Below are positions 1 to 64,000 of a DNA stretch of 64,000 bases, in pieces. Both the position numbers and the translations under genes were made by a program. The notes under the pieces are model-generated. The model was given only the letters and a program-made list of their open reading frames with translations, did no database searches and was not told the origin of the DNA. The stretch is taken from the NCBI GenBank assembly GCA_023898365.1, contig CP060219.1, positions 133,743 to 197,742 of the forward strand, read 5' to 3'. The stretch comes from Candidatus Woesearchaeota archaeon (GTDB taxonomy: Archaea > Nanobdellota > Nanobdellia > Woesearchaeales > GCA-023898365). Each line of letters starts with the position of its first letter. Positions within the stretch are counted from its first letter, which is position 1.

Positions 1-3
1 GTC

Positions 4-1212
4 ATGGCAACGTACGCGTTTGATAAGATCAGCGAAGGAGAGGAGATCTTAACTATTCGTTTTAAGCGGTTTTACACATTCACCCTCGCAAAAGATCGCC
101 TGCTGACCCTCGGATCATATCATATCAAAGATAACGCCCTTGTGTTCCCTGATCTTTCTGAGAAAGCGTTCTGGAATAAGTTTCGTTTTGTTCTTCAAGA
201 AGGGATGAGCACACTTACCAGCAATCTTACTGGGAAAAAAGTCATCTATCTTGATGAAGATCTTGGCGTCCCTCTTCTTGGCACCAACGAATTCGGCATT
301 ATTGATAGGGGTTCGAACATTATCGAAATTAAACCGAACACGGGATGTAATCTTAACTGCACGTTTTGTTCAGTAAGTGAAGGCATCAACAAAAAAGACT
401 ATGATTATCTTGTTGATCCTGATTTTTTGCTTAGAGAACTTGAGCCAGTGGTCGCTCTCAAAAAACATCCTGTTGAAATCAATATTGGCCCCCAAGGAGA
501 ACCGTTGTTGTACCCTGATCTTGTTTCGCTGATCAAGGGCCTTAAAGAGATTGCGAACATTGCAACAATAAGTATGAATTCCAACGGGGTCTTGCTCACC
601 AAACAACTTATCGATGAGTTAGCTCACGCAGGTCTTGATCGCATTAATCTTTCCCTGCACACACTTGATGAAACCCTTGCCAAAAAGATTATGGGAAACA
701 AAGCATACAGCGTTACCCATCTTGTTGAACAAATAAACTATTGTAAAGGAAAGATTGCAGTCCTCTTTGCTCCTGTGATGATTAAAGGCGTTAATGAAGA
801 GTTAAAAGATGTTGTAGAACTAAGCAAAGAATTTTCTTCGCCGTTTCCAAAAATGGGCATTCAAAACTACCTCCACTATAAAGGAGGCAGGATTATTGCT
901 AAAGAAATGCAGTGGGACGATTTTTTTAATCGTATCAAAGCGCTTGAGAATGAAACGGGAGAGCAACTCATGCTCAAAACTGACGCCAATCCGTTCCATA
1001 TTTTTCCAGAACAAACATTACCTAAGCCCTTCTTGAAAGGAGAAGTAATCACTGCTGACATAAAGATGCCTGGCAGATTTTCTCGTGATAAAATAGCTGT
1101 TGCTAAGGATCGCGCAATCACCATTCGTAATTGTCCACAAGAAAAAGGATCGATTAAGATCAAGCTCATTCGAGACAAGCACAATATCTTTTCAGGCGTG
1201 CCTTTACGGTAA
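4..1212 (+). CDS. Radical SAM domain protein with C-terminal TRAM-like beta-barrel region (possibly N-terminally truncated by window edge)
   Basis: CxxxCxxC motif GCNLNCTFCSV at about aa 115. The C-terminal segment GEVITADIKMPGRF...KGSIKIKLI resembles a TRAM fold. No MTTase N-domain is present. The ORF begins 3 nt from the window start. Confidence 0.7.
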   Translation: MATYAFDKISEGEEILTIRFKRFYTFTLAKDRLLTLGSYHIKDNALVFPDLSEKAFWNKFRFVLQEGMSTLTSNLTGKKVIYLDEDLGVPLLGTNEFGIIDRGSNIIEIKPNTGCNLNCTFCSVSEGINKKDYDYLVDPDFLLRELEPVVALKKHPVEINIGPQGEPLLYPDLVSLIKGLKEIANIATISMNSNGVLLTKQLIDELAHAGLDRINLSLHTLDETLAKKIMGNKAYSVTHLVEQINYCKGKIAVLFAPVMIKGVNEELKDVVELSKEFSSPFPKMGIQNYLHYKGGRIIAKEMQWDDFFNRIKALENETGEQLMLKTDANPFHIFPEQTLPKPFLKGEVITADIKMPGRFSRDKIAVAKDRAITIRNCPQEKGSIKIKLIRDKHNIFSGVPLR

Positions 1213-1304
1213 GAATCGTTCTTAAGAAAACACCTGCACAGTTGTTATCCGCGACTAGGATATTTATCGCACAGAAATTTCAAATCCAAAGCTAGTTCTC
1301 ATAA

Positions 1305-1367
1305 CAAATTAAGAAAACGAGAAGAGAAAAAGAATAAAAAAAATAAGAAAAAAAATCAGCTTTCGAC
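1305..1367 (-). terminator. Oligo-T tract terminator candidate downstream of the surface-protein gene
   Basis: On the minus strand, immediately 3' of the stop at 1368, there are several runs of 7-9 T. Archaeal intrinsic terminators are T-tracts. Confidence 0.4.
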
Positions 1368-3563
1368 TTATGCTTCGTCACCAGTGGTGTCATCTTCTTC
1401 TTCTGCTGCAGGTGCAACATAAGGTGCGATGACTGGTGTGTCAGAACCATCTTGTAAGGAAACCATAACTTCGCTTCCAACAAGTTGTCCTGCGTACATG
1501 TCGTAGTTTGCAAGCGTTTGAGCTGCAAGCAAGGTGTCTTCTGCAGTATAACCTGCAACAAGAACTGCATTTTGAGTTCCGAAGAGCTTAATGCGTCCTA
1601 CACCTTGTTCAAAGCCTTCAACACAGTTAGCTGCTGTTACGCCAAGAAGGTCACGTGCAACAGTGTTTGCACATGGTCCGCCGACGACAAGCAAGTTTGT
1701 GTTACCAACAAGGCTTGCTCCAACACTATCCAAGACTCCAAGACCGACTGGGATTTGGTTCACAACATATGAACTTGCATCGCCAGCTGTGGTGGTCACA
1801 GTTGAACCCGACGTCGTAATGATGATGTGGGCTTCGACTTGGTCACTTGGAATGCTAAACTCGACTTTGTCACTATCAAGCTTGTTTTCTGGGTTGTAGA
1901 TAATTGCTCCATACTCAGTTAACAAGTCATAGTCACGAGCACCGATTGCGGTGGTGTCGTAGTACAAGTCCGTTCCGAGATTCTCATCGGTTGCACCAAT
2001 GGTGTAGGTTGCTCCTCGTAATGCATAACGTGCATTGATTCGGATGTTGTCCAATCCACCATCGTCGACAAAGGTGAAGTTACCTTCTGTTGCTCCGTTT
2101 CCAATTGTAACAACGTTAAAGTAATATTTAGCGTCGTTATTTTCAATGTACCACGTTGCAAGATTGTCTTGTGCAAGTGTTGATGCAAGGTCAGTCCAGC
2201 CATCGTCCTCATCGTAGTATGTCACGTTCAAACCATTAGACATGTTGGTTGGATCCGCAAGATACGCTCTGATCTTCTTTGACTGTGTTCCGCCAAGGTT
2301 GAATGCTTGTTCATCAGTTCCCGAAAGAGTAATTTCGAATCCTGGATGTCCCGTATTGTCTTCATCCTTAACTTCCTTTGCATCGACAACAACCTTAAAG
2401 CGATCGTCGTACTTCAAACTGTCGAACGTGACACTCACGTAGTCGTTAGGGAATGGAAGCACTCCACCAACACCGACCATTTCGAAGTAGTCTGCATCAA
2501 GCTCTTCTTCGGTTGCACCAACAACTTCCGACATAGCATTTGTCAACTGAACACCGACACGGTCAAGTGATGCTCCCGCATTGGTATCAATGTTCCAAAC
2601 CCATGGCGCATCTCCGGAATCGTACTCTGTGAAGAGTTCGAAGTCGTCACCGTCGTTTGCAGTCTTACCGCCTGTGTCTTCGCCGATTAATGCTTCAACA
2701 AAGTCGTCTGCATTATCATCTGCGTTGAACAAGGATTCAACTTTAATTTCGATGTCTCCGTAGGTTTCTGTGTTACCAGTGCTGATAACGTCTGAAACGC
2801 CATCTACTTTGATAACTGCGCTGGTGTCTCCAACATTGACAAGCTCAATTTCATGGCCTGCAACAGTAACTGGGTTGTCTCGTGTTAAGATCTCTGTTAC
2901 GGAGTTCTTGTACTTGATTCCCGTTGCAGTAATGTCGATGATTTCGAAAGATTCTCCAAGGAAGTCAAATTCGATGTTGTAATCTTCGTCGTCACTGACA
3001 CCCACACCAACAATTGATGCTTGGTCTGCTGCGTCAACTGCTACATAATATTCGTAGCCAGCTTCATTGACTTGCAAGTATGGATCAGCACCCATATCTT
3101 CTGCTTCAGATGCATAACCTAAGTTATACTGAACTGTCACACCAGAAATGTTCAAATACTCGCCGTAGTCAACGTCCGTGTCGTTGTAGTCGAATTGATC
3201 ATCTGCAAATCCTGCAAGGTCGCCGTCATCTAAGATACCGCTGGTACCGAATTGAACGGATAATGCCTGGCCGAATAAGAGATCTTCAACTTGACCGCCT
3301 TCAACAGTTGTTACACCATCTGTTGATTCATATCCTGTTTTTGCTGCGTACTGTAAGCTCGCCGCAATATCTACTGCGCCGATGACGTCCGAAACTGCTG
3401 CTTCTCCGCCAACAACGATTTTGCCGTTAAATACTCCATCAGTTACGAATGGTTCTGGATAATCTGCCAAACTTGCATATGCTCCCATTGCGGTTGCGCC
3501 AAGCATGACTGCTCCAATGCCAATCGTTCCGATTCGTTTCATAGTTTTTCCCAACTTACTCAT
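1368..3563 (-). CDS. Acidic secreted surface (S-layer-like) protein, 731 aa
   Basis: The N-terminal signal peptide MSKLGKTMKRIGTIGIGAVMLGATAMGAYA is preceded by the strong SD GGAGGTG. The protein is very D/E/T/V/G-rich with no internal TM and has an acidic C-terminus. No enzyme motif was recognised. Confidence 0.55.
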   Translation of the reverse strand: MSKLGKTMKRIGTIGIGAVMLGATAMGAYASLADYPEPFVTDGVFNGKIVVGGEAAVSDVIGAVDIAASLQYAAKTGYESTDGVTTVEGGQVEDLLFGQALSVQFGTSGILDDGDLAGFADDQFDYNDTDVDYGEYLNISGVTVQYNLGYASEAEDMGADPYLQVNEAGYEYYVAVDAADQASIVGVGVSDDEDYNIEFDFLGESFEIIDITATGIKYKNSVTEILTRDNPVTVAGHEIELVNVGDTSAVIKVDGVSDVISTGNTETYGDIEIKVESLFNADDNADDFVEALIGEDTGGKTANDGDDFELFTEYDSGDAPWVWNIDTNAGASLDRVGVQLTNAMSEVVGATEEELDADYFEMVGVGGVLPFPNDYVSVTFDSLKYDDRFKVVVDAKEVKDEDNTGHPGFEITLSGTDEQAFNLGGTQSKKIRAYLADPTNMSNGLNVTYYDEDDGWTDLASTLAQDNLATWYIENNDAKYYFNVVTIGNGATEGNFTFVDDGGLDNIRINARYALRGATYTIGATDENLGTDLYYDTTAIGARDYDLLTEYGAIIYNPENKLDSDKVEFSIPSDQVEAHIIITTSGSTVTTTAGDASSYVVNQIPVGLGVLDSVGASLVGNTNLLVVGGPCANTVARDLLGVTAANCVEGFEQGVGRIKLFGTQNAVLVAGYTAEDTLLAAQTLANYDMYAGQLVGSEVMVSLQDGSDTPVIAPYVAPAAEEEDDTTGDEA

Positions 3564-3936
3564 CTAAACACCTCCGTGTTGGAATGTTTTTTTATTTGTT
3601 TGTCCCATTCGTTGCCGGATGGTTTGCGCTATGGCAAACAACGTGCTTTGTTGCTCACCACAAATTTAAGCCCACCGACACCAAACAGTTCACAATGGTG
3701 ATTGTGCAACCCTTCCAATGTCCAGTTTTATTTATAAACTTTTCGTAGAGGCATAATCTGTTTTCCAAGAAGGGGACGTTTAGAGAGTCCAAAACGCCCA
3801 ATACAGCCAAATAAAACAGTTATTACTCCCGAGTGACCTTCTTGAACATTGGTGCTTTCAAAGGCAATGTTTAAAAACTGAAAGCAAAAAAAAGGCATCA
3901 ATTTAAAAACAAAAATACTGGTAAAAATCATTTTCT

Positions 3937-5718
3937 TCAAGACCGATTCTTTTGAGTTGCATGTCGCTGATCATCAAAAATGTCTGCAACATGATCAAGG
4001 GAAGTTATTGAATCACTGCCTCGATCATCTCGAAGCCGCAAAATTCTTGGAAAACGTAAGGCAAAACCCGCTTCATACGTTGTGCTCTTCTGAATTTCTT
4101 CAAATGCGACTTCAACAACTATGTGGGGAGTCAATCGCACCTCTCGACCGACCTCCTCTAATATATAGGGGCGCAATAACTCAGTCATTTCAGAAAAACT
4201 AACGCCAAGTTCCTCTTTTTCTTTAAGACCAGTACCAACCCGACCTACAGAAACATACTCCCCATCGAATGTTCTGCACGCAAGAAGAAAAGACGTAAGC
4301 CAACCACTGCGCTTACCTTCACCCCATTCAGCTCCAACAATAACCAAGTCAAACGTTTCAAGCGTTGGCTTCATTTTCACCATGTGACCAACACGCTTGC
4401 CTAGGGCATACGGCGAAGACAAATTCTTAAACATGACTCCTTCGTTGCCTGCACCAAGTGAACGTTCATAAAATTCTTGCGCTTCTTGCTCTGAGGATAT
4501 AATTTTTCTTGTTGCAAGTTCAAGTTCATGCGGTAAAGGAACAAGTAACTTTTCCAATGCTGCTCGCCGATGTTCGTTTGACTCATCTAATAAGGTGACC
4601 CCATCAGCAAACAACGCATCAAAAACAACGAACACACAAGGAAGTTTTTTTGCAAGTTCGTCAATACGATACTTTCGTCGTATGCGCTGAGAAACAAATT
4701 GAAAAGGAAGGTACTTCTTTGTTTTGGGATCAATACCTACAGCCTCACCATCAAGAATGAACTCTTTTGCCGCAACTCCCTTATTTAAGGCAGCGACAAC
4801 TTCAGGAAATTGATTGGTGACCAATTCAAGTTTTCTTGTATACAAAGAAATGACGCCATTCACTTTATGAGCAAGAATACGAAACCCATCATATTTATAT
4901 TCAATCGCAGCAGGAACGCCAACTGTTTTGAGTGCTTGCTCGATTGTTTCCATTTTTGGGCCCAGCATGACACGAATAGGACTTCCAGGAACTAAGCGTA
5001 TTTTTTCTAACCCTTCTAATCCTTCAGTCTTTGCAATATAACAGACAAGAGCAAGATCGCCAGAAAGATCTATTGCGCGTTGCACAGCTGAAACGCGAAC
5101 GACATATTGTTCTCGGTCATTATATTTTCCCTCATCAACGCCCTCGTCTTGTTCAAACATGCCATCTTGATCAAGGAACGCGCGCACAATCGCATCGCGA
5201 AGCGTACCTTCGGCAACACCAACTCGTAATTCTTCTAAAACACCCCGCACCAAATACTTTGCCTCAAGCGGAGTGGCGCTTGAAAGGAGACGAGAAAAGA
5301 GCTTGACTTTTTGAGAAACAGATCCTTCGCCCGTGTACGAGGCTATTTTTCTAAAAGAAGAAAAGACTTCATCAACAGAAAGAGGTGAAGAAAAGAGGAC
5401 GTTTTGCTTTTTTTTATGCAGTAATTCTTCAGCAACTAGACCTAAATCGCCAAGGGATCTCCAACGTTCTTCGATTTCTTTTTCTGAAAAGCCAGCTGAG
5501 ATCGCGATTGATTTAATGACCAACCTCGTGGAATAGCCAATTTTTGCTTCATCTGCTTGAGAAAATACTTTGCCCTGAAGTAATAAGATAAGCTCAAGTG
5601 CGTCTTGCTTTGTCGTCACTCCTTTTTTCAAGAGCGTCGCAATAAGTGCTGCTTTTTTCAGCGAACTTGGCTCTGCAACAAGCGAGTCATATACGGCAGC
5701 AAGGTCGATGTATTGCAT
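3937..5718 (-). CDS. lig: ATP-dependent DNA ligase
   Basis: The adenylation motif KYDGFR (EYKYDGFRILAHK) sits in a protein of about 593 aa. This length is typical of archaeal ATP-dependent ligases with an N-terminal DNA-binding domain and an OB-fold C-terminus. Confidence 0.9.
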   Translation of the reverse strand: MQYIDLAAVYDSLVAEPSSLKKAALIATLLKKGVTTKQDALELILLLQGKVFSQADEAKIGYSTRLVIKSIAISAGFSEKEIEERWRSLGDLGLVAEELLHKKKQNVLFSSPLSVDEVFSSFRKIASYTGEGSVSQKVKLFSRLLSSATPLEAKYLVRGVLEELRVGVAEGTLRDAIVRAFLDQDGMFEQDEGVDEGKYNDREQYVVRVSAVQRAIDLSGDLALVCYIAKTEGLEGLEKIRLVPGSPIRVMLGPKMETIEQALKTVGVPAAIEYKYDGFRILAHKVNGVISLYTRKLELVTNQFPEVVAALNKGVAAKEFILDGEAVGIDPKTKKYLPFQFVSQRIRRKYRIDELAKKLPCVFVVFDALFADGVTLLDESNEHRRAALEKLLVPLPHELELATRKIISSEQEAQEFYERSLGAGNEGVMFKNLSSPYALGKRVGHMVKMKPTLETFDLVIVGAEWGEGKRSGWLTSFLLACRTFDGEYVSVGRVGTGLKEKEELGVSFSEMTELLRPYILEEVGREVRLTPHIVVEVAFEEIQKSTTYEAGFALRFPRILRLRDDRGSDSITSLDHVADIFDDQRHATQKNRS

Positions 5719-5753
5719 ATCCTTTCGTACGGGCGTGACGTTTAAAAAACTAT

Positions 5754-6821
5754 TTACGAACGCGATATTCCTTCAGCCCATAGTCGGTCAAATTCGTTCT
5801 GAAATGCAGAAATAAGCGAAGCATCTTGAGAAATGAGCAAGAGCTCGTTGTTTGTTTCATAACCACCACGTGTAGGATTTGCACTCCCTGCAATAAGCGT
5901 TTGATTCCCAATTATGAAGACTTTGTGATGCATCGTCTGAGGATTGCTATCTGTGCGCACCAGTAAGCGAGTGTCGTCAGGGACTAAATATGCCATGCGC
6001 TTTTCCACAAGAAGCCTTACGTTGCTTGTGGGCAAGAGACTTGCGTAAAGGTCGTTGCGAGACGTGACAAACTGCATCGCATCAACCTGCGGAGCAGAAG
6101 TCAGTGCTTTACGAACAAGGTCAGAGCAGGAGTCGTACGGACAATGATAAAAAATAATTGGAAAATTTGAGAACGGCTTATGGTGAAATAAGAGATTGTT
6201 TGAGTAAAATAATTCTGTAAATACTTGTGCAATGAAATGATCATGAATCACAAACACGTTGTTATTATTTAATTCAAGTCCGTTTCTTGTTGGATTTGCA
6301 CTCCCAACAAGGACAAGGTCAGTATCAATCACACAATATTTCACATGATCAATGCCTGCATGATACGAAGGGAGTGCAGATAAAGAATCTTTGCTTAGAG
6401 ATATTTTGTGCGCGTTCTCTTGTTCGACAAGAACAGTAACGGCAATCTCTTGTTGTTTGCGAGCAAGCAATGCGATAAGCGCGGGATGGGTGAAATCATA
6501 AAATGAACAAAGAATTTGTTCGCGCGCTCCCATGAATGCATCGAGAAAGAGTTGGGTGCAAGGAGCTTCAGGGCAAAAATGAACAGAAATTGTTGCAGTG
6601 GGGGTGCGAGAGGTGTGTAAAGCAAATTCATTCATTGCAAACCACGCAAGAAGTTTTCTTATAACAAGATCAAGCGAATCAAAAACAGATCGCTCTTGAA
6701 CAAGTACCGGTTCAGTGCCAAGAATTGTATTTGTTAGTTGCTTAACGCAAGAAAGCAACAGCACAAGCAAAAAAAGAAAGAACAAAAACTTGACAAGAAC
6801 CACAACAAGTCGACGTAACAT
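5754..6821 (-). CDS. Phospholipase D superfamily protein with two HKD motifs and an N-terminal TM anchor
   Basis: Two HxK(x4)D(x6)GSxN motifs are present: HVKYCVIDTDLVLVGSANPTRNG and HHKVFIIGNQTLIAGSANPTRGG. The N-terminus is hydrophobic (LVVVLVKFLFFLFLLVLLLS). Confidence 0.75.
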   Translation of the reverse strand: MLRRLVVVLVKFLFFLFLLVLLLSCVKQLTNTILGTEPVLVQERSVFDSLDLVIRKLLAWFAMNEFALHTSRTPTATISVHFCPEAPCTQLFLDAFMGAREQILCSFYDFTHPALIALLARKQQEIAVTVLVEQENAHKISLSKDSLSALPSYHAGIDHVKYCVIDTDLVLVGSANPTRNGLELNNNNVFVIHDHFIAQVFTELFYSNNLLFHHKPFSNFPIIFYHCPYDSCSDLVRKALTSAPQVDAMQFVTSRNDLYASLLPTSNVRLLVEKRMAYLVPDDTRLLVRTDSNPQTMHHKVFIIGNQTLIAGSANPTRGGYETNNELLLISQDASLISAFQNEFDRLWAEGISRS

Positions 6822-6872
6822 AAAAAACTAGTAACTTGATTCGCTAAAAAACTAGCTAAAAGAAAGCAAAAA

Positions 6873-8270
6873 ATGTTTCGAAAGTTCCTGGAAACTAGTA
6901 GTTTTCTGCAAAACCTTTTTATACAGAGGCGCAGTAATAAGCATCAGATGAAAGAAAGCAAAAAACAATCTCAATCTAAGGCAGCGTATACCAAGATGCA
7001 TAAGAATGAAGTGACCGTTCAACTCACAGATAAGCAAAGCGTTGAAGGAAAACTCATTACAGAAAATGAAACAACCATCACACTCAAACTTTCTTCAGGC
7101 TACAATCAACTACTCTTGAAAAAACGCATAAAATCAATTACTCAAAAAAATAAGACAACGACAGGAAAAAAAGCAACCGAGGAAAAAAAGAAACAAACCA
7201 CTAAGAAAAAAGAACAAGGGTGGAACGATGCCATTGTCATTCTCAATGTTGGAGGCACCATTGCGTGCAAAATAGATTATGCCACGGGCGCAGTCGTTGC
7301 GCAAACAGAACCTGATGAGCTCACTAGCACCATTCCTGAATTACAAGACTATGCGCCGATTGCGACAAAAAGTCTTTCAAATATGCAATCTGATGATATC
7401 AGACTTCAAGATATTAATGCAATTGTTAAAGCCATCGAAGAATGTGTCAACAAAGGTGCGAGAGGAGTTATTGTCACGCATGGAACTGATTTTCTCCATT
7501 ACAGTGCATCAGGAGTGAGTTTTGCACTTGAGCATCCACCCATTCCAGTTATTTTTGTCGGTTCACAGCGCTCATCAGATCGACCATCATCCGATGCAGC
7601 AATCAACGTCATTAATGCAGCATATACAATAAGAAACAGTTCGTTTACAGGAGTTGCCCTGTGCATGCATAAAAATGCTGACGACGGGACAAATACGTTG
7701 TTTAATCCCCAGCAATGTATGAAGCTTCACACGTCTCGCAGAGATGCATTTAAACAAATCAATGCCGCTCCACTTGGGGAAGTCAATGCAGAACAGAATC
7801 ATCTTGTTTTGTTCCATAATGTAATGAATGAAACAAAACCATTCAAAGCGTATCACTATAATGAAAACTTGCGCATTGGTCTTGTCAAAGCACATCCACA
7901 TATGTTTGTTGAAGAATTTTTACATCTCAACAAGTTCGATGCAGCGATTTTCGAAGCAAGCGGACTGGGACATTTTCCCATTTCTATCCACAAAGAAAAT
8001 GAAAAAATTCGAGCCGCCCTTGCAAAACTATCCTGTAAGAAAGTACTCACTGCACAAACTATTTGGGGCAGGATCAATCTTAATGTTTATTCCCCGCAAC
8101 GGATTTTAAAAGAAATGGGATTTCTGGGACATAACCTTAATGTACCAACCCATGCAGCATTTATGAAGATAGCTTTTCTTCTCAGTAACTTTCCTGAAGA
8201 TGTTGATGAACTCTATGAAATTAATCTTCGCGGAGAACTAACTGAGCGAACAGAAAATGTTACAGATTGA
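6873..8270 (+). CDS. gatD: Glu-tRNA(Gln) amidotransferase subunit D (asparaginase-like), with a Lys-rich N-terminal extension or linker
   Basis: The asparaginase-type signature VILNVGGTIACK and the motif VTHGTDFLHYSASG are present. The length is about 465 aa. The first ~110 aa are K/T-rich and low complexity, so the true start may lie at a downstream Met. Confidence 0.8.
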   Translation: MFRKFLETSSFLQNLFIQRRSNKHQMKESKKQSQSKAAYTKMHKNEVTVQLTDKQSVEGKLITENETTITLKLSSGYNQLLLKKRIKSITQKNKTTTGKKATEEKKKQTTKKKEQGWNDAIVILNVGGTIACKIDYATGAVVAQTEPDELTSTIPELQDYAPIATKSLSNMQSDDIRLQDINAIVKAIEECVNKGARGVIVTHGTDFLHYSASGVSFALEHPPIPVIFVGSQRSSDRPSSDAAINVINAAYTIRNSSFTGVALCMHKNADDGTNTLFNPQQCMKLHTSRRDAFKQINAAPLGEVNAEQNHLVLFHNVMNETKPFKAYHYNENLRIGLVKAHPHMFVEEFLHLNKFDAAIFEASGLGHFPISIHKENEKIRAALAKLSCKKVLTAQTIWGRINLNVYSPQRILKEMGFLGHNLNVPTHAAFMKIAFLLSNFPEDVDELYEINLRGELTERTENVTD

Positions 8271-9303
8271 TGGAAGCAGTGGTGGCGGGAGCGTCATCAG
8301 ACTTGCTTTGGCACTTTCTAGTATTACAGGAAAAGAATTTTCGGTGACCAACATTCGAGCTTCTCGACCCAATCCGGGTCTTGCCATGCAGCATCTGATG
8401 GCAGTCAACGCGTTTGCCCGCATTAGCAATGCTAAAGTTGTTGGCAACACCAAAGGGAGCCGCGAACTAACATTTTCTCCAGGTACTATTCAAAAAAATA
8501 AATTGTTCATTGATGTGCAAACCGCAGGATCGTTAAGTCTTATCATTGAAGCTCTTCTTCCTTGGTTTGTTGCAACAAAACAACCTCTTGATCTTGAGTT
8601 AATTGGAGGCACGAATGTACCCTGGAGCCCTCCCGTTGATACGCTTCAACTGGTTCTCTTCCCCCTCCTCTACAAATATGGCACGTTCACAGCTACCATA
8701 GGAAGACGTGGTTTTTATCCAAAAGGAAAAGGACAAGTAAGATTTTCGTACAGACCAGGAGAGCAAATACCCTATCGTGCAATTCGTCTTACAAAAAAAC
8801 AAGAACTCCATCATGTTAAAGGAATTCTTATTACCACAGAAAAGGATTTGCGTTTTGCAACTGCAATCCACTCTGCGCTTTCTCAAGTACACGAAACAAG
8901 CGACCTTGAAACATTGCAAGTGACTGCTGCAAGCGAAGGAACACAACTCATCTTACTCGCGTATTATGGTGACGACACCGGTTATGACCCCTTTCGTCCA
9001 ATGATTTTATCTGCAGACTGTTTGCTTGAAAAAAATCCTGAACAAACAACACAAGAAACAATTGCTCGTTTCAAAACATTACTTTCAAGCGCTGCGTGTG
9101 TCGATGAACAAACGGCTGATCAGCTTCTTCCCTATCTGGGATTATTTGGTGGCGAACTTATCACAACGGAGCTTACCAATCATTTGACTATTGCCTGCGA
9201 GCTTCTTTCGCTCTTTTTGGAAATCGATATAAGCGCCCAGCAGGGAAAAATTCTGGTCAAAGAAGGATTTATAGAAAAGGAAGCCAAAAAACAACCTTTA
9301 TAA
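8257..9303 (+). CDS. rtcA: RNA 3'-terminal phosphate cyclase
   Basis: The N-terminal segment IDGSSGGGSVIRLALALSSITGKEFSVTNIRASRPNPGLAMQHLMAVNA matches the RtcA signature IDGSxGEGGGQ...R.xPGL..QH. The gene overlaps the gatD end by 14 nt. Confidence 0.8.
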   Translation: MLQIDGSSGGGSVIRLALALSSITGKEFSVTNIRASRPNPGLAMQHLMAVNAFARISNAKVVGNTKGSRELTFSPGTIQKNKLFIDVQTAGSLSLIIEALLPWFVATKQPLDLELIGGTNVPWSPPVDTLQLVLFPLLYKYGTFTATIGRRGFYPKGKGQVRFSYRPGEQIPYRAIRLTKKQELHHVKGILITTEKDLRFATAIHSALSQVHETSDLETLQVTAASEGTQLILLAYYGDDTGYDPFRPMILSADCLLEKNPEQTTQETIARFKTLLSSAACVDEQTADQLLPYLGLFGGELITTELTNHLTIACELLSLFLEIDISAQQGKILVKEGFIEKEAKKQPL

Positions 9304-9333
9304 AGCATTTGGCGTTTCTCCCAAGTATCACGC

Positions 9334-9440
9334 GGGGCTATGGGGTAATCTGGTTATCCTTTTCGGTTTGGGACCGAACGATCCCGGTTCGAAGGCTTTA
9401 ATTCAGGTTCCTGAAAGGCGCGAAAGTCCGGGTAGCCCCA
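9334..9440 (+). tRNA. tRNA-Pro(UGG) with a putative 33-nt non-canonical intron in the T-arm. The alternative acceptor assignment 9332..9441 contains one mismatch.
   Basis: The 7-bp acceptor GGGGCUA/UAGCCCC is followed by discriminator A. U8 is present. The D-stem is GGGU/AUCC with G18G19 in the D-loop. The anticodon stem UUCGG/CCGAA carries loop UUUGGGA, giving anticodon UGG and G37. The T-stem 5' strand CCCGG and loop UUCGAAG are separated from the matching 3' strand CCGGG by a 33-nt insertion, GCUUUAAUUCAGGUUCCUGAAAGGCGCGAAAGU. Confidence 0.55.
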
Positions 9441-9455
9441 CTTTATGTTGGGAAA

Positions 9456-9707
9456 ATGGCAAAAAAAAGTATGTACGGTTCAGTGAAGCGGTTTGGTCCA
9501 CGATATGGTCGAACAGTCAAGAACAAACTTGGAAAGATTGAGCACGAACAGCGCAAACTCCATGAATGTCCAAAATGCTTACGCCCTGCGGCGAAGCGAG
9601 ATTCTGTAGGCATCTGGATCTGCACCAAGTGCGGAAATAAATTTGCAAGCAAAGCATACACGGTCGCAAAACCTGCCTTGCTTAAACAAAATGCACAAGA
9701 GGTATGA
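9456..9707 (+). CDS. rpl37ae: 50S ribosomal protein L37Ae
   Basis: The protein has a C4 zinc ribbon CPKC...CTKC and the segment GPRYGRTVKNKLGKIEHEQRKLHECPKC...VGIWICTKCG. This aligns with the L37Ae consensus GTRYGASLRK...C.FCGK...VGIWHC.SC. Confidence 0.85.
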   Translation: MAKKSMYGSVKRFGPRYGRTVKNKLGKIEHEQRKLHECPKCLRPAAKRDSVGIWICTKCGNKFASKAYTVAKPALLKQNAQEV

Positions 9708-9709
9708 TC

Positions 9710-9847
9710 ATGGCTGAATATCGATGTTTTTTCTGTAAACGGACCATCAGTGAAGATCATGTTAGACGACGAGTGCGTTGCATTTACTGCGGATCAAAAA
9801 TATTGTTTAAACCACGAACTGTGGAAACCACCATTGAAGCAGTATGA
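9710..9847 (+). CDS. rpoP: DNA-directed RNA polymerase subunit P (Rpb12/RpoP), 45 aa; absent from the ORF track because it is under 60 aa
   Basis: The translation is MAEYRCFFCKRTISEDHVRRRVRCIYCGSKILFKPRTVETTIEAV. The zinc ribbon CxxC...CxYCG(S/A)KIL(F/Y)KPR is characteristic of RpoP. The gene starts 3 nt after the rpl37ae stop. Confidence 0.75.
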   Translation: MAEYRCFFCKRTISEDHVRRRVRCIYCGSKILFKPRTVETTIEAV

Positions 9848-10059
9848 TTCGTGCCAAAATCACGTATCCCCAAAAAGTTGCGGACCTGTTTGTTGCTGAA
9901 GAGAAAACTATTGGCAACGATCGAAGCGGCTACGAAGTGAGCGTGGAAGGAAACATGACGGTGTTTAGCATCTTTGCAAAGGATGCAACCTCATTGCGAA
10001 CCATCATCACTTCAATAACAAAAATCCTCAATGTGATTGAACAGGTTGATGCCTTATGA
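9844..10059 (+). CDS. pcc1: KEOPS complex subunit Pcc1-like protein
   Basis: The protein is 71 aa and its pattern ...FSIFAKDATSLRTIITSITKILNVIEQV matches the Pcc1 C-terminal motif (A.D..aLRA..nsylr). It sits in the usual exosome-superoperon neighbourhood next to rpoP and prefoldin beta. It overlaps rpoP by 4 nt. Confidence 0.5.
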   Translation: MIRAKITYPQKVADLFVAEEKTIGNDRSGYEVSVEGNMTVFSIFAKDATSLRTIITSITKILNVIEQVDAL

Positions 10060-10352
10060 ACGAGGAAGAAACAAAGAAGATTTCGCTTCTTGAGCAAAAT
10101 CGCGAACATCTTCTCCAACAAAAAAAGCTCTTTGAAAATCAATTAGCAGAAGTTAAACTCGCACAGAAAGAAGTGGAAGCGACAGACACCTGCTATCAAC
10201 TTTTGGGCAACATCATGGTGCGTACAAATAAAGAAAAGCATCAAAAACAATTGCAAGAACAACAAGAATTACTATCACTTCGTCTAAAAACACTCATTGA
10301 TCACGAAGCAAAACTTGAAGCTGAAATAAAAACTATTAAAAATAAAAAATAG
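10056..10352 (+). CDS. pfdB: Prefoldin beta subunit
   Basis: The 98-aa protein is coiled-coil/beta-hairpin/coiled-coil. The central motif CYQLLGNIMVRTNKEK corresponds to the prefoldin beta hairpin (Y..iG.vlVk). Confidence 0.7.
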   Translation: MNEEETKKISLLEQNREHLLQQKKLFENQLAEVKLAQKEVEATDTCYQLLGNIMVRTNKEKHQKQLQEQQELLSLRLKTLIDHEAKLEAEIKTIKNKK

Positions 10353-10355
10353 GGG

Positions 10356-10625
10356 ATGAGTCGCATGCAAGAACTAGATGAAGCAGTTGATTTTCTCAAA
10401 GAAATGCAAGAAGATCACACCATTTCTAAGACGGTCAAGGCAAAGCTTGGCGTTATCATTCAAGAGCTCGAAAAAAGTGCAGACGTTTCTTTAGTTATTA
10501 ACCGCGGGCTTTCTCTCATTGAAGAAATAGCAAACGATATGAACATTCCTCCTTTTCTTCGGACTCAACTCTACAATGTTGCAGGAATTCTCGAGTCAAT
10601 CGACACGCAAGTTGAAAAGAGTTAG
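10356..10625 (+). CDS. Small conserved archaeal protein, UPF0147-like
   Basis: This 89-aa helical protein has a C-terminal DMNIPPFLRTQLYNVAGILESI reminiscent of UPF0147 family members. That family often lies next to prefoldin. The assignment is from memory only. Confidence 0.4.
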   Translation: MSRMQELDEAVDFLKEMQEDHTISKTVKAKLGVIIQELEKSADVSLVINRGLSLIEEIANDMNIPPFLRTQLYNVAGILESIDTQVEKS

Positions 10626-10805
10626 ATAGCGCAAGAAAGGGTCTTGAAGTTGCGTATCTTCTCCAAATGTTTGCTCTGAAGAAGGCACGGCCGTTTCATT
10701 CGAGTGCATCTGTTGCTGTGTGCCCGTATCTTGCATGAAGGCTACAATCAGTAATACTGCAATGACAATTCCCATTGCAAGAAGTTGCCAAAGTTTTTTT
10801 CTCAT
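10596..10805 (-). CDS. Small single-TM membrane protein (hypothetical)
   Basis: The 69-aa product has the N-terminal TM MRKKLWQLLAMGIVIAVLLIVAF. It makes a 4-nt ATGA overlap with the upstream 545-aa gene. It converges on the UPF0147 gene and overlaps it by about 30 nt. Confidence 0.35.
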   Translation of the reverse strand: MRKKLWQLLAMGIVIAVLLIVAFMQDTGTQQQMHSNETAVPSSEQTFGEDTQLQDPFLRYLTLFNLRVD

Positions 10806-12439
10806 TTTTGTAGCACCTCTAACAGCGGTAATTCAGGAGGTAAGAGTAATGGCTGCGCGTCATCAAAACAAATAGGAAGATTACGAGAATACAATCGCAA
10901 ACGAAGTTGACCCATACGAAGAGCGATGAGTTCCAAATCATGATAGGTCGCCATGTAATGATTTGCTAATTTTTTAACGGTTGCTTCATCAACATCACGA
11001 TCAAGATCAGCCAGAGCTTCTCTATCTTTCATAAATGATTCATAGGATAACGCAAGAAGAGTAGATATAGTTTCTGCTTCGCTTCGAAGTAATGATTCTT
11101 CTCGTGGTGCAAGAAAAAGAGAATCATGAAGCCGCATCCCTTGAGAAAACATTCGAATAAATAAATGGTGGAGCCGCGCATCACGCTCAATTAAATGAAA
11201 ATGAACAATATCTTCCTTGATTAAGTCAATTGTGTCAAGATGTTGTTCTTGCCAGAATTGAAGACTTGCATCCGTATCAACAGTGAAAATTTCTTTGTTC
11301 AAAAAATTGAGTGTGTTCTGATGTCCTAAAAGTGTCCGTAACATTGTATCTTTTTGTTTTGGAAAAAGTCCTTGATTGGTTACTATGCGAAGAATAAGTG
11401 TTTCAGTCGTTGCATTCAAACCAAGCAACATATAAGAAAACGCAACGGTGGAAACAAGCACACGATCTTCAGGCACGACCTGTTCGGCAAGCTGCGCAAC
11501 TGATGAAGAAAAATAGGAAAAAGTTCTTTTTGTTTTTTTATGCGAAGCAACCAGTTCAATTTCTGCTCGGCTTTGAATTTCATGAGGAAGATAACTCTTT
11601 GCATAGCCATCAGCAACAAGCAAAGGGTCTTGAAGGGGAGAAAGCTTTTCAAAAAACAAATATGATGGTGGGGCAAATTGCAAAGGCGATGATTCTAAGT
11701 TTGATCCAATCAAATCGCCGTCAGTTCCCAGTAGCAAAGGAAGTCGATAAAAAGAAAGCGAAAGCGGGTTAAAAGAACACGAAGAAGGTTGAATAAAGAG
11801 TTTCTCAAAAAGCAGTTGCACTTCAAGATTGTTAAAATTGTTGTGTATTGCCCTCGAAGAAAAATCTGCATAAATAGAACGAGAATAATTTTTTTCAGAA
11901 GAACCTACCTGCATTGAAAGAAAAGAGGCAGATAGTAAAGCAGTGCAAAATTGGTTAATATCATTAGCGAAAAGGTTCTTATGGAGATGTGCAAAGAGAC
12001 GAAAGCAATATTGAGGATAATCATGAAGAAACAACGCTTCAACACCACTAATAATTTCTTCATTAAATATAAATGGAGTGATGAGTCTTCCTGTTTGTAA
12101 AAGAGCAATCATCTGATCAACATCAAGTACCACTTCAGTACCATTAGTAAGAACAACAAAGGTTGATTTATTTTCATGAGCAAGTACTTGCTGATGCATT
12201 GAAGCAATATACCGATCTATGACAAATTCTTCTTCACGTTCTTGAGCAGCTTGAGCCAAAAGAGCAAACTCTTCCGAAACAGTCGTGTCATTCCCAAGCA
12301 AAGAAAGATTTTCATATAACACAATAACCTGTTCATCAAGAGGAATCGGCCTGGAAATAAAATCATCTAGGACCGCGCCAAAACTTGGAGCGATAAGAAA
12401 GATAAGAATAATTAAACCCCCCGACAACTTCATACTCAA
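10802..12439 (-). CDS. Secreted or membrane-anchored hypothetical protein, 545 aa
   Basis: The N-terminal signal/anchor is MSMKLSGGLIILIFLIAPSFGAVL. No recognisable catalytic motif was found. Confidence 0.5.
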   Translation of the reverse strand: MSMKLSGGLIILIFLIAPSFGAVLDDFISRPIPLDEQVIVLYENLSLLGNDTTVSEEFALLAQAAQEREEEFVIDRYIASMHQQVLAHENKSTFVVLTNGTEVVLDVDQMIALLQTGRLITPFIFNEEIISGVEALFLHDYPQYCFRLFAHLHKNLFANDINQFCTALLSASFLSMQVGSSEKNYSRSIYADFSSRAIHNNFNNLEVQLLFEKLFIQPSSCSFNPLSLSFYRLPLLLGTDGDLIGSNLESSPLQFAPPSYLFFEKLSPLQDPLLVADGYAKSYLPHEIQSRAEIELVASHKKTKRTFSYFSSSVAQLAEQVVPEDRVLVSTVAFSYMLLGLNATTETLILRIVTNQGLFPKQKDTMLRTLLGHQNTLNFLNKEIFTVDTDASLQFWQEQHLDTIDLIKEDIVHFHLIERDARLHHLFIRMFSQGMRLHDSLFLAPREESLLRSEAETISTLLALSYESFMKDREALADLDRDVDEATVKKLANHYMATYHDLELIALRMGQLRLRLYSRNLPICFDDAQPLLLPPELPLLEVLQK

Positions 12440-12516
12440 GACACATACAAAACTAAATTTAAGAATGTTGTGATTTTAATCAGATGTAGGTAACAATATA
12501 TTTAAATCACACTCAC

Positions 12517-13008
12517 TTGATAACGTTCATGAACTCGTACCTTCACTTCGGCGTTGTGGTTTTGTTGTTGTTAAGTCTTGTAGGAGGTGTGCGAGCCGCA
12601 CAAATTACAGGTACTGTTTATGACGAAGAATTTGAGCCAAAAAAAAATACGCTCTTAATCATTGACGAGACAAGTGAAAATATTCATTATCTTTCGAACA
12701 ATTCTTTCCAAATTAATGTATCTCAGGGAAAACATCATCTTGCCTTTTTCGAACTTGTTGATCAATATATTGTGCGACAAGCAACACTCTCTTTGGATGT
12801 GGAAAATGATTTGAATGTTTCTGTTATTATGCTTCCTCTTCTCGTACCGACCTTAGTCAGTGAAGCGTACAAGCCAAGCACTTCGCAAGACGCATCAAAA
12901 AGTCCCAAGAATATTATGATCAGAGGATTGCTTTCGCTGCTTGTGCTCGGAACGGGGTATGTGATCGTAAAAAAACGTCAGAAAAAATCCTTCAAGAAGC
13001 GACAATAA
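12517..13008 (+). CDS. Small surface protein with signal peptide and C-terminal TM anchor plus basic tail
   Basis: The signal peptide is MITFMNSYLHFGVVVLLLLSLVGGVRAA. The C-terminal TM LLSLLVLGTGYVIV is followed by KKRQKKSFKKRQ. Confidence 0.5.
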   Translation: MITFMNSYLHFGVVVLLLLSLVGGVRAAQITGTVYDEEFEPKKNTLLIIDETSENIHYLSNNSFQINVSQGKHHLAFFELVDQYIVRQATLSLDVENDLNVSVIMLPLLVPTLVSEAYKPSTSQDASKSPKNIMIRGLLSLLVLGTGYVIVKKRQKKSFKKRQ

Positions 13009-13033
13009 AAAAATTGTAAAAAAAAATTCAAAA

Positions 13034-13240
13034 TTATCGATCAACGGTTATGGGAATAACTCCCTTTTCAAACTCTTGTTCGGCGATCTTGAGTGGATCG
13101 TAACGAATCTTTTCAAGTTCTGCTTTTGAAAGTTTAATGAGAAAAGGAGCACCCATCGAAAGTTGCAAAGCACGGGCACCAACAATTCTTGCTTTCTCAA
13201 AACGAGTTAATCGAATGACTTCTTCTTGTTTCTTAACCAT
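13034..13240 (-). CDS. rpoK: DNA-directed RNA polymerase subunit K (Rpb6 homolog)
   Basis: The motifs [21 protein letters not shown] and [11 protein letters not shown] match the RpoK/Rpb6 signature closely. Confidence 0.8.
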
Positions 13241-13249
13241 AGTTATTCC

Positions 13250-14029
13250 TCAAAGTGCTGCGATTTGTGCACGCAAATCTTTTGCTTTTGAAAAGGCAAG
13301 ATCAAGTGCTTTCTTTAATTCCTCTTCAGAAAAGGGCTGATCTCCTCCTTTTTGCATGGCGCAAACTCTTTTGTCATCAAGCGTTGTAATGGTGATGCGC
13401 GCATCACTCGCTTGTTCTTCAGCTTCAGTTGGATCAACAATTAAATTGTTTCCAATTTTATGTACAGTTACAGGAATAGGAAACTCACTTAATTTTAGTT
13501 TCTCATCCGTTAACTCGCCAAACACAACTTTTCCATTTTCAAGTTTTGGAAATCTTGTCACACGAAGTGCAGCAAGAGAAGCAATTGCTCCCAGATCGAT
13601 AAGGTTGCCATCAGCATTGAGCGGCACAATATCAACTTGCACCATCCACACCAGCTCGCCTTTCTTGATACATAAACTCTTCGTATCAAGCGATCCGCTC
13701 TCACGAATACCTCGATCAATAACTCGAGACGTTTCAATAGAATCAATTGAAGGCGGACCTTCCTCAAAATGAGGGGATGCAAGTGGACGAAGTTCGCAGT
13801 TTACCATAAGAACGCCGTCATCGGGTGTGTCAGGAAAGGGTGTTCCCGCGGTAAGCTTTACACCAACAAGTAACTCTGACTCTCCTGCAATGATCTTTGC
13901 ACTTCCTTCGGCAGTAAAAATACTTCCCACTTCGAAAGAAATTTTTCGAAATTCATCATTCTTTCGCCCATCGAGGCGAAAGCCTTTCTTAATTGCGTTG
14001 GCAACATGGGTTTTCACATTACTATTCAT
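13250..14029 (-). CDS. rrp42: Exosome complex component Rrp42 (inactive RNase PH-like subunit)
   Basis: The 259-aa protein has an RNase PH-like fold pattern (DGR...GSAKI...). It lies directly downstream of rrp41 with a 4-nt overlap. Confidence 0.75.
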   Translation of the reverse strand: MNSNVKTHVANAIKKGFRLDGRKNDEFRKISFEVGSIFTAEGSAKIIAGESELLVGVKLTAGTPFPDTPDDGVLMVNCELRPLASPHFEEGPPSIDSIETSRVIDRGIRESGSLDTKSLCIKKGELVWMVQVDIVPLNADGNLIDLGAIASLAALRVTRFPKLENGKVVFGELTDEKLKLSEFPIPVTVHKIGNNLIVDPTEAEEQASDARITITTLDDKRVCAMQKGGDQPFSEEELKKALDLAFSKAKDLRAQIAAL

Positions 14030-14730
14030 TTTTGTTCACCCTCGCTAAAGCGATCTTTTAATGCCTGCTTTTGAACCTTTAGAATTTCTTGAAGTGCTGG
14101 TTTAACAAGTGTAAGCGCCTCAAGAACTTGATCCTTCGTCATAATACCATCCATTTGCAAGAGAGTGTATTCTCCCGTTGAAGGAATCATTGCAATAGGA
14201 ACATCAGGCGTTTCATTTTCATTCATGTGTTCTTCTTCGCCATCAAGATCTACAACAAGTTCATTGTTAATTAAACCAACGGAAACTGCTGGAACAAGAT
14301 CTTTCATGGTGATTCCTGCGTCAGCAAGAGCAATCGCTGCTGCGCAAATACCTGCACATCTACTTCCCGCATCAGTCTCTGAAAGTTCAATAAACACATC
14401 AACTACTGCGTTAGGATATTCACTTAAATCAACTACGGGAAGCAATGCTTTTTGTGTAACAAGTGAAAGCTCTTTACTTCTTCTTGAAGGTCCAGGTCTA
14501 TTTCGTTCGGTCGTCGAAAAAGGAAGCATGTTGTAAGAACATCGTAAAATTCCCGTTCTCGGATTTTGCATAAATTTTGGATGCAATTCGCGTGGACCAT
14601 ATACTGCTGCATAGGCCGCGGTGTTTCCAATTTTGAAATAGGCAGATCCATCAGCTTTTTTGATCACACCAGCTTTTGCTTGGAGTTTTCGCACATCAAG
14701 ATTTGATCGTCCATCATGTCGTTTTGTCAT
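14026..14730 (-). CDS. rrp41: Exosome complex exonuclease Rrp41 (RNase PH-like catalytic subunit)
   Basis: The N-terminal segment RHDGRSNLDVRKL...ADGSAYFKIGNTAAYAAVYGPRE matches the Rrp41/RNase PH signature. The protein is 234 aa. Confidence 0.85.
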   Translation of the reverse strand: MTKRHDGRSNLDVRKLQAKAGVIKKADGSAYFKIGNTAAYAAVYGPRELHPKFMQNPRTGILRCSYNMLPFSTTERNRPGPSRRSKELSLVTQKALLPVVDLSEYPNAVVDVFIELSETDAGSRCAGICAAAIALADAGITMKDLVPAVSVGLINNELVVDLDGEEEHMNENETPDVPIAMIPSTGEYTLLQMDGIMTKDQVLEALTLVKPALQEILKVQKQALKDRFSEGEQK

Positions 14731-14732
14731 TT

Positions 14733-15617
14733 TTATTCCTCCGATCCTTGCGGCGTTTTCTCCTCGCTTGCTTGCATAGGAGGCCTATCTCGAGGCGGTC
14801 GTCGTTCTCTTCGGTCGCGTCCTTCGAATCTTGAACGAGGGCGATCACGATCTGGTCGACGCTCTCTCATTGGAGGTCGCTCAGATTCACCCACCTGTTC
14901 TTCGGGAACTTCCGGACGATTTAGCGCTTCTTCACCTAGCTTTTCTTTAAGATAGGTTTCGACGCGATTGGTTAATCCACTTATGTGAGCATATTTTTCG
15001 ATCATACGGATAGCGCCAACAACAACATATTCTTCTTCAGGTGTGCCATTGATCCAAATCAATCCATTTTGACCGACAACGATGCGACAGCCGGTTGCAC
15101 GTTTCAAAAGGGAAACCATGCTACCACTCTTGCCAATAACACGAGGCACTTTTGCAGAATTAACAGTGATAAGTCGGCCACCAGTTAATTTGCCAAGTCC
15201 CTGACCTTTTGCAGAAATATCAATAAGGTTCTGACTGGTAACATTCGTTATTTTCACCGCTGCATAATCATCAATACAAAAATACTTTGTCAAATCTGCT
15301 CCGCGAGCGACAAAATCAAATGTTCCATCTTTAAGACCGATAACAGCCGAGTAGGCTCCGCCGATATCTACGCGCCAACCACTAATCAGCACATCAATGA
15401 CTTTACCGATAACGACATCATTTTTCTTAGGTTGGTAGACGCCAGAAAGAGGCACTGTTTTCACAACCTTTCCAGAAACTTGGAGCAAGCCAAGACGGTT
15501 TGCAATAATGTGGTCATTTGCCCGATAGGTTCCCGTTGAGGGTAGAAAATCCATTCCTTCAGCAATCAATTCGCCGGGCACGACGATTGCGCGTTCATTT
15601 ACTAAAAGTTTACTCAT
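14733..15617 (-). CDS. rrp4: Exosome complex RNA-binding subunit Rrp4 (S1 + KH) with unusual ~60-aa R/D/E/P-rich C-terminal tail
   Basis: The N-terminal S1-like and KH segments are present (GxxVIGKVI..., KVPRVIGKSGSMVSLLKRATGCRIVVGQNG). The tail reads RPPMRERRPDRDRPRSRFEGRDRRERRPPRDRPP. The gene ends 2 nt before rrp41. Confidence 0.8.
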   Translation of the reverse strand: MSKLLVNERAIVVPGELIAEGMDFLPSTGTYRANDHIIANRLGLLQVSGKVVKTVPLSGVYQPKKNDVVIGKVIDVLISGWRVDIGGAYSAVIGLKDGTFDFVARGADLTKYFCIDDYAAVKITNVTSQNLIDISAKGQGLGKLTGGRLITVNSAKVPRVIGKSGSMVSLLKRATGCRIVVGQNGLIWINGTPEEEYVVVGAIRMIEKYAHISGLTNRVETYLKEKLGEEALNRPEVPEEQVGESERPPMRERRPDRDRPRSRFEGRDRRERRPPRDRPPMQASEEKTPQGSEE

Positions 15618-15835
15618 ATGTAATCCTCCGTATCTCTTTTTCTCTTAGGTAAAAGAGAACCCGATTTGATTTAAAAAGGTTTAGATACGAGCATATAAAA
15701 TAAAGGAATGACCGTTCGACAAGAAAGCCACCAAACCCGCTTCTTCAGGAGACAAACGAGTCAGTATAGTTTTTTCACCAAAAACGACAAAAAAACGAAA
15801 GTTTTAAATATGAAGTCCTGTCTTTTCGAGCTCAT

Positions 15836-16471
15836 ATGATAAAGAGATTTCAGTCAATCTTGAAACGATTCTTGTCACGTTTCCTTCGAAAACACAAGGA
15901 TGTAAAAATAGGACTATATGGTCCGCCAAACGGAGGAAAGACAACGCTTGCCAACAAGATTTGTAAGGATTGGCTTGGCATCGAAATGGGTACTGTCTCA
16001 AACGTAGCCCATGAAACAAGAGAAGTACAGTTCAAAGAAAACGTGATCATCAAGAACAAAAAAGGACAAACTATAAGTTTCTCACTTGTTGACACGCCAG
16101 GCATCGCAACTAAAATCGACTATGAAGATTTCATGAAAACAGGCATGAAAGAAAAAGACGCCAAAACAAGAGCAAAAGAAGCAACAAAAGGCGTTATCGA
16201 CTCCATCAAATGGCTTGATGACATGGACGTTGTTATTGTTGTGCTCGATGCAACTGTTGATCCCTATAACCAAGTTAACATCACCATCATTGGAAATCTT
16301 GAAGCAAGAAAAATTCCCGTTCTTATTGTTGCAAACAAGACTGATTTGAAAAAGGCAAAAATAAAGAAAGTGCAATCTGCATTTCCACAATATAAAGTCG
16401 TGCCTATTAGCGCAAGAAATGGCACACACATCGAAGATATGTACGAAGCAATCTTCGATATAGCGCGATGA
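15836..16471 (+). CDS. Small GTP-binding protein (P-loop GTPase, Era/EngB-like)
   Basis: G1 GPPNGGKTTL, G3 DTPG and G4 ANKTD motifs are present. The protein is 211 aa. Confidence 0.75.
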   Translation: MIKRFQSILKRFLSRFLRKHKDVKIGLYGPPNGGKTTLANKICKDWLGIEMGTVSNVAHETREVQFKENVIIKNKKGQTISFSLVDTPGIATKIDYEDFMKTGMKEKDAKTRAKEATKGVIDSIKWLDDMDVVIVVLDATVDPYNQVNITIIGNLEARKIPVLIVANKTDLKKAKIKKVQSAFPQYKVVPISARNGTHIEDMYEAIFDIAR

Positions 16472-16860
16472 TCATGAAATCAAAAACGTTGACATTACAA
16501 TTCATCCCCTATCAAGAAATAGAGGGACTTTCTAGCGTCAAGCGAGTTGCGAAACTCCTACGCATTGTAAAATCAGATAAAATTGTTCTTCTCGAAGGTA
16601 AATTAAAAAGCCATGAAGAAGCAGACCTTATCAGAAGAACCATGGAAGAAATCGATGCAAAGTTTAAGGGCATCGAGATCTCCGTCATTGACACACTCAC
16701 AAAGAAAGAAGATATGCAGCTCTTTGAAAAACTTCGCAAAGTAGTGCTTGGATTTATTCTTGGCGCTCGCAGCGGTTTTACGATCATTGGACCGGCCACT
16801 ATCGTAAAGGAAATCAGGCAAGATCCTGACAAAATCCAGCTCTTTATGAGCAATAAATAG
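16468..16860 (+). CDS. Conserved archaeal protein, DUF2073-like (GTPase-associated)
   Basis: The 130-aa protein makes a 4-nt overlap with the upstream GTPase gene. Its position and size match the archaeal GTPase-DUF2073-Zn-ribbon triad. The family name is from memory only. Confidence 0.45.
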   Translation: MIMKSKTLTLQFIPYQEIEGLSSVKRVAKLLRIVKSDKIVLLEGKLKSHEEADLIRRTMEEIDAKFKGIEISVIDTLTKKEDMQLFEKLRKVVLGFILGARSGFTIIGPATIVKEIRQDPDKIQLFMSNK

Positions 16861-16867
16861 GTGTTCT

Positions 16868-17269
16868 ATGGCGCATCGCTGTATTAGTTGTGGAAAAATC
16901 TACAAAGATGGGTCAGATGAAATTCTCAAGGGATGTTCTTGTGGAAGCAAACTCTTTTTCTATGTGAAAAATGAAAAAGTAAGTACACCTGAAATCCGCG
17001 AAATCGTTAAGTTAAGCAAAAAAGATCGAGATCAAATTGAACGAGACATCTTTGAAATTATTGGTGTAAACAGAGAAGAAGAGCAACCAGTCGTCTTAGA
17101 TTTGGAATCAATCAAAATCAAACGACCTGGAAAGTACGAACTTGATCTGGTCAACTTATTCAAGAAAAAACACCCTCTTGTTTACAAGCTTGAAGATGGA
17201 AAATACATGATCGACATCATCGAGTCGTTTGAAAAAATGCGCACAAACGATGAAGAAGAGAAATCATGA
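16868..17269 (+). CDS. Zn-ribbon protein (DUF2072-like)
   Basis: The N-terminal C4 ribbon is CISCGK...CSCGSKLF. The C-terminus is acidic. It is the third member of the conserved triad. Confidence 0.5.
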   Translation: MAHRCISCGKIYKDGSDEILKGCSCGSKLFFYVKNEKVSTPEIREIVKLSKKDRDQIERDIFEIIGVNREEEQPVVLDLESIKIKRPGKYELDLVNLFKKKHPLVYKLEDGKYMIDIIESFEKMRTNDEEEKS

Positions 17270-17327
17270 GCAATTATTCTTAAACAAGGGTTCATTTTAT
17301 AAATATCCATTTATTCACTTTCTCTAA

Positions 17328-17633
17328 ATGGCGTTGTTCGATTTACTTGATCCGCAAGAAGCAACTGAGGAAAAAACAAGGGTTCTTGAACAAATTTCTA
17401 GGATTCTTGGAGAAAATGACCCTGTTGGTGTTGACATAGAGGTTCAATCGAGAAGAATCGGTGTTCGCTCACCTCAGCACTTTTCTCAAATCGTGACCGG
17501 TTTCGACAACCCTCGTGTTATGACAAAAGGAGGACCTCATATTCGCATCGAAATAGGAGATTATTTTTACACCGTTCATCTAGAAAAAGAAACTGAGAAG
17601 TATGGTGACCACCCTGTTCAAAACTACGGATAA
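17328..17633 (+). CDS. Hypothetical protein, 101 aa
   Basis: It is an ORF with no recognised motif, lying in an intergenic-sized gap with its own upstream AT-rich region. Confidence 0.35.
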   Translation: MALFDLLDPQEATEEKTRVLEQISRILGENDPVGVDIEVQSRRIGVRSPQHFSQIVTGFDNPRVMTKGGPHIRIEIGDYFYTVHLEKETEKYGDHPVQNYG

Positions 17634-17684
17634 CAAAATATACTAGTTCACATTATTTCAAGAAAAGAGGAATAAACAACTAAA

Positions 17685-18128
17685 ATGGCGATAAAAAAAG
17701 GCGACAAAGTAAAAGTTGATTACACCGGAACGCTCGATGATGGATCAGTATTTGATGATTCAAAAAAGCACGGCCAACCACTCGAATTTGAAGTTGGAAG
17801 CGGCCAAGTTATTAAAGGATTTGACGACGCGCTTATGGGCATGAATGTTGGCGATGAAAAAGACATCACGATCGAATCAAAAGATGCGTACGGAGATCCT
17901 CGAGAGGACCTGGTTAAGAAAGTTCCTCGAGACCAATTTCCAAAAGACCAACAATTAGAAAAAGGCATGATTCTTGTAATGCAGCTTCAGGACGGTATGC
18001 AGCTCCCCGCTACTGTTGTCGACGTCAGCGACAGTGAAGTGACCATCGACTTAAATCATCCGCTTGCTGGAAAAACACTTCATTTCAAACTTACCGTTGT
18101 TACAATCAACGAAGAAGCAAAGAAATAA
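17685..18128 (+). CDS. FKBP-type peptidyl-prolyl cis-trans isomerase (SlyD/short archaeal FKBP)
   Basis: The motifs KGDKVKVDYTGTLDDGSVFDDS...PLEFEVGSGQVIKGFDDALMGMNVGDEK are a classical FKBP signature. The protein is 147 aa. Confidence 0.8.
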   Translation: MAIKKGDKVKVDYTGTLDDGSVFDDSKKHGQPLEFEVGSGQVIKGFDDALMGMNVGDEKDITIESKDAYGDPREDLVKKVPRDQFPKDQQLEKGMILVMQLQDGMQLPATVVDVSDSEVTIDLNHPLAGKTLHFKLTVVTINEEAKK

Positions 18129-18293
18129 GTGGTTCCACCTTTTTCCACGGAAGACTTAAAAGCAGTAATCACCCCATTCTTACTATAAAGAGTTTTTAAA
18201 CTACTTGAAAATAGTAAACTATATAAATGTCGGTCCATGACCGATCAATGCGTATTTACTCTTATGTAAAGACACTTGGGGAGGATATGAAAA

Positions 18294-20267
18294 ATGAAAC
18301 AAGTTATTATGCTCATGACGTTGGTTGTTGTGCTTCTCTCATACGGAGTCATTGCAAGCCAAGGCGATCAGCACAGAACTGATCCAGACATCTCATTTAT
18401 TGCAGTGCTCGACGATGTGGCAAGCACACAAAGCACAACAGGAACACTTACTATTACCACTACGGGCGAAGCGACCTTTATTGTAACGCTTTCCGCGGGA
18501 ACACTTGAAGGAGCCTGCACCATTAGTGACATTTCTCTCTCACAAGAAGAATTTACCTTTGTGAATGCAAGCACAGAAGAAGTCAATATCAGCGTTTCCT
18601 TACCAGCATGTGCTGCCCGAGGAAACTACACGGGACACTTGTATGCTGACGTTGACATTACAACTAATGAAACTGGCTACATCTACACAGACAACATCTC
18701 AGTAACACTCGAAGTCCTTAATCGAGCACCAGTTATTCAAGCCATTGCAGACATAACTAACCAATCTGGAAGTGCGTTTAGCATGCAAGTTGAAGCATCA
18801 GACGTTGACGGAGATGACTTAACCTATTCACTGAGCGGCACCACCGCATTAAGTATTAATCAAGAGGGACTTCTTGTCGGCACAGTTCCAGAAGGAGCAA
18901 CCACCATCGAAGTGCAAGTAAGTGACGGCACTGTTAGCGTCAGCGACACCTTCGTGTTAACCGGCACGTACCAAGGTAAACGCTTACAAACAAGCACCGC
19001 AACTCTCTTTGTTGGGGGCCCAAGCCAAGACAGAGAAACGAACTTGAGTTTCAGTTTTACCTTAAGCAACACCGGCACAGAAACCATTACGAATTTGCTA
19101 TACGGAAACAATATTGACAGCGAATATGCATTTGCATTTACGAGTGGTCCTAGCTCTCTTGCCCCAGGAGCTCAAGCTCTAGTCACAGGATATATCTACA
19201 TTCCTGACTCTAAAGACTCTGAGCGAGAACAAATCGGCATCATTGCCATAGGAGACGAAACATCAATTCTTGTCACACTCCCAGTCGATATGCAAGCAGT
19301 TTCTGAAGCAGAAATTAAGAAGCTTAAAGTGGAAACCTCACTTGAAGAAGACACCAGCGTGCAAGATGATGAGAAAGTAAAAGCACGTATCGGAGACGAA
19401 GTGACAGTCACCATCACTGTTAAAAATAAATTTAATGAAAATATTGACTTCGAAGACATCACCATTACACTTATCAGCGAAGACTTAAATGATCTCGACG
19501 AAGAAGATAGTTTTGGCGACACCATCAGAGACGGCAAAGATGAAACATTCACCATGACCTTTGACATCGATGAAGATCAAAATGATGGCGAAAACAGAGT
19601 GACTGTTCTTGTTGAAGCTGAAGATGAAAATGGAGCCATCCACACTGTCGAGCAAGACTTCATTATTGATATTAATCAAGAAGATGAAGATTATCGTATT
19701 GATGGATTCACTTTGACGCCACTTACTGTGCAGTGCGGTGGAACGATGACGGTTCGCGCAGATATTGACAATATTGGTGCAGATGATGTTGATCGCGGCA
19801 TGGTTATTTTCAGTGTTGCAGATTTGAATATTGAGCGAGTCAACAACGATGTAAGCATTGATTTTGATGACTCAGACACCATCACGTTCAGTGTTCCAAT
19901 CCCTGCAAACGCTGCGCCAGGATCATATCTTGCAGAAGTTTCAGCATATATCGGCCTTGATCGAGATGATGATTTAACCGATTCTGAAGCAACACAATTT
20001 ATTGTGACGTGCAATGATGATCAGACGTCAACAAACAACAATAACAACCAACAGACGCAAGGAAACACCGGAAACTCAGGCATTGTCTTATTAGATCAAG
20101 ATAATGAAGCATTACAAGAGCTTGTCGGCGTTAGTGCAACAGGAACAGAAAGAAAGGACGCGTCAAGTGGCATTGACACAACAGAAGTGATTCTCTTCGC
20201 TCTTGTTGTTTTAATGATCATTGTGATCTTGCTTCTAGCTGTTAATCTTATGCGTCAAAAAAAGTAG
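18294..20267 (+). CDS. Large acidic surface protein with cadherin/Ig-like repeat signature and C-terminal TM anchor
   Basis: The protein has a signal peptide. The DVDGDDLTYSLSG motif is typical of dystroglycan-type cadherin-like or putative Ig domains. A T/N/Q-rich linker precedes the C-terminal TM ILFALVVLMIIVILLLAV and the basic tail RQKK. Confidence 0.6.
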   Translation: MKQVIMLMTLVVVLLSYGVIASQGDQHRTDPDISFIAVLDDVASTQSTTGTLTITTTGEATFIVTLSAGTLEGACTISDISLSQEEFTFVNASTEEVNISVSLPACAARGNYTGHLYADVDITTNETGYIYTDNISVTLEVLNRAPVIQAIADITNQSGSAFSMQVEASDVDGDDLTYSLSGTTALSINQEGLLVGTVPEGATTIEVQVSDGTVSVSDTFVLTGTYQGKRLQTSTATLFVGGPSQDRETNLSFSFTLSNTGTETITNLLYGNNIDSEYAFAFTSGPSSLAPGAQALVTGYIYIPDSKDSEREQIGIIAIGDETSILVTLPVDMQAVSEAEIKKLKVETSLEEDTSVQDDEKVKARIGDEVTVTITVKNKFNENIDFEDITITLISEDLNDLDEEDSFGDTIRDGKDETFTMTFDIDEDQNDGENRVTVLVEAEDENGAIHTVEQDFIIDINQEDEDYRIDGFTLTPLTVQCGGTMTVRADIDNIGADDVDRGMVIFSVADLNIERVNNDVSIDFDDSDTITFSVPIPANAAPGSYLAEVSAYIGLDRDDDLTDSEATQFIVTCNDDQTSTNNNNNQQTQGNTGNSGIVLLDQDNEALQELVGVSATGTERKDASSGIDTTEVILFALVVLMIIVILLLAVNLMRQKK

Positions 20268-20330
20268 GGTTGATTGTAAGCAGATTTTTTTTTAATTTTT
20301 TTCTTTCTCTTTCTTTTTGTTCCAGCCCTT
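20268..20330 (+). terminator. T-rich tract downstream of the surface-protein gene (terminator candidate)
   Basis: The tract ttttttttaatttttttctttctctttctttttg lies immediately after the stop codon. Confidence 0.35.
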
Positions 20331-21879
20331 ACAGAACAAAACACTTATATACACGATTCGTCCTTTTTTTCTCAGAATGGTGTTGTCGCAGAAAATTCTG
20401 CTTGGCCTCATCGCTGTTGTGAGCGTTACGTGTGTGTATCTTCTTATCGAAATAGTTTTTACGCCAACACTTACTGCTCATGTAATTACTGCATATGGCG
20501 GAGAAATAACCCAGATGAATGTCCATCTTGACACCGTGTATCAAAATGATTGGTGGTTTGCAGTCTATGGCAACATTACGAACACCACAAACAGCACAAA
20601 TATGACTACAAATTCTGCATCAAATGTTGTTGGCGCGACATTATATGTTAATTGGACGGCGTTTTTTGATAATCTTACTGAAGACCGGTATACTAATCTT
20701 AACTTATTTGCTTCAACGCATGAGAATCCAGATCTTACAAATCTTTGGCCCGTTCACCCCGCATGGGCAGATGTGCTTGTGTATGGATTTAACTGGCAAG
20801 ATGGTCGCTCAAATATGGGAACGTTTACCACGTTTCATGATTTCACCATAAACAGTCAGCTTCGTTCCTTATATAGCACGCGCACCAACAGCGTTGAAGG
20901 AGAGTATTGGGTGGGCATTGCGCGCGATGCAACAAACAATAAACCAGTCTTTGTAACTGAGATTGTAAATGGATCGGGATTTGATGGATCTCATGCAGAC
21001 TTCCAATTGATTCTTCCGGTCAACAGTACAAACATTACCTACTACTTTTCTTTTGCAAAAAAAATAGATGCTCTCTTGAATTGCACTGAAGACTTTGAAC
21101 TTAACGCCTCATTACTCGATGATAATCAGACGGTTCAGCTTAATTGGACAAATGTTACAGGAGCTACAAGTTATACGCTTTCTGTGCTTACGGGAAATGT
21201 AACAACCGCTCCTGATTTCAGAAATGCAACGAACAACTCGCTTGCAAACCCTTGGTTTACGTACGTTGATACAGGAACAGAAACTACCTTCTTTCAAGTG
21301 ACCGCCCATAAAGGCATTCAGTCATGCACCTATAACAACACGCTGGCAGGAATCTACAATATCAACACCTACGAAGGTCTCAATCTGGTAAGTGTTCCCG
21401 TCATTCCTGTTGATCCTACAATCGAAGAAGTGTTTAAGACCATTGATGAGTTATATGTTACCATTAATGAATATGACAACTCCATTCAAGATTATCATTT
21501 TTATATTCGTGTTGGCGGTTTTGTTTTTCAAGACTTTTACACCATCAATAAGGACTTTGGCTATTGGATGCTAACAGAAAATGCTGATGGCGTAGCTACA
21601 GTTGTTGGAGCAGTCACGCAACAAAAGAATGAAGCGTTACTCCCAGGAGTTAGCCTTGTCGTGTTCCCAACTCCTCCTGACGAAAATCACACCGTAGAAA
21701 ATAGATTTTCATCAGTGTTTCCAAATCTTTCTACTATTAACGAATATGAGAACAGCATCCACGATTATCACTTTTACATTCTTGTTTCAGGATTTGTGTT
21801 TCAAGACTTTTACAACGCGATTCCAACGAGAGGTTATTGGACGGTACTTACTGGTGCAGACACCATGGTGATTTCATGA
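20317..21879 (+). CDS. N-terminally anchored, heavily N-glycosylation-sequon-rich surface protein with internal tandem repeat
   Basis: The N-terminal TM is LGLIAVVSVTCVYLLIEIVF. More than 20 NxT/S sequons are present. Two copies of a ~50-aa unit occur: INEY(D/E)NSI(Q/H)DYHFYI.V.GFVFQDFY....GYW. Confidence 0.55.
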   Translation: MFQPLQNKTLIYTIRPFFLRMVLSQKILLGLIAVVSVTCVYLLIEIVFTPTLTAHVITAYGGEITQMNVHLDTVYQNDWWFAVYGNITNTTNSTNMTTNSASNVVGATLYVNWTAFFDNLTEDRYTNLNLFASTHENPDLTNLWPVHPAWADVLVYGFNWQDGRSNMGTFTTFHDFTINSQLRSLYSTRTNSVEGEYWVGIARDATNNKPVFVTEIVNGSGFDGSHADFQLILPVNSTNITYYFSFAKKIDALLNCTEDFELNASLLDDNQTVQLNWTNVTGATSYTLSVLTGNVTTAPDFRNATNNSLANPWFTYVDTGTETTFFQVTAHKGIQSCTYNNTLAGIYNINTYEGLNLVSVPVIPVDPTIEEVFKTIDELYVTINEYDNSIQDYHFYIRVGGFVFQDFYTINKDFGYWMLTENADGVATVVGAVTQQKNEALLPGVSLVVFPTPPDENHTVENRFSSVFPNLSTINEYENSIHDYHFYILVSGFVFQDFYNAIPTRGYWTVLTGADTMVIS

Positions 21880-22526
21880 AAACAATACTAGGCGCGATCT
21901 TATTTTTGCTATTTGTTGCAAGTAGCTTTGCATTTCTTCCCACACCGTTTAATATTGTTGGCACCTATTCTCCTGGCCAAACAGTCACCATCCAACTTGA
22001 AAGTGGGAATCAATTGTTCGAGAAAGAATTCGTTGTGAACGCTGAAGGGTATTATGCGGGCGTTATCTCACTTCCCAGCCAAGAAGATGTTTCAGTGCTT
22101 GTTCGCAATAGTGCAGGAGATATTATTTTTGAAAATGAGGATGTTAATCCATGGAATATGCACATATGGTATTTTGAAAACGGTAATGTTCGTGATGAAT
22201 CCATTCCTGTTGAAAAACCAATTGTTGACTCCTATTTTGTTGACGTAACAGCTCTTGCTCGAGAAACAGACCCCTCGAAACCTTCTCAGGAAACAAATGC
22301 ACTGCGTGATCAATACGCATTCGATATATCTGAACCTCCCGAGGAACTCCTGCAAGAACAGGATCCAACATTCATCATCAAGGGAAGTGCAGAGCACGTT
22401 TCAGGGTATAGTGACAAGACACCGTATTTGTTCATCGTTCTTCTTCTCTTTTTGCTTCTCTTAGTAAACACCTATATCAAGGACCGAGCAACTCCTTCTG
22501 AATTGTTTGAAGATAGATCTAACTAG
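21837..22526 (+). CDS. Surface protein with signal peptide and C-terminal TM anchor (true start probably the Met at 21876)
   Basis: The signal MKTILGAILFLLFVASSFA begins 13 aa into the ORF. The C-terminal TM is YLFIVLLLFLLLLVN. Confidence 0.5.
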   Translation: MDGTYWCRHHGDFMKTILGAILFLLFVASSFAFLPTPFNIVGTYSPGQTVTIQLESGNQLFEKEFVVNAEGYYAGVISLPSQEDVSVLVRNSAGDIIFENEDVNPWNMHIWYFENGNVRDESIPVEKPIVDSYFVDVTALARETDPSKPSQETNALRDQYAFDISEPPEELLQEQDPTFIIKGSAEHVSGYSDKTPYLFIVLLLFLLLLVNTYIKDRATPSELFEDRSN

Positions 22527-22529
22527 ATC

Positions 22530-22694
22530 GAATAATTCTTATTTAACGAAAAAAACATAAATTTACATAATTTTTAATTATATCTTAATTATTCACTAAT
22601 TATCCATATTTTCATAAAATCAAATAATAACTATTATTTTCTAAAAATATCATAAAAAGAAAACTTTATAAAGGTAAAAGTTGAGTTCACCCAT
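22530..22694 (+). promoter_or_regulatory. Long AT-rich intergenic region upstream of the wHTH regulator/giant surface protein gene pair (promoter region candidate)
   Basis: About 165 bp with more than 80% A+T contain multiple TATA-like elements (tttataaaggtaaaag immediately upstream of the ATG region). Confidence 0.35.
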
Positions 22695-23246
22695 ATGAAA
22701 TTAACTAGCACGAAGACACTGCCCGTGCTCCTCTCCTTATTTGAATCATTCTCCTTCACACAAACAAGTATCCACGAAGCAACAGGCGTATCTCTTGGTC
22801 GCATCAACGCCATCCTCAAATGGCTTATCGACAAAGAAATCGTGATAAAAATGACAGGAACCTACGAACTCACTCAACCCAATCGGCTTGCAGAACTCAT
22901 CGCGACCGAACTCTCACTAAAAAAGCAACAATCATTCTACATCGACCTACCAAAAAAAGAAGCGCTAGAACTTGTTAGACAAACAAAAGCACAACTGTGT
23001 TCATTTAGCCTCGCAGGCGCATTCAAAAAAGAACTAGACACACCAGAAATCCATGCATTTGGAAATGAAAAATTAACAGCAAAACTCAAAACAATCCCTC
23101 GAGGAGAACACAAACTAAATCTCTACGAACCAAACAATCTCTCATCAGAAGAAACATTCACGTCACTTGTCATACAATTCTCAATCCTAGGACAAACCAA
23201 ACTCCTTGAAAAACAAATACTAACAAAATGGAAAACACTCCAATAA
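22695..23246 (+). CDS. Winged-helix (HTH) DNA-binding protein, putative transcription regulator
   Basis: The N-terminal ~70 aa (LPVLLSLFESFSFTQTSIHEATGVSLGRINAILKWLIDKEIVIKMTGTYELTQ) have the pattern of a wHTH of the TrmB/MarR/ArsR kind. The 3' end overlaps the start of the giant gene by 19 nt. Confidence 0.5.
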   Translation: MKLTSTKTLPVLLSLFESFSFTQTSIHEATGVSLGRINAILKWLIDKEIVIKMTGTYELTQPNRLAELIATELSLKKQQSFYIDLPKKEALELVRQTKAQLCSFSLAGAFKKELDTPEIHAFGNEKLTAKLKTIPRGEHKLNLYEPNNLSSEETFTSLVIQFSILGQTKLLEKQILTKWKTLQ

Positions 23247-26200
23247 AAAAAGAGGTGAACCGCGAGAGTGTTCTTGCACTACTCCTACTTCTAGTTCTCA
23301 CACTCCCTTCAATAACTGCACTCCCACTTAACTATGGAGGAAGCGTCATGGGAGAATGCCGCGAGTTTGCCATAGTCAACATGTCATTTTTCTCATCAGG
23401 AAATGTAGGCAATCCCGCGTTCAGGCTAGGAAGTCAATTAGCGTATGCCAACAGCGTAGGTGTCTTTGGAAATGCGACCTCCTACAACGAAATAACAAAT
23501 CCAACCGTGGACGTCCAATTTCGAGTAACAAACCCCTCCTGTAGCGCAAGCGCAACAGGAACAAACACCTCAACAGGACATAACCTTGCTAATCCAGCCA
23601 TATTCAACGTATTAAGTACAAACCCTGTAAGCCTTATTACCCCAATAAATGGCAATGCGCAAACAACAAATCTTACGGTCTTCGATTGGACGCACACGCA
23701 TCCAACCGCATCATACATGCTTCTTATCAGCAACACCACTAACTTCGCAGTACTTGAAAGAAATATTACGGGCATAGCAGCAACCACCTATACCTTCAAC
23801 AGTTCTGAAGCACTTAATGACGGCACGTATTATTGGCGCATCATGACCTACAACAGAACAGAATACATGGCAACTTCAAGCTACGCATCCTGGCAAGTAG
23901 CAGCAGGAGCCGCATCACTTACCAGTATCACCCCCGCAAATACCTCCTGGCAATCAAGCACCACTATTAGTGCAACCGTTATCACTAACATTCCAGCGAC
24001 ATGCGCCTATTCCCAAACATCAGGAAGTTATGCAAGTAAGACGCCCATGTCAAACACGGGTGGAACAACACACACTACCACGCTTACTGCATATCAAGAA
24101 GGAAGAAATTATTTCTACTTTCAATGTAACACCTCGGTTGTTAGTCAAGAACGAACCCATTACTTCCTCGTCGACACCACCGCTCCCGATAGAACTGCTG
24201 CAGTCCTTCACATAGAAAATGATGCAACATACACAAACGACACCACCCTTAGTCTTAACTGGTCAGGATTCAGTGACGGAACAAACGGAAGCGGCATTAA
24301 TCGCTATTACTATTCATTTACCAATTCGGGAGGAAGCGCAATTGGAACCTGGACAGGATTTACCACGATAACACTTGCAGGAGCAACGGAAGGAACCGAA
24401 CAAGTTTATGTGTGGGCAAGGGACGCTGCGGGAAACATAGGACTTGCAGCAACAGATTCCATCATAGTTGACACGACTCCCCCATCCATGGGAAGCTGGA
24501 GTACGAGTCCCGCCGACTTAACAAAGTACTCAACAGGAAGCTTCACAGTGACGGTCACCATTACCGATTCGACGCCCCTCAACGGACTTCCCCAATTCAG
24601 GTATAGAGTTGGAAATGATACCTACAGCGCATATGCTGCCACAACCAGCCTTGGCAGCGACAGATATCGATTCTCAATACCTGAAGGCAGCGGTGCAAAT
24701 TCGTGGTGGAACAGGGCAGGAGACTACGTGTACTACGACGTTATTGCGTACGATACTTTTAATGAGTTAACTAATCTTACCAGAAGTGAATTTATTAACA
24801 ATCAAACAACAGCACCGGTCTTTCACAGCATAAGCGCAAAAAGTATGCTTGAAGACACGACCCTTACCTTTAACTTAACAGGAGTTGACGTTGATTTTAA
24901 TTATCTGACGTACGGCATTGTTACCAACACAACAGACCTTGATTACACCATCACCGCAATCAACGCCACGAGAAGTAGCGTAAGCATCAGTGCAGAAAAT
25001 GATGATGTTGGAACGCACACCTTGCAATTTTATGTTACTGACCAAATCTATACGATTTATCGCAACGTCACCCTTACCGTTATCAACGTCAATGATGCGC
25101 CCGTTCTTTCATCAATTGGAAACCTCGTAGGTTACCAAGGAGCTTATTTCAATCTAACGCTTAACGCATCAGATGTGGATGATACCACACTCATCTTCTC
25201 ATCAAACTCAACTTTTTTTAGCGTTAATCCAATAACTGGTCACTTCGGATTCACGCCGCTCGCATCAAACAGAGGAGTACACTCACTTGTCTTTCGTGTT
25301 CGTGATGGCAGCAATGCAGAAGATAACGAGACCGTGACGTTCACTGTAAATTACTGCGGCAACAATATTTGCGAAGCAGCTTATGAAACCTGCGGTCGCT
25401 GCGCTGTAGATTGTGGGGTGTGCGGTGATGAAGAATCCAAAGCCCTCCTTATTGAACCAGTAAACTGCGTCAATAAAACAATGACAATAGAAGTTGCAAA
25501 ACTTGTCGAGCGAGGAACTTGCTATCCACGAGGAGAAATTATTCGCAACATGGAAGTATGTGGAAGAATCGCAAGCGAAACCATATCAGTCAGTGTCTAC
25601 GATGAAGATGTCTGGGTGGAACTTGAAGAAGTAACAAGCGACGTTACTGGCGCAATCAGTTGGACACCAACAGAAGTAGGACTGCACAAACTCTCCTTTT
25701 CATCAGGAAGTTATGAAGAAGTCGAATTTACCACAAACTATTGCGGCAAAGAAGAAACTAGTTCGAGCGTTACGCAAACAAGTGATGAAGAAACAGACAA
25801 TACGAAAAAAAACACAGGATCAGACGCGACTTCGCCAACCGCCCCTGATAGGAACGCTTCGCTTGATGGAAACAGCAGATGGTTCTGGTGGACATTATTT
25901 ACCATCTTATTCTTACTTGCGGCCTATCGCATCATAAAACTTGCCTACATTAATTTGGTGCGATCAAACAAAACAAACATATTTGTCAAGTCAGTGGATT
26001 GGTTAATCAAGCTCTACTTCCTTGCAAGCATTCAAACAAACCAATTCCTTGACGATAATCCAAAAGTAAAACATCAAGTGAAAAAGATGAAACGAGCTTT
26101 GCACACAGGAATTGAGTTTTCTGCAGCACTCGCTGCCTCGCTTAAAGCAAGACTTAACTTATTTACTAAAGTCAATGTGCCCTTTTTTGCCATGAATGGA

Positions 26201-26572
26201 GAAGGAGAAGCATCTCTTCTTGTCGCCATATCATTAATGAAAATGAACAGCAAGGATTCGCTTGGCACTTTGTTCGACCGTCTCGGAGGAGCAAAAGTGC
26301 ACACTCTCCAAGCATTATGCGCCACACTTCGCGCACAAGGCATTAATGCCATGTTACGTACAGGAACACTGATCGACATCAAGACAGGTATTGACATGAA
26401 CGAAGCATGCGTTCTTGACAATGGTAAAACAAGACTTATCATCATGGGATATGATACGAATGTTGTCTATGCCCACGACTACGAAAACGGCATCAAATGC
26501 AGGAAAATACCTGATGACGATCTTGAGCGCAATTGGAATGGCGCATTCATTGCAGTAAAAAAAAGAAGGTAG
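23228..26572 (+). CDS. Giant (1114 aa) surface protein: signal peptide, multiple Ig/cadherin-like beta domains, Cys-rich DUF4215-like motif, single TM, cytoplasmic C39 peptidase-like (degenerate) C-terminal domain
   Basis: The signal peptide is LALLLLLVLTLPSITA. The protein is T/S/N-rich with many NxT/S sequons. A Cys cluster NYCGNNICEAAYETCGRCAVDCGVCG is present. The TM WFWWTLFTILFLLAAYRIIKL is followed by about 210 aa. The pattern ...ASLLVAISLM...RLIIMGYDTNVVYAHDYENG...WNGAFIAV resembles the C39 bacteriocin-processing peptidase domain, but the catalytic Cys and His are replaced. Confidence 0.6.
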   Translation: MENTPIKKEVNRESVLALLLLLVLTLPSITALPLNYGGSVMGECREFAIVNMSFFSSGNVGNPAFRLGSQLAYANSVGVFGNATSYNEITNPTVDVQFRVTNPSCSASATGTNTSTGHNLANPAIFNVLSTNPVSLITPINGNAQTTNLTVFDWTHTHPTASYMLLISNTTNFAVLERNITGIAATTYTFNSSEALNDGTYYWRIMTYNRTEYMATSSYASWQVAAGAASLTSITPANTSWQSSTTISATVITNIPATCAYSQTSGSYASKTPMSNTGGTTHTTTLTAYQEGRNYFYFQCNTSVVSQERTHYFLVDTTAPDRTAAVLHIENDATYTNDTTLSLNWSGFSDGTNGSGINRYYYSFTNSGGSAIGTWTGFTTITLAGATEGTEQVYVWARDAAGNIGLAATDSIIVDTTPPSMGSWSTSPADLTKYSTGSFTVTVTITDSTPLNGLPQFRYRVGNDTYSAYAATTSLGSDRYRFSIPEGSGANSWWNRAGDYVYYDVIAYDTFNELTNLTRSEFINNQTTAPVFHSISAKSMLEDTTLTFNLTGVDVDFNYLTYGIVTNTTDLDYTITAINATRSSVSISAENDDVGTHTLQFYVTDQIYTIYRNVTLTVINVNDAPVLSSIGNLVGYQGAYFNLTLNASDVDDTTLIFSSNSTFFSVNPITGHFGFTPLASNRGVHSLVFRVRDGSNAEDNETVTFTVNYCGNNICEAAYETCGRCAVDCGVCGDEESKALLIEPVNCVNKTMTIEVAKLVERGTCYPRGEIIRNMEVCGRIASETISVSVYDEDVWVELEEVTSDVTGAISWTPTEVGLHKLSFSSGSYEEVEFTTNYCGKEETSSSVTQTSDEETDNTKKNTGSDATSPTAPDRNASLDGNSRWFWWTLFTILFLLAAYRIIKLAYINLVRSNKTNIFVKSVDWLIKLYFLASIQTNQFLDDNPKVKHQVKKMKRALHTGIEFSAALAASLKARLNLFTKVNVPFFAMNGEGEASLLVAISLMKMNSKDSLGTLFDRLGGAKVHTLQALCATLRAQGINAMLRTGTLIDIKTGIDMNEACVLDNGKTRLIIMGYDTNVVYAHDYENGIKCRKIPDDDLERNWNGAFIAVKKRR

Positions 26573-26577
26573 AATCA

Positions 26578-26742
26578 ATGCAAACAAAAGCTAAAGATGC
26601 TGACTTGTGGAAGTTAGGCTTTCTAGGTTTCCTTGGCATGCTTGGCTTACTAGGAATCGCAACAGACAATCCAGGATTTATGGGCTTCTTTGGTTTCTTT
26701 GCCTTTTTTGCATTCTTTGGACTTAAGAAATCAAACACATAA
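26578..26742 (+). CDS. Small Gly/Phe-rich double-TM membrane peptide (54 aa)
   Basis: The SD-like GAAGGT lies 8 nt upstream of the ATG. The translation is MQTKAKDADLWKLGFLGFLGMLGLLGIATDNPGFMGFFGFFAFFAFFGLKKSNT. It lies immediately downstream of the giant gene. Confidence 0.45.
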   Translation: MQTKAKDADLWKLGFLGFLGMLGLLGIATDNPGFMGFFGFFAFFAFFGLKKSNT

Positions 26743-26814
26743 GATGCAAAAGATCAATCTATTTCTAGAACGAGTTATATTAGGAAAACTCGAAGAGTTA
26801 GTTTGTCAAAAAAA

Positions 26815-28008
26815 CTAATACACATAATCCATCAAATATACAACTGCACTATCAGATTGGGGAAACACAGAAAGAAGGGTTATTTCATAGCCGAAGAATT
26901 GTTCTGTTTGACCAATAGTGAGAACATCAGACTGTGAACGACCATAGGCATCAGTTACCCTGAGCACAGCAGAATTATTATTTGTAGCATTAAGCACCAC
27001 TTCATGATCAAGGAAGAACGCAGGTTGGTGTTCGACAAGCGTGACGTTTATCATTTGTGTTGGGGGAGGTAAGAGTTCGTAAGTTAAATCTGCAATTTCT
27101 GCATTATGTTCTAAACCAAGCGCGTCAACGCCAGATAAAGATAAAAGATAAGTTCCCTCGTTTTGATCGCCCCACGGATAACTTTGATCTGCCCATTGGG
27201 TGTACGTGTAGGTTGGCACGGGAAGGGAAAGCGTTCGATAGTAATGGTTGACCCCAATATTTGTTTCTCTTAGTCCATCTACTTGGCCAAAACTTGATTG
27301 CCAAGAAGTATCAAGATAGGTTAATGGTGTTGAGACTTCGTAATTGAACGTGATGTTAACAAGTGCACCAGGAGGTAAGAGAAGTGCAGGTTCTGAAAAT
27401 GGAGGAGTAACTTGGTGAACTTCTCCCGTAACAAAATTGGTGATGCGAACGCGTTGAATCTGCATGAACAATTCGTTTTCTCGAGCATAAAGCCATTCGT
27501 TTACAAAATTGTTTTGAGAATCAATATCCTGCTTATTTAGTAAAGATGCCTCAATATAATAAGAGGAATTTGTTTCGTTGGTAAAGTTGCACACTCCAAG
27601 TTCTTGGAGAACAGTAACCTCATCACCTTGACGAAGTGTTTGAGAAAAGACGAGGTTTGACGTAGTGAGTTCGTCCGATTGCGGGCAGCCACTAATAAGC
27701 TCATAACGAGAACCTGCAGCAATAACTGAAGAACCTACATTTGCGAATTTGATGCGAGCTTGAGGAACGGGATTGGCTGGATCGATTCGGTGATCGAAGT
27801 TAACTGTTTCTATGGCTAAATCATACAGCCTTGTTGGGGCAATTTCTTCCCCACCAGGCAGCCTCGTTTGAGCAGCCACGTCAACACGCAACGCGTTTCC
27901 TGCAAGATTACCGTCTTGTTGTGAAAAGAAAGCTAAGAACACACCTACAAGAGCAACTAGTCCGACAAGACCAACAAATCCAAAAAATGACGAATTATGC
28001 GATATCAT
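26815..28008 (-). CDS. N-terminally anchored surface protein, 397 aa
   Basis: The N-terminal hydrophobic segment is HNSSFFGFVGLVGLVALVGVFLAFF. The remainder is beta-rich with no recognised motifs. Confidence 0.5.
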   Translation of the reverse strand: MISHNSSFFGFVGLVGLVALVGVFLAFFSQQDGNLAGNALRVDVAAQTRLPGGEEIAPTRLYDLAIETVNFDHRIDPANPVPQARIKFANVGSSVIAAGSRYELISGCPQSDELTTSNLVFSQTLRQGDEVTVLQELGVCNFTNETNSSYYIEASLLNKQDIDSQNNFVNEWLYARENELFMQIQRVRITNFVTGEVHQVTPPFSEPALLLPPGALVNITFNYEVSTPLTYLDTSWQSSFGQVDGLRETNIGVNHYYRTLSLPVPTYTYTQWADQSYPWGDQNEGTYLLSLSGVDALGLEHNAEIADLTYELLPPPTQMINVTLVEHQPAFFLDHEVVLNATNNNSAVLRVTDAYGRSQSDVLTIGQTEQFFGYEITLLSVFPQSDSAVVYLMDYVY

Positions 28009-28035
28009 AAGCGTTCTCTTCCCGAAGCAATTTAC

Positions 28036-28125
28036 CTAAGATAAGTATAAGACAATGATTGCAACGACCGCAACGACTGCCACAAAACCCACGTAGGCAA
28101 AAAATGACGAATTATGTTCAATCAT
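28036..28125 (-). CDS. 29-aa hydrophobic peptide paralogous to the N-terminus of the downstream 397-aa protein
   Basis: The translation is MIEHNSSFFAYVGFVAVVAVVAIIVLYLS; the downstream protein begins MISHNSSFFGFVGLVGLVALVGVFLAFF. GAGGGTG lies a few nt upstream of the ATG. Confidence 0.4.
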   Translation of the reverse strand: MIEHNSSFFAYVGFVAVVAVVAIIVLYLS

Positions 28126-28202
28126 AACCACACCCTCTGAAAAACACCTAACCTTTTTTGTTTATAAAGGTTTTTATAGAAAGAGGTTTTTATAGAAAGT
28201 AA

Positions 28203-31040
28203 TCATTCGACCACTATAGCAGGTTTCAAAGGTAGTGCTTGCGATTTCTTTTGATGAGAAGAATCCTTTGCATGCACAATAGTTGGCACGAGTCCAAATT
28301 CTTCTTTGAAAAGGTTCGTTGCTGTTTGAAGAATTTCTTTATCGTTATCTGCACTACCAAATTCATCAAGAACAAAAGGATTCTTTACCACTTTACCAAT
28401 TGTTGCAATTACTTCTTTGCTATGTGGTTTGTATGCTTCTTGACCCATAAAATGAGAAATAAGATCCTTAGGGTTCATTGTTTGAGCAAGCTTCCTTGCG
28501 AGCTCTGCATAAAAACCATACTTCCACTCATCTGCAATAATAAAGGTGATGCTCGAGGGCGTTTCTATTTTAGCAAGATCAAGCACGGTTCTCGTATCGG
28601 TAATGAGCCGAGAAATCATGTCTTCTGCAGCGTCAAGTAACGCGCCGTTTGCAATTGAAGGAACAACAGGGTATTCGCTTGTACAGACTAGTTCTTTTCG
28701 CCCGAGCAAGGTGCCAAGTTCTTCAGCAAGGTAAGGGGTGAACATACTCATCAAAACACTCCAAGAGGAAAAATAGGTTTTGAGAAGATCAAGGTTGTGT
28801 CCTCCTCGCTTCACATACCACTGCAGGTGTCTTTGCATCTGAAAATAAATGACATCTGTTGCTGTTTTCATTTCGAATGCGAGCATGTGTTGATCAACGT
28901 TTCGAATGGCTTCTTCAAGTTTAAATGAAAGCCATGCATCAAGATGGTTGTTTGGTTGAGATTCTGTACTGAGCAATTCTTCAGCGAACGAATAAATTTT
29001 TTCTAATCGATGTTTATGCTTGGTTATTTCTTCTTCGTCAAAAATGATGTCAACAAAAGGATTTGCGATGTTTGCATAGAACAAGCGAAGCGCGTCAACA
29101 GAGTATTCCTCGCCAACTTCAGCTATTGATTTAGCCCCTTTCTTACTCTTGCTCTTTGAGATTTTTCCGTCCTTGCTTTTCACCCACCAATTGACAAAAA
29201 TACCTCCTGGCTGCATATGCGCAGGAAGAATTGCTGCGTGATTCATCAAGAATACGGGAAAGTGCACTGTTTGATGTTCTTTGCCGCCAAGATTGATATC
29301 TAATGGATAAAAATATTCCACATCTTTGCGAATATCTTGATACCATTCTTTTGCAGGAGTTCCTTTTCCTAAGAAAACATAATCAAAGAATGGTTCATTT
29401 AATTCATCAAGAGAAAGTTTTCCTTCATTGTAATATTTAGAAACTAAATAGTAAATTGGATAAAGTGTCGAGTCAGATATGGGTTCAACAATGTATGATT
29501 CATCAAATGGCAGAGGAGTTCCAAGCCATCTTCCTTGCCTTGCACAAGCCCGATCGGAAAACCATTCCAAAACAGAAGAGAGGTTTTCTTTGAACTGAGC
29601 GGGAAATATAGTCATGTTCTTTGTGAACGATTTTGTTTTCTCAGTTAATTCCTTATCAGAATAGCGAATAAACCATTGGTCGTCTACTCGTTTGATGAAG
29701 ACTTGTTTGCCGCATCGACACAATACTTCTTCTGAAAGATCAAAGAAGATATCTGCTTGACCAGCAGCAATTAAATCAGCCTTCATCTTCTCTTTAGCTT
29801 GATCGACGCGCATACCTGCATAAGGACCGCAGTTCTCGAGCATCACACCCGTATGAAATCCTTTCTTATACACAATTTTTTTTGCTTCATCAAGCTTTTC
29901 GTGATCATGTTGGTTTTGCACGCCAAGTTGTTCACACATTTCTTTTCCGGGAAGAAGTCCAAAGTCAGGTGACTTTATGATTGCAATAGGTTCGATTGCT
30001 TTGATTGTTTCATAATCAAGACCGTGCTCTTTGCAAAGAGCTGCATCATGCTGCAAATCATGAAGGGCGATCCAATCAGCTGGCGCATCACTTGGCACAC
30101 TCGTTACAATGCCTGTTCCGATTGTTGGATCACAAAATGCGGAAGGCAAAATAATGACATCACGATTGACTGCAGGAGCTGTTGCATACGTGCCAAGCAT
30201 TTCTTTACCTGCTAGTTCTCCAACAAGTTCCACGTCATCTTTTTGATGCTGAAGTTTTTCAGCTGCTTCTCGTGAAAGAATCCACGTTTCTGATCCGACG
30301 CGTGCTTTAACATACCTTACGTTTTCGTCAAGCCAGATATTTGTCTGACCATACATGGTTTCAGGACGAAGTGTGGCAACAACAATGAATTGATTTGGTT
30401 CCTTGTAAGCAAGTTTAATTAACGTGTACTCGGTTTTTGTTGCGTTGCCCCCTTTTGAAAGATCCATTTCGCTTGGATCAATAGCAACAGGTCCGTGTTC
30501 CAGACAAACAGGAGAGTAATAGGGTTTTTGCACAAGCAAATTATTTTCTTTTAATTTCAAGAATTGCCATTGAATGAATTTTTGATAATCAGGAAAGGTG
30601 GTAACCGTAAACCGTCTCCAGTCGCCAAGAAAACCATACTCTTGATAATCTTCAATGTACCGCTCAGAAAAGTAGTTTACAAAACCTTCGGGTGTGCTTA
30701 TTGTCTGCACGTCTTCATCAGATAAGCCCATGGCCTTATAATACGCAACCGTATCAGCGTCGCCTTCTTTGACCAGTTGTGCTTTAGCAACAGCCCCGTT
30801 CCCAGAAGCGTGACCTCCCGCGCATAAGAGCACATTGTAGCCTTTAAGACGTTTATATCGGGCAAAAGCATCAGTGTAAGAATAGCCTCGCATATGACCT
30901 ACGTGATGGAATCCTGAAACAGTCAAATACGCCCAAATAATAAAGAACTTAGGTTTTTCTGAGCGATCAGCCTCCCCAAGGGATAATTCCTTGAATTTTG
31001 CCTTCCACTTTTCCTTTGCAGCGCGATGATCGTAAGACAT
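28203..31040 (-). CDS. leuS: Leucyl-tRNA synthetase (archaeal/eukaryal type)
   Basis: The HIGH-class motif HVGHMRGY and the KMSKS-like KISKSKS are present. The 945-aa length fits archaeal LeuRS. Confidence 0.9.
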   Translation of the reverse strand: MSYDHRAAKEKWKAKFKELSLGEADRSEKPKFFIIWAYLTVSGFHHVGHMRGYSYTDAFARYKRLKGYNVLLCAGGHASGNGAVAKAQLVKEGDADTVAYYKAMGLSDEDVQTISTPEGFVNYFSERYIEDYQEYGFLGDWRRFTVTTFPDYQKFIQWQFLKLKENNLLVQKPYYSPVCLEHGPVAIDPSEMDLSKGGNATKTEYTLIKLAYKEPNQFIVVATLRPETMYGQTNIWLDENVRYVKARVGSETWILSREAAEKLQHQKDDVELVGELAGKEMLGTYATAPAVNRDVIILPSAFCDPTIGTGIVTSVPSDAPADWIALHDLQHDAALCKEHGLDYETIKAIEPIAIIKSPDFGLLPGKEMCEQLGVQNQHDHEKLDEAKKIVYKKGFHTGVMLENCGPYAGMRVDQAKEKMKADLIAAGQADIFFDLSEEVLCRCGKQVFIKRVDDQWFIRYSDKELTEKTKSFTKNMTIFPAQFKENLSSVLEWFSDRACARQGRWLGTPLPFDESYIVEPISDSTLYPIYYLVSKYYNEGKLSLDELNEPFFDYVFLGKGTPAKEWYQDIRKDVEYFYPLDINLGGKEHQTVHFPVFLMNHAAILPAHMQPGGIFVNWWVKSKDGKISKSKSKKGAKSIAEVGEEYSVDALRLFYANIANPFVDIIFDEEEITKHKHRLEKIYSFAEELLSTESQPNNHLDAWLSFKLEEAIRNVDQHMLAFEMKTATDVIYFQMQRHLQWYVKRGGHNLDLLKTYFSSWSVLMSMFTPYLAEELGTLLGRKELVCTSEYPVVPSIANGALLDAAEDMISRLITDTRTVLDLAKIETPSSITFIIADEWKYGFYAELARKLAQTMNPKDLISHFMGQEAYKPHSKEVIATIGKVVKNPFVLDEFGSADNDKEILQTATNLFKEEFGLVPTIVHAKDSSHQKKSQALPLKPAIVVE

Positions 31041-31119
31041 AGTTCAACCCGTAGTTATCTTTCTAGAAGAGGCGCAGGCTCATTTAAATAAGTGTTGGTG
31101 AAGAACTGTTCTAGGAAAT

Positions 31120-32232
31120 TTACTTCCATCCCCAGTTTTTTTGGAACGCTGTTTTGAACGCTTCAAAAGTGTTAGTCTTGATTTCTTCGCGTGAACGATC
31201 CATGAGCCGTTGCATAAAACGAAGGTTGTGGATTTGTTCAAAGCGTTTACCGACAGGATCGCCAATTTTTGAAAGGTGGTAGACATAAGCTTTCGTATAC
31301 TTTTGACACACCAGGCAATCACAGCCTTCTTCAAGTGGAGAAAAATCGAGGCGATACTTTCCTTGGTCAATAGTAAGTGGTCCGGCGAAGGTAAACAGTT
31401 TATGATGCCTGCCAGATTTTGTTGGGTAGATGCTATCAAACATGTCCGCGCCAAGACTGATTGCTTCAAGCACATCAGGCGGAGAACCAAGTCCCATGAC
31501 ATAGCGAGGTTTATGCTCATCAAGCAACGGCAAGCTGATGCGTAGTGCTTGAAACATTTCACTTGAAGGTTCGCCAATAGCAAGGCCGCCAACAGCATTT
31601 CCTGGAAAATCCATCTCGTTTATTGCTTTTGCTGCAAAGGCTCGTAATTCATCTGAAAATCCTCCCTGAACAATGCCAAAGAGTAATTGTTTCGCATCAG
31701 TATGTGCTTTTTTCGCGCGCTGATGCCAGGCAAGCGTTATATCAAGTGCTTTTTTGAAGTCCGCTTCACTCGATCCATATGGCATCATAACATCAAGTGC
31801 CATGGCAATATCGGATCCTAAAGTCATCTCTATGTCCATCATTTTTTCTGGCGTGATTACATGAAGTGATTGATCGTAAGGACTGCGAAAATGTAAGGCG
31901 TTTTTTGATGATTTTTCAAAAAAACCTCTGGACATTTGAAACCCCCCCGAGTCTGTTGCGATAAGACCGTGGAAATTCATAAACTTATGAAGGCCTCCTG
32001 CTTTTTTGATTGCTTCAAGACCTGGACGAAGATACGTAACAAGCGCGTTACAAATTATTGCTTGCTGCGCATTTGCGTTGTAATCATCACTTGTAATTAT
32101 TTTTCCTGTTGCTCGCGTTGCAACTGCCATAAAGAAAGGTGTTTGCATCACGCCACTTCTTGATACGAACTCAAGAACGCGGGCTTTTCCTGAACGTGCA
32201 AGAATTGTTGCCATAAGAAAAAGAGAAAGCAC
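31120..32232 (-). CDS. tgt: tRNA-guanine transglycosylase catalytic (TIM-barrel + Zn) domain protein; no C-terminal PUA/C2 domains
   Basis: The nucleophile/substrate motifs DSGGFQ and GLAIGE are present. The zinc site is CDCLVCQKYTKAYVYHL. The protein is only 370 aa. Confidence 0.75.
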   Translation of the reverse strand: MLSLFLMATILARSGKARVLEFVSRSGVMQTPFFMAVATRATGKIITSDDYNANAQQAIICNALVTYLRPGLEAIKKAGGLHKFMNFHGLIATDSGGFQMSRGFFEKSSKNALHFRSPYDQSLHVITPEKMMDIEMTLGSDIAMALDVMMPYGSSEADFKKALDITLAWHQRAKKAHTDAKQLLFGIVQGGFSDELRAFAAKAINEMDFPGNAVGGLAIGEPSSEMFQALRISLPLLDEHKPRYVMGLGSPPDVLEAISLGADMFDSIYPTKSGRHHKLFTFAGPLTIDQGKYRLDFSPLEEGCDCLVCQKYTKAYVYHLSKIGDPVGKRFEQIHNLRFMQRLMDRSREEIKTNTFEAFKTAFQKNWGWK

Positions 32233-32266
32233 AAGTTATTTTTTAAAATGATGGTTTATTGAAGAT

Positions 32267-33832
32267 TCAATGTTCATTCCTACAATTACTCGAACAACCA
32301 TCACCATCTCTCCAATTGCCATCATCACATTCTTCCGAGTCTTCTCGTATGCCATTACCGCACCATCGCGGCAAGGAAATTGATGAATGAACACAATATA
32401 GCCGATATTCATTTTCACAAGTTTTTTTCTCACCAGTATCAGTCCACTTAAAGTTAGTGCTTGTCGAATCACCTACTATTCCAAGCTGAGAAGATTTGGT
32501 CCAGACATCGCAATTATCTCCAAAGAGAAATCCGTGCCTGAGACCAGTCCACACAAAATCTGAAACTGTATGTCCGTATTCATCATACATGATTGGAAAG
32601 TAAAGATCATAAAGGCCTAAATCTTGAAAACTATCGGCAACAAGGGTTGCGTTTGCACTTTCATTTGCTGAACGGACATAATACTCAACTCCGCTGTCAG
32701 GAATAGCTATATGACTCAACACGCCAACACGAGGCATCGCGCCTAACCAGGCAATCCATGCCCCTTGACCGATTGTTATTCCGTCAGAATTTTTTGCTAA
32801 ATAATTACAAATAGCATCAGCAGCAAGTAGTTCGTTTGCTTCTTCAGGACTATTTATCATGTTCTTTGTGTAGGGATTAATCAAACCAACGGCATAATTT
32901 AAAAACTTCCCTCCTTCATAGATTTGGCTTGTTACAAAAACATTTGAATAATACTTACATTTCGCATTACAATAATCACCACCATTATCAATGCCGTCGT
33001 CGCATTGTTCGCCATATTCTTGCCCGCCTAAAGTCACATTTCCTATTTGAGCATCACCGCAGAAGAGAGGAGAATCAATTCGTACATTGCCACAGGTTGC
33101 GTTGCAGTAATAACAAGCACTGCCATATGGTGGAGGAACGCAGAGTTGACCGTTTCCTGCGCCATCGTCGCATACTTCTCCTGGTTCTGCAAATCCATTT
33201 CCGCAGGACGTGAAGCATTGTGAAATGTCAAGTTGACAATTCGCTGTGCATTGCATCGTCCCTCCTTCATAATATCCTTGCGAGAGGCAAGTTGCGCCTC
33301 CTAAACTTGCACCATCACATTGTTCGCCAGTCTCAATTATGCCATTGCCGCATTCAGCGCCAAGTGCTTGTTCAACTTCTCTTGCGGCAACTTCTGTAAC
33401 GATAGTACCAAGCGCGTCGTATTCTATTCCAGATCCTGAACTTAATAAATAGGTGAAGTTAAGTGTGAGAATTACTGTTGTTCCGGGAGCAAATTCTTTG
33501 TTGAGATCAAATCGTGTTTGACGAGATTCGGAAGGATTAAGAACCAGAGGTGTTGAAAACTCTTGTGTGGCTGATGAAAATTCGAGAATGCGTACACTTG
33601 TTATATTTACCGGACGCGCAACTTCATTTCGAAAGTTTATTGCAAACAAGCCGCTTTCGGTGAGAAGCGCATCTTCACAGGCAAAGGTTGACCCAAGATC
33701 ACAAACCCGTTGCGTAATAACAGTTGGTTCAAATATGGTTGAGGAAAGCAAGAAGCCAACTCCTCCAAGGACTATGAGAAGAGTGAGAGAATAAAAAACA
33801 ATGGTTTCAATTGCCGCAGCACGATGATTCAT
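32267..33832 (-). CDS. Secreted protein with four DUF4215-type Cys-rich repeats
   Basis: The N-terminal TM is LTLLIVLGGVGFLLSSTIF. The repeats CGNGIIETGEQCDG..., CGNGFAEPGEVCDDGAGNG, CGDAQIGN...GEQCDDGIDNGGDYCNAKC and CGNGIREDSEECDDGNWRDGDGCSSNC match the CGNG..E.GE.CDDGN...DGC..C myxo-type disulfide repeat. Confidence 0.55.
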   Translation of the reverse strand: MNHRAAAIETIVFYSLTLLIVLGGVGFLLSSTIFEPTVITQRVCDLGSTFACEDALLTESGLFAINFRNEVARPVNITSVRILEFSSATQEFSTPLVLNPSESRQTRFDLNKEFAPGTTVILTLNFTYLLSSGSGIEYDALGTIVTEVAAREVEQALGAECGNGIIETGEQCDGASLGGATCLSQGYYEGGTMQCTANCQLDISQCFTSCGNGFAEPGEVCDDGAGNGQLCVPPPYGSACYYCNATCGNVRIDSPLFCGDAQIGNVTLGGQEYGEQCDDGIDNGGDYCNAKCKYYSNVFVTSQIYEGGKFLNYAVGLINPYTKNMINSPEEANELLAADAICNYLAKNSDGITIGQGAWIAWLGAMPRVGVLSHIAIPDSGVEYYVRSANESANATLVADSFQDLGLYDLYFPIMYDEYGHTVSDFVWTGLRHGFLFGDNCDVWTKSSQLGIVGDSTSTNFKWTDTGEKKTCENEYRLYCVHSSISLPRWCGNGIREDSEECDDGNWRDGDGCSSNCRNEH

Positions 33833-34368
33833 TTTAGTTTTTTATCCATTTTTTGAGCAACTGCTGCTAGTTTTGCTACGTTTTCTGTAAAGAGCGGCAG
33901 AACTTGCGAGAATACTTTTTCCATAGCTTTCACTTCTGCGCCAACATTCAAAATGTGCTTGTCGTATTCTGCAACTTTTCCAAGAACAGATTCGTTAAGC
34001 ATTTTTACTTGTGCTTGCACGTCGTTGAGCTGTTGCGAAAGTTTGCTTAGCGTGATTTGTGTTTCGTTTTTCCAATCAATTATTTTGTTAATGTCAGCAA
34101 TGACTTCATTCCATTTTTCATCAATGACCGTTTCGACAAGTTCTTCGACCGCAAGATGTTGACGTTTTGGCGAAGATACATGATCTTGTGGCTGGACTTC
34201 TTGACCAAAGGTTGCATCATTTTGTGTATGGGCAGTTTTAATTTCTGCTCGACTTAATGCGTTGAAGATGTCTGATGATGAGTGACCTTCTTTTTGAAGA
34301 ATTTCAATAATTTGTTGCTTTGTCAGGCCTTGCCCTTGCATATCCTGAATTCTTGTAGTTTGAATCAC
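33829..34368 (-). CDS. Coiled-coil protein, 179 aa (hypothetical)
   Basis: It is predicted to be helical with heptad-like repeats. It makes a 4-nt overlap with the upstream coiled-coil gene and with the downstream DUF4215 gene. Confidence 0.45.
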   Translation of the reverse strand: MIQTTRIQDMQGQGLTKQQIIEILQKEGHSSSDIFNALSRAEIKTAHTQNDATFGQEVQPQDHVSSPKRQHLAVEELVETVIDEKWNEVIADINKIIDWKNETQITLSKLSQQLNDVQAQVKMLNESVLGKVAEYDKHILNVGAEVKAMEKVFSQVLPLFTENVAKLAAVAQKMDKKLK

Positions 34369-34745
34369 TTTTTCACCTCTTCAAGCTCTTGTCTTGTTAC
34401 AAAGTTCTGTGGTTGCCAAAGATTAATATATGTTTCTATTTCTTTAAGTTCGGGCTGTCTTGCCAAAAACTTCATTTCTGAGCGTAATAGTGCAAGTTCT
34501 GCTTGCATTTCATGCAGTGTTGACTTTATGGCAAGAAGATCTTCTGAAAGGTCTCTTATTTCTCTCACTGCGTCTTTACTTACTTCTCTGAATCGATCGT
34601 CAGTTATTTGGTTTTTTTTGTGGAGCGTTCCATTTCGTTCTTCAAGAAGCTTGATGCGCGTATTAAGGTGAGTTATTTTTTCAGAATAATCTGTTCCCTC
34701 TTGTTTTTTCCCCTTTTCAGGAGGTGGAAAGAGTTCATTTGCCAT
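34365..34745 (-). CDS. Coiled-coil protein, 126 aa (hypothetical)
   Basis: The sequence is helical and charged, e.g. LLEERNGTLHKKNQ...LHEMQAELALLRSEMKF. Confidence 0.45.
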   Translation of the reverse strand: MANELFPPPEKGKKQEGTDYSEKITHLNTRIKLLEERNGTLHKKNQITDDRFREVSKDAVREIRDLSEDLLAIKSTLHEMQAELALLRSEMKFLARQPELKEIETYINLWQPQNFVTRQELEEVKK

Positions 34746-34888
34746 ACGCTATGCCTTTGCAAGTATCATTTATTAAGCTATTGTTTGTTTAGCTCAATTT
34801 ATTGAGTTGTAAGAAACAAAGAATGTAACCTAAAAATATTAACTTTTCAGTAGTAATATTTATAAACAAGATATGAGTTTCTCTTCCT

Positions 34889-35155
34889 ATGAAAGCACTT
34901 ATCATGCTCCCCATCGTTCTTGGCATCATTCTCACTACAGCAATGAGTTTGCAGGAATTTGCAGAATCTTCAAGTGAGAAAGCAATAGATTTTGCAGATG
35001 ATATGAACAACGCATTTAGCTGCGCGGCGCTAGGAAAATCAATCTTTGAGTGCTCACCAGATCTGAAAACCACAGATTTTACCAATGAAACCATCAAAGC
35101 AAAAGAACTCATTGCAGAACTCGAAGAGAATCTCGACGACGCAAACCAATTCTAA
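34889..35155 (+). CDS. Small secreted acidic protein with two Cys, 88 aa
   Basis: The signal peptide is MKALIMLPIVLGIILTTAMS. The mature part is acidic with a CAALGKSIFEC pair. Confidence 0.4.
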   Translation: MKALIMLPIVLGIILTTAMSLQEFAESSSEKAIDFADDMNNAFSCAALGKSIFECSPDLKTTDFTNETIKAKELIAELEENLDDANQF

Positions 35156-35169
35156 AGTAGTAGTTACGT

Positions 35170-37032
35170 TTATTGCTTTTTAACCTTCTGTTTTAACCGA
35201 GCAATCATGTCTTCGCTTTGTTTAATCCGCTCATAGCGCTGTTGACGAAGAGCATCTTCCTGAGAAGCAAAAGTGGCCTGCGCTGCAACCACCTCTTTTT
35301 TTGCAAGGTCATCAATAGGAGGGGCAGCACCACCACCCGATCTCGAAGAAGAAATGTGAGATTTCAACGCCTTCGTTCGTTCATGCATCTGCTTAAGTGA
35401 TCGCACTTGTTTTCGTTTAGAGGAAGAAAAATAATTTGCAGGAAGCAAATAGACAAGGAGAAACAAAATAACTGATGCAAGACCAACCAATTCAAACCAA
35501 TGAATGGCAAGTAGGGCGATGCGAGACTCGATGATATTTACTAACAAAATTGTGGAACGCACAGAAGACATAGGAACTCCAAAAACACTCGGCAACGTAT
35601 TTAACACATCTTCAGAATCAGTAACATAAGAAGTGATCCACGATTCACCCTGATCGATACGATCAACCACCCAAACACCCTTCTTGGTGAACGGTTGAGA
35701 AATCTCTCTAAATTCAGCAGACTCCGGAATCAACTCTTTAACAACAAGATCTTCCAACGGACTTTCTCCCAAATTCAACAAATTAAGTGTGACGCGAATC
35801 TCATCTTGCGTAATGTACGCGACACTCTTTTGCACGAAGAGTTTTTTCTCAGGAATATATTGGCGAATGAACGGCAATGACGAGCTATACACCCTGTTTT
35901 TCCCATAAACAAATTCTCCAGCAGGGAAAAAATCAACACCTAACGAATCTTCATCAACATATTTGATCGCGTATTCGACCCGTTTTGACTTTCGAGGATT
36001 TAACGACATATCCCACGTAAGTGTTGAACCATCAGCATTCTTTGTTCCTTCGCCCGTATCAATAATTTCAAAACCCGAAGGAATCTCATCAGTGAGTTTT
36101 CCTGAAACAAGAAGCGGATCAAAATTATTCAAAATAAGTTTGACGTCAATAACGTCTCCTGGTAAGACTTGTGTTGAAGAAACAGTTTTTCTTAAAAACA
36201 CATTATTCAAAAGGAAGCTATTAAAGAACACATCTCGTCCAGTCCCATTTACTGAGGCATTCAAACTGTAATTAATCAAATCATCTTCAGTAAAGAGAGA
36301 AATATTGTTTGTTCTATTATACACGAACTGAGAGGCATCAAGAAACACGTCCGCTTGAAGCCAATAAATCTCCCCTTCGACCACTTCTTCATCGAAAAAA
36401 TCCTTCGCGTAAAATTCGCCAGGGCCAATTTGAGTAACCTCTCCTGTAAAATCCCACGATTCGAGTTCACGCGTAATATCCAAATCAGATGTTTTCGTCA
36501 CTTTAAATAAATCAAGTGTTAAATTAAAACTTGTTGGATTCTCAAAATGAACACTGATTAATCTTCTATCACGGCCAGTGATTGCTTCAACTTCTGGTTC
36601 GTTTTTGAGAAGTTGACCGAACACATCAGTGTAGACTTCGGGTTCTTCTTGGAAGATGCCACCTGCAAGAATAGGTTCCCCATCAACAATAGGATTAATC
36701 GACGTAATACCCAAAATATTGTAACTGAGTGAAATTGAGCTTTGCGGTTCAATACTAAAAATTATCAATCCTTGCGACGTCATCAATTGACCTGAAGAAG
36801 TTGCATTAGAGCGAAGTTCAAGACCAAACAAATTATACGGTATGTTAAGATTGTTAAGCGTGACTTCTTCTTGGTTATATATAGTGATTACTCCATCAAC
36901 ATTGACAACATAAAAATCATCGTAGAAACTTGTAATCTTGCCCGATTCGACAATATCAAAGACTATAGTACCTGCCGTTGCAAAAGGAAGGAGAAAAATG
37001 GCAAGAGTGAAAAAAAGAACAAACCATTTCAT
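35170..37032 (-). CDS. Type I membrane protein: large ectodomain, one TM, cytoplasmic coiled-coil tail
   Basis: The signal peptide is MKWFVLFFTLAIFLLPFATA. The TM LVGLASVILFLLVYLL is followed by a ~110-aa K/R/Q-rich helical tail. The gene makes a 4-nt overlap with the upstream gene. Confidence 0.5.
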   Translation of the reverse strand: MKWFVLFFTLAIFLLPFATAGTIVFDIVESGKITSFYDDFYVVNVDGVITIYNQEEVTLNNLNIPYNLFGLELRSNATSSGQLMTSQGLIIFSIEPQSSISLSYNILGITSINPIVDGEPILAGGIFQEEPEVYTDVFGQLLKNEPEVEAITGRDRRLISVHFENPTSFNLTLDLFKVTKTSDLDITRELESWDFTGEVTQIGPGEFYAKDFFDEEVVEGEIYWLQADVFLDASQFVYNRTNNISLFTEDDLINYSLNASVNGTGRDVFFNSFLLNNVFLRKTVSSTQVLPGDVIDVKLILNNFDPLLVSGKLTDEIPSGFEIIDTGEGTKNADGSTLTWDMSLNPRKSKRVEYAIKYVDEDSLGVDFFPAGEFVYGKNRVYSSSLPFIRQYIPEKKLFVQKSVAYITQDEIRVTLNLLNLGESPLEDLVVKELIPESAEFREISQPFTKKGVWVVDRIDQGESWITSYVTDSEDVLNTLPSVFGVPMSSVRSTILLVNIIESRIALLAIHWFELVGLASVILFLLVYLLPANYFSSSKRKQVRSLKQMHERTKALKSHISSSRSGGGAAPPIDDLAKKEVVAAQATFASQEDALRQQRYERIKQSEDMIARLKQKVKKQ

Positions 37033-37739
37033 TCTGCACCCTTCTTTCGAAACGTAAAAACTGTTTTACCTAAGACGAGCACGATAACAATCAACCAAAA
37101 GATGTTTACCGCCCTAATCTTATCGTTTCTAAAGAAGGGAATAATCGAGTATTCAAAACTCAAACGCTCAGTTGGACCCCATTCGAGCAAAGTTGATGAG
37201 CCTTCTGAAGAAACAAGGGCATCAGGGGCGAACGTTACATGATATTTCTTTGGCAAGACAAACGAGGTCGTCTCAACTTTCCGTGGAATGGTAGTGTGCT
37301 CAGCAGGAATATCAATGCCATAGAATAAGATGCCTCGAGGCTTAAAATCTAACCAGTACGTCATAGTCACATCATAATAAAATTGTGGCAAAAGAGGATC
37401 CCAAATGGTAAACACAAGATCGGTAAAATCTGTTCCGGGAACAATCTTAGTATCTAGTCGTTGATCAAATTTGTTTTTTACGACAAATTCTGAGGCGCCA
37501 ATTGATTCTTCACGATCACCACCACTTACTAACTTTGAAAGTTTGAAATGAATCTCACCAGGAATAATAGGATTGTCGCCAACATTCTTGAGGCGAATTT
37601 CTTTTTGTACAAGAATTTTTCCATCTTCTAAAGAGTAAGTGGTTTGATAATTATCAAAAACAACAACTTCAGCAGAAACTTGAGATAGAGTGATAAGTAG
37701 GGAGAATAACAAAACCAGTAACGTAATTGATGTTCTCAC
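37029..37739 (-). CDS. Surface protein with signal peptide and C-terminal TM anchor, 236 aa
   Basis: The signal peptide is MRTSITLLVLLFSLLITLSQVSA. The C-terminal TM IFWLIVIVLVLG is followed by RKKGAE. Confidence 0.5.
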   Translation of the reverse strand: MRTSITLLVLLFSLLITLSQVSAEVVVFDNYQTTYSLEDGKILVQKEIRLKNVGDNPIIPGEIHFKLSKLVSGGDREESIGASEFVVKNKFDQRLDTKIVPGTDFTDLVFTIWDPLLPQFYYDVTMTYWLDFKPRGILFYGIDIPAEHTTIPRKVETTSFVLPKKYHVTFAPDALVSSEGSSTLLEWGPTERLSFEYSIIPFFRNDKIRAVNIFWLIVIVLVLGKTVFTFRKKGAE

Positions 37740-37794
37740 GGAACTTTACACCCCCAAAGTTGAAAAAATGAAAATAAAAAAAAATTGGAAGAAC

Positions 37795-39639
37795 CTATTT
37801 GTACTTCCTTAGCTTATGATTGATCTGCCTAGTCATCAACACGTTTGCTACATTGATCGCGATCAAAAACACCACGAGGCCAACATAGAACAATTCTCTT
37901 GTTCGCGTGCCAAGGACCGATCTCATCAAAATAGCTTCCGAACCACCAGCTCCATCAACTTTACGAGGGTCCAATCCTACAATGTAAAGTTCAGACGCAC
38001 GATAGTCACCGGATCCGTTTACCCAGTAACTCACATTCCAAGTCCTGTTATTGTATGACTCACTGATTGGACCAAGAGATGAGTTGTAAGGATTCTTCAA
38101 TGGAATATTCCATTGATGAGTCGTACCGTTAAACTCGGTGTTGGTAACGTTGGCGGACGCGTCTGGCGTTCTACTATACGTATAGTTGAATGGCGTGAAT
38201 TCTGAAGGCACGAAGTCGTAGACCGTGACCACTAAGTGTTGTGGCGTCCAGTCATTTCCAATGTTTTCAACTAAGATGTCAATGCGATATTGATCTTCGT
38301 ATGTTGAAACAACATCCTTATGCACTTCAAGCCAGTAGCCATTTACCACGTAGATGTACTTCATATAATAATCGTTGCCATTTCTCGTATATGTCGAGTT
38401 TAAAATTTGATTATAGGCGTTGATTATGTTGAAGTAAGGCAACATCCACACAACAGGTGGTGGAGAAGTTACCGGATCACTTCCGTCGGTAAAGTTAAAT
38501 TCCCATGCAGTGCTTAAGTAACCTGTTGACAAGTTGATTTCTTGATTTGGATACACCGTTGAGTTGAGTAATCCAAAGTCAGTCGTTCGGTTCGTCATAT
38601 TAAGCGTTGTTGTAACCCACATAGATAATTTTGTCAAGCGGTAAGCAATGTTAATTGGCGTGGTAACATTAGACCGCGCTTCCCACGTCACATTTGTATT
38701 GTTCTCATTATCTGCAGGCTGCACAATTCTTTTTGTTAAGTGATCATGTGCTTGCGCAGAAGCAATAACTGAATCTAAAGAGAGGTTAGATGCTAAATAG
38801 GAAATATTGTATCTAAGCGTCTCAGTGATTGCCTTGTACGTATCTGACGTTGGAACATTGTTTGGCGCAGTCACATTGTACTGAATCCAGACAGTTTCGC
38901 CAGGAACTAAGGTTCCTGCACTCGCTTGCCAATACCAACTCGTGTTACTTGTTCCATTCCCGTGGAGATTAGCAAAATCTCCAAGCTCGTAGAGTTCGTC
39001 AAGAGAGAACAAACTGTTTGTTCCATTCCATAAAATACCATTAACTTGGATAGAAATATTAATATCATTTACATTCTGGCCGACAGCTAAAACGTTGCTT
39101 GCTGATTGATTAACTTGCCAAGTGTGACCAGCAAGAACCTTCCTGTTAAATCCATGTTCGACATTTCCATAAGAAGTGTTAATATCTAATGGTGGTTGAA
39201 CTGAACCACAAGACATATTATAGTTAAACGTTGAAAAATTTCCTGCTCGAAGTTGAGGAATATGAACTTGAAAGACATCTCCTGGAGCAGAACCAAGAGT
39301 TTGCGAACCGTATCTTCCTGCAATGAGTGTGAAATTCGTACTCATTGTGTCCGTGTTCGAGAAGTTAATATAGATATCATCTACCGTGTCCGGACTTGGA
39401 TTAGTCACGTTGAGAATTCCAATGATCTCACATGTTGTCGTTGATTCCGTTAAATAAAAATTTTCTGCGTAGGTAACATTCTGATTGACTGTTTCAACCA
39501 ATGAAATGTTAATCCTTGTCGGAAGCGCTGAAGCCACCGACATAAATAGCAATCCTAACACTAAGAGAAAAATAGCTCGTCTCACCTTGGTCACCTTTGT
39601 ATATCTTTGAAAACGAATAGTTTCATGCGAGCAACACAC
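37795..39639 (-). CDS. Large N-glycosylation-sequon-rich surface protein with C-terminal TM anchor, 614 aa
   Basis: The protein has a signal peptide. More than 40 NxT/S sequons are present. The C-terminal TM LFYVGLVVFLIAINVANVLM is followed by a basic tail. Confidence 0.55.
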   Translation of the reverse strand: MCCSHETIRFQRYTKVTKVRRAIFLLVLGLLFMSVASALPTRINISLVETVNQNVTYAENFYLTESTTTCEIIGILNVTNPSPDTVDDIYINFSNTDTMSTNFTLIAGRYGSQTLGSAPGDVFQVHIPQLRAGNFSTFNYNMSCGSVQPPLDINTSYGNVEHGFNRKVLAGHTWQVNQSASNVLAVGQNVNDINISIQVNGILWNGTNSLFSLDELYELGDFANLHGNGTSNTSWYWQASAGTLVPGETVWIQYNVTAPNNVPTSDTYKAITETLRYNISYLASNLSLDSVIASAQAHDHLTKRIVQPADNENNTNVTWEARSNVTTPINIAYRLTKLSMWVTTTLNMTNRTTDFGLLNSTVYPNQEINLSTGYLSTAWEFNFTDGSDPVTSPPPVVWMLPYFNIINAYNQILNSTYTRNGNDYYMKYIYVVNGYWLEVHKDVVSTYEDQYRIDILVENIGNDWTPQHLVVTVYDFVPSEFTPFNYTYSRTPDASANVTNTEFNGTTHQWNIPLKNPYNSSLGPISESYNNRTWNVSYWVNGSGDYRASELYIVGLDPRKVDGAGGSEAILMRSVLGTRTRELFYVGLVVFLIAINVANVLMTRQINHKLRKYK

Positions 39640-39870
39640 CCTTGAAACCCACAGAGCTAAAAACCGAAGTTTTCATATATAAATGTTTCGAAAAAATGTC
39701 TGTTAGAATAGAAAAATCTGACATTTTTTGTTAGCACGTTTGAAGAGTAACGAAAAACTATGTAAAAAAATATTCAACAAAAACTTCTGCTTGAGAACAG
39801 TCACTAACATCACGTTCTATGACTGCATCTATAGCAAGACTTATAAAGTGGATTTATCCAAAATAGGTTC

Positions 39871-40800
39871 ATGGTTCATAGGAAACCAGCTGGTCCAAAA
39901 GGACTTGGGCTAGTTGTTATACTTTTCACGCTCTTCTTCTTAGTGGCAGTAATCCCTTTCACAACAAGCATTAGCGTTAATCCACAAGAAACAATAATTG
40001 AGCGGATTGACCAAGAAAATATCATTCGCATCAGCATCATCAATAATGATGTTGAAGTCCAAAACATTCAACTGCAAACGAGTCAAGAATCAAAGTATCT
40101 TGACAGACATTTTTCTATCAACCCAACATTATTCGGTCTTTCACCTGGCGAAACAAAAGTTATTGAAGTGCAACCAACAGACTTACTTTCTGTAACACCC
40201 GAAAAACATCATTTTTCCTTATTAGTAATCAGTGTTGACGAAGAAAATCAAGAGCAAACAATTAGTGGCGCAATCACCATTTATTTTACCAAAGAAGGAG
40301 ATCAACAACCTTCTCTTCATTTTGACAAACTTACCGTGGTGAGTTCTTCACCAGAAGAAATTGTTTACAGTGTAGATCTTCTTAACAATGGCAACATAAA
40401 TGATTGGATTAAGCCACGCGTTTCTTTATTTGACGAATCAAGAAATGAGGTGTTCTCTACAACGTATAAAAAACCATTTCTTCTTGAACCAAGCCAATCA
40501 ACGACTTTGACTCTCCCTCAGCAATTTAGTAGATTAGAAAGAGGAACCTATACACTTCGTGTTCAGATGATTTACAACGAAAATCTCTCCTCGCCGCTTC
40601 GAGAAGCGCAAATTACTATTAACCAAGAACGTGCAAGGACAACAGAAGGAAACGATTACTCAATCCCTCTGGTCATCTCTCTAGGTGTGCTCGGACTCTT
40701 AGGATTCATCTTGTATCGATACCGAGAATACATAAAAATCAAAGAAGAGCTTGAAAAAAAGCACAGCAACAAAGAAGGAACAAACACGAAGAAAAAATGA
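39871..40800 (+). CDS. Surface protein with N-terminal signal/anchor and C-terminal TM plus Lys-rich tail, 309 aa
   Basis: The N-terminus is RKPAGPKGLGLVVILFTLFFLVAVIPF. The C-terminal TM IPLVISLGVLGLLGFILY is followed by a KKHSNKEGTNTKKK tail. Confidence 0.5.
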   Translation: MVHRKPAGPKGLGLVVILFTLFFLVAVIPFTTSISVNPQETIIERIDQENIIRISIINNDVEVQNIQLQTSQESKYLDRHFSINPTLFGLSPGETKVIEVQPTDLLSVTPEKHHFSLLVISVDEENQEQTISGAITIYFTKEGDQQPSLHFDKLTVVSSSPEEIVYSVDLLNNGNINDWIKPRVSLFDESRNEVFSTTYKKPFLLEPSQSTTLTLPQQFSRLERGTYTLRVQMIYNENLSSPLREAQITINQERARTTEGNDYSIPLVISLGVLGLLGFILYRYREYIKIKEELEKKHSNKEGTNTKKK

Positions 40801-42188
40801 AACGCGTAATTATTTTCATTTCTGTTGCGATAGTGATTTCGCTTATCTTCCTCTTTCCAAAACAAAGTGATGGATGCGATTGCGCAGGATCATTACTCTC
40901 AAAAGAAACCTTATGTCTTGGCATTCCTCTTTGTCAGGAAACGATTGTGGCGGCTCCAGAAAAAGAACCAACAGCTATTGATCAAACAACCAGTATTCCA
41001 AACAGTAGCAATACGACTTCCGTACTGCAGAACTCCACTATCAGTAATACCACAAATCAAAATCAGTCGCAAGCTGTTGAGCTAGTCACTGAGAACCCTG
41101 TTTCCACTTCATCCAACACAAGTTCAAATGAATCACTGGTGTGTTCCGCTGATTGCGCAACAATTCGTGAACTGCTCAAAGCAACAGAGCTTGGCACGTA
41201 CGAACAATTTTCAAATTACACGTATAGTAACAATGAGCGAGAAGCAATTGTGCTTGCCATCGACACGTCTGAAAGCATGCAGCGTAGAATCGGACATGCA
41301 AAAGAAGCAGCAAAACAACTTATCGATCTCATCGGCTATGAAGATAGCGTTCTCATTCTCTCATTTGATCAAGAAACAAAAATTTCGTATGGGTTTACGA
41401 ACGACAAAACAGTGCTCAAGAGCCAAATCGATGCATTGACGGTAGGTCTTGGCACTGACGGGTATGAGTTATTTAGAAAAACAAATCTTGTCTTAAACAC
41501 ATTTGACGCGCCAGTAAAAAAACTCATCGTTATTACTGATGGTATTTTTTGGGATGATGGCACAAACCAAACTGCAATTGAAGCTGCACAAGCCACGTAC
41601 TGCATAAATATTATTACTCAAGGTGTTGATATCCTCAAGGATAAAAACAAAGAAAAGCGGATCAAGAATCTAGTAAATGCATGTGGCAGTTATTATTACA
41701 GCCCAGAAACCCCTGAAGAATTGTTTACTCTTATGAATTTGATTTATCACGAAATTGAAGAAGGGTCAAACGAGTTATCCCTTCGCATCAAACTATCACA
41801 TGACCTGGTTGCAAAAAATGAAAATGTAACCATTTCTAGTCTTGCATTCTCCTCATACACAGGCATGGTCTTGCCGTTTTCAAACGACGCATACTGTATT
41901 GAAGCGCCCATTATTACTCTAAATACAAAGGAGTTGTCGACGAAAGGGAGCTGGCAAGAACTATCAACCAACGATCTTATTCCAGGAGAAAACATTCTTG
42001 TTTTACATGCCAAGATCCCCGGATGCAATATTGTAGGTTCAAAAGAATTTGAAGTTATCGTACAGCGAAACAAAGATTATGATTTCCTCACCGTTCTATT
42101 CATTCTCCTTCTGGTTGGGAGCAGCAGTTATTTCTTTATCAAACCAAAACATGTTCGCGCAGTTAAGTTGTTCTTCGGGTTTAAATAA
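40797..42188 (+). CDS. von Willebrand factor A (vWA) domain surface protein with MIDAS motif, 463 aa
   Basis: The protein has a signal peptide and an S/T/N-rich linker. The segment AIVLAIDTSESMQRRIGHAKEAAKQLIDLIG...VLILSFDQET contains a DxSxS MIDAS motif. A C-terminal TM is present. The gene makes a 4-nt overlap with the upstream gene. Confidence 0.65.
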   Translation: MKRVIIFISVAIVISLIFLFPKQSDGCDCAGSLLSKETLCLGIPLCQETIVAAPEKEPTAIDQTTSIPNSSNTTSVLQNSTISNTTNQNQSQAVELVTENPVSTSSNTSSNESLVCSADCATIRELLKATELGTYEQFSNYTYSNNEREAIVLAIDTSESMQRRIGHAKEAAKQLIDLIGYEDSVLILSFDQETKISYGFTNDKTVLKSQIDALTVGLGTDGYELFRKTNLVLNTFDAPVKKLIVITDGIFWDDGTNQTAIEAAQATYCINIITQGVDILKDKNKEKRIKNLVNACGSYYYSPETPEELFTLMNLIYHEIEEGSNELSLRIKLSHDLVAKNENVTISSLAFSSYTGMVLPFSNDAYCIEAPIITLNTKELSTKGSWQELSTNDLIPGENILVLHAKIPGCNIVGSKEFEVIVQRNKDYDFLTVLFILLLVGSSSYFFIKPKHVRAVKLFFGFK

Positions 42189-42379
42189 AAGCAATAAACA
42201 GTCTTTCATAAGAGGAAGCGAACTCTCGCAGTGCTCGTTTTTTCACAAAGAATCATTCTCTTACCAAACAAAAAGCTAATTGCGCAAAAGATAGGAAAAT
42301 CATCAAAAGAAAAACACATGAAGAGATAAACACGTGAAGAACTTAAAAAAAACACTATTAAAAAAATATACGATCGCTC

Positions 42380-43753
42380 TTAACTCATTTTTACTGGCCA
42401 GACATACTCCAATTCCTGATTGATCGCTTCAGGAGCAGTAACAACCACTTCTTCAGTTGTGCCTGTTCTTGGAATAAGTCGAATATCAAATGATTCGCCG
42501 CCTTCAATCGAAGAAGGTAAACGGAAATGTATTTTGATGACGTCATCTTCATGAACTGAACCAAGTGAATAATCAGGTCCACGTTTTGCATAGGTTACTG
42601 CGAACGTTCCTTGACCCACAGAAGGAGGTGAAACTGTAAACGTGTCGCCCGCATCAATAGTACGCTTAGCAGTCGTCAGACCATACGTTTCTAAATAACC
42701 TGCAGGATCACCAGCAAGCGTAGTAAAAGACGTCCTTGACTTGTCAAAGGTTGCACCAATCGAAGAAATATCTCCTCCTAAAGGAACGGCGACACCTTCT
42801 GTTGAGTTATATTGCACAGAAACATTTCCATCCGATGAGAAGAAAAAGATAGCGTGCGACTCATTCAAACCCATCCACTCATACTCTTGATCGTTATCAT
42901 GATCATTAGCTAAATAGTAAGGATTCCTAAATAGATGCACTTGATTTGCGTTAATGCCGTTCGAGTTGTTGTTTTTTCCAAAAATAGAAATTAGCCCATA
43001 TCCGGATATGTTTGTTAAAAAGTTTCCAAACTGACCCCCGCCAGAACCGATAAGTCGAACGCCACCAGATGCATTAACAGGCCTCACGTACTGAATTCCT
43101 GCACTGGAGACATTGATCATGAGCCATCTTGTTCTCGAAGCTTGACCAAAGCAAGGATTCGTGGCAAGATTTCCAACATCACTTCGACAAGATCTCGCAG
43201 TTTCATTGATGCCATCGCCGTCAATATCCACATTCAGATTGACAAAGGCAAAAAATCCAATTTGCACTTTATTTGTCCCATAAAAAGGAGCATGAAGTTC
43301 ATCAAATTCTTGATCAGAATAAATAGTATACCCCGTAAATGAGTACGCAGCCTCAGCATCAACACCAGCATATTGATAGGAAGATGACGCATCGCTTGCA
43401 CCCGCCAGAATAGTGAGTTGACTTAGTGACATAATATCAGAACCAGGAGTTAAGTGAGCTACAACTTGGACATCTTCCAAATAACTGTCCGTACCATCAG
43501 TAGCAGTAATTTCGGTAACCAGTAAGTGCGAAGCAACATTTGAGTTCACAGAATTTCCCGCTTGGATGGTAGTTTCTTGAAACGACCCACTCGTTCGAAT
43601 TATAACTAATGAAACAAATCCAGCAATAATTATCATAGACAAGACGACAAGCACTAATCCGAGACCAGCAACAGCTCGCTTTCCAACCATTGGACTACAC
43701 CCCACGATAATTCGTAAGTTGCACAATTTATAAAACTTCTCATTTAAGGACAT
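42380..43753 (-). CDS. Archaeal type IV pilin/archaellin-like protein with class III-type signal (probable start at the Met of MVGKRAVAG, about 43690)
   Basis: The N-terminus MVGKRAVAGLGLVLVVLSMIIIAGFVSLVII closely parallels archaellin/pilin prepeptides (…[20 protein letters not shown]…). A DIDGDGINE Ca-binding-like motif follows. The remainder is beta-rich. Confidence 0.5.
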   Translation of the reverse strand: MSLNEKFYKLCNLRIIVGCSPMVGKRAVAGLGLVLVVLSMIIIAGFVSLVIIRTSGSFQETTIQAGNSVNSNVASHLLVTEITATDGTDSYLEDVQVVAHLTPGSDIMSLSQLTILAGASDASSSYQYAGVDAEAAYSFTGYTIYSDQEFDELHAPFYGTNKVQIGFFAFVNLNVDIDGDGINETARSCRSDVGNLATNPCFGQASRTRWLMINVSSAGIQYVRPVNASGGVRLIGSGGGQFGNFLTNISGYGLISIFGKNNNSNGINANQVHLFRNPYYLANDHDNDQEYEWMGLNESHAIFFFSSDGNVSVQYNSTEGVAVPLGGDISSIGATFDKSRTSFTTLAGDPAGYLETYGLTTAKRTIDAGDTFTVSPPSVGQGTFAVTYAKRGPDYSLGSVHEDDVIKIHFRLPSSIEGGESFDIRLIPRTGTTEEVVVTAPEAINQELEYVWPVKMS

Positions 43754-43818
43754 GCTGGCAAGTTGAAGAAATAGTAAAAAACAAAACTATATAAAACAAA
43801 GTTTTTGTGCTTTAACCA

Positions 43819-44274
43819 ATGAAAATAAGCAAAGAAGTCATAAACAAAGCCGTTGGTGTCAAAGAGAGCTCCTGGCTAATTTCAGAACTCGAACTCTATG
43901 ACATTGATGGTGAAACAGAAGAAGAACTTCGTACGCAAGTTATTGAACACATTATTGAATATCTCGAAGATGTAAGCAAAATAGTAGTAGAAGTTGCCCA
44001 TCCTGAAAACATCACTTCGATGGAAGAAAGCGCTTGTTTTGCTGAAGAAGATATGCAAGAAGTAGACCTTCTGTTTAGAGACGTACATTATTTGCTGCGA
44101 AAGGCACAACGCATAAGGTACCTTCAAAATAAAGAGGAACTTTCTTCCTATCTTCTTGAATTTGAAACGAATTGGAAAGAACATAAAAAAACGTTCATAA
44201 CAATGCTTTCAAAACTCGAGAACTGCTGGAAAGAAAAAAAATCCATGCAAAAAACGGGTGCGTATTTTATATGA
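43819..44274 (+). CDS. Hypothetical acidic cytoplasmic protein, 151 aa, co-transcribed with adk
   Basis: It makes a 4-nt ATGA overlap with adk. No motif was recognised. Confidence 0.4.
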   Translation: MKISKEVINKAVGVKESSWLISELELYDIDGETEEELRTQVIEHIIEYLEDVSKIVVEVAHPENITSMEESACFAEEDMQEVDLLFRDVHYLLRKAQRIRYLQNKEELSSYLLEFETNWKEHKKTFITMLSKLENCWKEKKSMQKTGAYFI

Positions 44275-44804
44275 ACATCATCATTTTTGGGAAACAAGGA
44301 TGTGGCAAAGGAACACAGGCAGCCAAACTTGCGCAAAAATTTGGCATCCCCGCAGTTTCTGTTGGCAACCGACTGCGAGAACTCGTCGCTTCTGGAAGTG
44401 AATTGGGTTTGAAGTTAAAGTCGTACATGGACAAAGGAGAACTCGTTCCTTTTGAAATCAACGTTGCCATTGTTAAGGAACTTATTGATACGCATCCGCA
44501 AGGCATGATTCTAGATGGATTTCCAAGAAATAAAGAACAAGCAGCGTGGCTTGCAAAAGAATGGCAGGTTGACGTCGTTATCGAATTAGAGATATCAGAC
44601 GAAGAAGCTATACGAAGAATTCTTGAACGAGCAGCGATTGAACATCGAAGCGATGACACCCCTGAAGTCATTCAAAAGCGCCTTGACATCTATCATCATG
44701 AAACCGAGCCTCTAAAACATTTACTTTCTGCAAAAAAAATAATAATCATTGATGGTTCTGGCAGCATTGAAGCAGTATTTGAACAAATTTGCAAGAAACT
44801 CTAA
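44271..44804 (+). CDS. adk: Adenylate kinase, short type without zinc LID
   Basis: The P-loop GKQGCGKGTQ, the NMP-binding DGFPRN motif and RSDD are present. The protein is 177 aa. Confidence 0.85.
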   Translation: MNIIIFGKQGCGKGTQAAKLAQKFGIPAVSVGNRLRELVASGSELGLKLKSYMDKGELVPFEINVAIVKELIDTHPQGMILDGFPRNKEQAAWLAKEWQVDVVIELEISDEEAIRRILERAAIEHRSDDTPEVIQKRLDIYHHETEPLKHLLSAKKIIIIDGSGSIEAVFEQICKKL

Positions 44805-44812
44805 ACGTGCAG

Positions 44813-45682
44813 TTAAACGCCAACAAATTTTCTTAACAGCAAACCAAAGAGGAAGCTAATGCAAGCAACACCCAGTGAAATTACAGCCATTTCTACAAAC
44901 CGTCTCCAAAACGAAAGTCCTTTTGCAGTTGTAATGTAAAAGGTGTAGAGTGAAATGATCAAGAGCACGACTCCAATCATGACACCAATAGCAACAAAGA
45001 CGTCAAAAAGCACATACGGCAAAATAAGCAAAACCACGGTTACCACGTACGCGATGCCCGTATACATTGCACCTTTAAGCGGAGCTTTTCCAACAATATC
45101 TTCTTCTCGCGTTGAAAGATAACCTGAGGCTGCCATCGAAAGTGATGCGGCAAAGCCAGTGATCGCCCCCGTAATAGCAATAAGTTTAGCATCACGAAGT
45201 GCAATAGAAAAACCAACAAGAGCTGCAGAAATTTCAACTAGCGCATCATTAAGTCCAAGCACGACAGAACTTGCGTAGACGAGACGCTCATCTGAAAGCA
45301 TGCCAATCAAGAGTCGTTCGTGTTTTTCCTCGTCTTTAATGATGGCTTTTGCTTTCGTGAATTGTTTAACGCGTTCCTTATAAAATTTTGTCGCACCAAC
45401 TTCTAAACTCTCCATGAAACGAAGAGCGAACGAAACACCAAAAAGAGACGCGAAGAACAAAATCATACATTTTCTGAAACGCAAAGGAGCCACATCGATT
45501 TTCGAATACGATTTCCAAAACGCGTAATGATGTTGTTCATCCTTTGCAATGGTAAGAAGAATTTTTTTATTCTTAGGATCCTTTTCTTTTCGAGCAAGAG
45601 CTTCGTACACCTGCAAGTCAGTGAGTTCTGCACGCTGCGCTTTATGCACAAAAACTAAGGAATCTTGATCCATGGAAGGCAA
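44813..45682 (-). CDS. VIT1/CCC1-family iron/manganese transporter with N-terminal ferritin-like domain
   Basis: The N-terminal ferritin/rubrerythrin-like helices (EALARKEKDPKNKKILLTIAKDEQHHYAFW) are followed by about 5 TM segments typical of VIT1. Confidence 0.65.
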   Translation of the reverse strand: MPSMDQDSLVFVHKAQRAELTDLQVYEALARKEKDPKNKKILLTIAKDEQHHYAFWKSYSKIDVAPLRFRKCMILFFASLFGVSFALRFMESLEVGATKFYKERVKQFTKAKAIIKDEEKHERLLIGMLSDERLVYASSVVLGLNDALVEISAALVGFSIALRDAKLIAITGAITGFAASLSMAASGYLSTREEDIVGKAPLKGAMYTGIAYVVTVVLLILPYVLFDVFVAIGVMIGVVLLIISLYTFYITTAKGLSFWRRFVEMAVISLGVACISFLFGLLLRKFVGV

Positions 45683-45722
45683 AGAGAGAAGTTGTTTTAT
45701 AAAAACTTTGAAAATGAAAACA

Positions 45723-47132
45723 CTATTTTTTTAGACGATCGAATTCGACTTCGCTGACCGCCTTAGCAGAAATTCCTCTTTTTTGTAAAGCTCGCTCAAC
45801 AGTAAACGACTTATACCCTCCCTTGCAAATAATAAGGTACGATTTCTTTTTATCAAAATCATCAAGCTCGTCAAGAATTTCTGGGAACGAACGCACTTCA
45901 AAAGAAGCGCCGAATTTGAGTACTTTTGCATCAGTTCGCAAATCAATAATCGCTAAATCAGCAAGCGAAGTAAAAGATAATGTTTCTTCATACAACCCAG
46001 CAAAAGTAAGTGACTCGAGGATGAGTTTCTTTGCACGAGCACGAAACGAAGGAATGTGCTCTTCGTCTTTCTCTTTTGGAGACGTTGCAACAGGACCTTC
46101 AGAAAGAGAACAATGTTCCTGAACATGTTCTGAGTACGTAAACGTTCCCGCCCATCTGGCCAGAGCAATAATATCTTGCTTGTTTTGTGTGAGAAGCGGA
46201 CGAAATACAGGAACAGGAAATTTCTTTTGAATAAACGCAAGACTCGCACCCGTCTGACTCGATTTTTGGCTGAGCACTTCACCCGTTGCAAGCGCAACAT
46301 ACGCATGCTGAGTAATAAGAATGGCAGAAAGTTCATACAGAAAACGTTTAAACGCGATTTGTCGAAAACGGGAAGGAACAGCAGACGTAATTTCTTCAGC
46401 TACAACAGAAGCATCCACAATAAAGAGTTTTGGCTTGTAATTAAAACAAAAAGTATCAACAAGATAATTATAGCCACGCGCAACCTCTTCACGCTGCGCA
46501 TCACCAGCCGTTTGTACAAATAAAAAATCGATAAGAAAACCACGCTTCAACAATTCAATCGCGGCAACAGGACTATCAATCCCACCAGAATACAAGAGCA
46601 AGAGTTTCTCTCCGCTACCAGGAGGAAGACCGCCAAGCCCCCGTTCTTGAGAAGCATACACAAAACACTCCGATTGACGCACCTCAACAAAAATAGTCAC
46701 TTCAGGCGTGTGTAAATCAACACCTGCACTTGCTTTGTAAAGCTTTGCGCCAAGCTCCTTTGCAACATCATCAGAAGAAAACTCGTGTTTACCAGTCCTT
46801 GACTTCACCCGCACACGAAACTTCTTGTTTGCAACCAAAGGAAGGCCAAAACGAGTAGCTTGCATAAGCAACTCATCAAGCGAAGCAAATGAAAACGAGA
46901 AAGCAGGAGACAAACTGGCAACAGCAGGCACAAACTTACACGCTTGAAGAACCTCATCAGGAGAAGAAGAATAAATAATAAAACGACCACCGAAATTCTT
47001 AATCCGACCCTTCACACCCTTTCTGCGAAGCGCATCCCTTAGCGCAAACACGTATTTGCGCTCAAAAATCATTCTCGCACCACGGCTCTTAATACCGAGC
47101 TCATCATAGCGAAGGAGGACTGCGTTAATCAT
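45723..47132 (-). CDS. thiI: tRNA 4-thiouridine synthase ThiI with C-terminal rhodanese domain
   Basis: A THUMP-like N-terminus and the PP-loop SGGIDSPVAA are present. The C-terminal rhodanese segment contains the Cys in LIICKGGYKS. Confidence 0.85.
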   Translation of the reverse strand: MINAVLLRYDELGIKSRGARMIFERKYVFALRDALRRKGVKGRIKNFGGRFIIYSSSPDEVLQACKFVPAVASLSPAFSFSFASLDELLMQATRFGLPLVANKKFRVRVKSRTGKHEFSSDDVAKELGAKLYKASAGVDLHTPEVTIFVEVRQSECFVYASQERGLGGLPPGSGEKLLLLYSGGIDSPVAAIELLKRGFLIDFLFVQTAGDAQREEVARGYNYLVDTFCFNYKPKLFIVDASVVAEEITSAVPSRFRQIAFKRFLYELSAILITQHAYVALATGEVLSQKSSQTGASLAFIQKKFPVPVFRPLLTQNKQDIIALARWAGTFTYSEHVQEHCSLSEGPVATSPKEKDEEHIPSFRARAKKLILESLTFAGLYEETLSFTSLADLAIIDLRTDAKVLKFGASFEVRSFPEILDELDDFDKKKSYLIICKGGYKSFTVERALQKRGISAKAVSEVEFDRLKK

Positions 47133-47300
47133 AAGAAAAGAGAAGTTCCGACCACTTTATAATTATTCCCCAATAACTTTTACTAAGACACGTTTCTTTC
47201 GTTGACCGTCGAATTCCGATAATCAGCATACCAGAGGATTCATTAATACAGAAAAACACATATGAACACCTATTAAAGATAAGCTTATCTTAAGCAGATA

Positions 47301-49019
47301 TCACCTGCCTACATGAGTTGGGTGTTCATGTCCTGCCTCTTTTCTTCGATTCAAATGCTCTAAATGCACCATCTTTTCTTTTATGAATTTGTTTATGTCG
47401 GTTTTGTTTTTTTCAATCATTGTTGAAAAATGTTTTCCACCTAAAAAATGAGGCATTAAAACATATGTTGCGCCTTCATCGTACAATCTAACAGCATCAT
47501 CTATCTGATGCGACACCACTGCTATAATTGCTTTTTTATTATCCTCTTTAACTTTGTTTATTAATAACATGTTAGTGTCAATGAGAGGTATTGTCGAGAC
47601 AACCATTTTTGCCTTAGAAAAGTTAACCTCATTTAGAAATTCAGAATCTTCTGCATCCCCATATCTGCAATCGTATCCTTCTTTGAATAATTTTGTAATG
47701 ACTTCAGGATCATAATCAATAATGAGAAATTTCTTCTTTATTTTTTTTAGAGATTCCAAAATGTCGAACCCGATTCTATTATAACCAACAAGAATAATCT
47801 CATGATCGTCTTTCTCATGATACTTATGCTCATCAACTTTTCTTCCTTTTTTTTCAAATATGCTTAAATAATTTGATAGTGCTGGATAAAGTTTGTTGGC
47901 ATACAAGATCATATACGTCGATCCTGCAAACGTTATTAAACCTACTGCAGTGACTAAGGACAAGATTTCATTACTCACGTGACCTACTGAAACTCCTAAA
48001 GCAACAACAATCAAGGAGAATTCGCTTATTTGTGCAACTGTAAGTCCTGCTAAAAAACTGTTTCTCTTAGTATAACCCAAGAATCCCATAAGAGTCATTA
48101 CAATAATTGGATTGCCGATCATCACAAACAGAGAGAAAATCATGATAATGCCAATATTGTGATATAAATTTGAGAATGTCATTTGTGAGCCCAGCACAAT
48201 GAAAAATAGAACCAAGAAAAAATCCCTTAAAGGTTTCATTTTTGAACTTATCTCGAAATGATAAGGAGATACAGAAAGGGTCATTCCAGCAAGCAGCGCT
48301 CCCGCCTCAATAGAAAAATTGAGGTAGTGGAAAATTGTTGCAATGGCAAAACACCAACTAATTGAGAATAATAGTAAGAATTCTTGAGATTTGGCAATAA
48401 TCTTAATTACAGGCGGCATGATATACTTAGTGAAAATGAACAACAACAGCATTGCCCCCATACCTTTCAAAAAAGATCCTAGAGCTAAAGAAGTTAAACT
48501 AGAACCGTTACTAAGAGAAGAAATAACTAATAGAATCCCTATTGCTATGAAATCTTGCACAATCAAAAATCCTATAGCTATTCTCCCATATAATGATTCT
48601 AGGTCTTTCTTATCAGACAGCAGCTTCATGATAATAATCGTGCTGCTAAAAGTAAGTGCGATCGCAACATATACTGAAACCAGAGTGGATAGTCCTAATG
48701 CTTTTGAGATCAAAAACCCAACTGACGCAGTAAATACTACTTGGCCAATTCCTGTGATAAGGGATATTTTTCCAACATCTTTTATCACTTTTGGATTTAA
48801 ATTTAAACCCACAAAAAATAATAGCAGTGCAACTCCTATCTGAGAAAAAGCAGTCAGCGTATCAGAAGAATCAATTATGTTTAAGACAAAAGGACCAACA
48901 ATGATGCCGCTCAAGATGTACCCTATTATTGCTGGCTGCTTCAGAAGTCTTACAAAACCAGTAATAGCTACTGTTATAACAAGTATTTTGCTTAACTCAA
49001 CAAATATATCTGAACTCAT
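47301..49019 (-). CDS. Monovalent cation:proton antiporter (CPA2/Kef-type) with C-terminal TrkA-N (RCK) domain
   Basis: The N-terminal ~400 aa carry 12-13 TM segments. The Rossmann-type motif EIILVGYNRIGFDILESL follows. Confidence 0.8.
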   Translation of the reverse strand: MSSDIFVELSKILVITVAITGFVRLLKQPAIIGYILSGIIVGPFVLNIIDSSDTLTAFSQIGVALLLFFVGLNLNPKVIKDVGKISLITGIGQVVFTASVGFLISKALGLSTLVSVYVAIALTFSSTIIIMKLLSDKKDLESLYGRIAIGFLIVQDFIAIGILLVISSLSNGSSLTSLALGSFLKGMGAMLLLFIFTKYIMPPVIKIIAKSQEFLLLFSISWCFAIATIFHYLNFSIEAGALLAGMTLSVSPYHFEISSKMKPLRDFFLVLFFIVLGSQMTFSNLYHNIGIIMIFSLFVMIGNPIIVMTLMGFLGYTKRNSFLAGLTVAQISEFSLIVVALGVSVGHVSNEILSLVTAVGLITFAGSTYMILYANKLYPALSNYLSIFEKKGRKVDEHKYHEKDDHEIILVGYNRIGFDILESLKKIKKKFLIIDYDPEVITKLFKEGYDCRYGDAEDSEFLNEVNFSKAKMVVSTIPLIDTNMLLINKVKEDNKKAIIAVVSHQIDDAVRLYDEGATYVLMPHFLGGKHFSTMIEKNKTDINKFIKEKMVHLEHLNRRKEAGHEHPTHVGR

Positions 49020-49027
49020 TTTATTGA

Positions 49028-49525
49028 TTAATAGTCTTTTAACAATTTTATAATACTGCTTGGAGTGACAACACCAATTACCTTGTCGTTTTCATTGAGA
49101 ACAGGAACATATTCAAATCCTTTTTTCCCCACTAATTTTATCACTTTATTGATTGGAGTGTCAGCTCTGACAAATGATTTGTGCTTATTTATCATACTTA
49201 TAGCTGATTTGTGGAGAAATTCTCTTCTATACCCAATGTTAAGTAGTTGAACAAGTGGTTCGTATTTAACTTGCTGCAAAAAGAGCCTAACAATATCATT
49301 ATCACTAATTTCTCCTAAAAACTTTTTTTCTTTTGTCACAACAATACATGCATTCACGTGCTCTTTCTCCAGTTTTTTCAGTATCTTCTTCACCGTATCA
49401 TCGGGATACAATAATACTGGCTTAACCATTGCATCTTTCGCACATAATTGCTTAACTTCTAATTCGCTACGCAACCTTTCTGCATGTTCTCTTCTTTTGA
49501 CTTGAAAATCCGTTAACTCACTCAT
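49028..49525 (-). CDS. CBS-domain pair protein
   Basis: Two CBS-like repeats are present (…NACIVVTKEKKFLGEISDNDIV… and …VPVLNENDKVIGVVTPSSIIK…). The start overlaps the ATPase gene stop. Confidence 0.7.
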   Translation of the reverse strand: MSELTDFQVKRREHAERLRSELEVKQLCAKDAMVKPVLLYPDDTVKKILKKLEKEHVNACIVVTKEKKFLGEISDNDIVRLFLQQVKYEPLVQLLNIGYRREFLHKSAISMINKHKSFVRADTPINKVIKLVGKKGFEYVPVLNENDKVIGVVTPSSIIKLLKDY

Positions 49526-52209
49526 TGAACATACCTCCTTCCAAACATATTTGATTTCATCAACAACTTACTCAATTCCATAAATAGTAAACCAAATAAT
49601 GAAACAAGCAGTATGATTAGCCAATCACCCCAGAGCAAAGGAACAGTGCCAAATATTGCTTGCAAAGGAACCCAGTAAATAACAGCCAAATGAACCATTA
49701 CTGAAAGACAAACAGCCCCAAACAGCAGTTTGTTTGAAAAAGGATTTAATTTCGCCAAAGAAGGCGACAATGATCTGCTACTCATTACAGCAAACATCTG
49801 AATCATAACTAACGCAGTAAATGCTACTGTTTGCGCTTTAACTAAACTGACATCTTTGTATAAAACAAATAAGAATAATGTGCCAAGACCCATTATAAGA
49901 CCTATTATGATAATAGAAGCAAAAAGTTTATTTGAAATAGGTTTTTCATCGGGATCTCTTGGCTGCCGCTTCATAATCCCCTCTTCGGCAGCTTCAAACC
50001 CCAAACCCAAAGCTGGAGATGTATCCGTAAGCATGTTTATCAGGAGGATTTGAAGCGGCAGTAATGGCAATGGAAAATTAAGAAGAATAGCAGTAAGTAT
50101 AGTAATAATTTCTCCTGTGTTGCACGACAAAAGATATTTTGCAGATTTAATCATTTTGTCATAAATATTTCTTCCTTCCTTAATTGCACTAACAATCGAT
50201 GCAAAATTATCATCAGTCAGAATAGCTTTTGAAACTTCTTTGGCGACATCAGTTCCGGTAATACCCATTGCAATCCCTATGTCTGCTTTTTTAAGAGCGG
50301 GAGCATCGTTAACTCCATCTCCAGTCATGGCAACAATATGACCTTTATTCTGTAATACATTGACGATTCTAAGTTTATGAATGGGCATCGCACGAGCAAT
50401 TATTCTCACATCATCAATAATTTTCTCGAGCTCAAAATCGCTCATTTTTTCGACATCTTCACCAGATAATATCAAATCCCCTTTCCTAAATAACCCAATT
50501 TGCTCTGCTACTGCTTTTGTTGTTATTGCCTGATCCCCTGTTATGATCATAACTTTTATTCCAGCATCCTGACATTGTTCAACTGCTAGCCTAACTTCAT
50601 CTCTTGCAGGATCGATCATTCCGGCAAGACCAACAAAAACAAGGTTATTCTCCACGTTGCTTATCATATACTTTTTAGAATGAGGAAGTTCTCGGTAGGC
50701 CAATGCGAGAACTCGCAGGGCTTTTTTTGCATAGTTACGATTCACATCTAAAATTTTTTTTCTATCTTCTTTTGTGAGCTTTCTTATTACCCCATTTTCA
50801 AATATTTTATCGCATCTGTCAAGTAATAGATCGGGGGCGCCTTTAACATATGCTTCTGCCTTTTTACTAATATTGTTCTTAAAAATAACCGACATTCGTT
50901 TTCTGTCAGAATCAAAAGGTAATTCTTCAATGAAAGTAAATTTCTTCTGCAATTGTTTGTCATCAAGACATCCTTTTTTACCAAGAACTATCAAAGATCC
51001 TTCTGTCGGATCTCCTAAAATTTCACTTTTTTTTCCGTTCCTCACTAGTTTGGCATTGTTGCACATATACCCTATTCTGAAGAATAATTCTAATTTTTTA
51101 GGATTGATCTGTTTTTTTCCTTCGAAAAAATTCCCTTCAGGATTGTAGCCAGTTCCACTGACAGTAATAGTTCTATTACTGCAAAACAAGCTGGTAATAG
51201 TCATTTGATTTTTTGTTATCGTCCCAGTTTTATCACTGCATATAATCGTAGAAGCACCTAAGCTTTCCGCTGCGGGAAGCTTTTTAATTAGCATTTTCTT
51301 TTTTGCGAGGTCTTTTGCTCCTTTTGATAATCCAACAGTCACAATTACTGGAAGAGCGCTTGGAATTGTTGCTACAGCAAGAACTAGCGCGAACAAAAGC
51401 ATTTTTCCAAATGTTAGCGTGCCTTGTAATGTTCCAGAGATCAGTACAATGATAATTAAAATAACTGCGGCAATCCCTATTTGCTTTGCCAGTCTTTCAA
51501 ATTTAGCCTGAAGCGGAGTGATAGTTTCTTTTGTTGTTTGCAGCGAAGCAGCAATTTTACCAAATTCTGTTTTTATTCCAGTATTAGTAACAATACTTTT
51601 TCCTTTCCCATAGGTAACAGTGCAACCCATGAAAGCCATGTTTTCTTGATCTGATATGGAAATGCCAGCTTTGAATGGTTCTATTGTTTTCTTTGAAGGG
51701 ACGGATTCTCCTGTTAAGGATGCTTCATCAATTTGCAGGCTCGATATATCTAATAATCTTGAATCTGCCGGAACAATATCCCCTGCTTCAAGTAATAGAA
51801 TGTCACCTGGAACTACTTCTTTTGCAGGAATTTTTTGTTCTTCTCCACTTCGTAGGACTCTTGCTGTTGGAGAGGAAAGTTTCTCTAATGCTTCTATTGC
51901 TTTTTCAGCTTTATATTCTTGATAAAAGCCAAGCAAAGCATTTAGAATTACTATTGCAAAAATTGCTATTGATTCAACCAATTCGCCAAGGAAAAAAGAT
52001 ATGATGCCTGCAAGAATAAGCAGAAGGATAAGAGGATTTTTGAATTGACCGATGAAAATGTTCAGCAATCTAAACTTTTTTTCTTTAGGCAGTTCATTAT
52101 AACCAAATTCTTCCAATCTTTTTTGGGCTTCTTTTTTAGTCAAACCATACTCTGAGCTGTTCAACAACCTAATTGATTCCTTTGAACTAACAGCATAATA
52201 GTCGTTCAT
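49522..52209 (-). CDS. P-type ATPase, P2 (Ca2+/cation-transporting) family
   Basis: The phosphorylation motif DKTGTITKN, the TGES-like region, the hinge TGDGVNDAPALKKADIGIAMG and 10 TM segments are present. Confidence 0.9.
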   Translation of the reverse strand: MNDYYAVSSKESIRLLNSSEYGLTKKEAQKRLEEFGYNELPKEKKFRLLNIFIGQFKNPLILLLILAGIISFFLGELVESIAIFAIVILNALLGFYQEYKAEKAIEALEKLSSPTARVLRSGEEQKIPAKEVVPGDILLLEAGDIVPADSRLLDISSLQIDEASLTGESVPSKKTIEPFKAGISISDQENMAFMGCTVTYGKGKSIVTNTGIKTEFGKIAASLQTTKETITPLQAKFERLAKQIGIAAVILIIIVLISGTLQGTLTFGKMLLFALVLAVATIPSALPVIVTVGLSKGAKDLAKKKMLIKKLPAAESLGASTIICSDKTGTITKNQMTITSLFCSNRTITVSGTGYNPEGNFFEGKKQINPKKLELFFRIGYMCNNAKLVRNGKKSEILGDPTEGSLIVLGKKGCLDDKQLQKKFTFIEELPFDSDRKRMSVIFKNNISKKAEAYVKGAPDLLLDRCDKIFENGVIRKLTKEDRKKILDVNRNYAKKALRVLALAYRELPHSKKYMISNVENNLVFVGLAGMIDPARDEVRLAVEQCQDAGIKVMIITGDQAITTKAVAEQIGLFRKGDLILSGEDVEKMSDFELEKIIDDVRIIARAMPIHKLRIVNVLQNKGHIVAMTGDGVNDAPALKKADIGIAMGITGTDVAKEVSKAILTDDNFASIVSAIKEGRNIYDKMIKSAKYLLSCNTGEIITILTAILLNFPLPLLPLQILLINMLTDTSPALGLGFEAAEEGIMKRQPRDPDEKPISNKLFASIIIIGLIMGLGTLFLFVLYKDVSLVKAQTVAFTALVMIQMFAVMSSRSLSPSLAKLNPFSNKLLFGAVCLSVMVHLAVIYWVPLQAIFGTVPLLWGDWLIILLVSLFGLLFMELSKLLMKSNMFGRRYVQ

Positions 52210-52454
52210 CTATTTCGGCCCCACTTATCATTTAATAATAATCCTGTAAACGCAAAATAGATTGAGAGAATAAAAAATATGAGACCAGTTCCTAAATACA
52301 CCGTATACTGCTTTAATTGCCCAGGATATAGAGTTGACCAAATAATAACACCCGAGTAAACAATAATATAAATAACCGAAAAAATACCTAGAGGGCGTTC
52401 TATGTATCTTACTTTCATCCAAAAGGAATATCTTTCCATTTCTTCTTTTTTCAA
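52206..52454 (-). CDS. Small two-TM membrane protein upstream of the P-type ATPase
   Basis: The 82-aa protein is hydrophobic. It makes a 4-nt overlap with the ATPase gene. Confidence 0.4.
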   Translation of the reverse strand: MKKEEMERYSFWMKVRYIERPLGIFSVIYIIVYSGVIIWSTLYPGQLKQYTVYLGTGLIFFILSIYFAFTGLLLNDKWGRNR

Positions 52455-52531
52455 ATGGCGTTATGACATAATAGACCTTTTTAAAGAAGAAACCAAAAGT
52501 AAGTAAAAAAAAGGAAAAAAGAAGGAAAAAA

Positions 52532-53005
52532 TCACTTAAATAGGGAATTGCCGAGCGTCGTTAATTTAAGATATTTGTTATTACCTTTTTCTTCAAAAGA
52601 AACATAATTCATTTCGATTAAGAAATCAATTCTTTTTTTTATAGTAGGTTTTGTAATTTTTAATTTTTTTCTTAATTTTGACTGATTAATCAAAATTCCT
52701 TTTTTATTCTCATCATCAATCATTTGCATGATTTTCATCAATTCTTCCGGCATAAGCTTATTTATTCTTCTTTTGTAATATCCTAAGAATGCTTTTGCCA
52801 CAATTATAAATAAGGTAAGAAAGAGCATTAATTGAATTATGGAATGTACAACTGAACTACCTAATAAGTGATCGAAGATGTCATCCACTATTTCAGTGAT
52901 AATAAAAAGCGTAAAAAGCACAATAAAAAGATTCCTATCCTGCCGATTATAACTGATCATTTTTTCTCCAACGCACTTCGAGTAACTTCTTTGACAGATT
53001 CTCAC
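52532..53005 (-). CDS. Membrane-anchored winged-helix regulator (2 TM + C-terminal wHTH)
   Basis: The N-terminal TMs are LFIVLFTLFIITEIV and IIQLMLFLTLFIIV. The C-terminal segment is LRKKLKITKPTIKKRIDFLIEMNYVSFEEKGNNKYLKLTTLG. Confidence 0.5.
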   Translation of the reverse strand: MRICQRSYSKCVGEKMISYNRQDRNLFIVLFTLFIITEIVDDIFDHLLGSSVVHSIIQLMLFLTLFIIVAKAFLGYYKRRINKLMPEELMKIMQMIDDENKKGILINQSKLRKKLKITKPTIKKRIDFLIEMNYVSFEEKGNNKYLKLTTLGNSLFK

Positions 53006-53146
53006 ATAAGAATTTGCCTCAATAAACTTTGAAAAATGTCCCTCTATCGTATCATGATCTTGTAAGCTTTCTTTTGCTCATCGATCAGTATTCATACAAA
53101 AAGCTCCAAAAGCATCAGGATTTAAACATGTTTGCATGTAAAGCAA

Positions 53147-53914
53147 TTAATCATTATCCACTCGTGGTGCGAGGACAAAGCTTAACTCTAATTTGTTGAG
53201 TTGTTTGTACTCGATGTTGAGCGGGTAATCATCTGAGAATTTGAGCGTCATTTTATCTGCAAGTTTGCTTCCTTGCATGATTTTCTTTAAGTACTCAATG
53301 GAGTATTTTGATTTTGCTTCTTTTTCTACCACTATTTTTGTGGTGTCGTCGCCTTCCATTTCAACGTCCGCTTTTGTGAGGTCGTTTTGGGATGCGATGA
53401 TGAATTTGTTCTTTTCTGTTTGTAAGGTGACTGATTCACCAACAATATCCATATCATCAATTGCTTCTGCGAAGCTTGAGGAAAGGGTTACTATAGTTGA
53501 AGAAAAGGTTAGTCCTGGAACGCGTTGTTCTTGTTCGTCCATTTCTAAGAGTGGTAATTGGAAGGATCTCTTTGTTTTTGCTTTTAAGGTAATGTGAAGT
53601 TTTGAATCCTTAAGTTCGAGTGTGAGCGTGTCGTTTGGTCCTGCTCGTCTAAGAACTTGTTTGAGATTGTTCAGATTAATCGCGATTGTTTGCGGTTCTT
53701 TTATGTCATATTCGACAAAACAGGAAGATAGAAGCTTGAAAATGACCATGGCAACGTTTGCTGGGTCAATTGCGACGAGTTCCAAGCCATCGCTTGTGAA
53801 CTTCATGGAAGTTTCAGTGACAAGATCAGAAATTATGGTAATTGAATCTTTGAGCAATCTTGGTTCAGATAGTGTTAGTCTCATTTTCTCCTCCCAGTAT
53901 AAGAAAAAGATCAC
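53147..53914 (-). CDS. pcn: DNA polymerase sliding clamp PCNA (probable start at MRLTL, 53884)
   Basis: The protein is about 245 aa. The N-terminus ...SDLVTETSMKFTSDGLELVAIDPANVAMVIFKL aligns with archaeal PCNA (…EAAFKVTEDGISMRAMDPSRVVLIDL…). Confidence 0.8.
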   Translation of the reverse strand: MIFFLYWEEKMRLTLSEPRLLKDSITIISDLVTETSMKFTSDGLELVAIDPANVAMVIFKLLSSCFVEYDIKEPQTIAINLNNLKQVLRRAGPNDTLTLELKDSKLHITLKAKTKRSFQLPLLEMDEQEQRVPGLTFSSTIVTLSSSFAEAIDDMDIVGESVTLQTEKNKFIIASQNDLTKADVEMEGDDTTKIVVEKEAKSKYSIEYLKKIMQGSKLADKMTLKFSDDYPLNIEYKQLNKLELSFVLAPRVDND

Positions 53915-53960
53915 GTTCTCTTTATATATTTTTTACTTTTCAAGAGTATATAAAGGATGC

Positions 53961-55214
53961 CTATGGCCAGACGAAAACATCTCCGTTTTCAAGAATGCGT
54001 GCTTGTGCACCGTGTTGTTCTGCAAGGAGTTTCACGGAATTGTTTAATTCTGGCGTGCCATGTGTTGGCAGGACCAATTTTGGCTGTGCAAGCGTAAGAA
54101 GTTTCTCCCTATCAGGCCTTGTTGCGTGTCCCGAGGTGTGAATTTCTTTTGTGACGTTCGTGTTCCGTTCTTCAAGGAGAGCTTCAAGTGCTCGGCGATT
54201 CTCTTCATTTTCTGGTGTTGGTATGACTCTGCAACTAAAGATGACTTCGTCACCTTTCTTAAAGTTGTAAAGGCCCTTTCTGACCATACGCGAAAGAACT
54301 GCTGAAGGCTCAGCTTGATGGCCAGTGACAAGAAGGACGTGCTGCGAGGGATCAACAAGTGATGCAAGAAAATTTTCGATCTTCTTTGGACGTTTAAGCA
54401 CCCGAACGTCTTCAAAATCAATACCTATCTCTTCGGCTGCTTTCACATACTTGTGCAAAGAATTGCCAAGGAGGGTGATTGTTCGACCAGAACGCTTTGC
54501 GCAATCTATAATGGTCTTGATTCGGGAAATATGTGATGCGAAAGTCGTAACGACAACCAAACCTTTTTGTTTGGTAATTTTTCGAAGCAAAGAACACATA
54601 TCCCGCGCAACCGACTGTTCTGTAGGATTCGTTGTCATCACTTCATTATTCAAACTGTTCAAAATAAGAATATCTGGCTTTGCAGCGACAATCCCTTCAT
54701 AATCAGGAGGTTCGCCAAGTGTTGGGGCATCATCTAAACGAAAATCATTCGCGTAAAGAATTCTTGCTGTTTTGGTTTTGACAAGAATAAGTGCGCTTTG
54801 GATCGTAGAATGTGTCACATGAATAAATTTTACTTGAATATTCCCGACCTTGATGTTGCGCTCGAAAGACACAGGTTTAAGATTGAGCTTCTTATTATAC
54901 TGTCGGATAACTGCCAAAGAAAAAGGCGTACCATACACGGGAAAAGGAAGGTGTTTGTAAAATTGCAACGCGCCCAAATGATCAAGATGCGCGTGAGAGA
55001 TAAACAAGGCCTTAACCTTTTTTTTCACATCCGTAATATTAGGGATTGCTCCAATACTGCGCAACGCCTTCAAACTCATTTCGGGAAGCGCATTCTTGCT
55101 GAAACGATCGACATGAAGACCAAGATCGAGTAAGAGACCATCACTTCCTTCTTCAATGTACGTGCAATTCCTACCTATCTCGCCATAACCACCCAAAGGA
55201 ATAATTTTTACCAT
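53961..55214 (-). CDS. Archaeal RNase J-like beta-CASP ribonuclease
   Basis: The N-terminus IIPLGGYGEIGRNCTYIEEGSDGLLLDLG matches RNase J, and the HxHxDH metallo-beta-lactamase motif ISHAHLDHLG is present. The protein is 417 aa. Confidence 0.7.
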   Translation of the reverse strand: MVKIIPLGGYGEIGRNCTYIEEGSDGLLLDLGLHVDRFSKNALPEMSLKALRSIGAIPNITDVKKKVKALFISHAHLDHLGALQFYKHLPFPVYGTPFSLAVIRQYNKKLNLKPVSFERNIKVGNIQVKFIHVTHSTIQSALILVKTKTARILYANDFRLDDAPTLGEPPDYEGIVAAKPDILILNSLNNEVMTTNPTEQSVARDMCSLLRKITKQKGLVVVTTFASHISRIKTIIDCAKRSGRTITLLGNSLHKYVKAAEEIGIDFEDVRVLKRPKKIENFLASLVDPSQHVLLVTGHQAEPSAVLSRMVRKGLYNFKKGDEVIFSCRVIPTPENEENRRALEALLEERNTNVTKEIHTSGHATRPDREKLLTLAQPKLVLPTHGTPELNNSVKLLAEQHGAQARILENGDVFVWP

Positions 55215-55309
55215 TCGTTCAAACCGGTATCGATAAGGGGCTTCAATTGAAATAGTTAACGATTCTTAGTGCCGACTAGTAAAGAACACAAAGCAACATA
55301 ATAAGGTAA

Positions 55310-55774
55310 TTACTCGCCTACCTCAATGTAAAAAGAAGGTCTCCAGATATGAACACGAGATTCTGATTGCTCACTAAGTTTTTGCGCGTCAGCATAAAAA
55401 ATTATCTTATGATAAGTATACTCAAGAGGTTTAGGATCATCAACACCTGAAAGTTGCACATCAAGACTGATCGAGTCTCCAGAGCCAAGATTATACCCGC
55501 CAAGACGTTTCAGAATGATGCCATCCTGATCAGTATACTCAAAATTGCTCACTTCATGATCAATTACAAAAGAATTATCCTCGCCATTTCCATTACTAGA
55601 TGACTTAGCTACGTGATACCAGACCTTCTGGCCGACAACAGGTTCTGCATTGTACAAAACACGCACATCCAACATGACATCAACAGGAATTACTCTTGAA
55701 TCAAGAAAACAACCAGAAAGAAAAAAACTACCCAAGAGCAAAAACAAAAGAATGAAAGCAGGAGTGAATTTCAC
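55310..55774 (-). CDS. Putative lipoprotein / secreted protein, 154 aa
   Basis: The signal has a lipobox-like LSGC (MKFTPAFILLFLLLGSFFLSGCF). Confidence 0.5.
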   Translation of the reverse strand: MKFTPAFILLFLLLGSFFLSGCFLDSRVIPVDVMLDVRVLYNAEPVVGQKVWYHVAKSSSNGNGEDNSFVIDHEVSNFEYTDQDGIILKRLGGYNLGSGDSISLDVQLSGVDDPKPLEYTYHKIIFYADAQKLSEQSESRVHIWRPSFYIEVGE

Positions 55775-55961
55775 ACCTTACCATATTCGTAACCATATAA
55801 ATAAGTTTCGATAAAAGAAGCTTTGAAAGAGAAAAAAAGAACAACAATCAAAGATGAGATTTCATGAAGGCAACCATGTCGTTTTCTGCCATGTTTACTA
55901 CCTCGTAAAGCACGGTTTTATTTAAACATCGGTCAGACAGCGCATTAGAATGTAATAAAAG

Positions 55962-56127
55962 TGCGGAGGAAAGTAACTTCATTAGCATTCAGGACCTTCC
56001 TGAGAAACACACAAGAAAAATAAATGCGGGGGAAGGTAACTTCATTAGCATTCAGGACCTTCCTGAGAAACAAACAAGAAAAATAAATGCGGGGGAAGGT
56101 AACTTCATTAGCATTCAGGACCTTCCC
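55962..56127 (+). repeat. 63-bp direct tandem repeat, ~2.6 copies, each unit beginning with a copy of the tRNA-Leu 3'-end (tgcgggggaagg)
   Basis: Unit starts are at 55962, 56025 and 56088. Copies 2 and 3 are identical (tgcgggggaaggtaacttcattagcattcaggaccttcc...). Copy 1 is degenerate. Each unit contains the palindrome caggaccttcctg. Confidence 0.8.
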
Positions 56128-56175
56128 ACAATTGAGAAAATCCTAAAAACCAACGAAGCCCTTCAATCCGCATGA

Positions 56176-56312
56176 TGCGGGGGAAGGGATTCGAACCCTC
56201 GAACCTACTTAAGGACTAGATTCCTCAAAGGCGCAAACGATCCAAATGATAGTTTGCCTGCGTAAGCAGTTTCTTGAGTCTAGCGCATTTGACCAGACTT
56301 TGCTACCCCCGC
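56176..56312 (-). tRNA. tRNA-Leu(CAA) with 51-nt intron after position 37/38
   Basis: The reverse complement gives acceptor GCGGGGG/CCCCCGC with discriminator A. The D-arm is GCAA...AUGC. The anticodon stem CUAGA/UCUAG carries loop CUCAAGA, giving anticodon CAA. A 51-nt insert lies between the loop and the 3' stem strand. A long variable arm, the T-stem GAGGG/CCCUU and the loop UUCGAAU follow. No CCA is encoded. Confidence 0.7.
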
Positions 56313-56372
56313 GCTAAGGAGAAGAAAACCTAGCTGGTTTTTTAAATGTGATGGTAAGAAAGAGAAAAAGAA

Positions 56373-56732
56373 TCAGAGATTTTTCAGTTTTTCATCAATC
56401 TCGGCAAGCGTTGCCTTTATCATTTCATAGTCTTCGCTTGGTCCTTTTTTGACAGCTAACTGTTTGGATTGTGCTGGCGCTAACTGTTTTTTCGCAGTTA
56501 CTGGTTTCTTTTCTCGTTTAATGCTTTTTTCTGGAAGCAATCCATCAAGTTTTTGCACAAGAAGAGTGAGCTCTTTGAGTTGCCCTTTCAAGTTCGAGAT
56601 TTGCAAAATTTTTTCTTTTCGCAAATTAAGTACTTTAACGTATCGCTGCATGTCTGAAAGAACAAGTTTTGATGTTTCTAAGGTTCGTCTGCGAAAAGAA
56701 TCCTTGTCCGCAATCGTTTTGTAGAGAGTCAT
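56373..56732 (-). CDS. Coiled-coil hypothetical protein, 119 aa
   Basis: The sequence is a helical, K/L/E-rich ORF. It makes a 4-nt overlap with the upstream gene. Confidence 0.4.
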   Translation of the reverse strand: MTLYKTIADKDSFRRRTLETSKLVLSDMQRYVKVLNLRKEKILQISNLKGQLKELTLLVQKLDGLLPEKSIKREKKPVTAKKQLAPAQSKQLAVKKGPSEDYEMIKATLAEIDEKLKNL

Positions 56733-56989
56733 TTTTGTCCAGTTGAGAGCGCGTCATGGAGCGCTTGAATGCGTTCTTCAACAGTGCTAATATTTTCTGT
56801 CCAATTGTCCAGTTCGTCGTCTTCTTGACGTTTAAGGTCATTGATTGATTTGAGCGTTAGTTTTGCTTCGTTTACTTTTTCTTTAAGCACTGCTAGGATG
56901 CCAAGCACCTCTTTGTATTCATCTATTTTGATAAACGTTGGATTTTCCATAGTTTTAACCTCGTTCAAACAAGCGGCTATCAATTGCAA
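56729..56989 (-). CDS. Small helical hypothetical protein, 86 aa
   Basis: It is an overlapping operon member. No motif was recognised. Confidence 0.4.
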   Translation of the reverse strand: MQLIAACLNEVKTMENPTFIKIDEYKEVLGILAVLKEKVNEAKLTLKSINDLKRQEDDELDNWTENISTVEERIQALHDALSTGQK

Positions 56990-58193
56990 GAAGTTTTTCT
57001 TGCACCTCGTTCATTTTGTCATACCAAGATTGCATTGCGTTATTGAGTTTGCTATACTTCAAAATATACCCGTCTATGCGTCGAAACTGCTTGGAAACGT
57101 GTTGTTTGACATTGTCCACATCATGAAGAAAGTCGTGGTATTCCCATTTTTCTACAAACACGCCTTCGTCGTCTTGCACCAAGGATTGTTCTGCGATTGG
57201 AAGATCATTTTTTGCAATAAGCGTTGGGGGAACAAATGCTGGCAGTTCTTCTGATGGCGCAACATCTTGTCCGAAGTCAGGAAGCACAGAAAGATCATCT
57301 GCTTCTTTCACCGGTTCAGGTTTCACCTCATCTTCAGGTCGGACTTGAATAGGTAAATCAATTCCTTCATCAAGATTAAGATCTGCAATGTCTTTTGTTA
57401 AATCATCATCAAACTCAGGCATTTCTTCAGATTCTTTTTCAGGAACCACTTCTTTTTTGGGAAGTGATGGGCTTACCAAGGAAACATCATCAGATTCCGG
57501 AGTAGTATCCGTACTGCGTCTTCCAAACATTGAAGGTTCGTCAGTAGCATCTTGCAGTACAAAATCTTTTTCTGCATCTTGCATGGCCGTGTCAGGAAGC
57601 ACTTCTTGGCCAATAATGCTCTCTTCATCAGATGATCCTTTCGCTCCGACAACGGTTGGCGTCATAAGTTCTCCTTCTTCATCTTGCAGTTGTCCAAAAT
57701 TTCTTGAAGGAGGAGGAGCTTGCAAAGTAGATTTCTTTTCTGTTGCTCCAGGCAAAAGGTCTGAATGATCATGTGAAGGGGCATCTGAAAAGAATGAATC
57801 TTCTGAAGAAGCATCAGATTGTTCTTCACCATCAACCTCTTGTTTTGTTGCTAGAGAGGAAACGGGAGATGGCTTCGCACTCGCAGCTGAAAACGCTGAA
57901 GGAATTTCTTGCAAAGGAGGCTCTTGAGAAGGAGCGGGCACACTCTTCATCGTAGGTGGTGGCGGAACAGCCAAATCACCAGAACTTGTTTCAAGCAGAG
58001 GGTTAACGTCCTCTGGCTTTTTCTTTCTACTAAATAATCCCAAAAATCCTACACCTCTAATCTTTGTTTTATCTAAACAGTATTTATATACTTTTCTGTT
58101 TAGAAAAAAATATTTTTTGTCATTCAAAACGTAATGGTTTCCCCAATTGAAGGGCCCATTACCGTTGTTTGTGGCAACGCTTTCTTTCCCCAT
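56955..58193 (-). CDS. Hypothetical protein with long acidic/Pro-rich disordered core and helical C-terminal domain, 412 aa (start uncertain; overlaps the beta-CASP gene end)
   Basis: The central ~250 aa are D/E/S/P-rich and low complexity. The C-terminal segment ...FVEKWEYHDFLHDVDNVKQHVSKQFRRIDGYILKYSKL... is helical. Confidence 0.4.
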   Translation of the reverse strand: MGKESVATNNGNGPFNWGNHYVLNDKKYFFLNRKVYKYCLDKTKIRGVGFLGLFSRKKKPEDVNPLLETSSGDLAVPPPPTMKSVPAPSQEPPLQEIPSAFSAASAKPSPVSSLATKQEVDGEEQSDASSEDSFFSDAPSHDHSDLLPGATEKKSTLQAPPPSRNFGQLQDEEGELMTPTVVGAKGSSDEESIIGQEVLPDTAMQDAEKDFVLQDATDEPSMFGRRSTDTTPESDDVSLVSPSLPKKEVVPEKESEEMPEFDDDLTKDIADLNLDEGIDLPIQVRPEDEVKPEPVKEADDLSVLPDFGQDVAPSEELPAFVPPTLIAKNDLPIAEQSLVQDDEGVFVEKWEYHDFLHDVDNVKQHVSKQFRRIDGYILKYSKLNNAMQSWYDKMNEVQEKLLAIDSRLFERG

Positions 58194-59413
58194 GCAAGCA
58201 TGGCTTCAATTGCTTCAGGATCTCCATGCTGCACAATAAGCTTTTTTGGATTGATGCTTTCAATAAATGCATGTAAATGATTTTGATCTGCATGACCTGA
58301 AAACATGAATTGTTTCACATCACAGTCAACTTGGGTTTTCCAACCTTTTAGGTAAATTGCACGTTCTTCGAGAAGCATTCTTCCTTGGCATCGATGGCAT
58401 TGATAGCCTGTTAAGAAGATTGCTGATTTCGGATCATGCCAAATATGTTTTATGTAATGAATAACCGGGCCTCCTTGCACCATACCTGATGTCGAGACAA
58501 AAATTCCTGGTCTTGTTGCAGCATAATTTCTTCGTTTTTCACTTGAAACAAAACGCACCTTTGAAAACATTTCTTTTAATGCAGGCCTTCCTTGGAGATG
58601 CCGTTCAGAATTTCTTAGAACTGTTTTGGTTATTTTAGTGGCCATTCCATCAAAATACACAGGAACATCCCATTTTGCGCGAGAGAGAATTATGAGAATG
58701 TCTTGCGCTCGTCCAACGGCAAAAACAGGAATAACGACGCGCCCACCATTTTTTACAACACGTTCAACTTCGCTCAAAAACTCTTCAGCAAGTTGGGCCT
58801 TCTCTGGTAGAGGCCTGTTTCCATAGGTTGATTCAGTTATCATAATATCAATTGGTGGAAGATGCGCATCAGCAGGCGCCATGAGAAGTTGTTTTCCAGG
58901 ATTAAAATCACCCGTGTAGAGAATATTCTTCCCTTCGGTTTGAAGCAAGAGCATGCCAGCACCAGGTATGTGTCCTGCGTTATAAAAACTGAATGCATCT
59001 CCTCGATGTTCGTATTGCGTGCCAAGACGTACAGGTTTAACATATAAGGAGATTTTTCGCAGATCTAAACTATCATATGCTGGATGCAAATGTTTGATGC
59101 GAGCTATCTTGTAAGAATCTTTGAGAAGAATTTTTATCAAACCCCACGTTTGTGGCGTCATGTAGAAAGGAAATTTTACTTTTTTTGCAGAAAGTTCATG
59201 CACAAGAAGTGGAAGTCCTCCTGAATGATCAAGATGAGCGTGGCTCAAAAACAACGCACTTACTTGTTCAGGATCTTTGAGTCCTTCAGGATAATCATAC
59301 CCTGACGAACTGAATTTGATTCCGTAATCGAACAAATATCTATTCTTTGATCGTAACTCAATACAACTACGGCCTACTTCATTAGCTGCGCCATGAAAAA
59401 CCAACTCACCCAT
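58124..59413 (-). CDS. aCPSF2-like beta-CASP metallo-beta-lactamase ribonuclease (no KH domains)
   Basis: The N-terminus is ELVFHGAANEVGRSCIEL. The HxHxDH motif LSHAHLDHSGGLP and the beta-CASP motifs (…TGDFN…, …SGHAD…) are present. The protein is 429 aa. Confidence 0.7.
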   Translation of the reverse strand: MGELVFHGAANEVGRSCIELRSKNRYLFDYGIKFSSSGYDYPEGLKDPEQVSALFLSHAHLDHSGGLPLLVHELSAKKVKFPFYMTPQTWGLIKILLKDSYKIARIKHLHPAYDSLDLRKISLYVKPVRLGTQYEHRGDAFSFYNAGHIPGAGMLLLQTEGKNILYTGDFNPGKQLLMAPADAHLPPIDIMITESTYGNRPLPEKAQLAEEFLSEVERVVKNGGRVVIPVFAVGRAQDILIILSRAKWDVPVYFDGMATKITKTVLRNSERHLQGRPALKEMFSKVRFVSSEKRRNYAATRPGIFVSTSGMVQGGPVIHYIKHIWHDPKSAIFLTGYQCHRCQGRMLLEERAIYLKGWKTQVDCDVKQFMFSGHADQNHLHAFIESINPKKLIVQHGDPEAIEAMLAWGKKALPQTTVMGPSIGETITF

Positions 59414-59546
59414 ACCTTCACTTATCGCGCAGCAATTTATATGTGTTGCGATTATGAAAAAAAGATAGTAAGTGATTCCGAAAACTTAGTTCATTTCGGA
59501 TACGTCAAGAAATATTTCAGAGTTCTTACAAGAAAATTATCAAAGA

Positions 59547-61253
59547 ATGGTTGCGCCAAGAGAGACTATGAAAAAAACCCAGATAGTGTTCATTATCATC
59601 CTCGGGTGCTGTATGATAAGTTCCTTCGCCAGTTCTTGCAATGAAAACATGACAGGATGTTTTGACGTAGAACTAACACTCCACCAAACAGAACCAGTAC
59701 TTAACACAACATACACGAATTTATTTCGATTGGAAAATTTAGATCATGAACAAGGAGTGGAAGAACAACTACGCATTTTTGTAACCTATAATGTATCATG
59801 GCATAACGAAACGTACAATAATTCATTTCTCAAGACAATCAACTCCTATTCAACGACCGGAACAGGAACGTTTACGTTTTCTGCAAACACAAGCCATCTT
59901 CTCTGCGGCGAAATCAGAAACATTTCACAAAACGGAGAGCAGATTAGTGATCCCCACCCGGAAAATAATGTTCTTTGCACCGCAATTGTTTTCGATAACA
60001 CCAGTAATGCAACGGTCAACGAAACAGGTAACGCAACAAACGAGTCTGAAGAAGGAGTTTGCAATCAATCAGTACGTTTCCTCGTTTTGCAGGCGCTAAG
60101 CAATCACAGTTTTCAATTTAAACCAATAATTTCTGCAGAACAACATTGGACGCTCACCTATTGGATAGAAGATCTTGATGGTGTCATATTCAAACAACCT
60201 ATGAACACAACAAACACGAACTGGAAATCATTTACTCCCAGCTCAAGTGTTACGGGAGAAAAAATATTCAGGCTTTACGGACGTCTCAACACAACGTGTG
60301 CACAAACAGAAAACTCAACGTTTCTTTTGCTCAAAAGAGCGCAAGAAGAAAATGAAGAATCATCAGAAAGTGAATGCGTAGAAGATGAAGAAGAACAACA
60401 AGAATCAGCATTGTCATTTACCGCATTACCTGAGGAAATAATTGCAGGATCGACAATTTCGATAAAAGTCAAGGCATACCGAGGAAATACGCTCAAAAGG
60501 AAAGTGACGTTGAGAGGTCCTGGCAATCAAATGAGTTTTTTGATTAACGACAAATATGCTGAAACAGAAGTGACCATTCCCTTCACTATTGAGAAGAGTT
60601 GTTCACTCGAAGAAGGACCAGTTGATTTTATCCTTTCAGGTCTTGACGAAGAAAAAATTATTACCGCGCAGCTTTTCAGACCAACTCAAGATGAGTGCCA
60701 ACCAGCAGAAACGAATGCGACTACCAGCTCACCAAGTCAAAATAGCATTGCAAGTTTTTATACGCGAAAGAAAAAATATGCGCCGCACATAAATTTTTCC
60801 TATCGTCTTGAGCAAGAGTCAAACGACAGCTCAATACTACTTATCATTCCACATCTCCTTCTCAATACAACGACAAATGTGCCTGCTAAGCCAGGCAACA
60901 ACACCGTTTTTTTTCTGCTTAAAGAAGGAGAAGACATAATTGATTTTTTTGAATATCAGTATTTTCTTGAAGATGATTCGCTTAGTCTTGGCGAAAGTGA
61001 AGATCAAAAAGAATCCGAATCCGACTCGTCGAACAACACTCAACGTGAAGACAGTGATCGTTCTCCGCTTACTGGTTTAACCATTTCAGTTCCAAAGAAT
61101 GAGGGGAAGAAAGTAATCGCAATTAGTGTTTTAATCATGCTCGGCATAGCAACATTCGCTGTTGCGCTCATCAAACGAAAGAACATTATTTACGCGGTAC
61201 AACATAGTAGCTTTTATCTTCATAAGAAGAATTCAAAGGATGGAAAGGGTTGA
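59547..61253 (+). CDS. N-glycosylation-sequon-rich surface protein with signal peptide and C-terminal TM anchor, 568 aa
   Basis: The signal peptide is MKKTQIVFIIILGCCMISSFASS. Many NxT/S sequons and acidic stretches are present. The C-terminal TM AISVLIMLGIATFAVALI is followed by KRKN. Confidence 0.55.
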   Translation: MVAPRETMKKTQIVFIIILGCCMISSFASSCNENMTGCFDVELTLHQTEPVLNTTYTNLFRLENLDHEQGVEEQLRIFVTYNVSWHNETYNNSFLKTINSYSTTGTGTFTFSANTSHLLCGEIRNISQNGEQISDPHPENNVLCTAIVFDNTSNATVNETGNATNESEEGVCNQSVRFLVLQALSNHSFQFKPIISAEQHWTLTYWIEDLDGVIFKQPMNTTNTNWKSFTPSSSVTGEKIFRLYGRLNTTCAQTENSTFLLLKRAQEENEESSESECVEDEEEQQESALSFTALPEEIIAGSTISIKVKAYRGNTLKRKVTLRGPGNQMSFLINDKYAETEVTIPFTIEKSCSLEEGPVDFILSGLDEEKIITAQLFRPTQDECQPAETNATTSSPSQNSIASFYTRKKKYAPHINFSYRLEQESNDSSILLIIPHLLLNTTTNVPAKPGNNTVFFLLKEGEDIIDFFEYQYFLEDDSLSLGESEDQKESESDSSNNTQREDSDRSPLTGLTISVPKNEGKKVIAISVLIMLGIATFAVALIKRKNIIYAVQHSSFYLHKKNSKDGKG

Positions 61254-63906
61254 GTTCAAGATGAGTATTTGTTGAAACGTCAATCATTCTTCGCCACACT
61301 TCTTGTGACACGTCAGGAGACATCGGATAGGATTGTTCGAGGAGGCCATGATATGCTTGAGAAGTAAACAGCAATTGCCCCACATTAAATCCTGAAAAAA
61401 CTGCACCTTTTCCTCTACGAGAATATCTGCGTAGATCTGATTGACCTCGTTCACTTGAAACATTTAAGAAACCAATATTCCCTCCAAGTCCAAGAACAAA
61501 ATTTGCTTCTCGCGTATCACCACCAATATCTGCAGTGCCCGATTTCCCCCACAACAATTCTTCCCCTGCTTGATCGGTTAAAAAAACGCCAGTTGGCCAC
61601 GTTCGAAGACGCTGCCTCCACTCAGCTCGGTCTTTCTCAGATGGTGCAATAAGTGAATTTGGAGGCAATCCTTCGTAACCATATGAATAAGGAACAATCC
61701 TCGCATATGCTTGCGTTGCAGAAGCTGCAAAGGGTGAAAGCCCTCCATGAGGACTTATAGCCCGCTCAACAAAGACCGTGTCAGCACTACCGTTTGAAAC
61801 AACAAGTTTCGAAAACCAGCGAAGACCTGGAACTTCAATTGGTGCAGCTCCTTCGAATAGTACTTTGTTTGTTGTCAGCGCACCATGGTTTTGAAACATT
61901 AACAGGTAGGTAAGCGCATCATCAATATGAAGGGGCACTGCGCCAAGAATAGTTGCGTCAATCTTTGGATCTAATTGGTGTGATCGAGAAAATCCGATAC
62001 GCTCATTCCAAAATGAAGCAAGTTCTTCAGTGATAGTTGGCCTGCCTTCTTCTCTTCGTGCATTGTTTCCAATATTAAGAAGATTGACAAAATAGCGGTT
62101 TATTGACTTGCCAAGCGCAAAACTAAAATCGACAAGACCCCAATATTTATTTTTAAAATTTTTTATAGGAGGAGAAAATACGGGTCTTCCTTTCCAGTTA
62201 ATTCGTTTGTAGCGAACAGGATTAACGGGCGTGTCAGAAAAAATTTCTCTATCAAGTCCTTCTTCGATAAAGAAAGGAGCGTAGAGAAGCTTGCAAATAC
62301 TTCCAATTTGCCTTGGTTCATCAAACGAATGACCAGTTGCTTTTCCTCGGGTATTACTAAAAGCGGCAATGACATCGCCTTGTCTGCTTGCAACAATTCC
62401 CGTGAGATTAGGATCATCATCAATCGATAAGAGCGTGTCAAGAGATCCGAAGAGGCGAGGAACAAGCGTCTGTTGTTGATAAGGAAAATTTGTCAACGTC
62501 GTATGCACAGCAAGGTTTCTTGCAAGCAATTCTTCTCCCGTTTGTTTTGAAAGGTAACGCAAAATTTCACTTGCACGAGCATAGAGTGTGTTTTTTAACG
62601 CAATAGCGCCAGCGTTTTCCAAAGGTGCAGGTTTGCGGCCAGCAATTGAACTTGCAAACGAAAGAGATGAAGGAGGAGTAATACCATTTCCTTCAAGCGT
62701 TGGAGCAATTCTATAATGAAAATCATCTTGAAACAATTGTGCGAGAGAATCAACATATGCTTGCTGCGTGTTTGGTTCTCCTAAAAATCCTTCTGAATTA
62801 ATCGAAGGTTTGTTTGTTGAGGTGAGAAGCATCATCATTTCTGTTTCTGAAAGTGGCGAAGTGCGACCAAAATGGTGTAAAGATGCTGCGGCAAGGCCTC
62901 TTGAAAAAACACCTCTGTCAAGGCCAAACGGGATGTTATTAAGCGCGAGTTCGAGTAAGCGATACTTAATTACTTCTCTTACTTGTCTTTCAGGAAGCGT
63001 TGCTGCAAATGTTCGCTCCGCATCAGAAAAGAGGGGTGTTGTGGAAGGGTCAGCTACAAGAACAGAACGCGTAATTTCCTCAAGTTTTCTACCATAATCT
63101 CGTTCAAATTGTTTGTCGTCGCCAAGACGCATGAGTTGTTGCACAATAGTGCTGCTTCCTTTTGGAGATCCTGGTTTACTATCACTTCGCAGACCTCGAA
63201 CTAAGGAAGGCAAATCAATTCCGAAAAGCGAATATCCTTCGACCCCCTCCCAGTAATTCAAGAATTGAAGAACTTCAGAAGGCCTATACGTGGTGGTGTC
63301 TTGATGCCACGCACCTTTTTCAAAAAATTGTGAGTAAAATCCTGGAAGTACCTTCCCCTCTGAATCGCGAAGAACGGTAAGCGAATCTGGCAAGAAAATA
63401 GGAGGAGGAGTTCTATTTCGAAACATTTCTTTGCCTTGCACATCATAGACAATGAATTGTCGATTATGAGCAAATCCTTGCAAAGAAGCGATTTGATCCT
63501 CAAGAGAGTGTTCGTGAAGTTCCCTTTCAATACTCTGCGATAGCGCGTCCCAATCATGACCTTTGCGTTCAAGCACCACATCAATTCCTTTGAAAAGAGC
63601 TTGTTGGGTGAGTCCTAGACCTTCGTTTTTCCCTCCAAACCGCGCCACAAATGCTGCTGCAACGTTATCGTTACCTGATCGAAGGACAGCAGTTCCTACC
63701 TCTTGAACAAGTGACCGATAAGGAACGTGTGCAAGGGAGACGCCTATTGCAGATCCTGCGGCAAGAAGAGAAGCTGTTTTGAGAAGAGAGCGACGTTTTC
63801 GCGGAGCTCGTTCCTTGCTTGGAGAACCTTCTTTATTGAAATCTATCGTATAGAGTGGATCCTTCACAGATCCTTCTAAAGAGGGTTTAGAATCAGGCGC
63901 AACCAT
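61186..63906 (-). CDS. Bacterial-type bifunctional class A penicillin-binding-protein-like enzyme (GT51 peptidoglycan glycosyltransferase + transpeptidase) with Tat-like signal
   Basis: The Tat-like signal is RKRRSLLKTASLLAAGSAIGVSLA. Three GT51 motifs are present: EGVEGYSLFGIDLPSLVRGL, GSSTIVQQLMRL...YGRKLEE and KYRLLELALNNIPFG...AASLHHFGRTSPLSETEMMMLLTSTNKPS. The transpeptidase motifs are SxxK (GSICKLLYAPFF), SxN (GKSINRYFVNLL) and K(S/T)G (WGKSGTA). Confidence 0.65.
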   Translation of the reverse strand: MVAPDSKPSLEGSVKDPLYTIDFNKEGSPSKERAPRKRRSLLKTASLLAAGSAIGVSLAHVPYRSLVQEVGTAVLRSGNDNVAAAFVARFGGKNEGLGLTQQALFKGIDVVLERKGHDWDALSQSIERELHEHSLEDQIASLQGFAHNRQFIVYDVQGKEMFRNRTPPPIFLPDSLTVLRDSEGKVLPGFYSQFFEKGAWHQDTTTYRPSEVLQFLNYWEGVEGYSLFGIDLPSLVRGLRSDSKPGSPKGSSTIVQQLMRLGDDKQFERDYGRKLEEITRSVLVADPSTTPLFSDAERTFAATLPERQVREVIKYRLLELALNNIPFGLDRGVFSRGLAAASLHHFGRTSPLSETEMMMLLTSTNKPSINSEGFLGEPNTQQAYVDSLAQLFQDDFHYRIAPTLEGNGITPPSSLSFASSIAGRKPAPLENAGAIALKNTLYARASEILRYLSKQTGEELLARNLAVHTTLTNFPYQQQTLVPRLFGSLDTLLSIDDDPNLTGIVASRQGDVIAAFSNTRGKATGHSFDEPRQIGSICKLLYAPFFIEEGLDREIFSDTPVNPVRYKRINWKGRPVFSPPIKNFKNKYWGLVDFSFALGKSINRYFVNLLNIGNNARREEGRPTITEELASFWNERIGFSRSHQLDPKIDATILGAVPLHIDDALTYLLMFQNHGALTTNKVLFEGAAPIEVPGLRWFSKLVVSNGSADTVFVERAISPHGGLSPFAASATQAYARIVPYSYGYEGLPPNSLIAPSEKDRAEWRQRLRTWPTGVFLTDQAGEELLWGKSGTADIGGDTREANFVLGLGGNIGFLNVSSERGQSDLRRYSRRGKGAVFSGFNVGQLLFTSQAYHGLLEQSYPMSPDVSQEVWRRMIDVSTNTHLELNPFHPLNSSYEDKSYYVVPRK

Positions 63907-64000
63907 ACTTAGAGCGAATCAACAACCATTTATATATGTTACTCTTGTGAAGTGATAATTCATCTCTTTTTTGGTGGTTTTCGAGGAGAAACAACCCGTT

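Follow-up and report, generated by a model that had tools for sequence, protein, structure and literature searches.

Bacterial class A penicillin-binding proteins (PBPs), including the PBP1A family (TIGR02074; E. coli MrcA/PBP1a), PBP1b and PbpC, share their module order with the archaeal protein analyzed here and are collinear with it over about 690 aa. Outside wall-building bacteria, peptidoglycan synthases are known as the plastid PBPs of moss and glaucophytes, and insect-encoded genes acquired by horizontal transfer complete the peptidoglycan pathway of an endosymbiont. In these cases, similarly to what is proposed below, a non-bacterial genome encodes murein enzymes of bacterial origin for a bacterial-type compartment or partner. 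By contrast, both the target compartment and the remainder of the pathway have been identified for the plastids and insects, whereas the Woesearchaeota PBP is known from its gene alone. Among archaea, Woesearchaeota and Pacearchaeota are reported to have large peptidoglycan-directed lytic transglycosylase proteins (PMC8204110, PMC9723730), and bacteria-killing peptidoglycan hydrolases of archaeal origin have also been described (PMC12352652). The lytic transglycosylase proteins are likewise bacterial-derived, peptidoglycan-related, extracellular (as predicted for the protein described here) and from the same archaeal group, and are taken as a hint of bacterial interaction; however, they are degradative (GH23), reach about 3000 aa and are widespread in the clade, whereas the present protein is a singleton of 906 aa with a biosynthetic-type GT51 plus PBP composition. 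The bacteria-killing hydrolases also share with the PBP gene a bacterial origin and bacterial peptidoglycan as the only plausible target, but are peptidases or amidases with demonstrated lytic activity, compared to a synthase-type fold known from sequence alone.

The gene is located in the window (the whole 64-kb stretch of DNA that was analyzed), which is part of a 1.13-Mb contig, and its product is labeled in GenBank as 'transglycosylase domain-containing protein' of Candidatus Woesearchaeota archaeon. The coding sequence, its modules and its motifs are as follows.

61186..63906, minus strand: class A PBP-like protein (GenBank USN45722.1), complete coding sequence of 906 aa plus stop, ATG start
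62782..63378, minus strand: GT51 peptidoglycan-glycosyltransferase-like module, aa 177-375 (Pfam, BLASTP, hhalign)
63247..63249, minus strand: E220, GT51 motif 1, aligned to catalytic Glu E86 of E. coli PBP1a
63136..63159, minus strand: GSSTIVQQ, aa 250-257, GT51 motif 2
63076..63090, minus strand: RKLEE, aa 273-277, GT51 motif 3, with E277 as second catalytic Glu
62935..62967, minus strand: KYRLLELALNN, aa 314-324, GT51 motif 4
62332..62781, minus strand: interdomain linker region, aa 376-525, collinear with the PBP1A-family linker
61309..62331, minus strand: penicillin-binding module (acyl-serine transferase / DD-transpeptidase-like), aa 526-866 (profile methods)
62290..62301, minus strand: S536-I-C-K539, SxxK motif with putative nucleophile Ser
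62098..62106, minus strand: S601-I-N603, SxN motif
61534..61545, minus strand: K788-S-G-T791, KTG(T) motif

The Pfam profile PF00912 (Transgly) matched the whole 906-aa protein at 43.1 bits and aa 171-430 alone at 47.4 bits, both above the gathering score of 27. When compared by hhalign to 82 bacterial class A PBPs, aa 177-866 aligned to residues 48-799 of PBP1a with a probability of 97.5% (E 6e-12). The GT part alone was aligned with a probability of 96.2% (E 2.6e-9) and the C-terminal half alone with an E of 2.2e-5 and a score of 48.3, about 10 SD higher than the scores of 100 shuffles of this half (17.3 +/- 3.1, maximum 28.2). The C-terminal half alone also matched TIGR02074 (E 4e-4), with profile positions 207-365 aligned to aa 450-611, and both modules aligned to E. 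coli PBP1a, PBP1b and PbpC by BLASTP. Matches to the NCBIfam models PBP_1c and PBP_1a_fam were partial and collinear, with scores far under the cut-offs (35.6 vs 508.75 and 40.5 vs 494.2). No match to PF00905 (Transpeptidase) was detected in the protein even at E<=10; thus, the transpeptidase assignment rests on the weaker evidence of the TIGR02074 and hhalign profiles. The Pfam scan of the protein gave no SLT or GH23 match. Overall identity to bacterial class A PBPs was only about 22%, and of the 94 columns at least 90% conserved in the PBP family, 47 were found to be identical in USN45722.1, all catalytic residues among them. By these comparisons USN45722.1 is a class A PBP homologue, with GT51 followed by an acyl-serine transferase and the catalytic residues kept, as the sequence-only reading had proposed. 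The predicted architecture of leader, lineage-specific region of about 115 aa, GT51 glycosyltransferase, linker and acyl-serine transferase is held with high confidence.

The motif 1 Glu, GxSTxxQQ, RKxxE, SxxK, SxN and K(T/S)G are common to USN45722.1 and the bacterial enzymes. All five GT51 motifs had been recognized in the sequence-only reading; about four survive. In motif 1 only the catalytic Glu and G-I-D are kept, with D87, F90 and H93 of PBP1a aligned to G221, G224 and L227; in motif 4, K314, L318 and N323 are conserved and A321 is in place of Tyr; and motif 5 (RRxxVL) is lost, with R221 of PBP1a aligned to Q381. With the whole of motif 5 and three residues of motif 1 (Asp, Phe, His) gone, the protein may have weakened or altered glycosyltransferase activity, or none. 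The module also differs from bacterial class A PBPs in an insertion of about 26 aa between motifs 3 and 4 (aa 283-309). The linker is without the ODD insertion of E. coli PBP1a, and neither UB2H nor the PbpC C-terminal domain is present. In the penicillin-binding module, the SICK, SIN and KSGT motifs were found in order, as previously read from the sequence, and each aligned by BLASTP and hhalign to its counterpart among the catalytic motifs of PBP1a, PBP1b or PbpC (RQIGSICK vs RQVGSNIK in PBP1a; LWGKSGTAD vs LAGKTGTTN in PBP1b). An extra stretch of about 50-60 aa, absent from the bacterial proteins, separates SxN from KTG (roughly aa 680-760).

Upstream of the GT51 module, three further features were defined.

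63929..63937, minus strand: ATATATAAA, archaeal TATA-box-like element, -31 to -23 from the ATG
63724..63798, minus strand: KRRSLLK (aa 37-43) then TASLLAAGSAIGVSLAHV, aa 37-61, a twin-arginine-like n-region and hydrophobic segment
63379..63720, minus strand: lineage-specific region between leader and GT51 module, aa 63-176, matching no family or profile

The same kind of TATA box stands at about -30 before many neighboring genes, and its distance from the start codon suggests that the transcript of the PBP gene is leaderless or has a short leader. Bacterial class A PBPs likewise have a basic N-terminal stretch ahead of a hydrophobic segment. In USN45722.1, however, the sole hydrophobic segment (aa 37-61) is weak, with a maximum Kyte-Doolittle 19-aa mean of 1.52 compared to 2.3-2.75 for the transmembrane segments of the convergent neighbor; this leader differs from those of class A PBPs in being Tat-like and in falling short of the hydrophobicity of a typical signal anchor. 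The archaeal host is a further difference. The Tat leader of the earlier reading was borne out in its KRRSLLK motif but scored under the cut-offs of both Tat models (PF10518, 13.1 vs 22.7 bits; TIGR01409, 14.4 vs 16.7 bits), and the segment may be a signal peptide of the Tat type or else a weakly held signal anchor. No family match was found for aa 1-176 (hhalign probability 0.2%), of which about 115 aa before the GT module are extra relative to bacterial class A PBPs.

Contamination accounts for some of the bacterial-type genes in DPANN bins, and the archaeal contig could be mis-binned or contain a mis-joined bacterial fragment. The surroundings of the gene were found to encode PCNA, exosome, ATP-dependent DNA ligase, S-layer (within the window) and RNase J-like proteins, a tRNA-Leu(CAA) interrupted by an intron of about 51 nt, and the products of two genes close to the PBP gene.

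59547..61253, plus strand: surface glycoprotein-like protein, 568 aa, convergent to the PBP gene
58124..59413, minus strand: aCPSF-type beta-CASP nuclease, archaeal synteny anchor

The archaeal neighborhood noted earlier was thereby recovered. The 568-aa protein has an N-terminal signal, a C-terminal transmembrane segment and 23 N-x-S/T sequons, and its gene overlaps the 3' end of the PBP gene by 68 bp, which argues against a mis-join. The GC content of the PBP gene is that of the window and its codon-usage divergence from the other window ORFs (0.0265) is the second lowest of 41 ORFs, so that it is indistinguishable from its archaeal neighbors. An independent Logan assembly of SRR12358676 contained the gene and both junctions in identical form, and bacterial proteins are all too dissimilar for any to be the donor of a recent fragment. 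Because of the native codon usage, the common archaeal promoter box and the same junctions in the second assembly, a chimera is very unlikely, and an artefact of either kind is extremely improbable. We are highly confident that this is a bona fide Woesearchaeota (DPANN) gene descended, by an old transfer, from a horizontally acquired bacterial class A PBP.

Searches of 1.84 billion protein representatives and 5.8 billion clusters with USN45722.1 found only itself, and the gene was absent from five related (syntenic) Woesearchaeota loci, one of which keeps the surface-protein and beta-CASP genes adjacent. Horizontal acquisition from bacteria is the only reasonable origin, and the full adoption of host codon usage and an archaeal promoter indicates that the transfer took place long ago. 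Outside the catalytic motifs the sequence has drifted past recognition by sequence search, and its divergence far exceeds expectation for any wall-building PBP; neither this divergence nor the orphan status had been noted in the sequence-only reading. Being an orphan may in part be a matter of sampling and not of fast evolution, since the lineage is sparsely sampled (the nearest relatives of the beta-CASP nuclease are just 54% identical). A singleton with very weak family scores and partly degraded motifs might also be a functionless relic that drifts to loss, its motifs residual. This we consider quite improbable: the 906-aa ORF is intact, with no frameshifts or stops, in a streamlined genome of about 1.1 Mb, a well-placed promoter box precedes it, and the retention of half of the most conserved family columns and all catalytic residues despite low overall identity points to active sites under purifying selection.

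Catalytic residues kept in both modules, together with the archaeal promoter box, host codon usage and a synthase rather than a hydrolase (the gene type expected for polymer building), would also suit an endogenous wall polymer, in which the cell's own lipid-linked disaccharide-peptide precursor is made into a murein-like layer or division-site ring, like the minimal peptidoglycan retained in Chlamydiae and some plastids. By contrast, no mur, mraY, ddl or flippase gene was detected among the 55 longest ORFs of about 74 kb (the window plus 10 kb beyond) of the 1.13-Mb genome, an S-layer protein gene is present, and related Woesearchaeota are without the PBP gene. Essential wall synthases stay easily recognizable, unlike this orphan with no detectable PF00905, and murein production is not known in any archaeon (PMC10117817). 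An endogenous wall is therefore regarded as decidedly unlikely.

The extreme divergence outside the core motifs, the loss of motif 5 and of the motif 1 Asp (ED), Phe and His, the lineage-specific N-terminal region and insertions, and the adjoining gene for a heavily N-glycosylated-type surface protein are consistent with repurposing, by which GT51 would polymerize another polyprenyl- or dolichyl-pyrophosphate-linked envelope glycan and the penicillin-binding module would be a peptidase or esterase, or a non-catalytic binder or scaffold. However, the GT51 enzymes known so far all use lipid II-type precursors, a literature search having found no precedent for anything else, and a substrate of the peptidoglycan type would account most simply for the joint keeping of the two modules and all three PBP motifs. 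Repurposing thus appears unlikely.

Most likely, USN45722.1 is an exported enzyme whose peptidoglycan-type substrates belong to a bacterial partner. The drift outside the motifs, the ordinary archaeal S-layer-type envelope and the relatives without the gene make housekeeping wall synthesis an unlikely role, an accessory surface function being the most likely one. In a mechanism that we put forward tentatively, with a little less than even confidence, the twin-arginine-like, weakly hydrophobic leader would either export the protein through the membrane or tether it weakly to the outer surface. On the extracellular side, the GT51 residues E220, GSSTIVQQ and R273-K274-x-x-E277 would bind a polyprenyl-pyrophosphate-linked disaccharide and catalyze glycosyl transfer, and the Ser/Lys/Ser-x-Asn/Lys-Ser-Gly set would form an acyl-enzyme with D-Ala-D-Ala-terminated stem peptides. 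The accessory role on peptidoglycan or precursors of a bacterial partner or prey could consist of binding, remodeling or covalent stem-peptide capture at the contact site. The sequence-only reading had suggested an anti-bacterial weapon, remodeling of a host wall or a sacculus of the archaeon's own as possible roles.

GT51 enzymes normally draw lipid II from the same membrane in which they are anchored, and the route of an archaeal surface enzyme to the lipid II of a partner is hard to see. To our knowledge, known DPANN hosts are archaea and not bacteria, which counts against a bacterial partner.

As a whole, the explanation of a native, PBP-derived gene with an accessory surface role directed at bacterial peptidoglycan is given an even chance of being correct. 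A partner-directed surface role would parallel that of the lytic transglycosylase proteins of Woesearchaeota and Pacearchaeota. A small DPANN archaeon, expected to be without a bacterial-type wall, thus carries an extremely diverged homologue of a peptidoglycan-polymerizing and cross-linking enzyme.

The PBP gene was found to be a single open reading frame of 906 codons that runs from ATG to stop at 61186-63906 on the minus strand, as the sequence-only reading had it. Its product, the PBP protein (by whose own residues positions are numbered below), scored 43.1 bits against PF00912 (Transgly, GT51), above the gathering score of 27 bits. Residues 171-430 alone scored 47.4 bits (E 1.9e-12) across profile positions 26-157 of 178. 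By BLASTP, the GT region matched the Escherichia coli class A PBPs PBP1a, PBP1b and PbpC with E values of 2e-5 to 2e-3. The earlier claim of all five GT51 motifs was sustained for about four of them. In motif 1 (EDxxFxxHxG), E220 was aligned to the catalytic Glu of PBP1a (E86), while the remainder of the motif is missing, with PBP1a D87, F90 and H93 aligned to G221, G224 and L227. Motif 2 (GxSTxxQQ) is kept as G250-S-S-T-I-V-Q-Q257, and motif 3 (RKxxE), with its second Glu, as R273-K274-x-x-E277 over PBP1a R139-K140-x-x-E143. Motif 4 (KxxxLxxYxN) retains K314, L318 and N323, with the Tyr replaced by A321. Motif 5 (RRxxVL) was lost: PBP1a R221 lies over Q381, and the RR pair is missing from that place in the alignment. 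Assignment to the SLT/GH23 'murein transglycosylase' type known from this clade was rejected, as PF00912, the biosynthetic GT51 family, was the sole Pfam family matched by the protein.

Significant matches to both PF00912 and PF00905 (Transpeptidase) had been anticipated. On its face this was half borne out, as PF00912 was significant and PF00905 gave no match at E≤10 with the whole protein or with residues 430-906. Because PF00905 gave no match, the transpeptidase claim was put to a test of its own. A family profile was built from 79 PBP1a-family genes of GTDB species representatives and the three E. coli proteins (82 sequences). When residues 430-906 alone were aligned to this profile by hhalign, the score was 48.3 (E 2.2e-5), compared to 17.3 ± 3.1 (maximum 28.2) for 100 shuffled controls of the same residues. 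The same residues matched TIGR02074 with an E value of 4e-4. By BLASTP, residues 532-610 were paired with the stretch from SxxK to SxN in PBP1a (E 0.033) and in PbpC. RQIGSICK was paired with RQVGSNIK of PBP1a, ALGKSIN with GLGQSKN, and LWGKSGTAD with LAGKTGTTN of PBP1b. The three transpeptidase motifs that had been read from the sequence (SICK, SIN and KSGT) are thus present, in order and aligned to the family motifs, with S536/K539, S601/N603 and K788-S-G-T791 aligned in the same order to PBP1a S465/K468, S524/N526 and K716-T-G-T719. The region of the KTG motif (residues 700-906) was not significant by itself in hhalign (E 0.14), and the KSGT assignment therefore rests on collinearity and local context. 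The two residues on which the catalytic assignment had been staked, the Glu of GT51 motif 1 (E220) and the Ser of SxxK (S536), were both kept on alignment. By methods more sensitive than PF00905, the C-terminal half is significantly homologous to PBP transpeptidase modules.

The two modules are joined on one chain in the order GT51, linker, transpeptidase, collinear with class A PBPs. A single hhalign alignment joined residues 177-866 to PBP1a 48-799 (probability 97.5%, E 6e-12), and hmmsearch with the 82-sequence profile returned two collinear domains, the GT domain at 18.1 bits and residues 530-677 at 11.2 bits (single-target E 4.4e-6). NCBIfam matches were weak, partial and likewise collinear, with PBP_1c on residues 177-282 and PBP_1a_fam on residues 450-611 (profile positions 207-365 of 535). 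Neither reached its cut-off: PBP_1a_fam (TIGR02074) scored 35.6 versus 508.75 bits and PBP_1c (TIGR02073) 40.5 versus 494.2 bits. The protein is a distant homologue and equivalog to no named PBP. Of 94 columns at least 90% conserved across the 82 PBPs, 89 were aligned to the query and 47 were identical. Conserved positions are E220, G250-x-S-T-x-x-Q257, R273-K274-x-x-E277, K314, L318 and N323 in the GT module, and R532-Q-x-G-S536-x-x-K539, D558, P560, N583, S601-x-N603 and G787-K-S-G-T791 in the PBP module. Residues 63-176 matched no family or profile, phmmer against all PDB sequences gave no match at E≤10, and the single-sequence AlphaFold2 model (mean pLDDT 34.4, pTM 0.24) was unusable. Taken together, the profile alignments and the residues kept in conserved columns show that the protein is a true, though distant, homologue of class A PBPs, in which about four of the five GT51 motifs survive and the three PBP motifs are complete. 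Judged by fold and motifs, it would be expected to work as class A PBPs do, and it passed the GT51 Pfam test. By contrast to class A PBPs, it failed PF00905 and every NCBIfam equivalog cut-off, has degraded motifs 1 and 5, an extra N-terminal region and insertions, carries a weak Tat-like leader and resides in an archaeal host.

The leader had been described as a Tat signal. KRRSLLK occurs at residues 37-43 and is followed by TASLLAAGSAIGVSLAHV, a weakly hydrophobic h-region. The Tat-signal HMMs scored below threshold (PF10518, 13.1 bits with a cut-off of 22.7; TIGR01409, 14.4 bits with a cut-off of 16.7), such that Tat-type export is suggested only as a possibility. This leader is the only hydrophobic segment of the protein, with a maximum 19-residue Kyte-Doolittle mean of 1.52, compared to 2.3-2.75 in the convergent surface protein's signal and anchor. 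Such weak hydrophobicity is more in keeping with a signal peptide of the Tat type than with the robust anchor found in ordinary class A PBPs. Among the ORFs scanned over about 74 kb of the 1.13-Mb contig, none encoded TatC.

The archaeal neighbours that had been named (PCNA, RNase J-like and aCPSF-type beta-CASP nucleases and an intron-containing tRNA-Leu) were all found in the window, together with an Rrp4/Rrp41/Rrp42 exosome operon, an ATP-dependent DNA ligase, an S-layer protein (1368-3563) and an archaeal flagellin/pilin-like protein (42380-43753). The tRNA was detected by Rfam, unlike with ARAGORN, which at default settings found no tRNA in the whole window. Individual features are as follows.

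31120-32232, minus strand: tRNA-guanine transglycosylase of 370 aa (PF01702, 398 bits), of the size of the bacterial queuosine-type Tgt, the archaeosine enzyme being longer and carrying a PUA domain; some DPANN are reported to have a bacterial queuosine pathway (PMC8204110)
56176-56312, minus strand: class II tRNA-Leu(CAA) (Rfam, 45.9 bits), interrupted after the anticodon by an intron of about 51 nt
56955-58193, minus strand: acidic, low-complexity, Pro/Ser/Glu-rich ORF of 412 codons with no family match, sharing 70 nt with the beta-CASP gene at the latter's 3' end; in the Logan gene call the ORF begins later (362 aa)
59547-61253, plus strand: surface protein of 568 aa that begins with a signal, ends in a TM anchor, carries 23 N-x-S/T sequons and is unmatched in Pfam

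Elsewhere in the window, two clusters of large proteins (18294-26572 and 32267-39639) are mostly unassigned or have weak Ig-like, DUF11, Big_9 or DUF4215 matches, and are probably surface or secreted proteins. A stretch at about 48000-54000 has a GC content of 0.34-0.36, compared to about 0.41 elsewhere, and encodes a P-type cation ATPase, a CBS-domain protein, a Na+/H+ exchanger with a TrkA-N domain and a 157-aa ORF of 28% GC; this could be an ion-transport island that was acquired separately.

The PBP gene is native to this archaeal DNA. Its GC content (0.43) matches that of the window, and its codon usage is the second closest of 41 ORFs to that of the rest of the window's ORFs (Jensen-Shannon 0.0265). 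A TATA-like box, ATATATAAA, lies at -31 to -23 from its ATG (63929-63937), and a box of the same type is found at about -30 before the beta-CASP gene (59442-59434 region) and many other genes, an arrangement typical of archaeal promoters of the leaderless type. At its 3' end the gene overlaps the convergent surface-protein gene by 68 bp, and the identical gene with both junctions was present in an independent Logan assembly of run SRR12358676. Based on these four lines of evidence, a bacterial/archaeal chimera or contaminant, which the sequence-only reading had held open, is very unlikely and was rejected, and an artefactual origin of the gene is hardly credible. The recurrence of (W)TATAAA about 30 nt (about -35 to -20) before many ATGs, including those of ORFs at 43819, 45723, 39871, 22695 and 47301, suggests that most genes of the window are transcribed from archaeal TATA promoters as leaderless or very short-leader mRNAs.

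The protein is deposited in GenBank as USN45722.1, 'transglycosylase domain-containing protein [Candidatus Woesearchaeota archaeon]', on a contig of 1,131,583 bp. It is a sequence orphan: a word-indexed search of 5.8 billion clusters (at both E≤1e-3 and E≤10) and an exhaustive phmmer search of 1.84 billion representatives returned only the protein itself. Sampling may account for part of this orphan status, since even the closest relatives of the conserved beta-CASP nuclease next door share only 54% identity with it. No relative was found in IMG/VR, so nothing points to carriage by a virus or mobile element. Five loci of the beta-CASP relatives share a common neighbourhood of beta-CASP, RNase J and PCNA genes, and none of the five has a PF00912 gene within 10 kb; the PBP gene thus looks lineage-specific and situated at a synteny break. 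At one of these loci, from a related Woesearchaeon (GCA_053936925.1), the position of the PBP gene is filled by MJ0538-family and MgtC genes. A homologue of the surface protein (8206-9861 of that locus; 551 aa, 25% identical, E 6e-14) is convergent there and adjoins the beta-CASP gene. Horizontal transfer of bacterial genes into DPANN is common, and acquisition of the PBP gene is old enough for complete amelioration.

Outside the active sites, sequence identity has drifted to about 22% while both active sites were kept, a pattern that favours selection, on catalysis or on the binding of substrate, over a dead relic; the protein has accordingly a slender chance of being such a relic. Synthesis of an endogenous murein-like polymer by the Woesearchaeon is improbable as well. 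The window encodes an S-layer protein, the relatives are without the PBP gene, and no mur, mraY, ddl or flippase gene was found among the 55 longest ORFs over 74 kb of the 1.13-Mb contig. Wall-building PBPs are also strongly conserved, and this protein is unrecognisable to PF00905. Upstream of the PBP gene, the 10 kb past the right end of the window (1-9947 of that segment) encodes a 128-aa membrane-like ORF, an Exo_endo_phos nuclease/phosphatase, EamA and MFS transporters, a pyridine-nucleotide disulphide oxidoreductase, a bacterial-type UvrB, an HhH-GPD glycosylase and an ABC ATPase; no cell-wall-related gene is among the genes noted there.

We tentatively propose that the PBP protein may leave the cell or sit weakly anchored outside it, where it could serve as an accessory enzyme or binder for the peptidoglycan-type substrates of a bacterial partner. 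Topology speaks against such a partner-directed role, as GT51 enzymes take lipid II from the membrane in which they sit, that is, from their own. Action on another glycan substrate, or a non-catalytic role, is unlikely. A bolder pair of readings, which we regard as a long shot, would draw on the apparent integrity of both active sites. The protein might polymerise and cross-link a lipid-linked disaccharide-peptide in the archaeon itself, yielding a murein-type polymer (a layer or division ring), or the acyl-enzyme chemistry of its PBP module might graft the Woesearchaeon covalently onto the peptidoglycan of a bacterial host.

Textbooks treat murein synthesis as a bacterial trait, with class A PBPs as its signature enzymes; beta-lactams and moenomycin have these enzymes as their targets. 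Full-text literature searches returned no report of an archaeal or DPANN GT51 or class A PBP, only of lytic transglycosylases and hydrolases, and the PBP gene, annotated in GenBank, is apparently undiscussed. Large extracellular lytic murein transglycosylase proteins of Woesearchaeota and Pacearchaeota have been read as tools for attachment to or attack on bacteria (PMC8204110, PMC9723730), bacteria have been shown to be killed by peptidoglycan hydrolases from archaea (PMC12352652), and work on pseudomurein explicitly found that archaea offer little or no evidence of orthologues of transglycosylases or transpeptidases (PMC10117817). The present case is one gene in one metagenome-derived genome; though a singleton, it is a solid and surprising observation, that of a class A PBP homologue, natively integrated and with seemingly intact active sites, on a DPANN archaeon's contig of 1.13 Mb. 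Its extreme divergence with retention of motifs would be useful for defining the minimal catalytic core of GT51 and PBP enzymes. The less likely of two broad possibilities is that the protein attests to a murein-like polymer in Archaea. It may otherwise be a new tool of inter-domain interaction, a synthase-type enzyme turned on a bacterial partner, which would complement the lytic enzymes already known from this clade.
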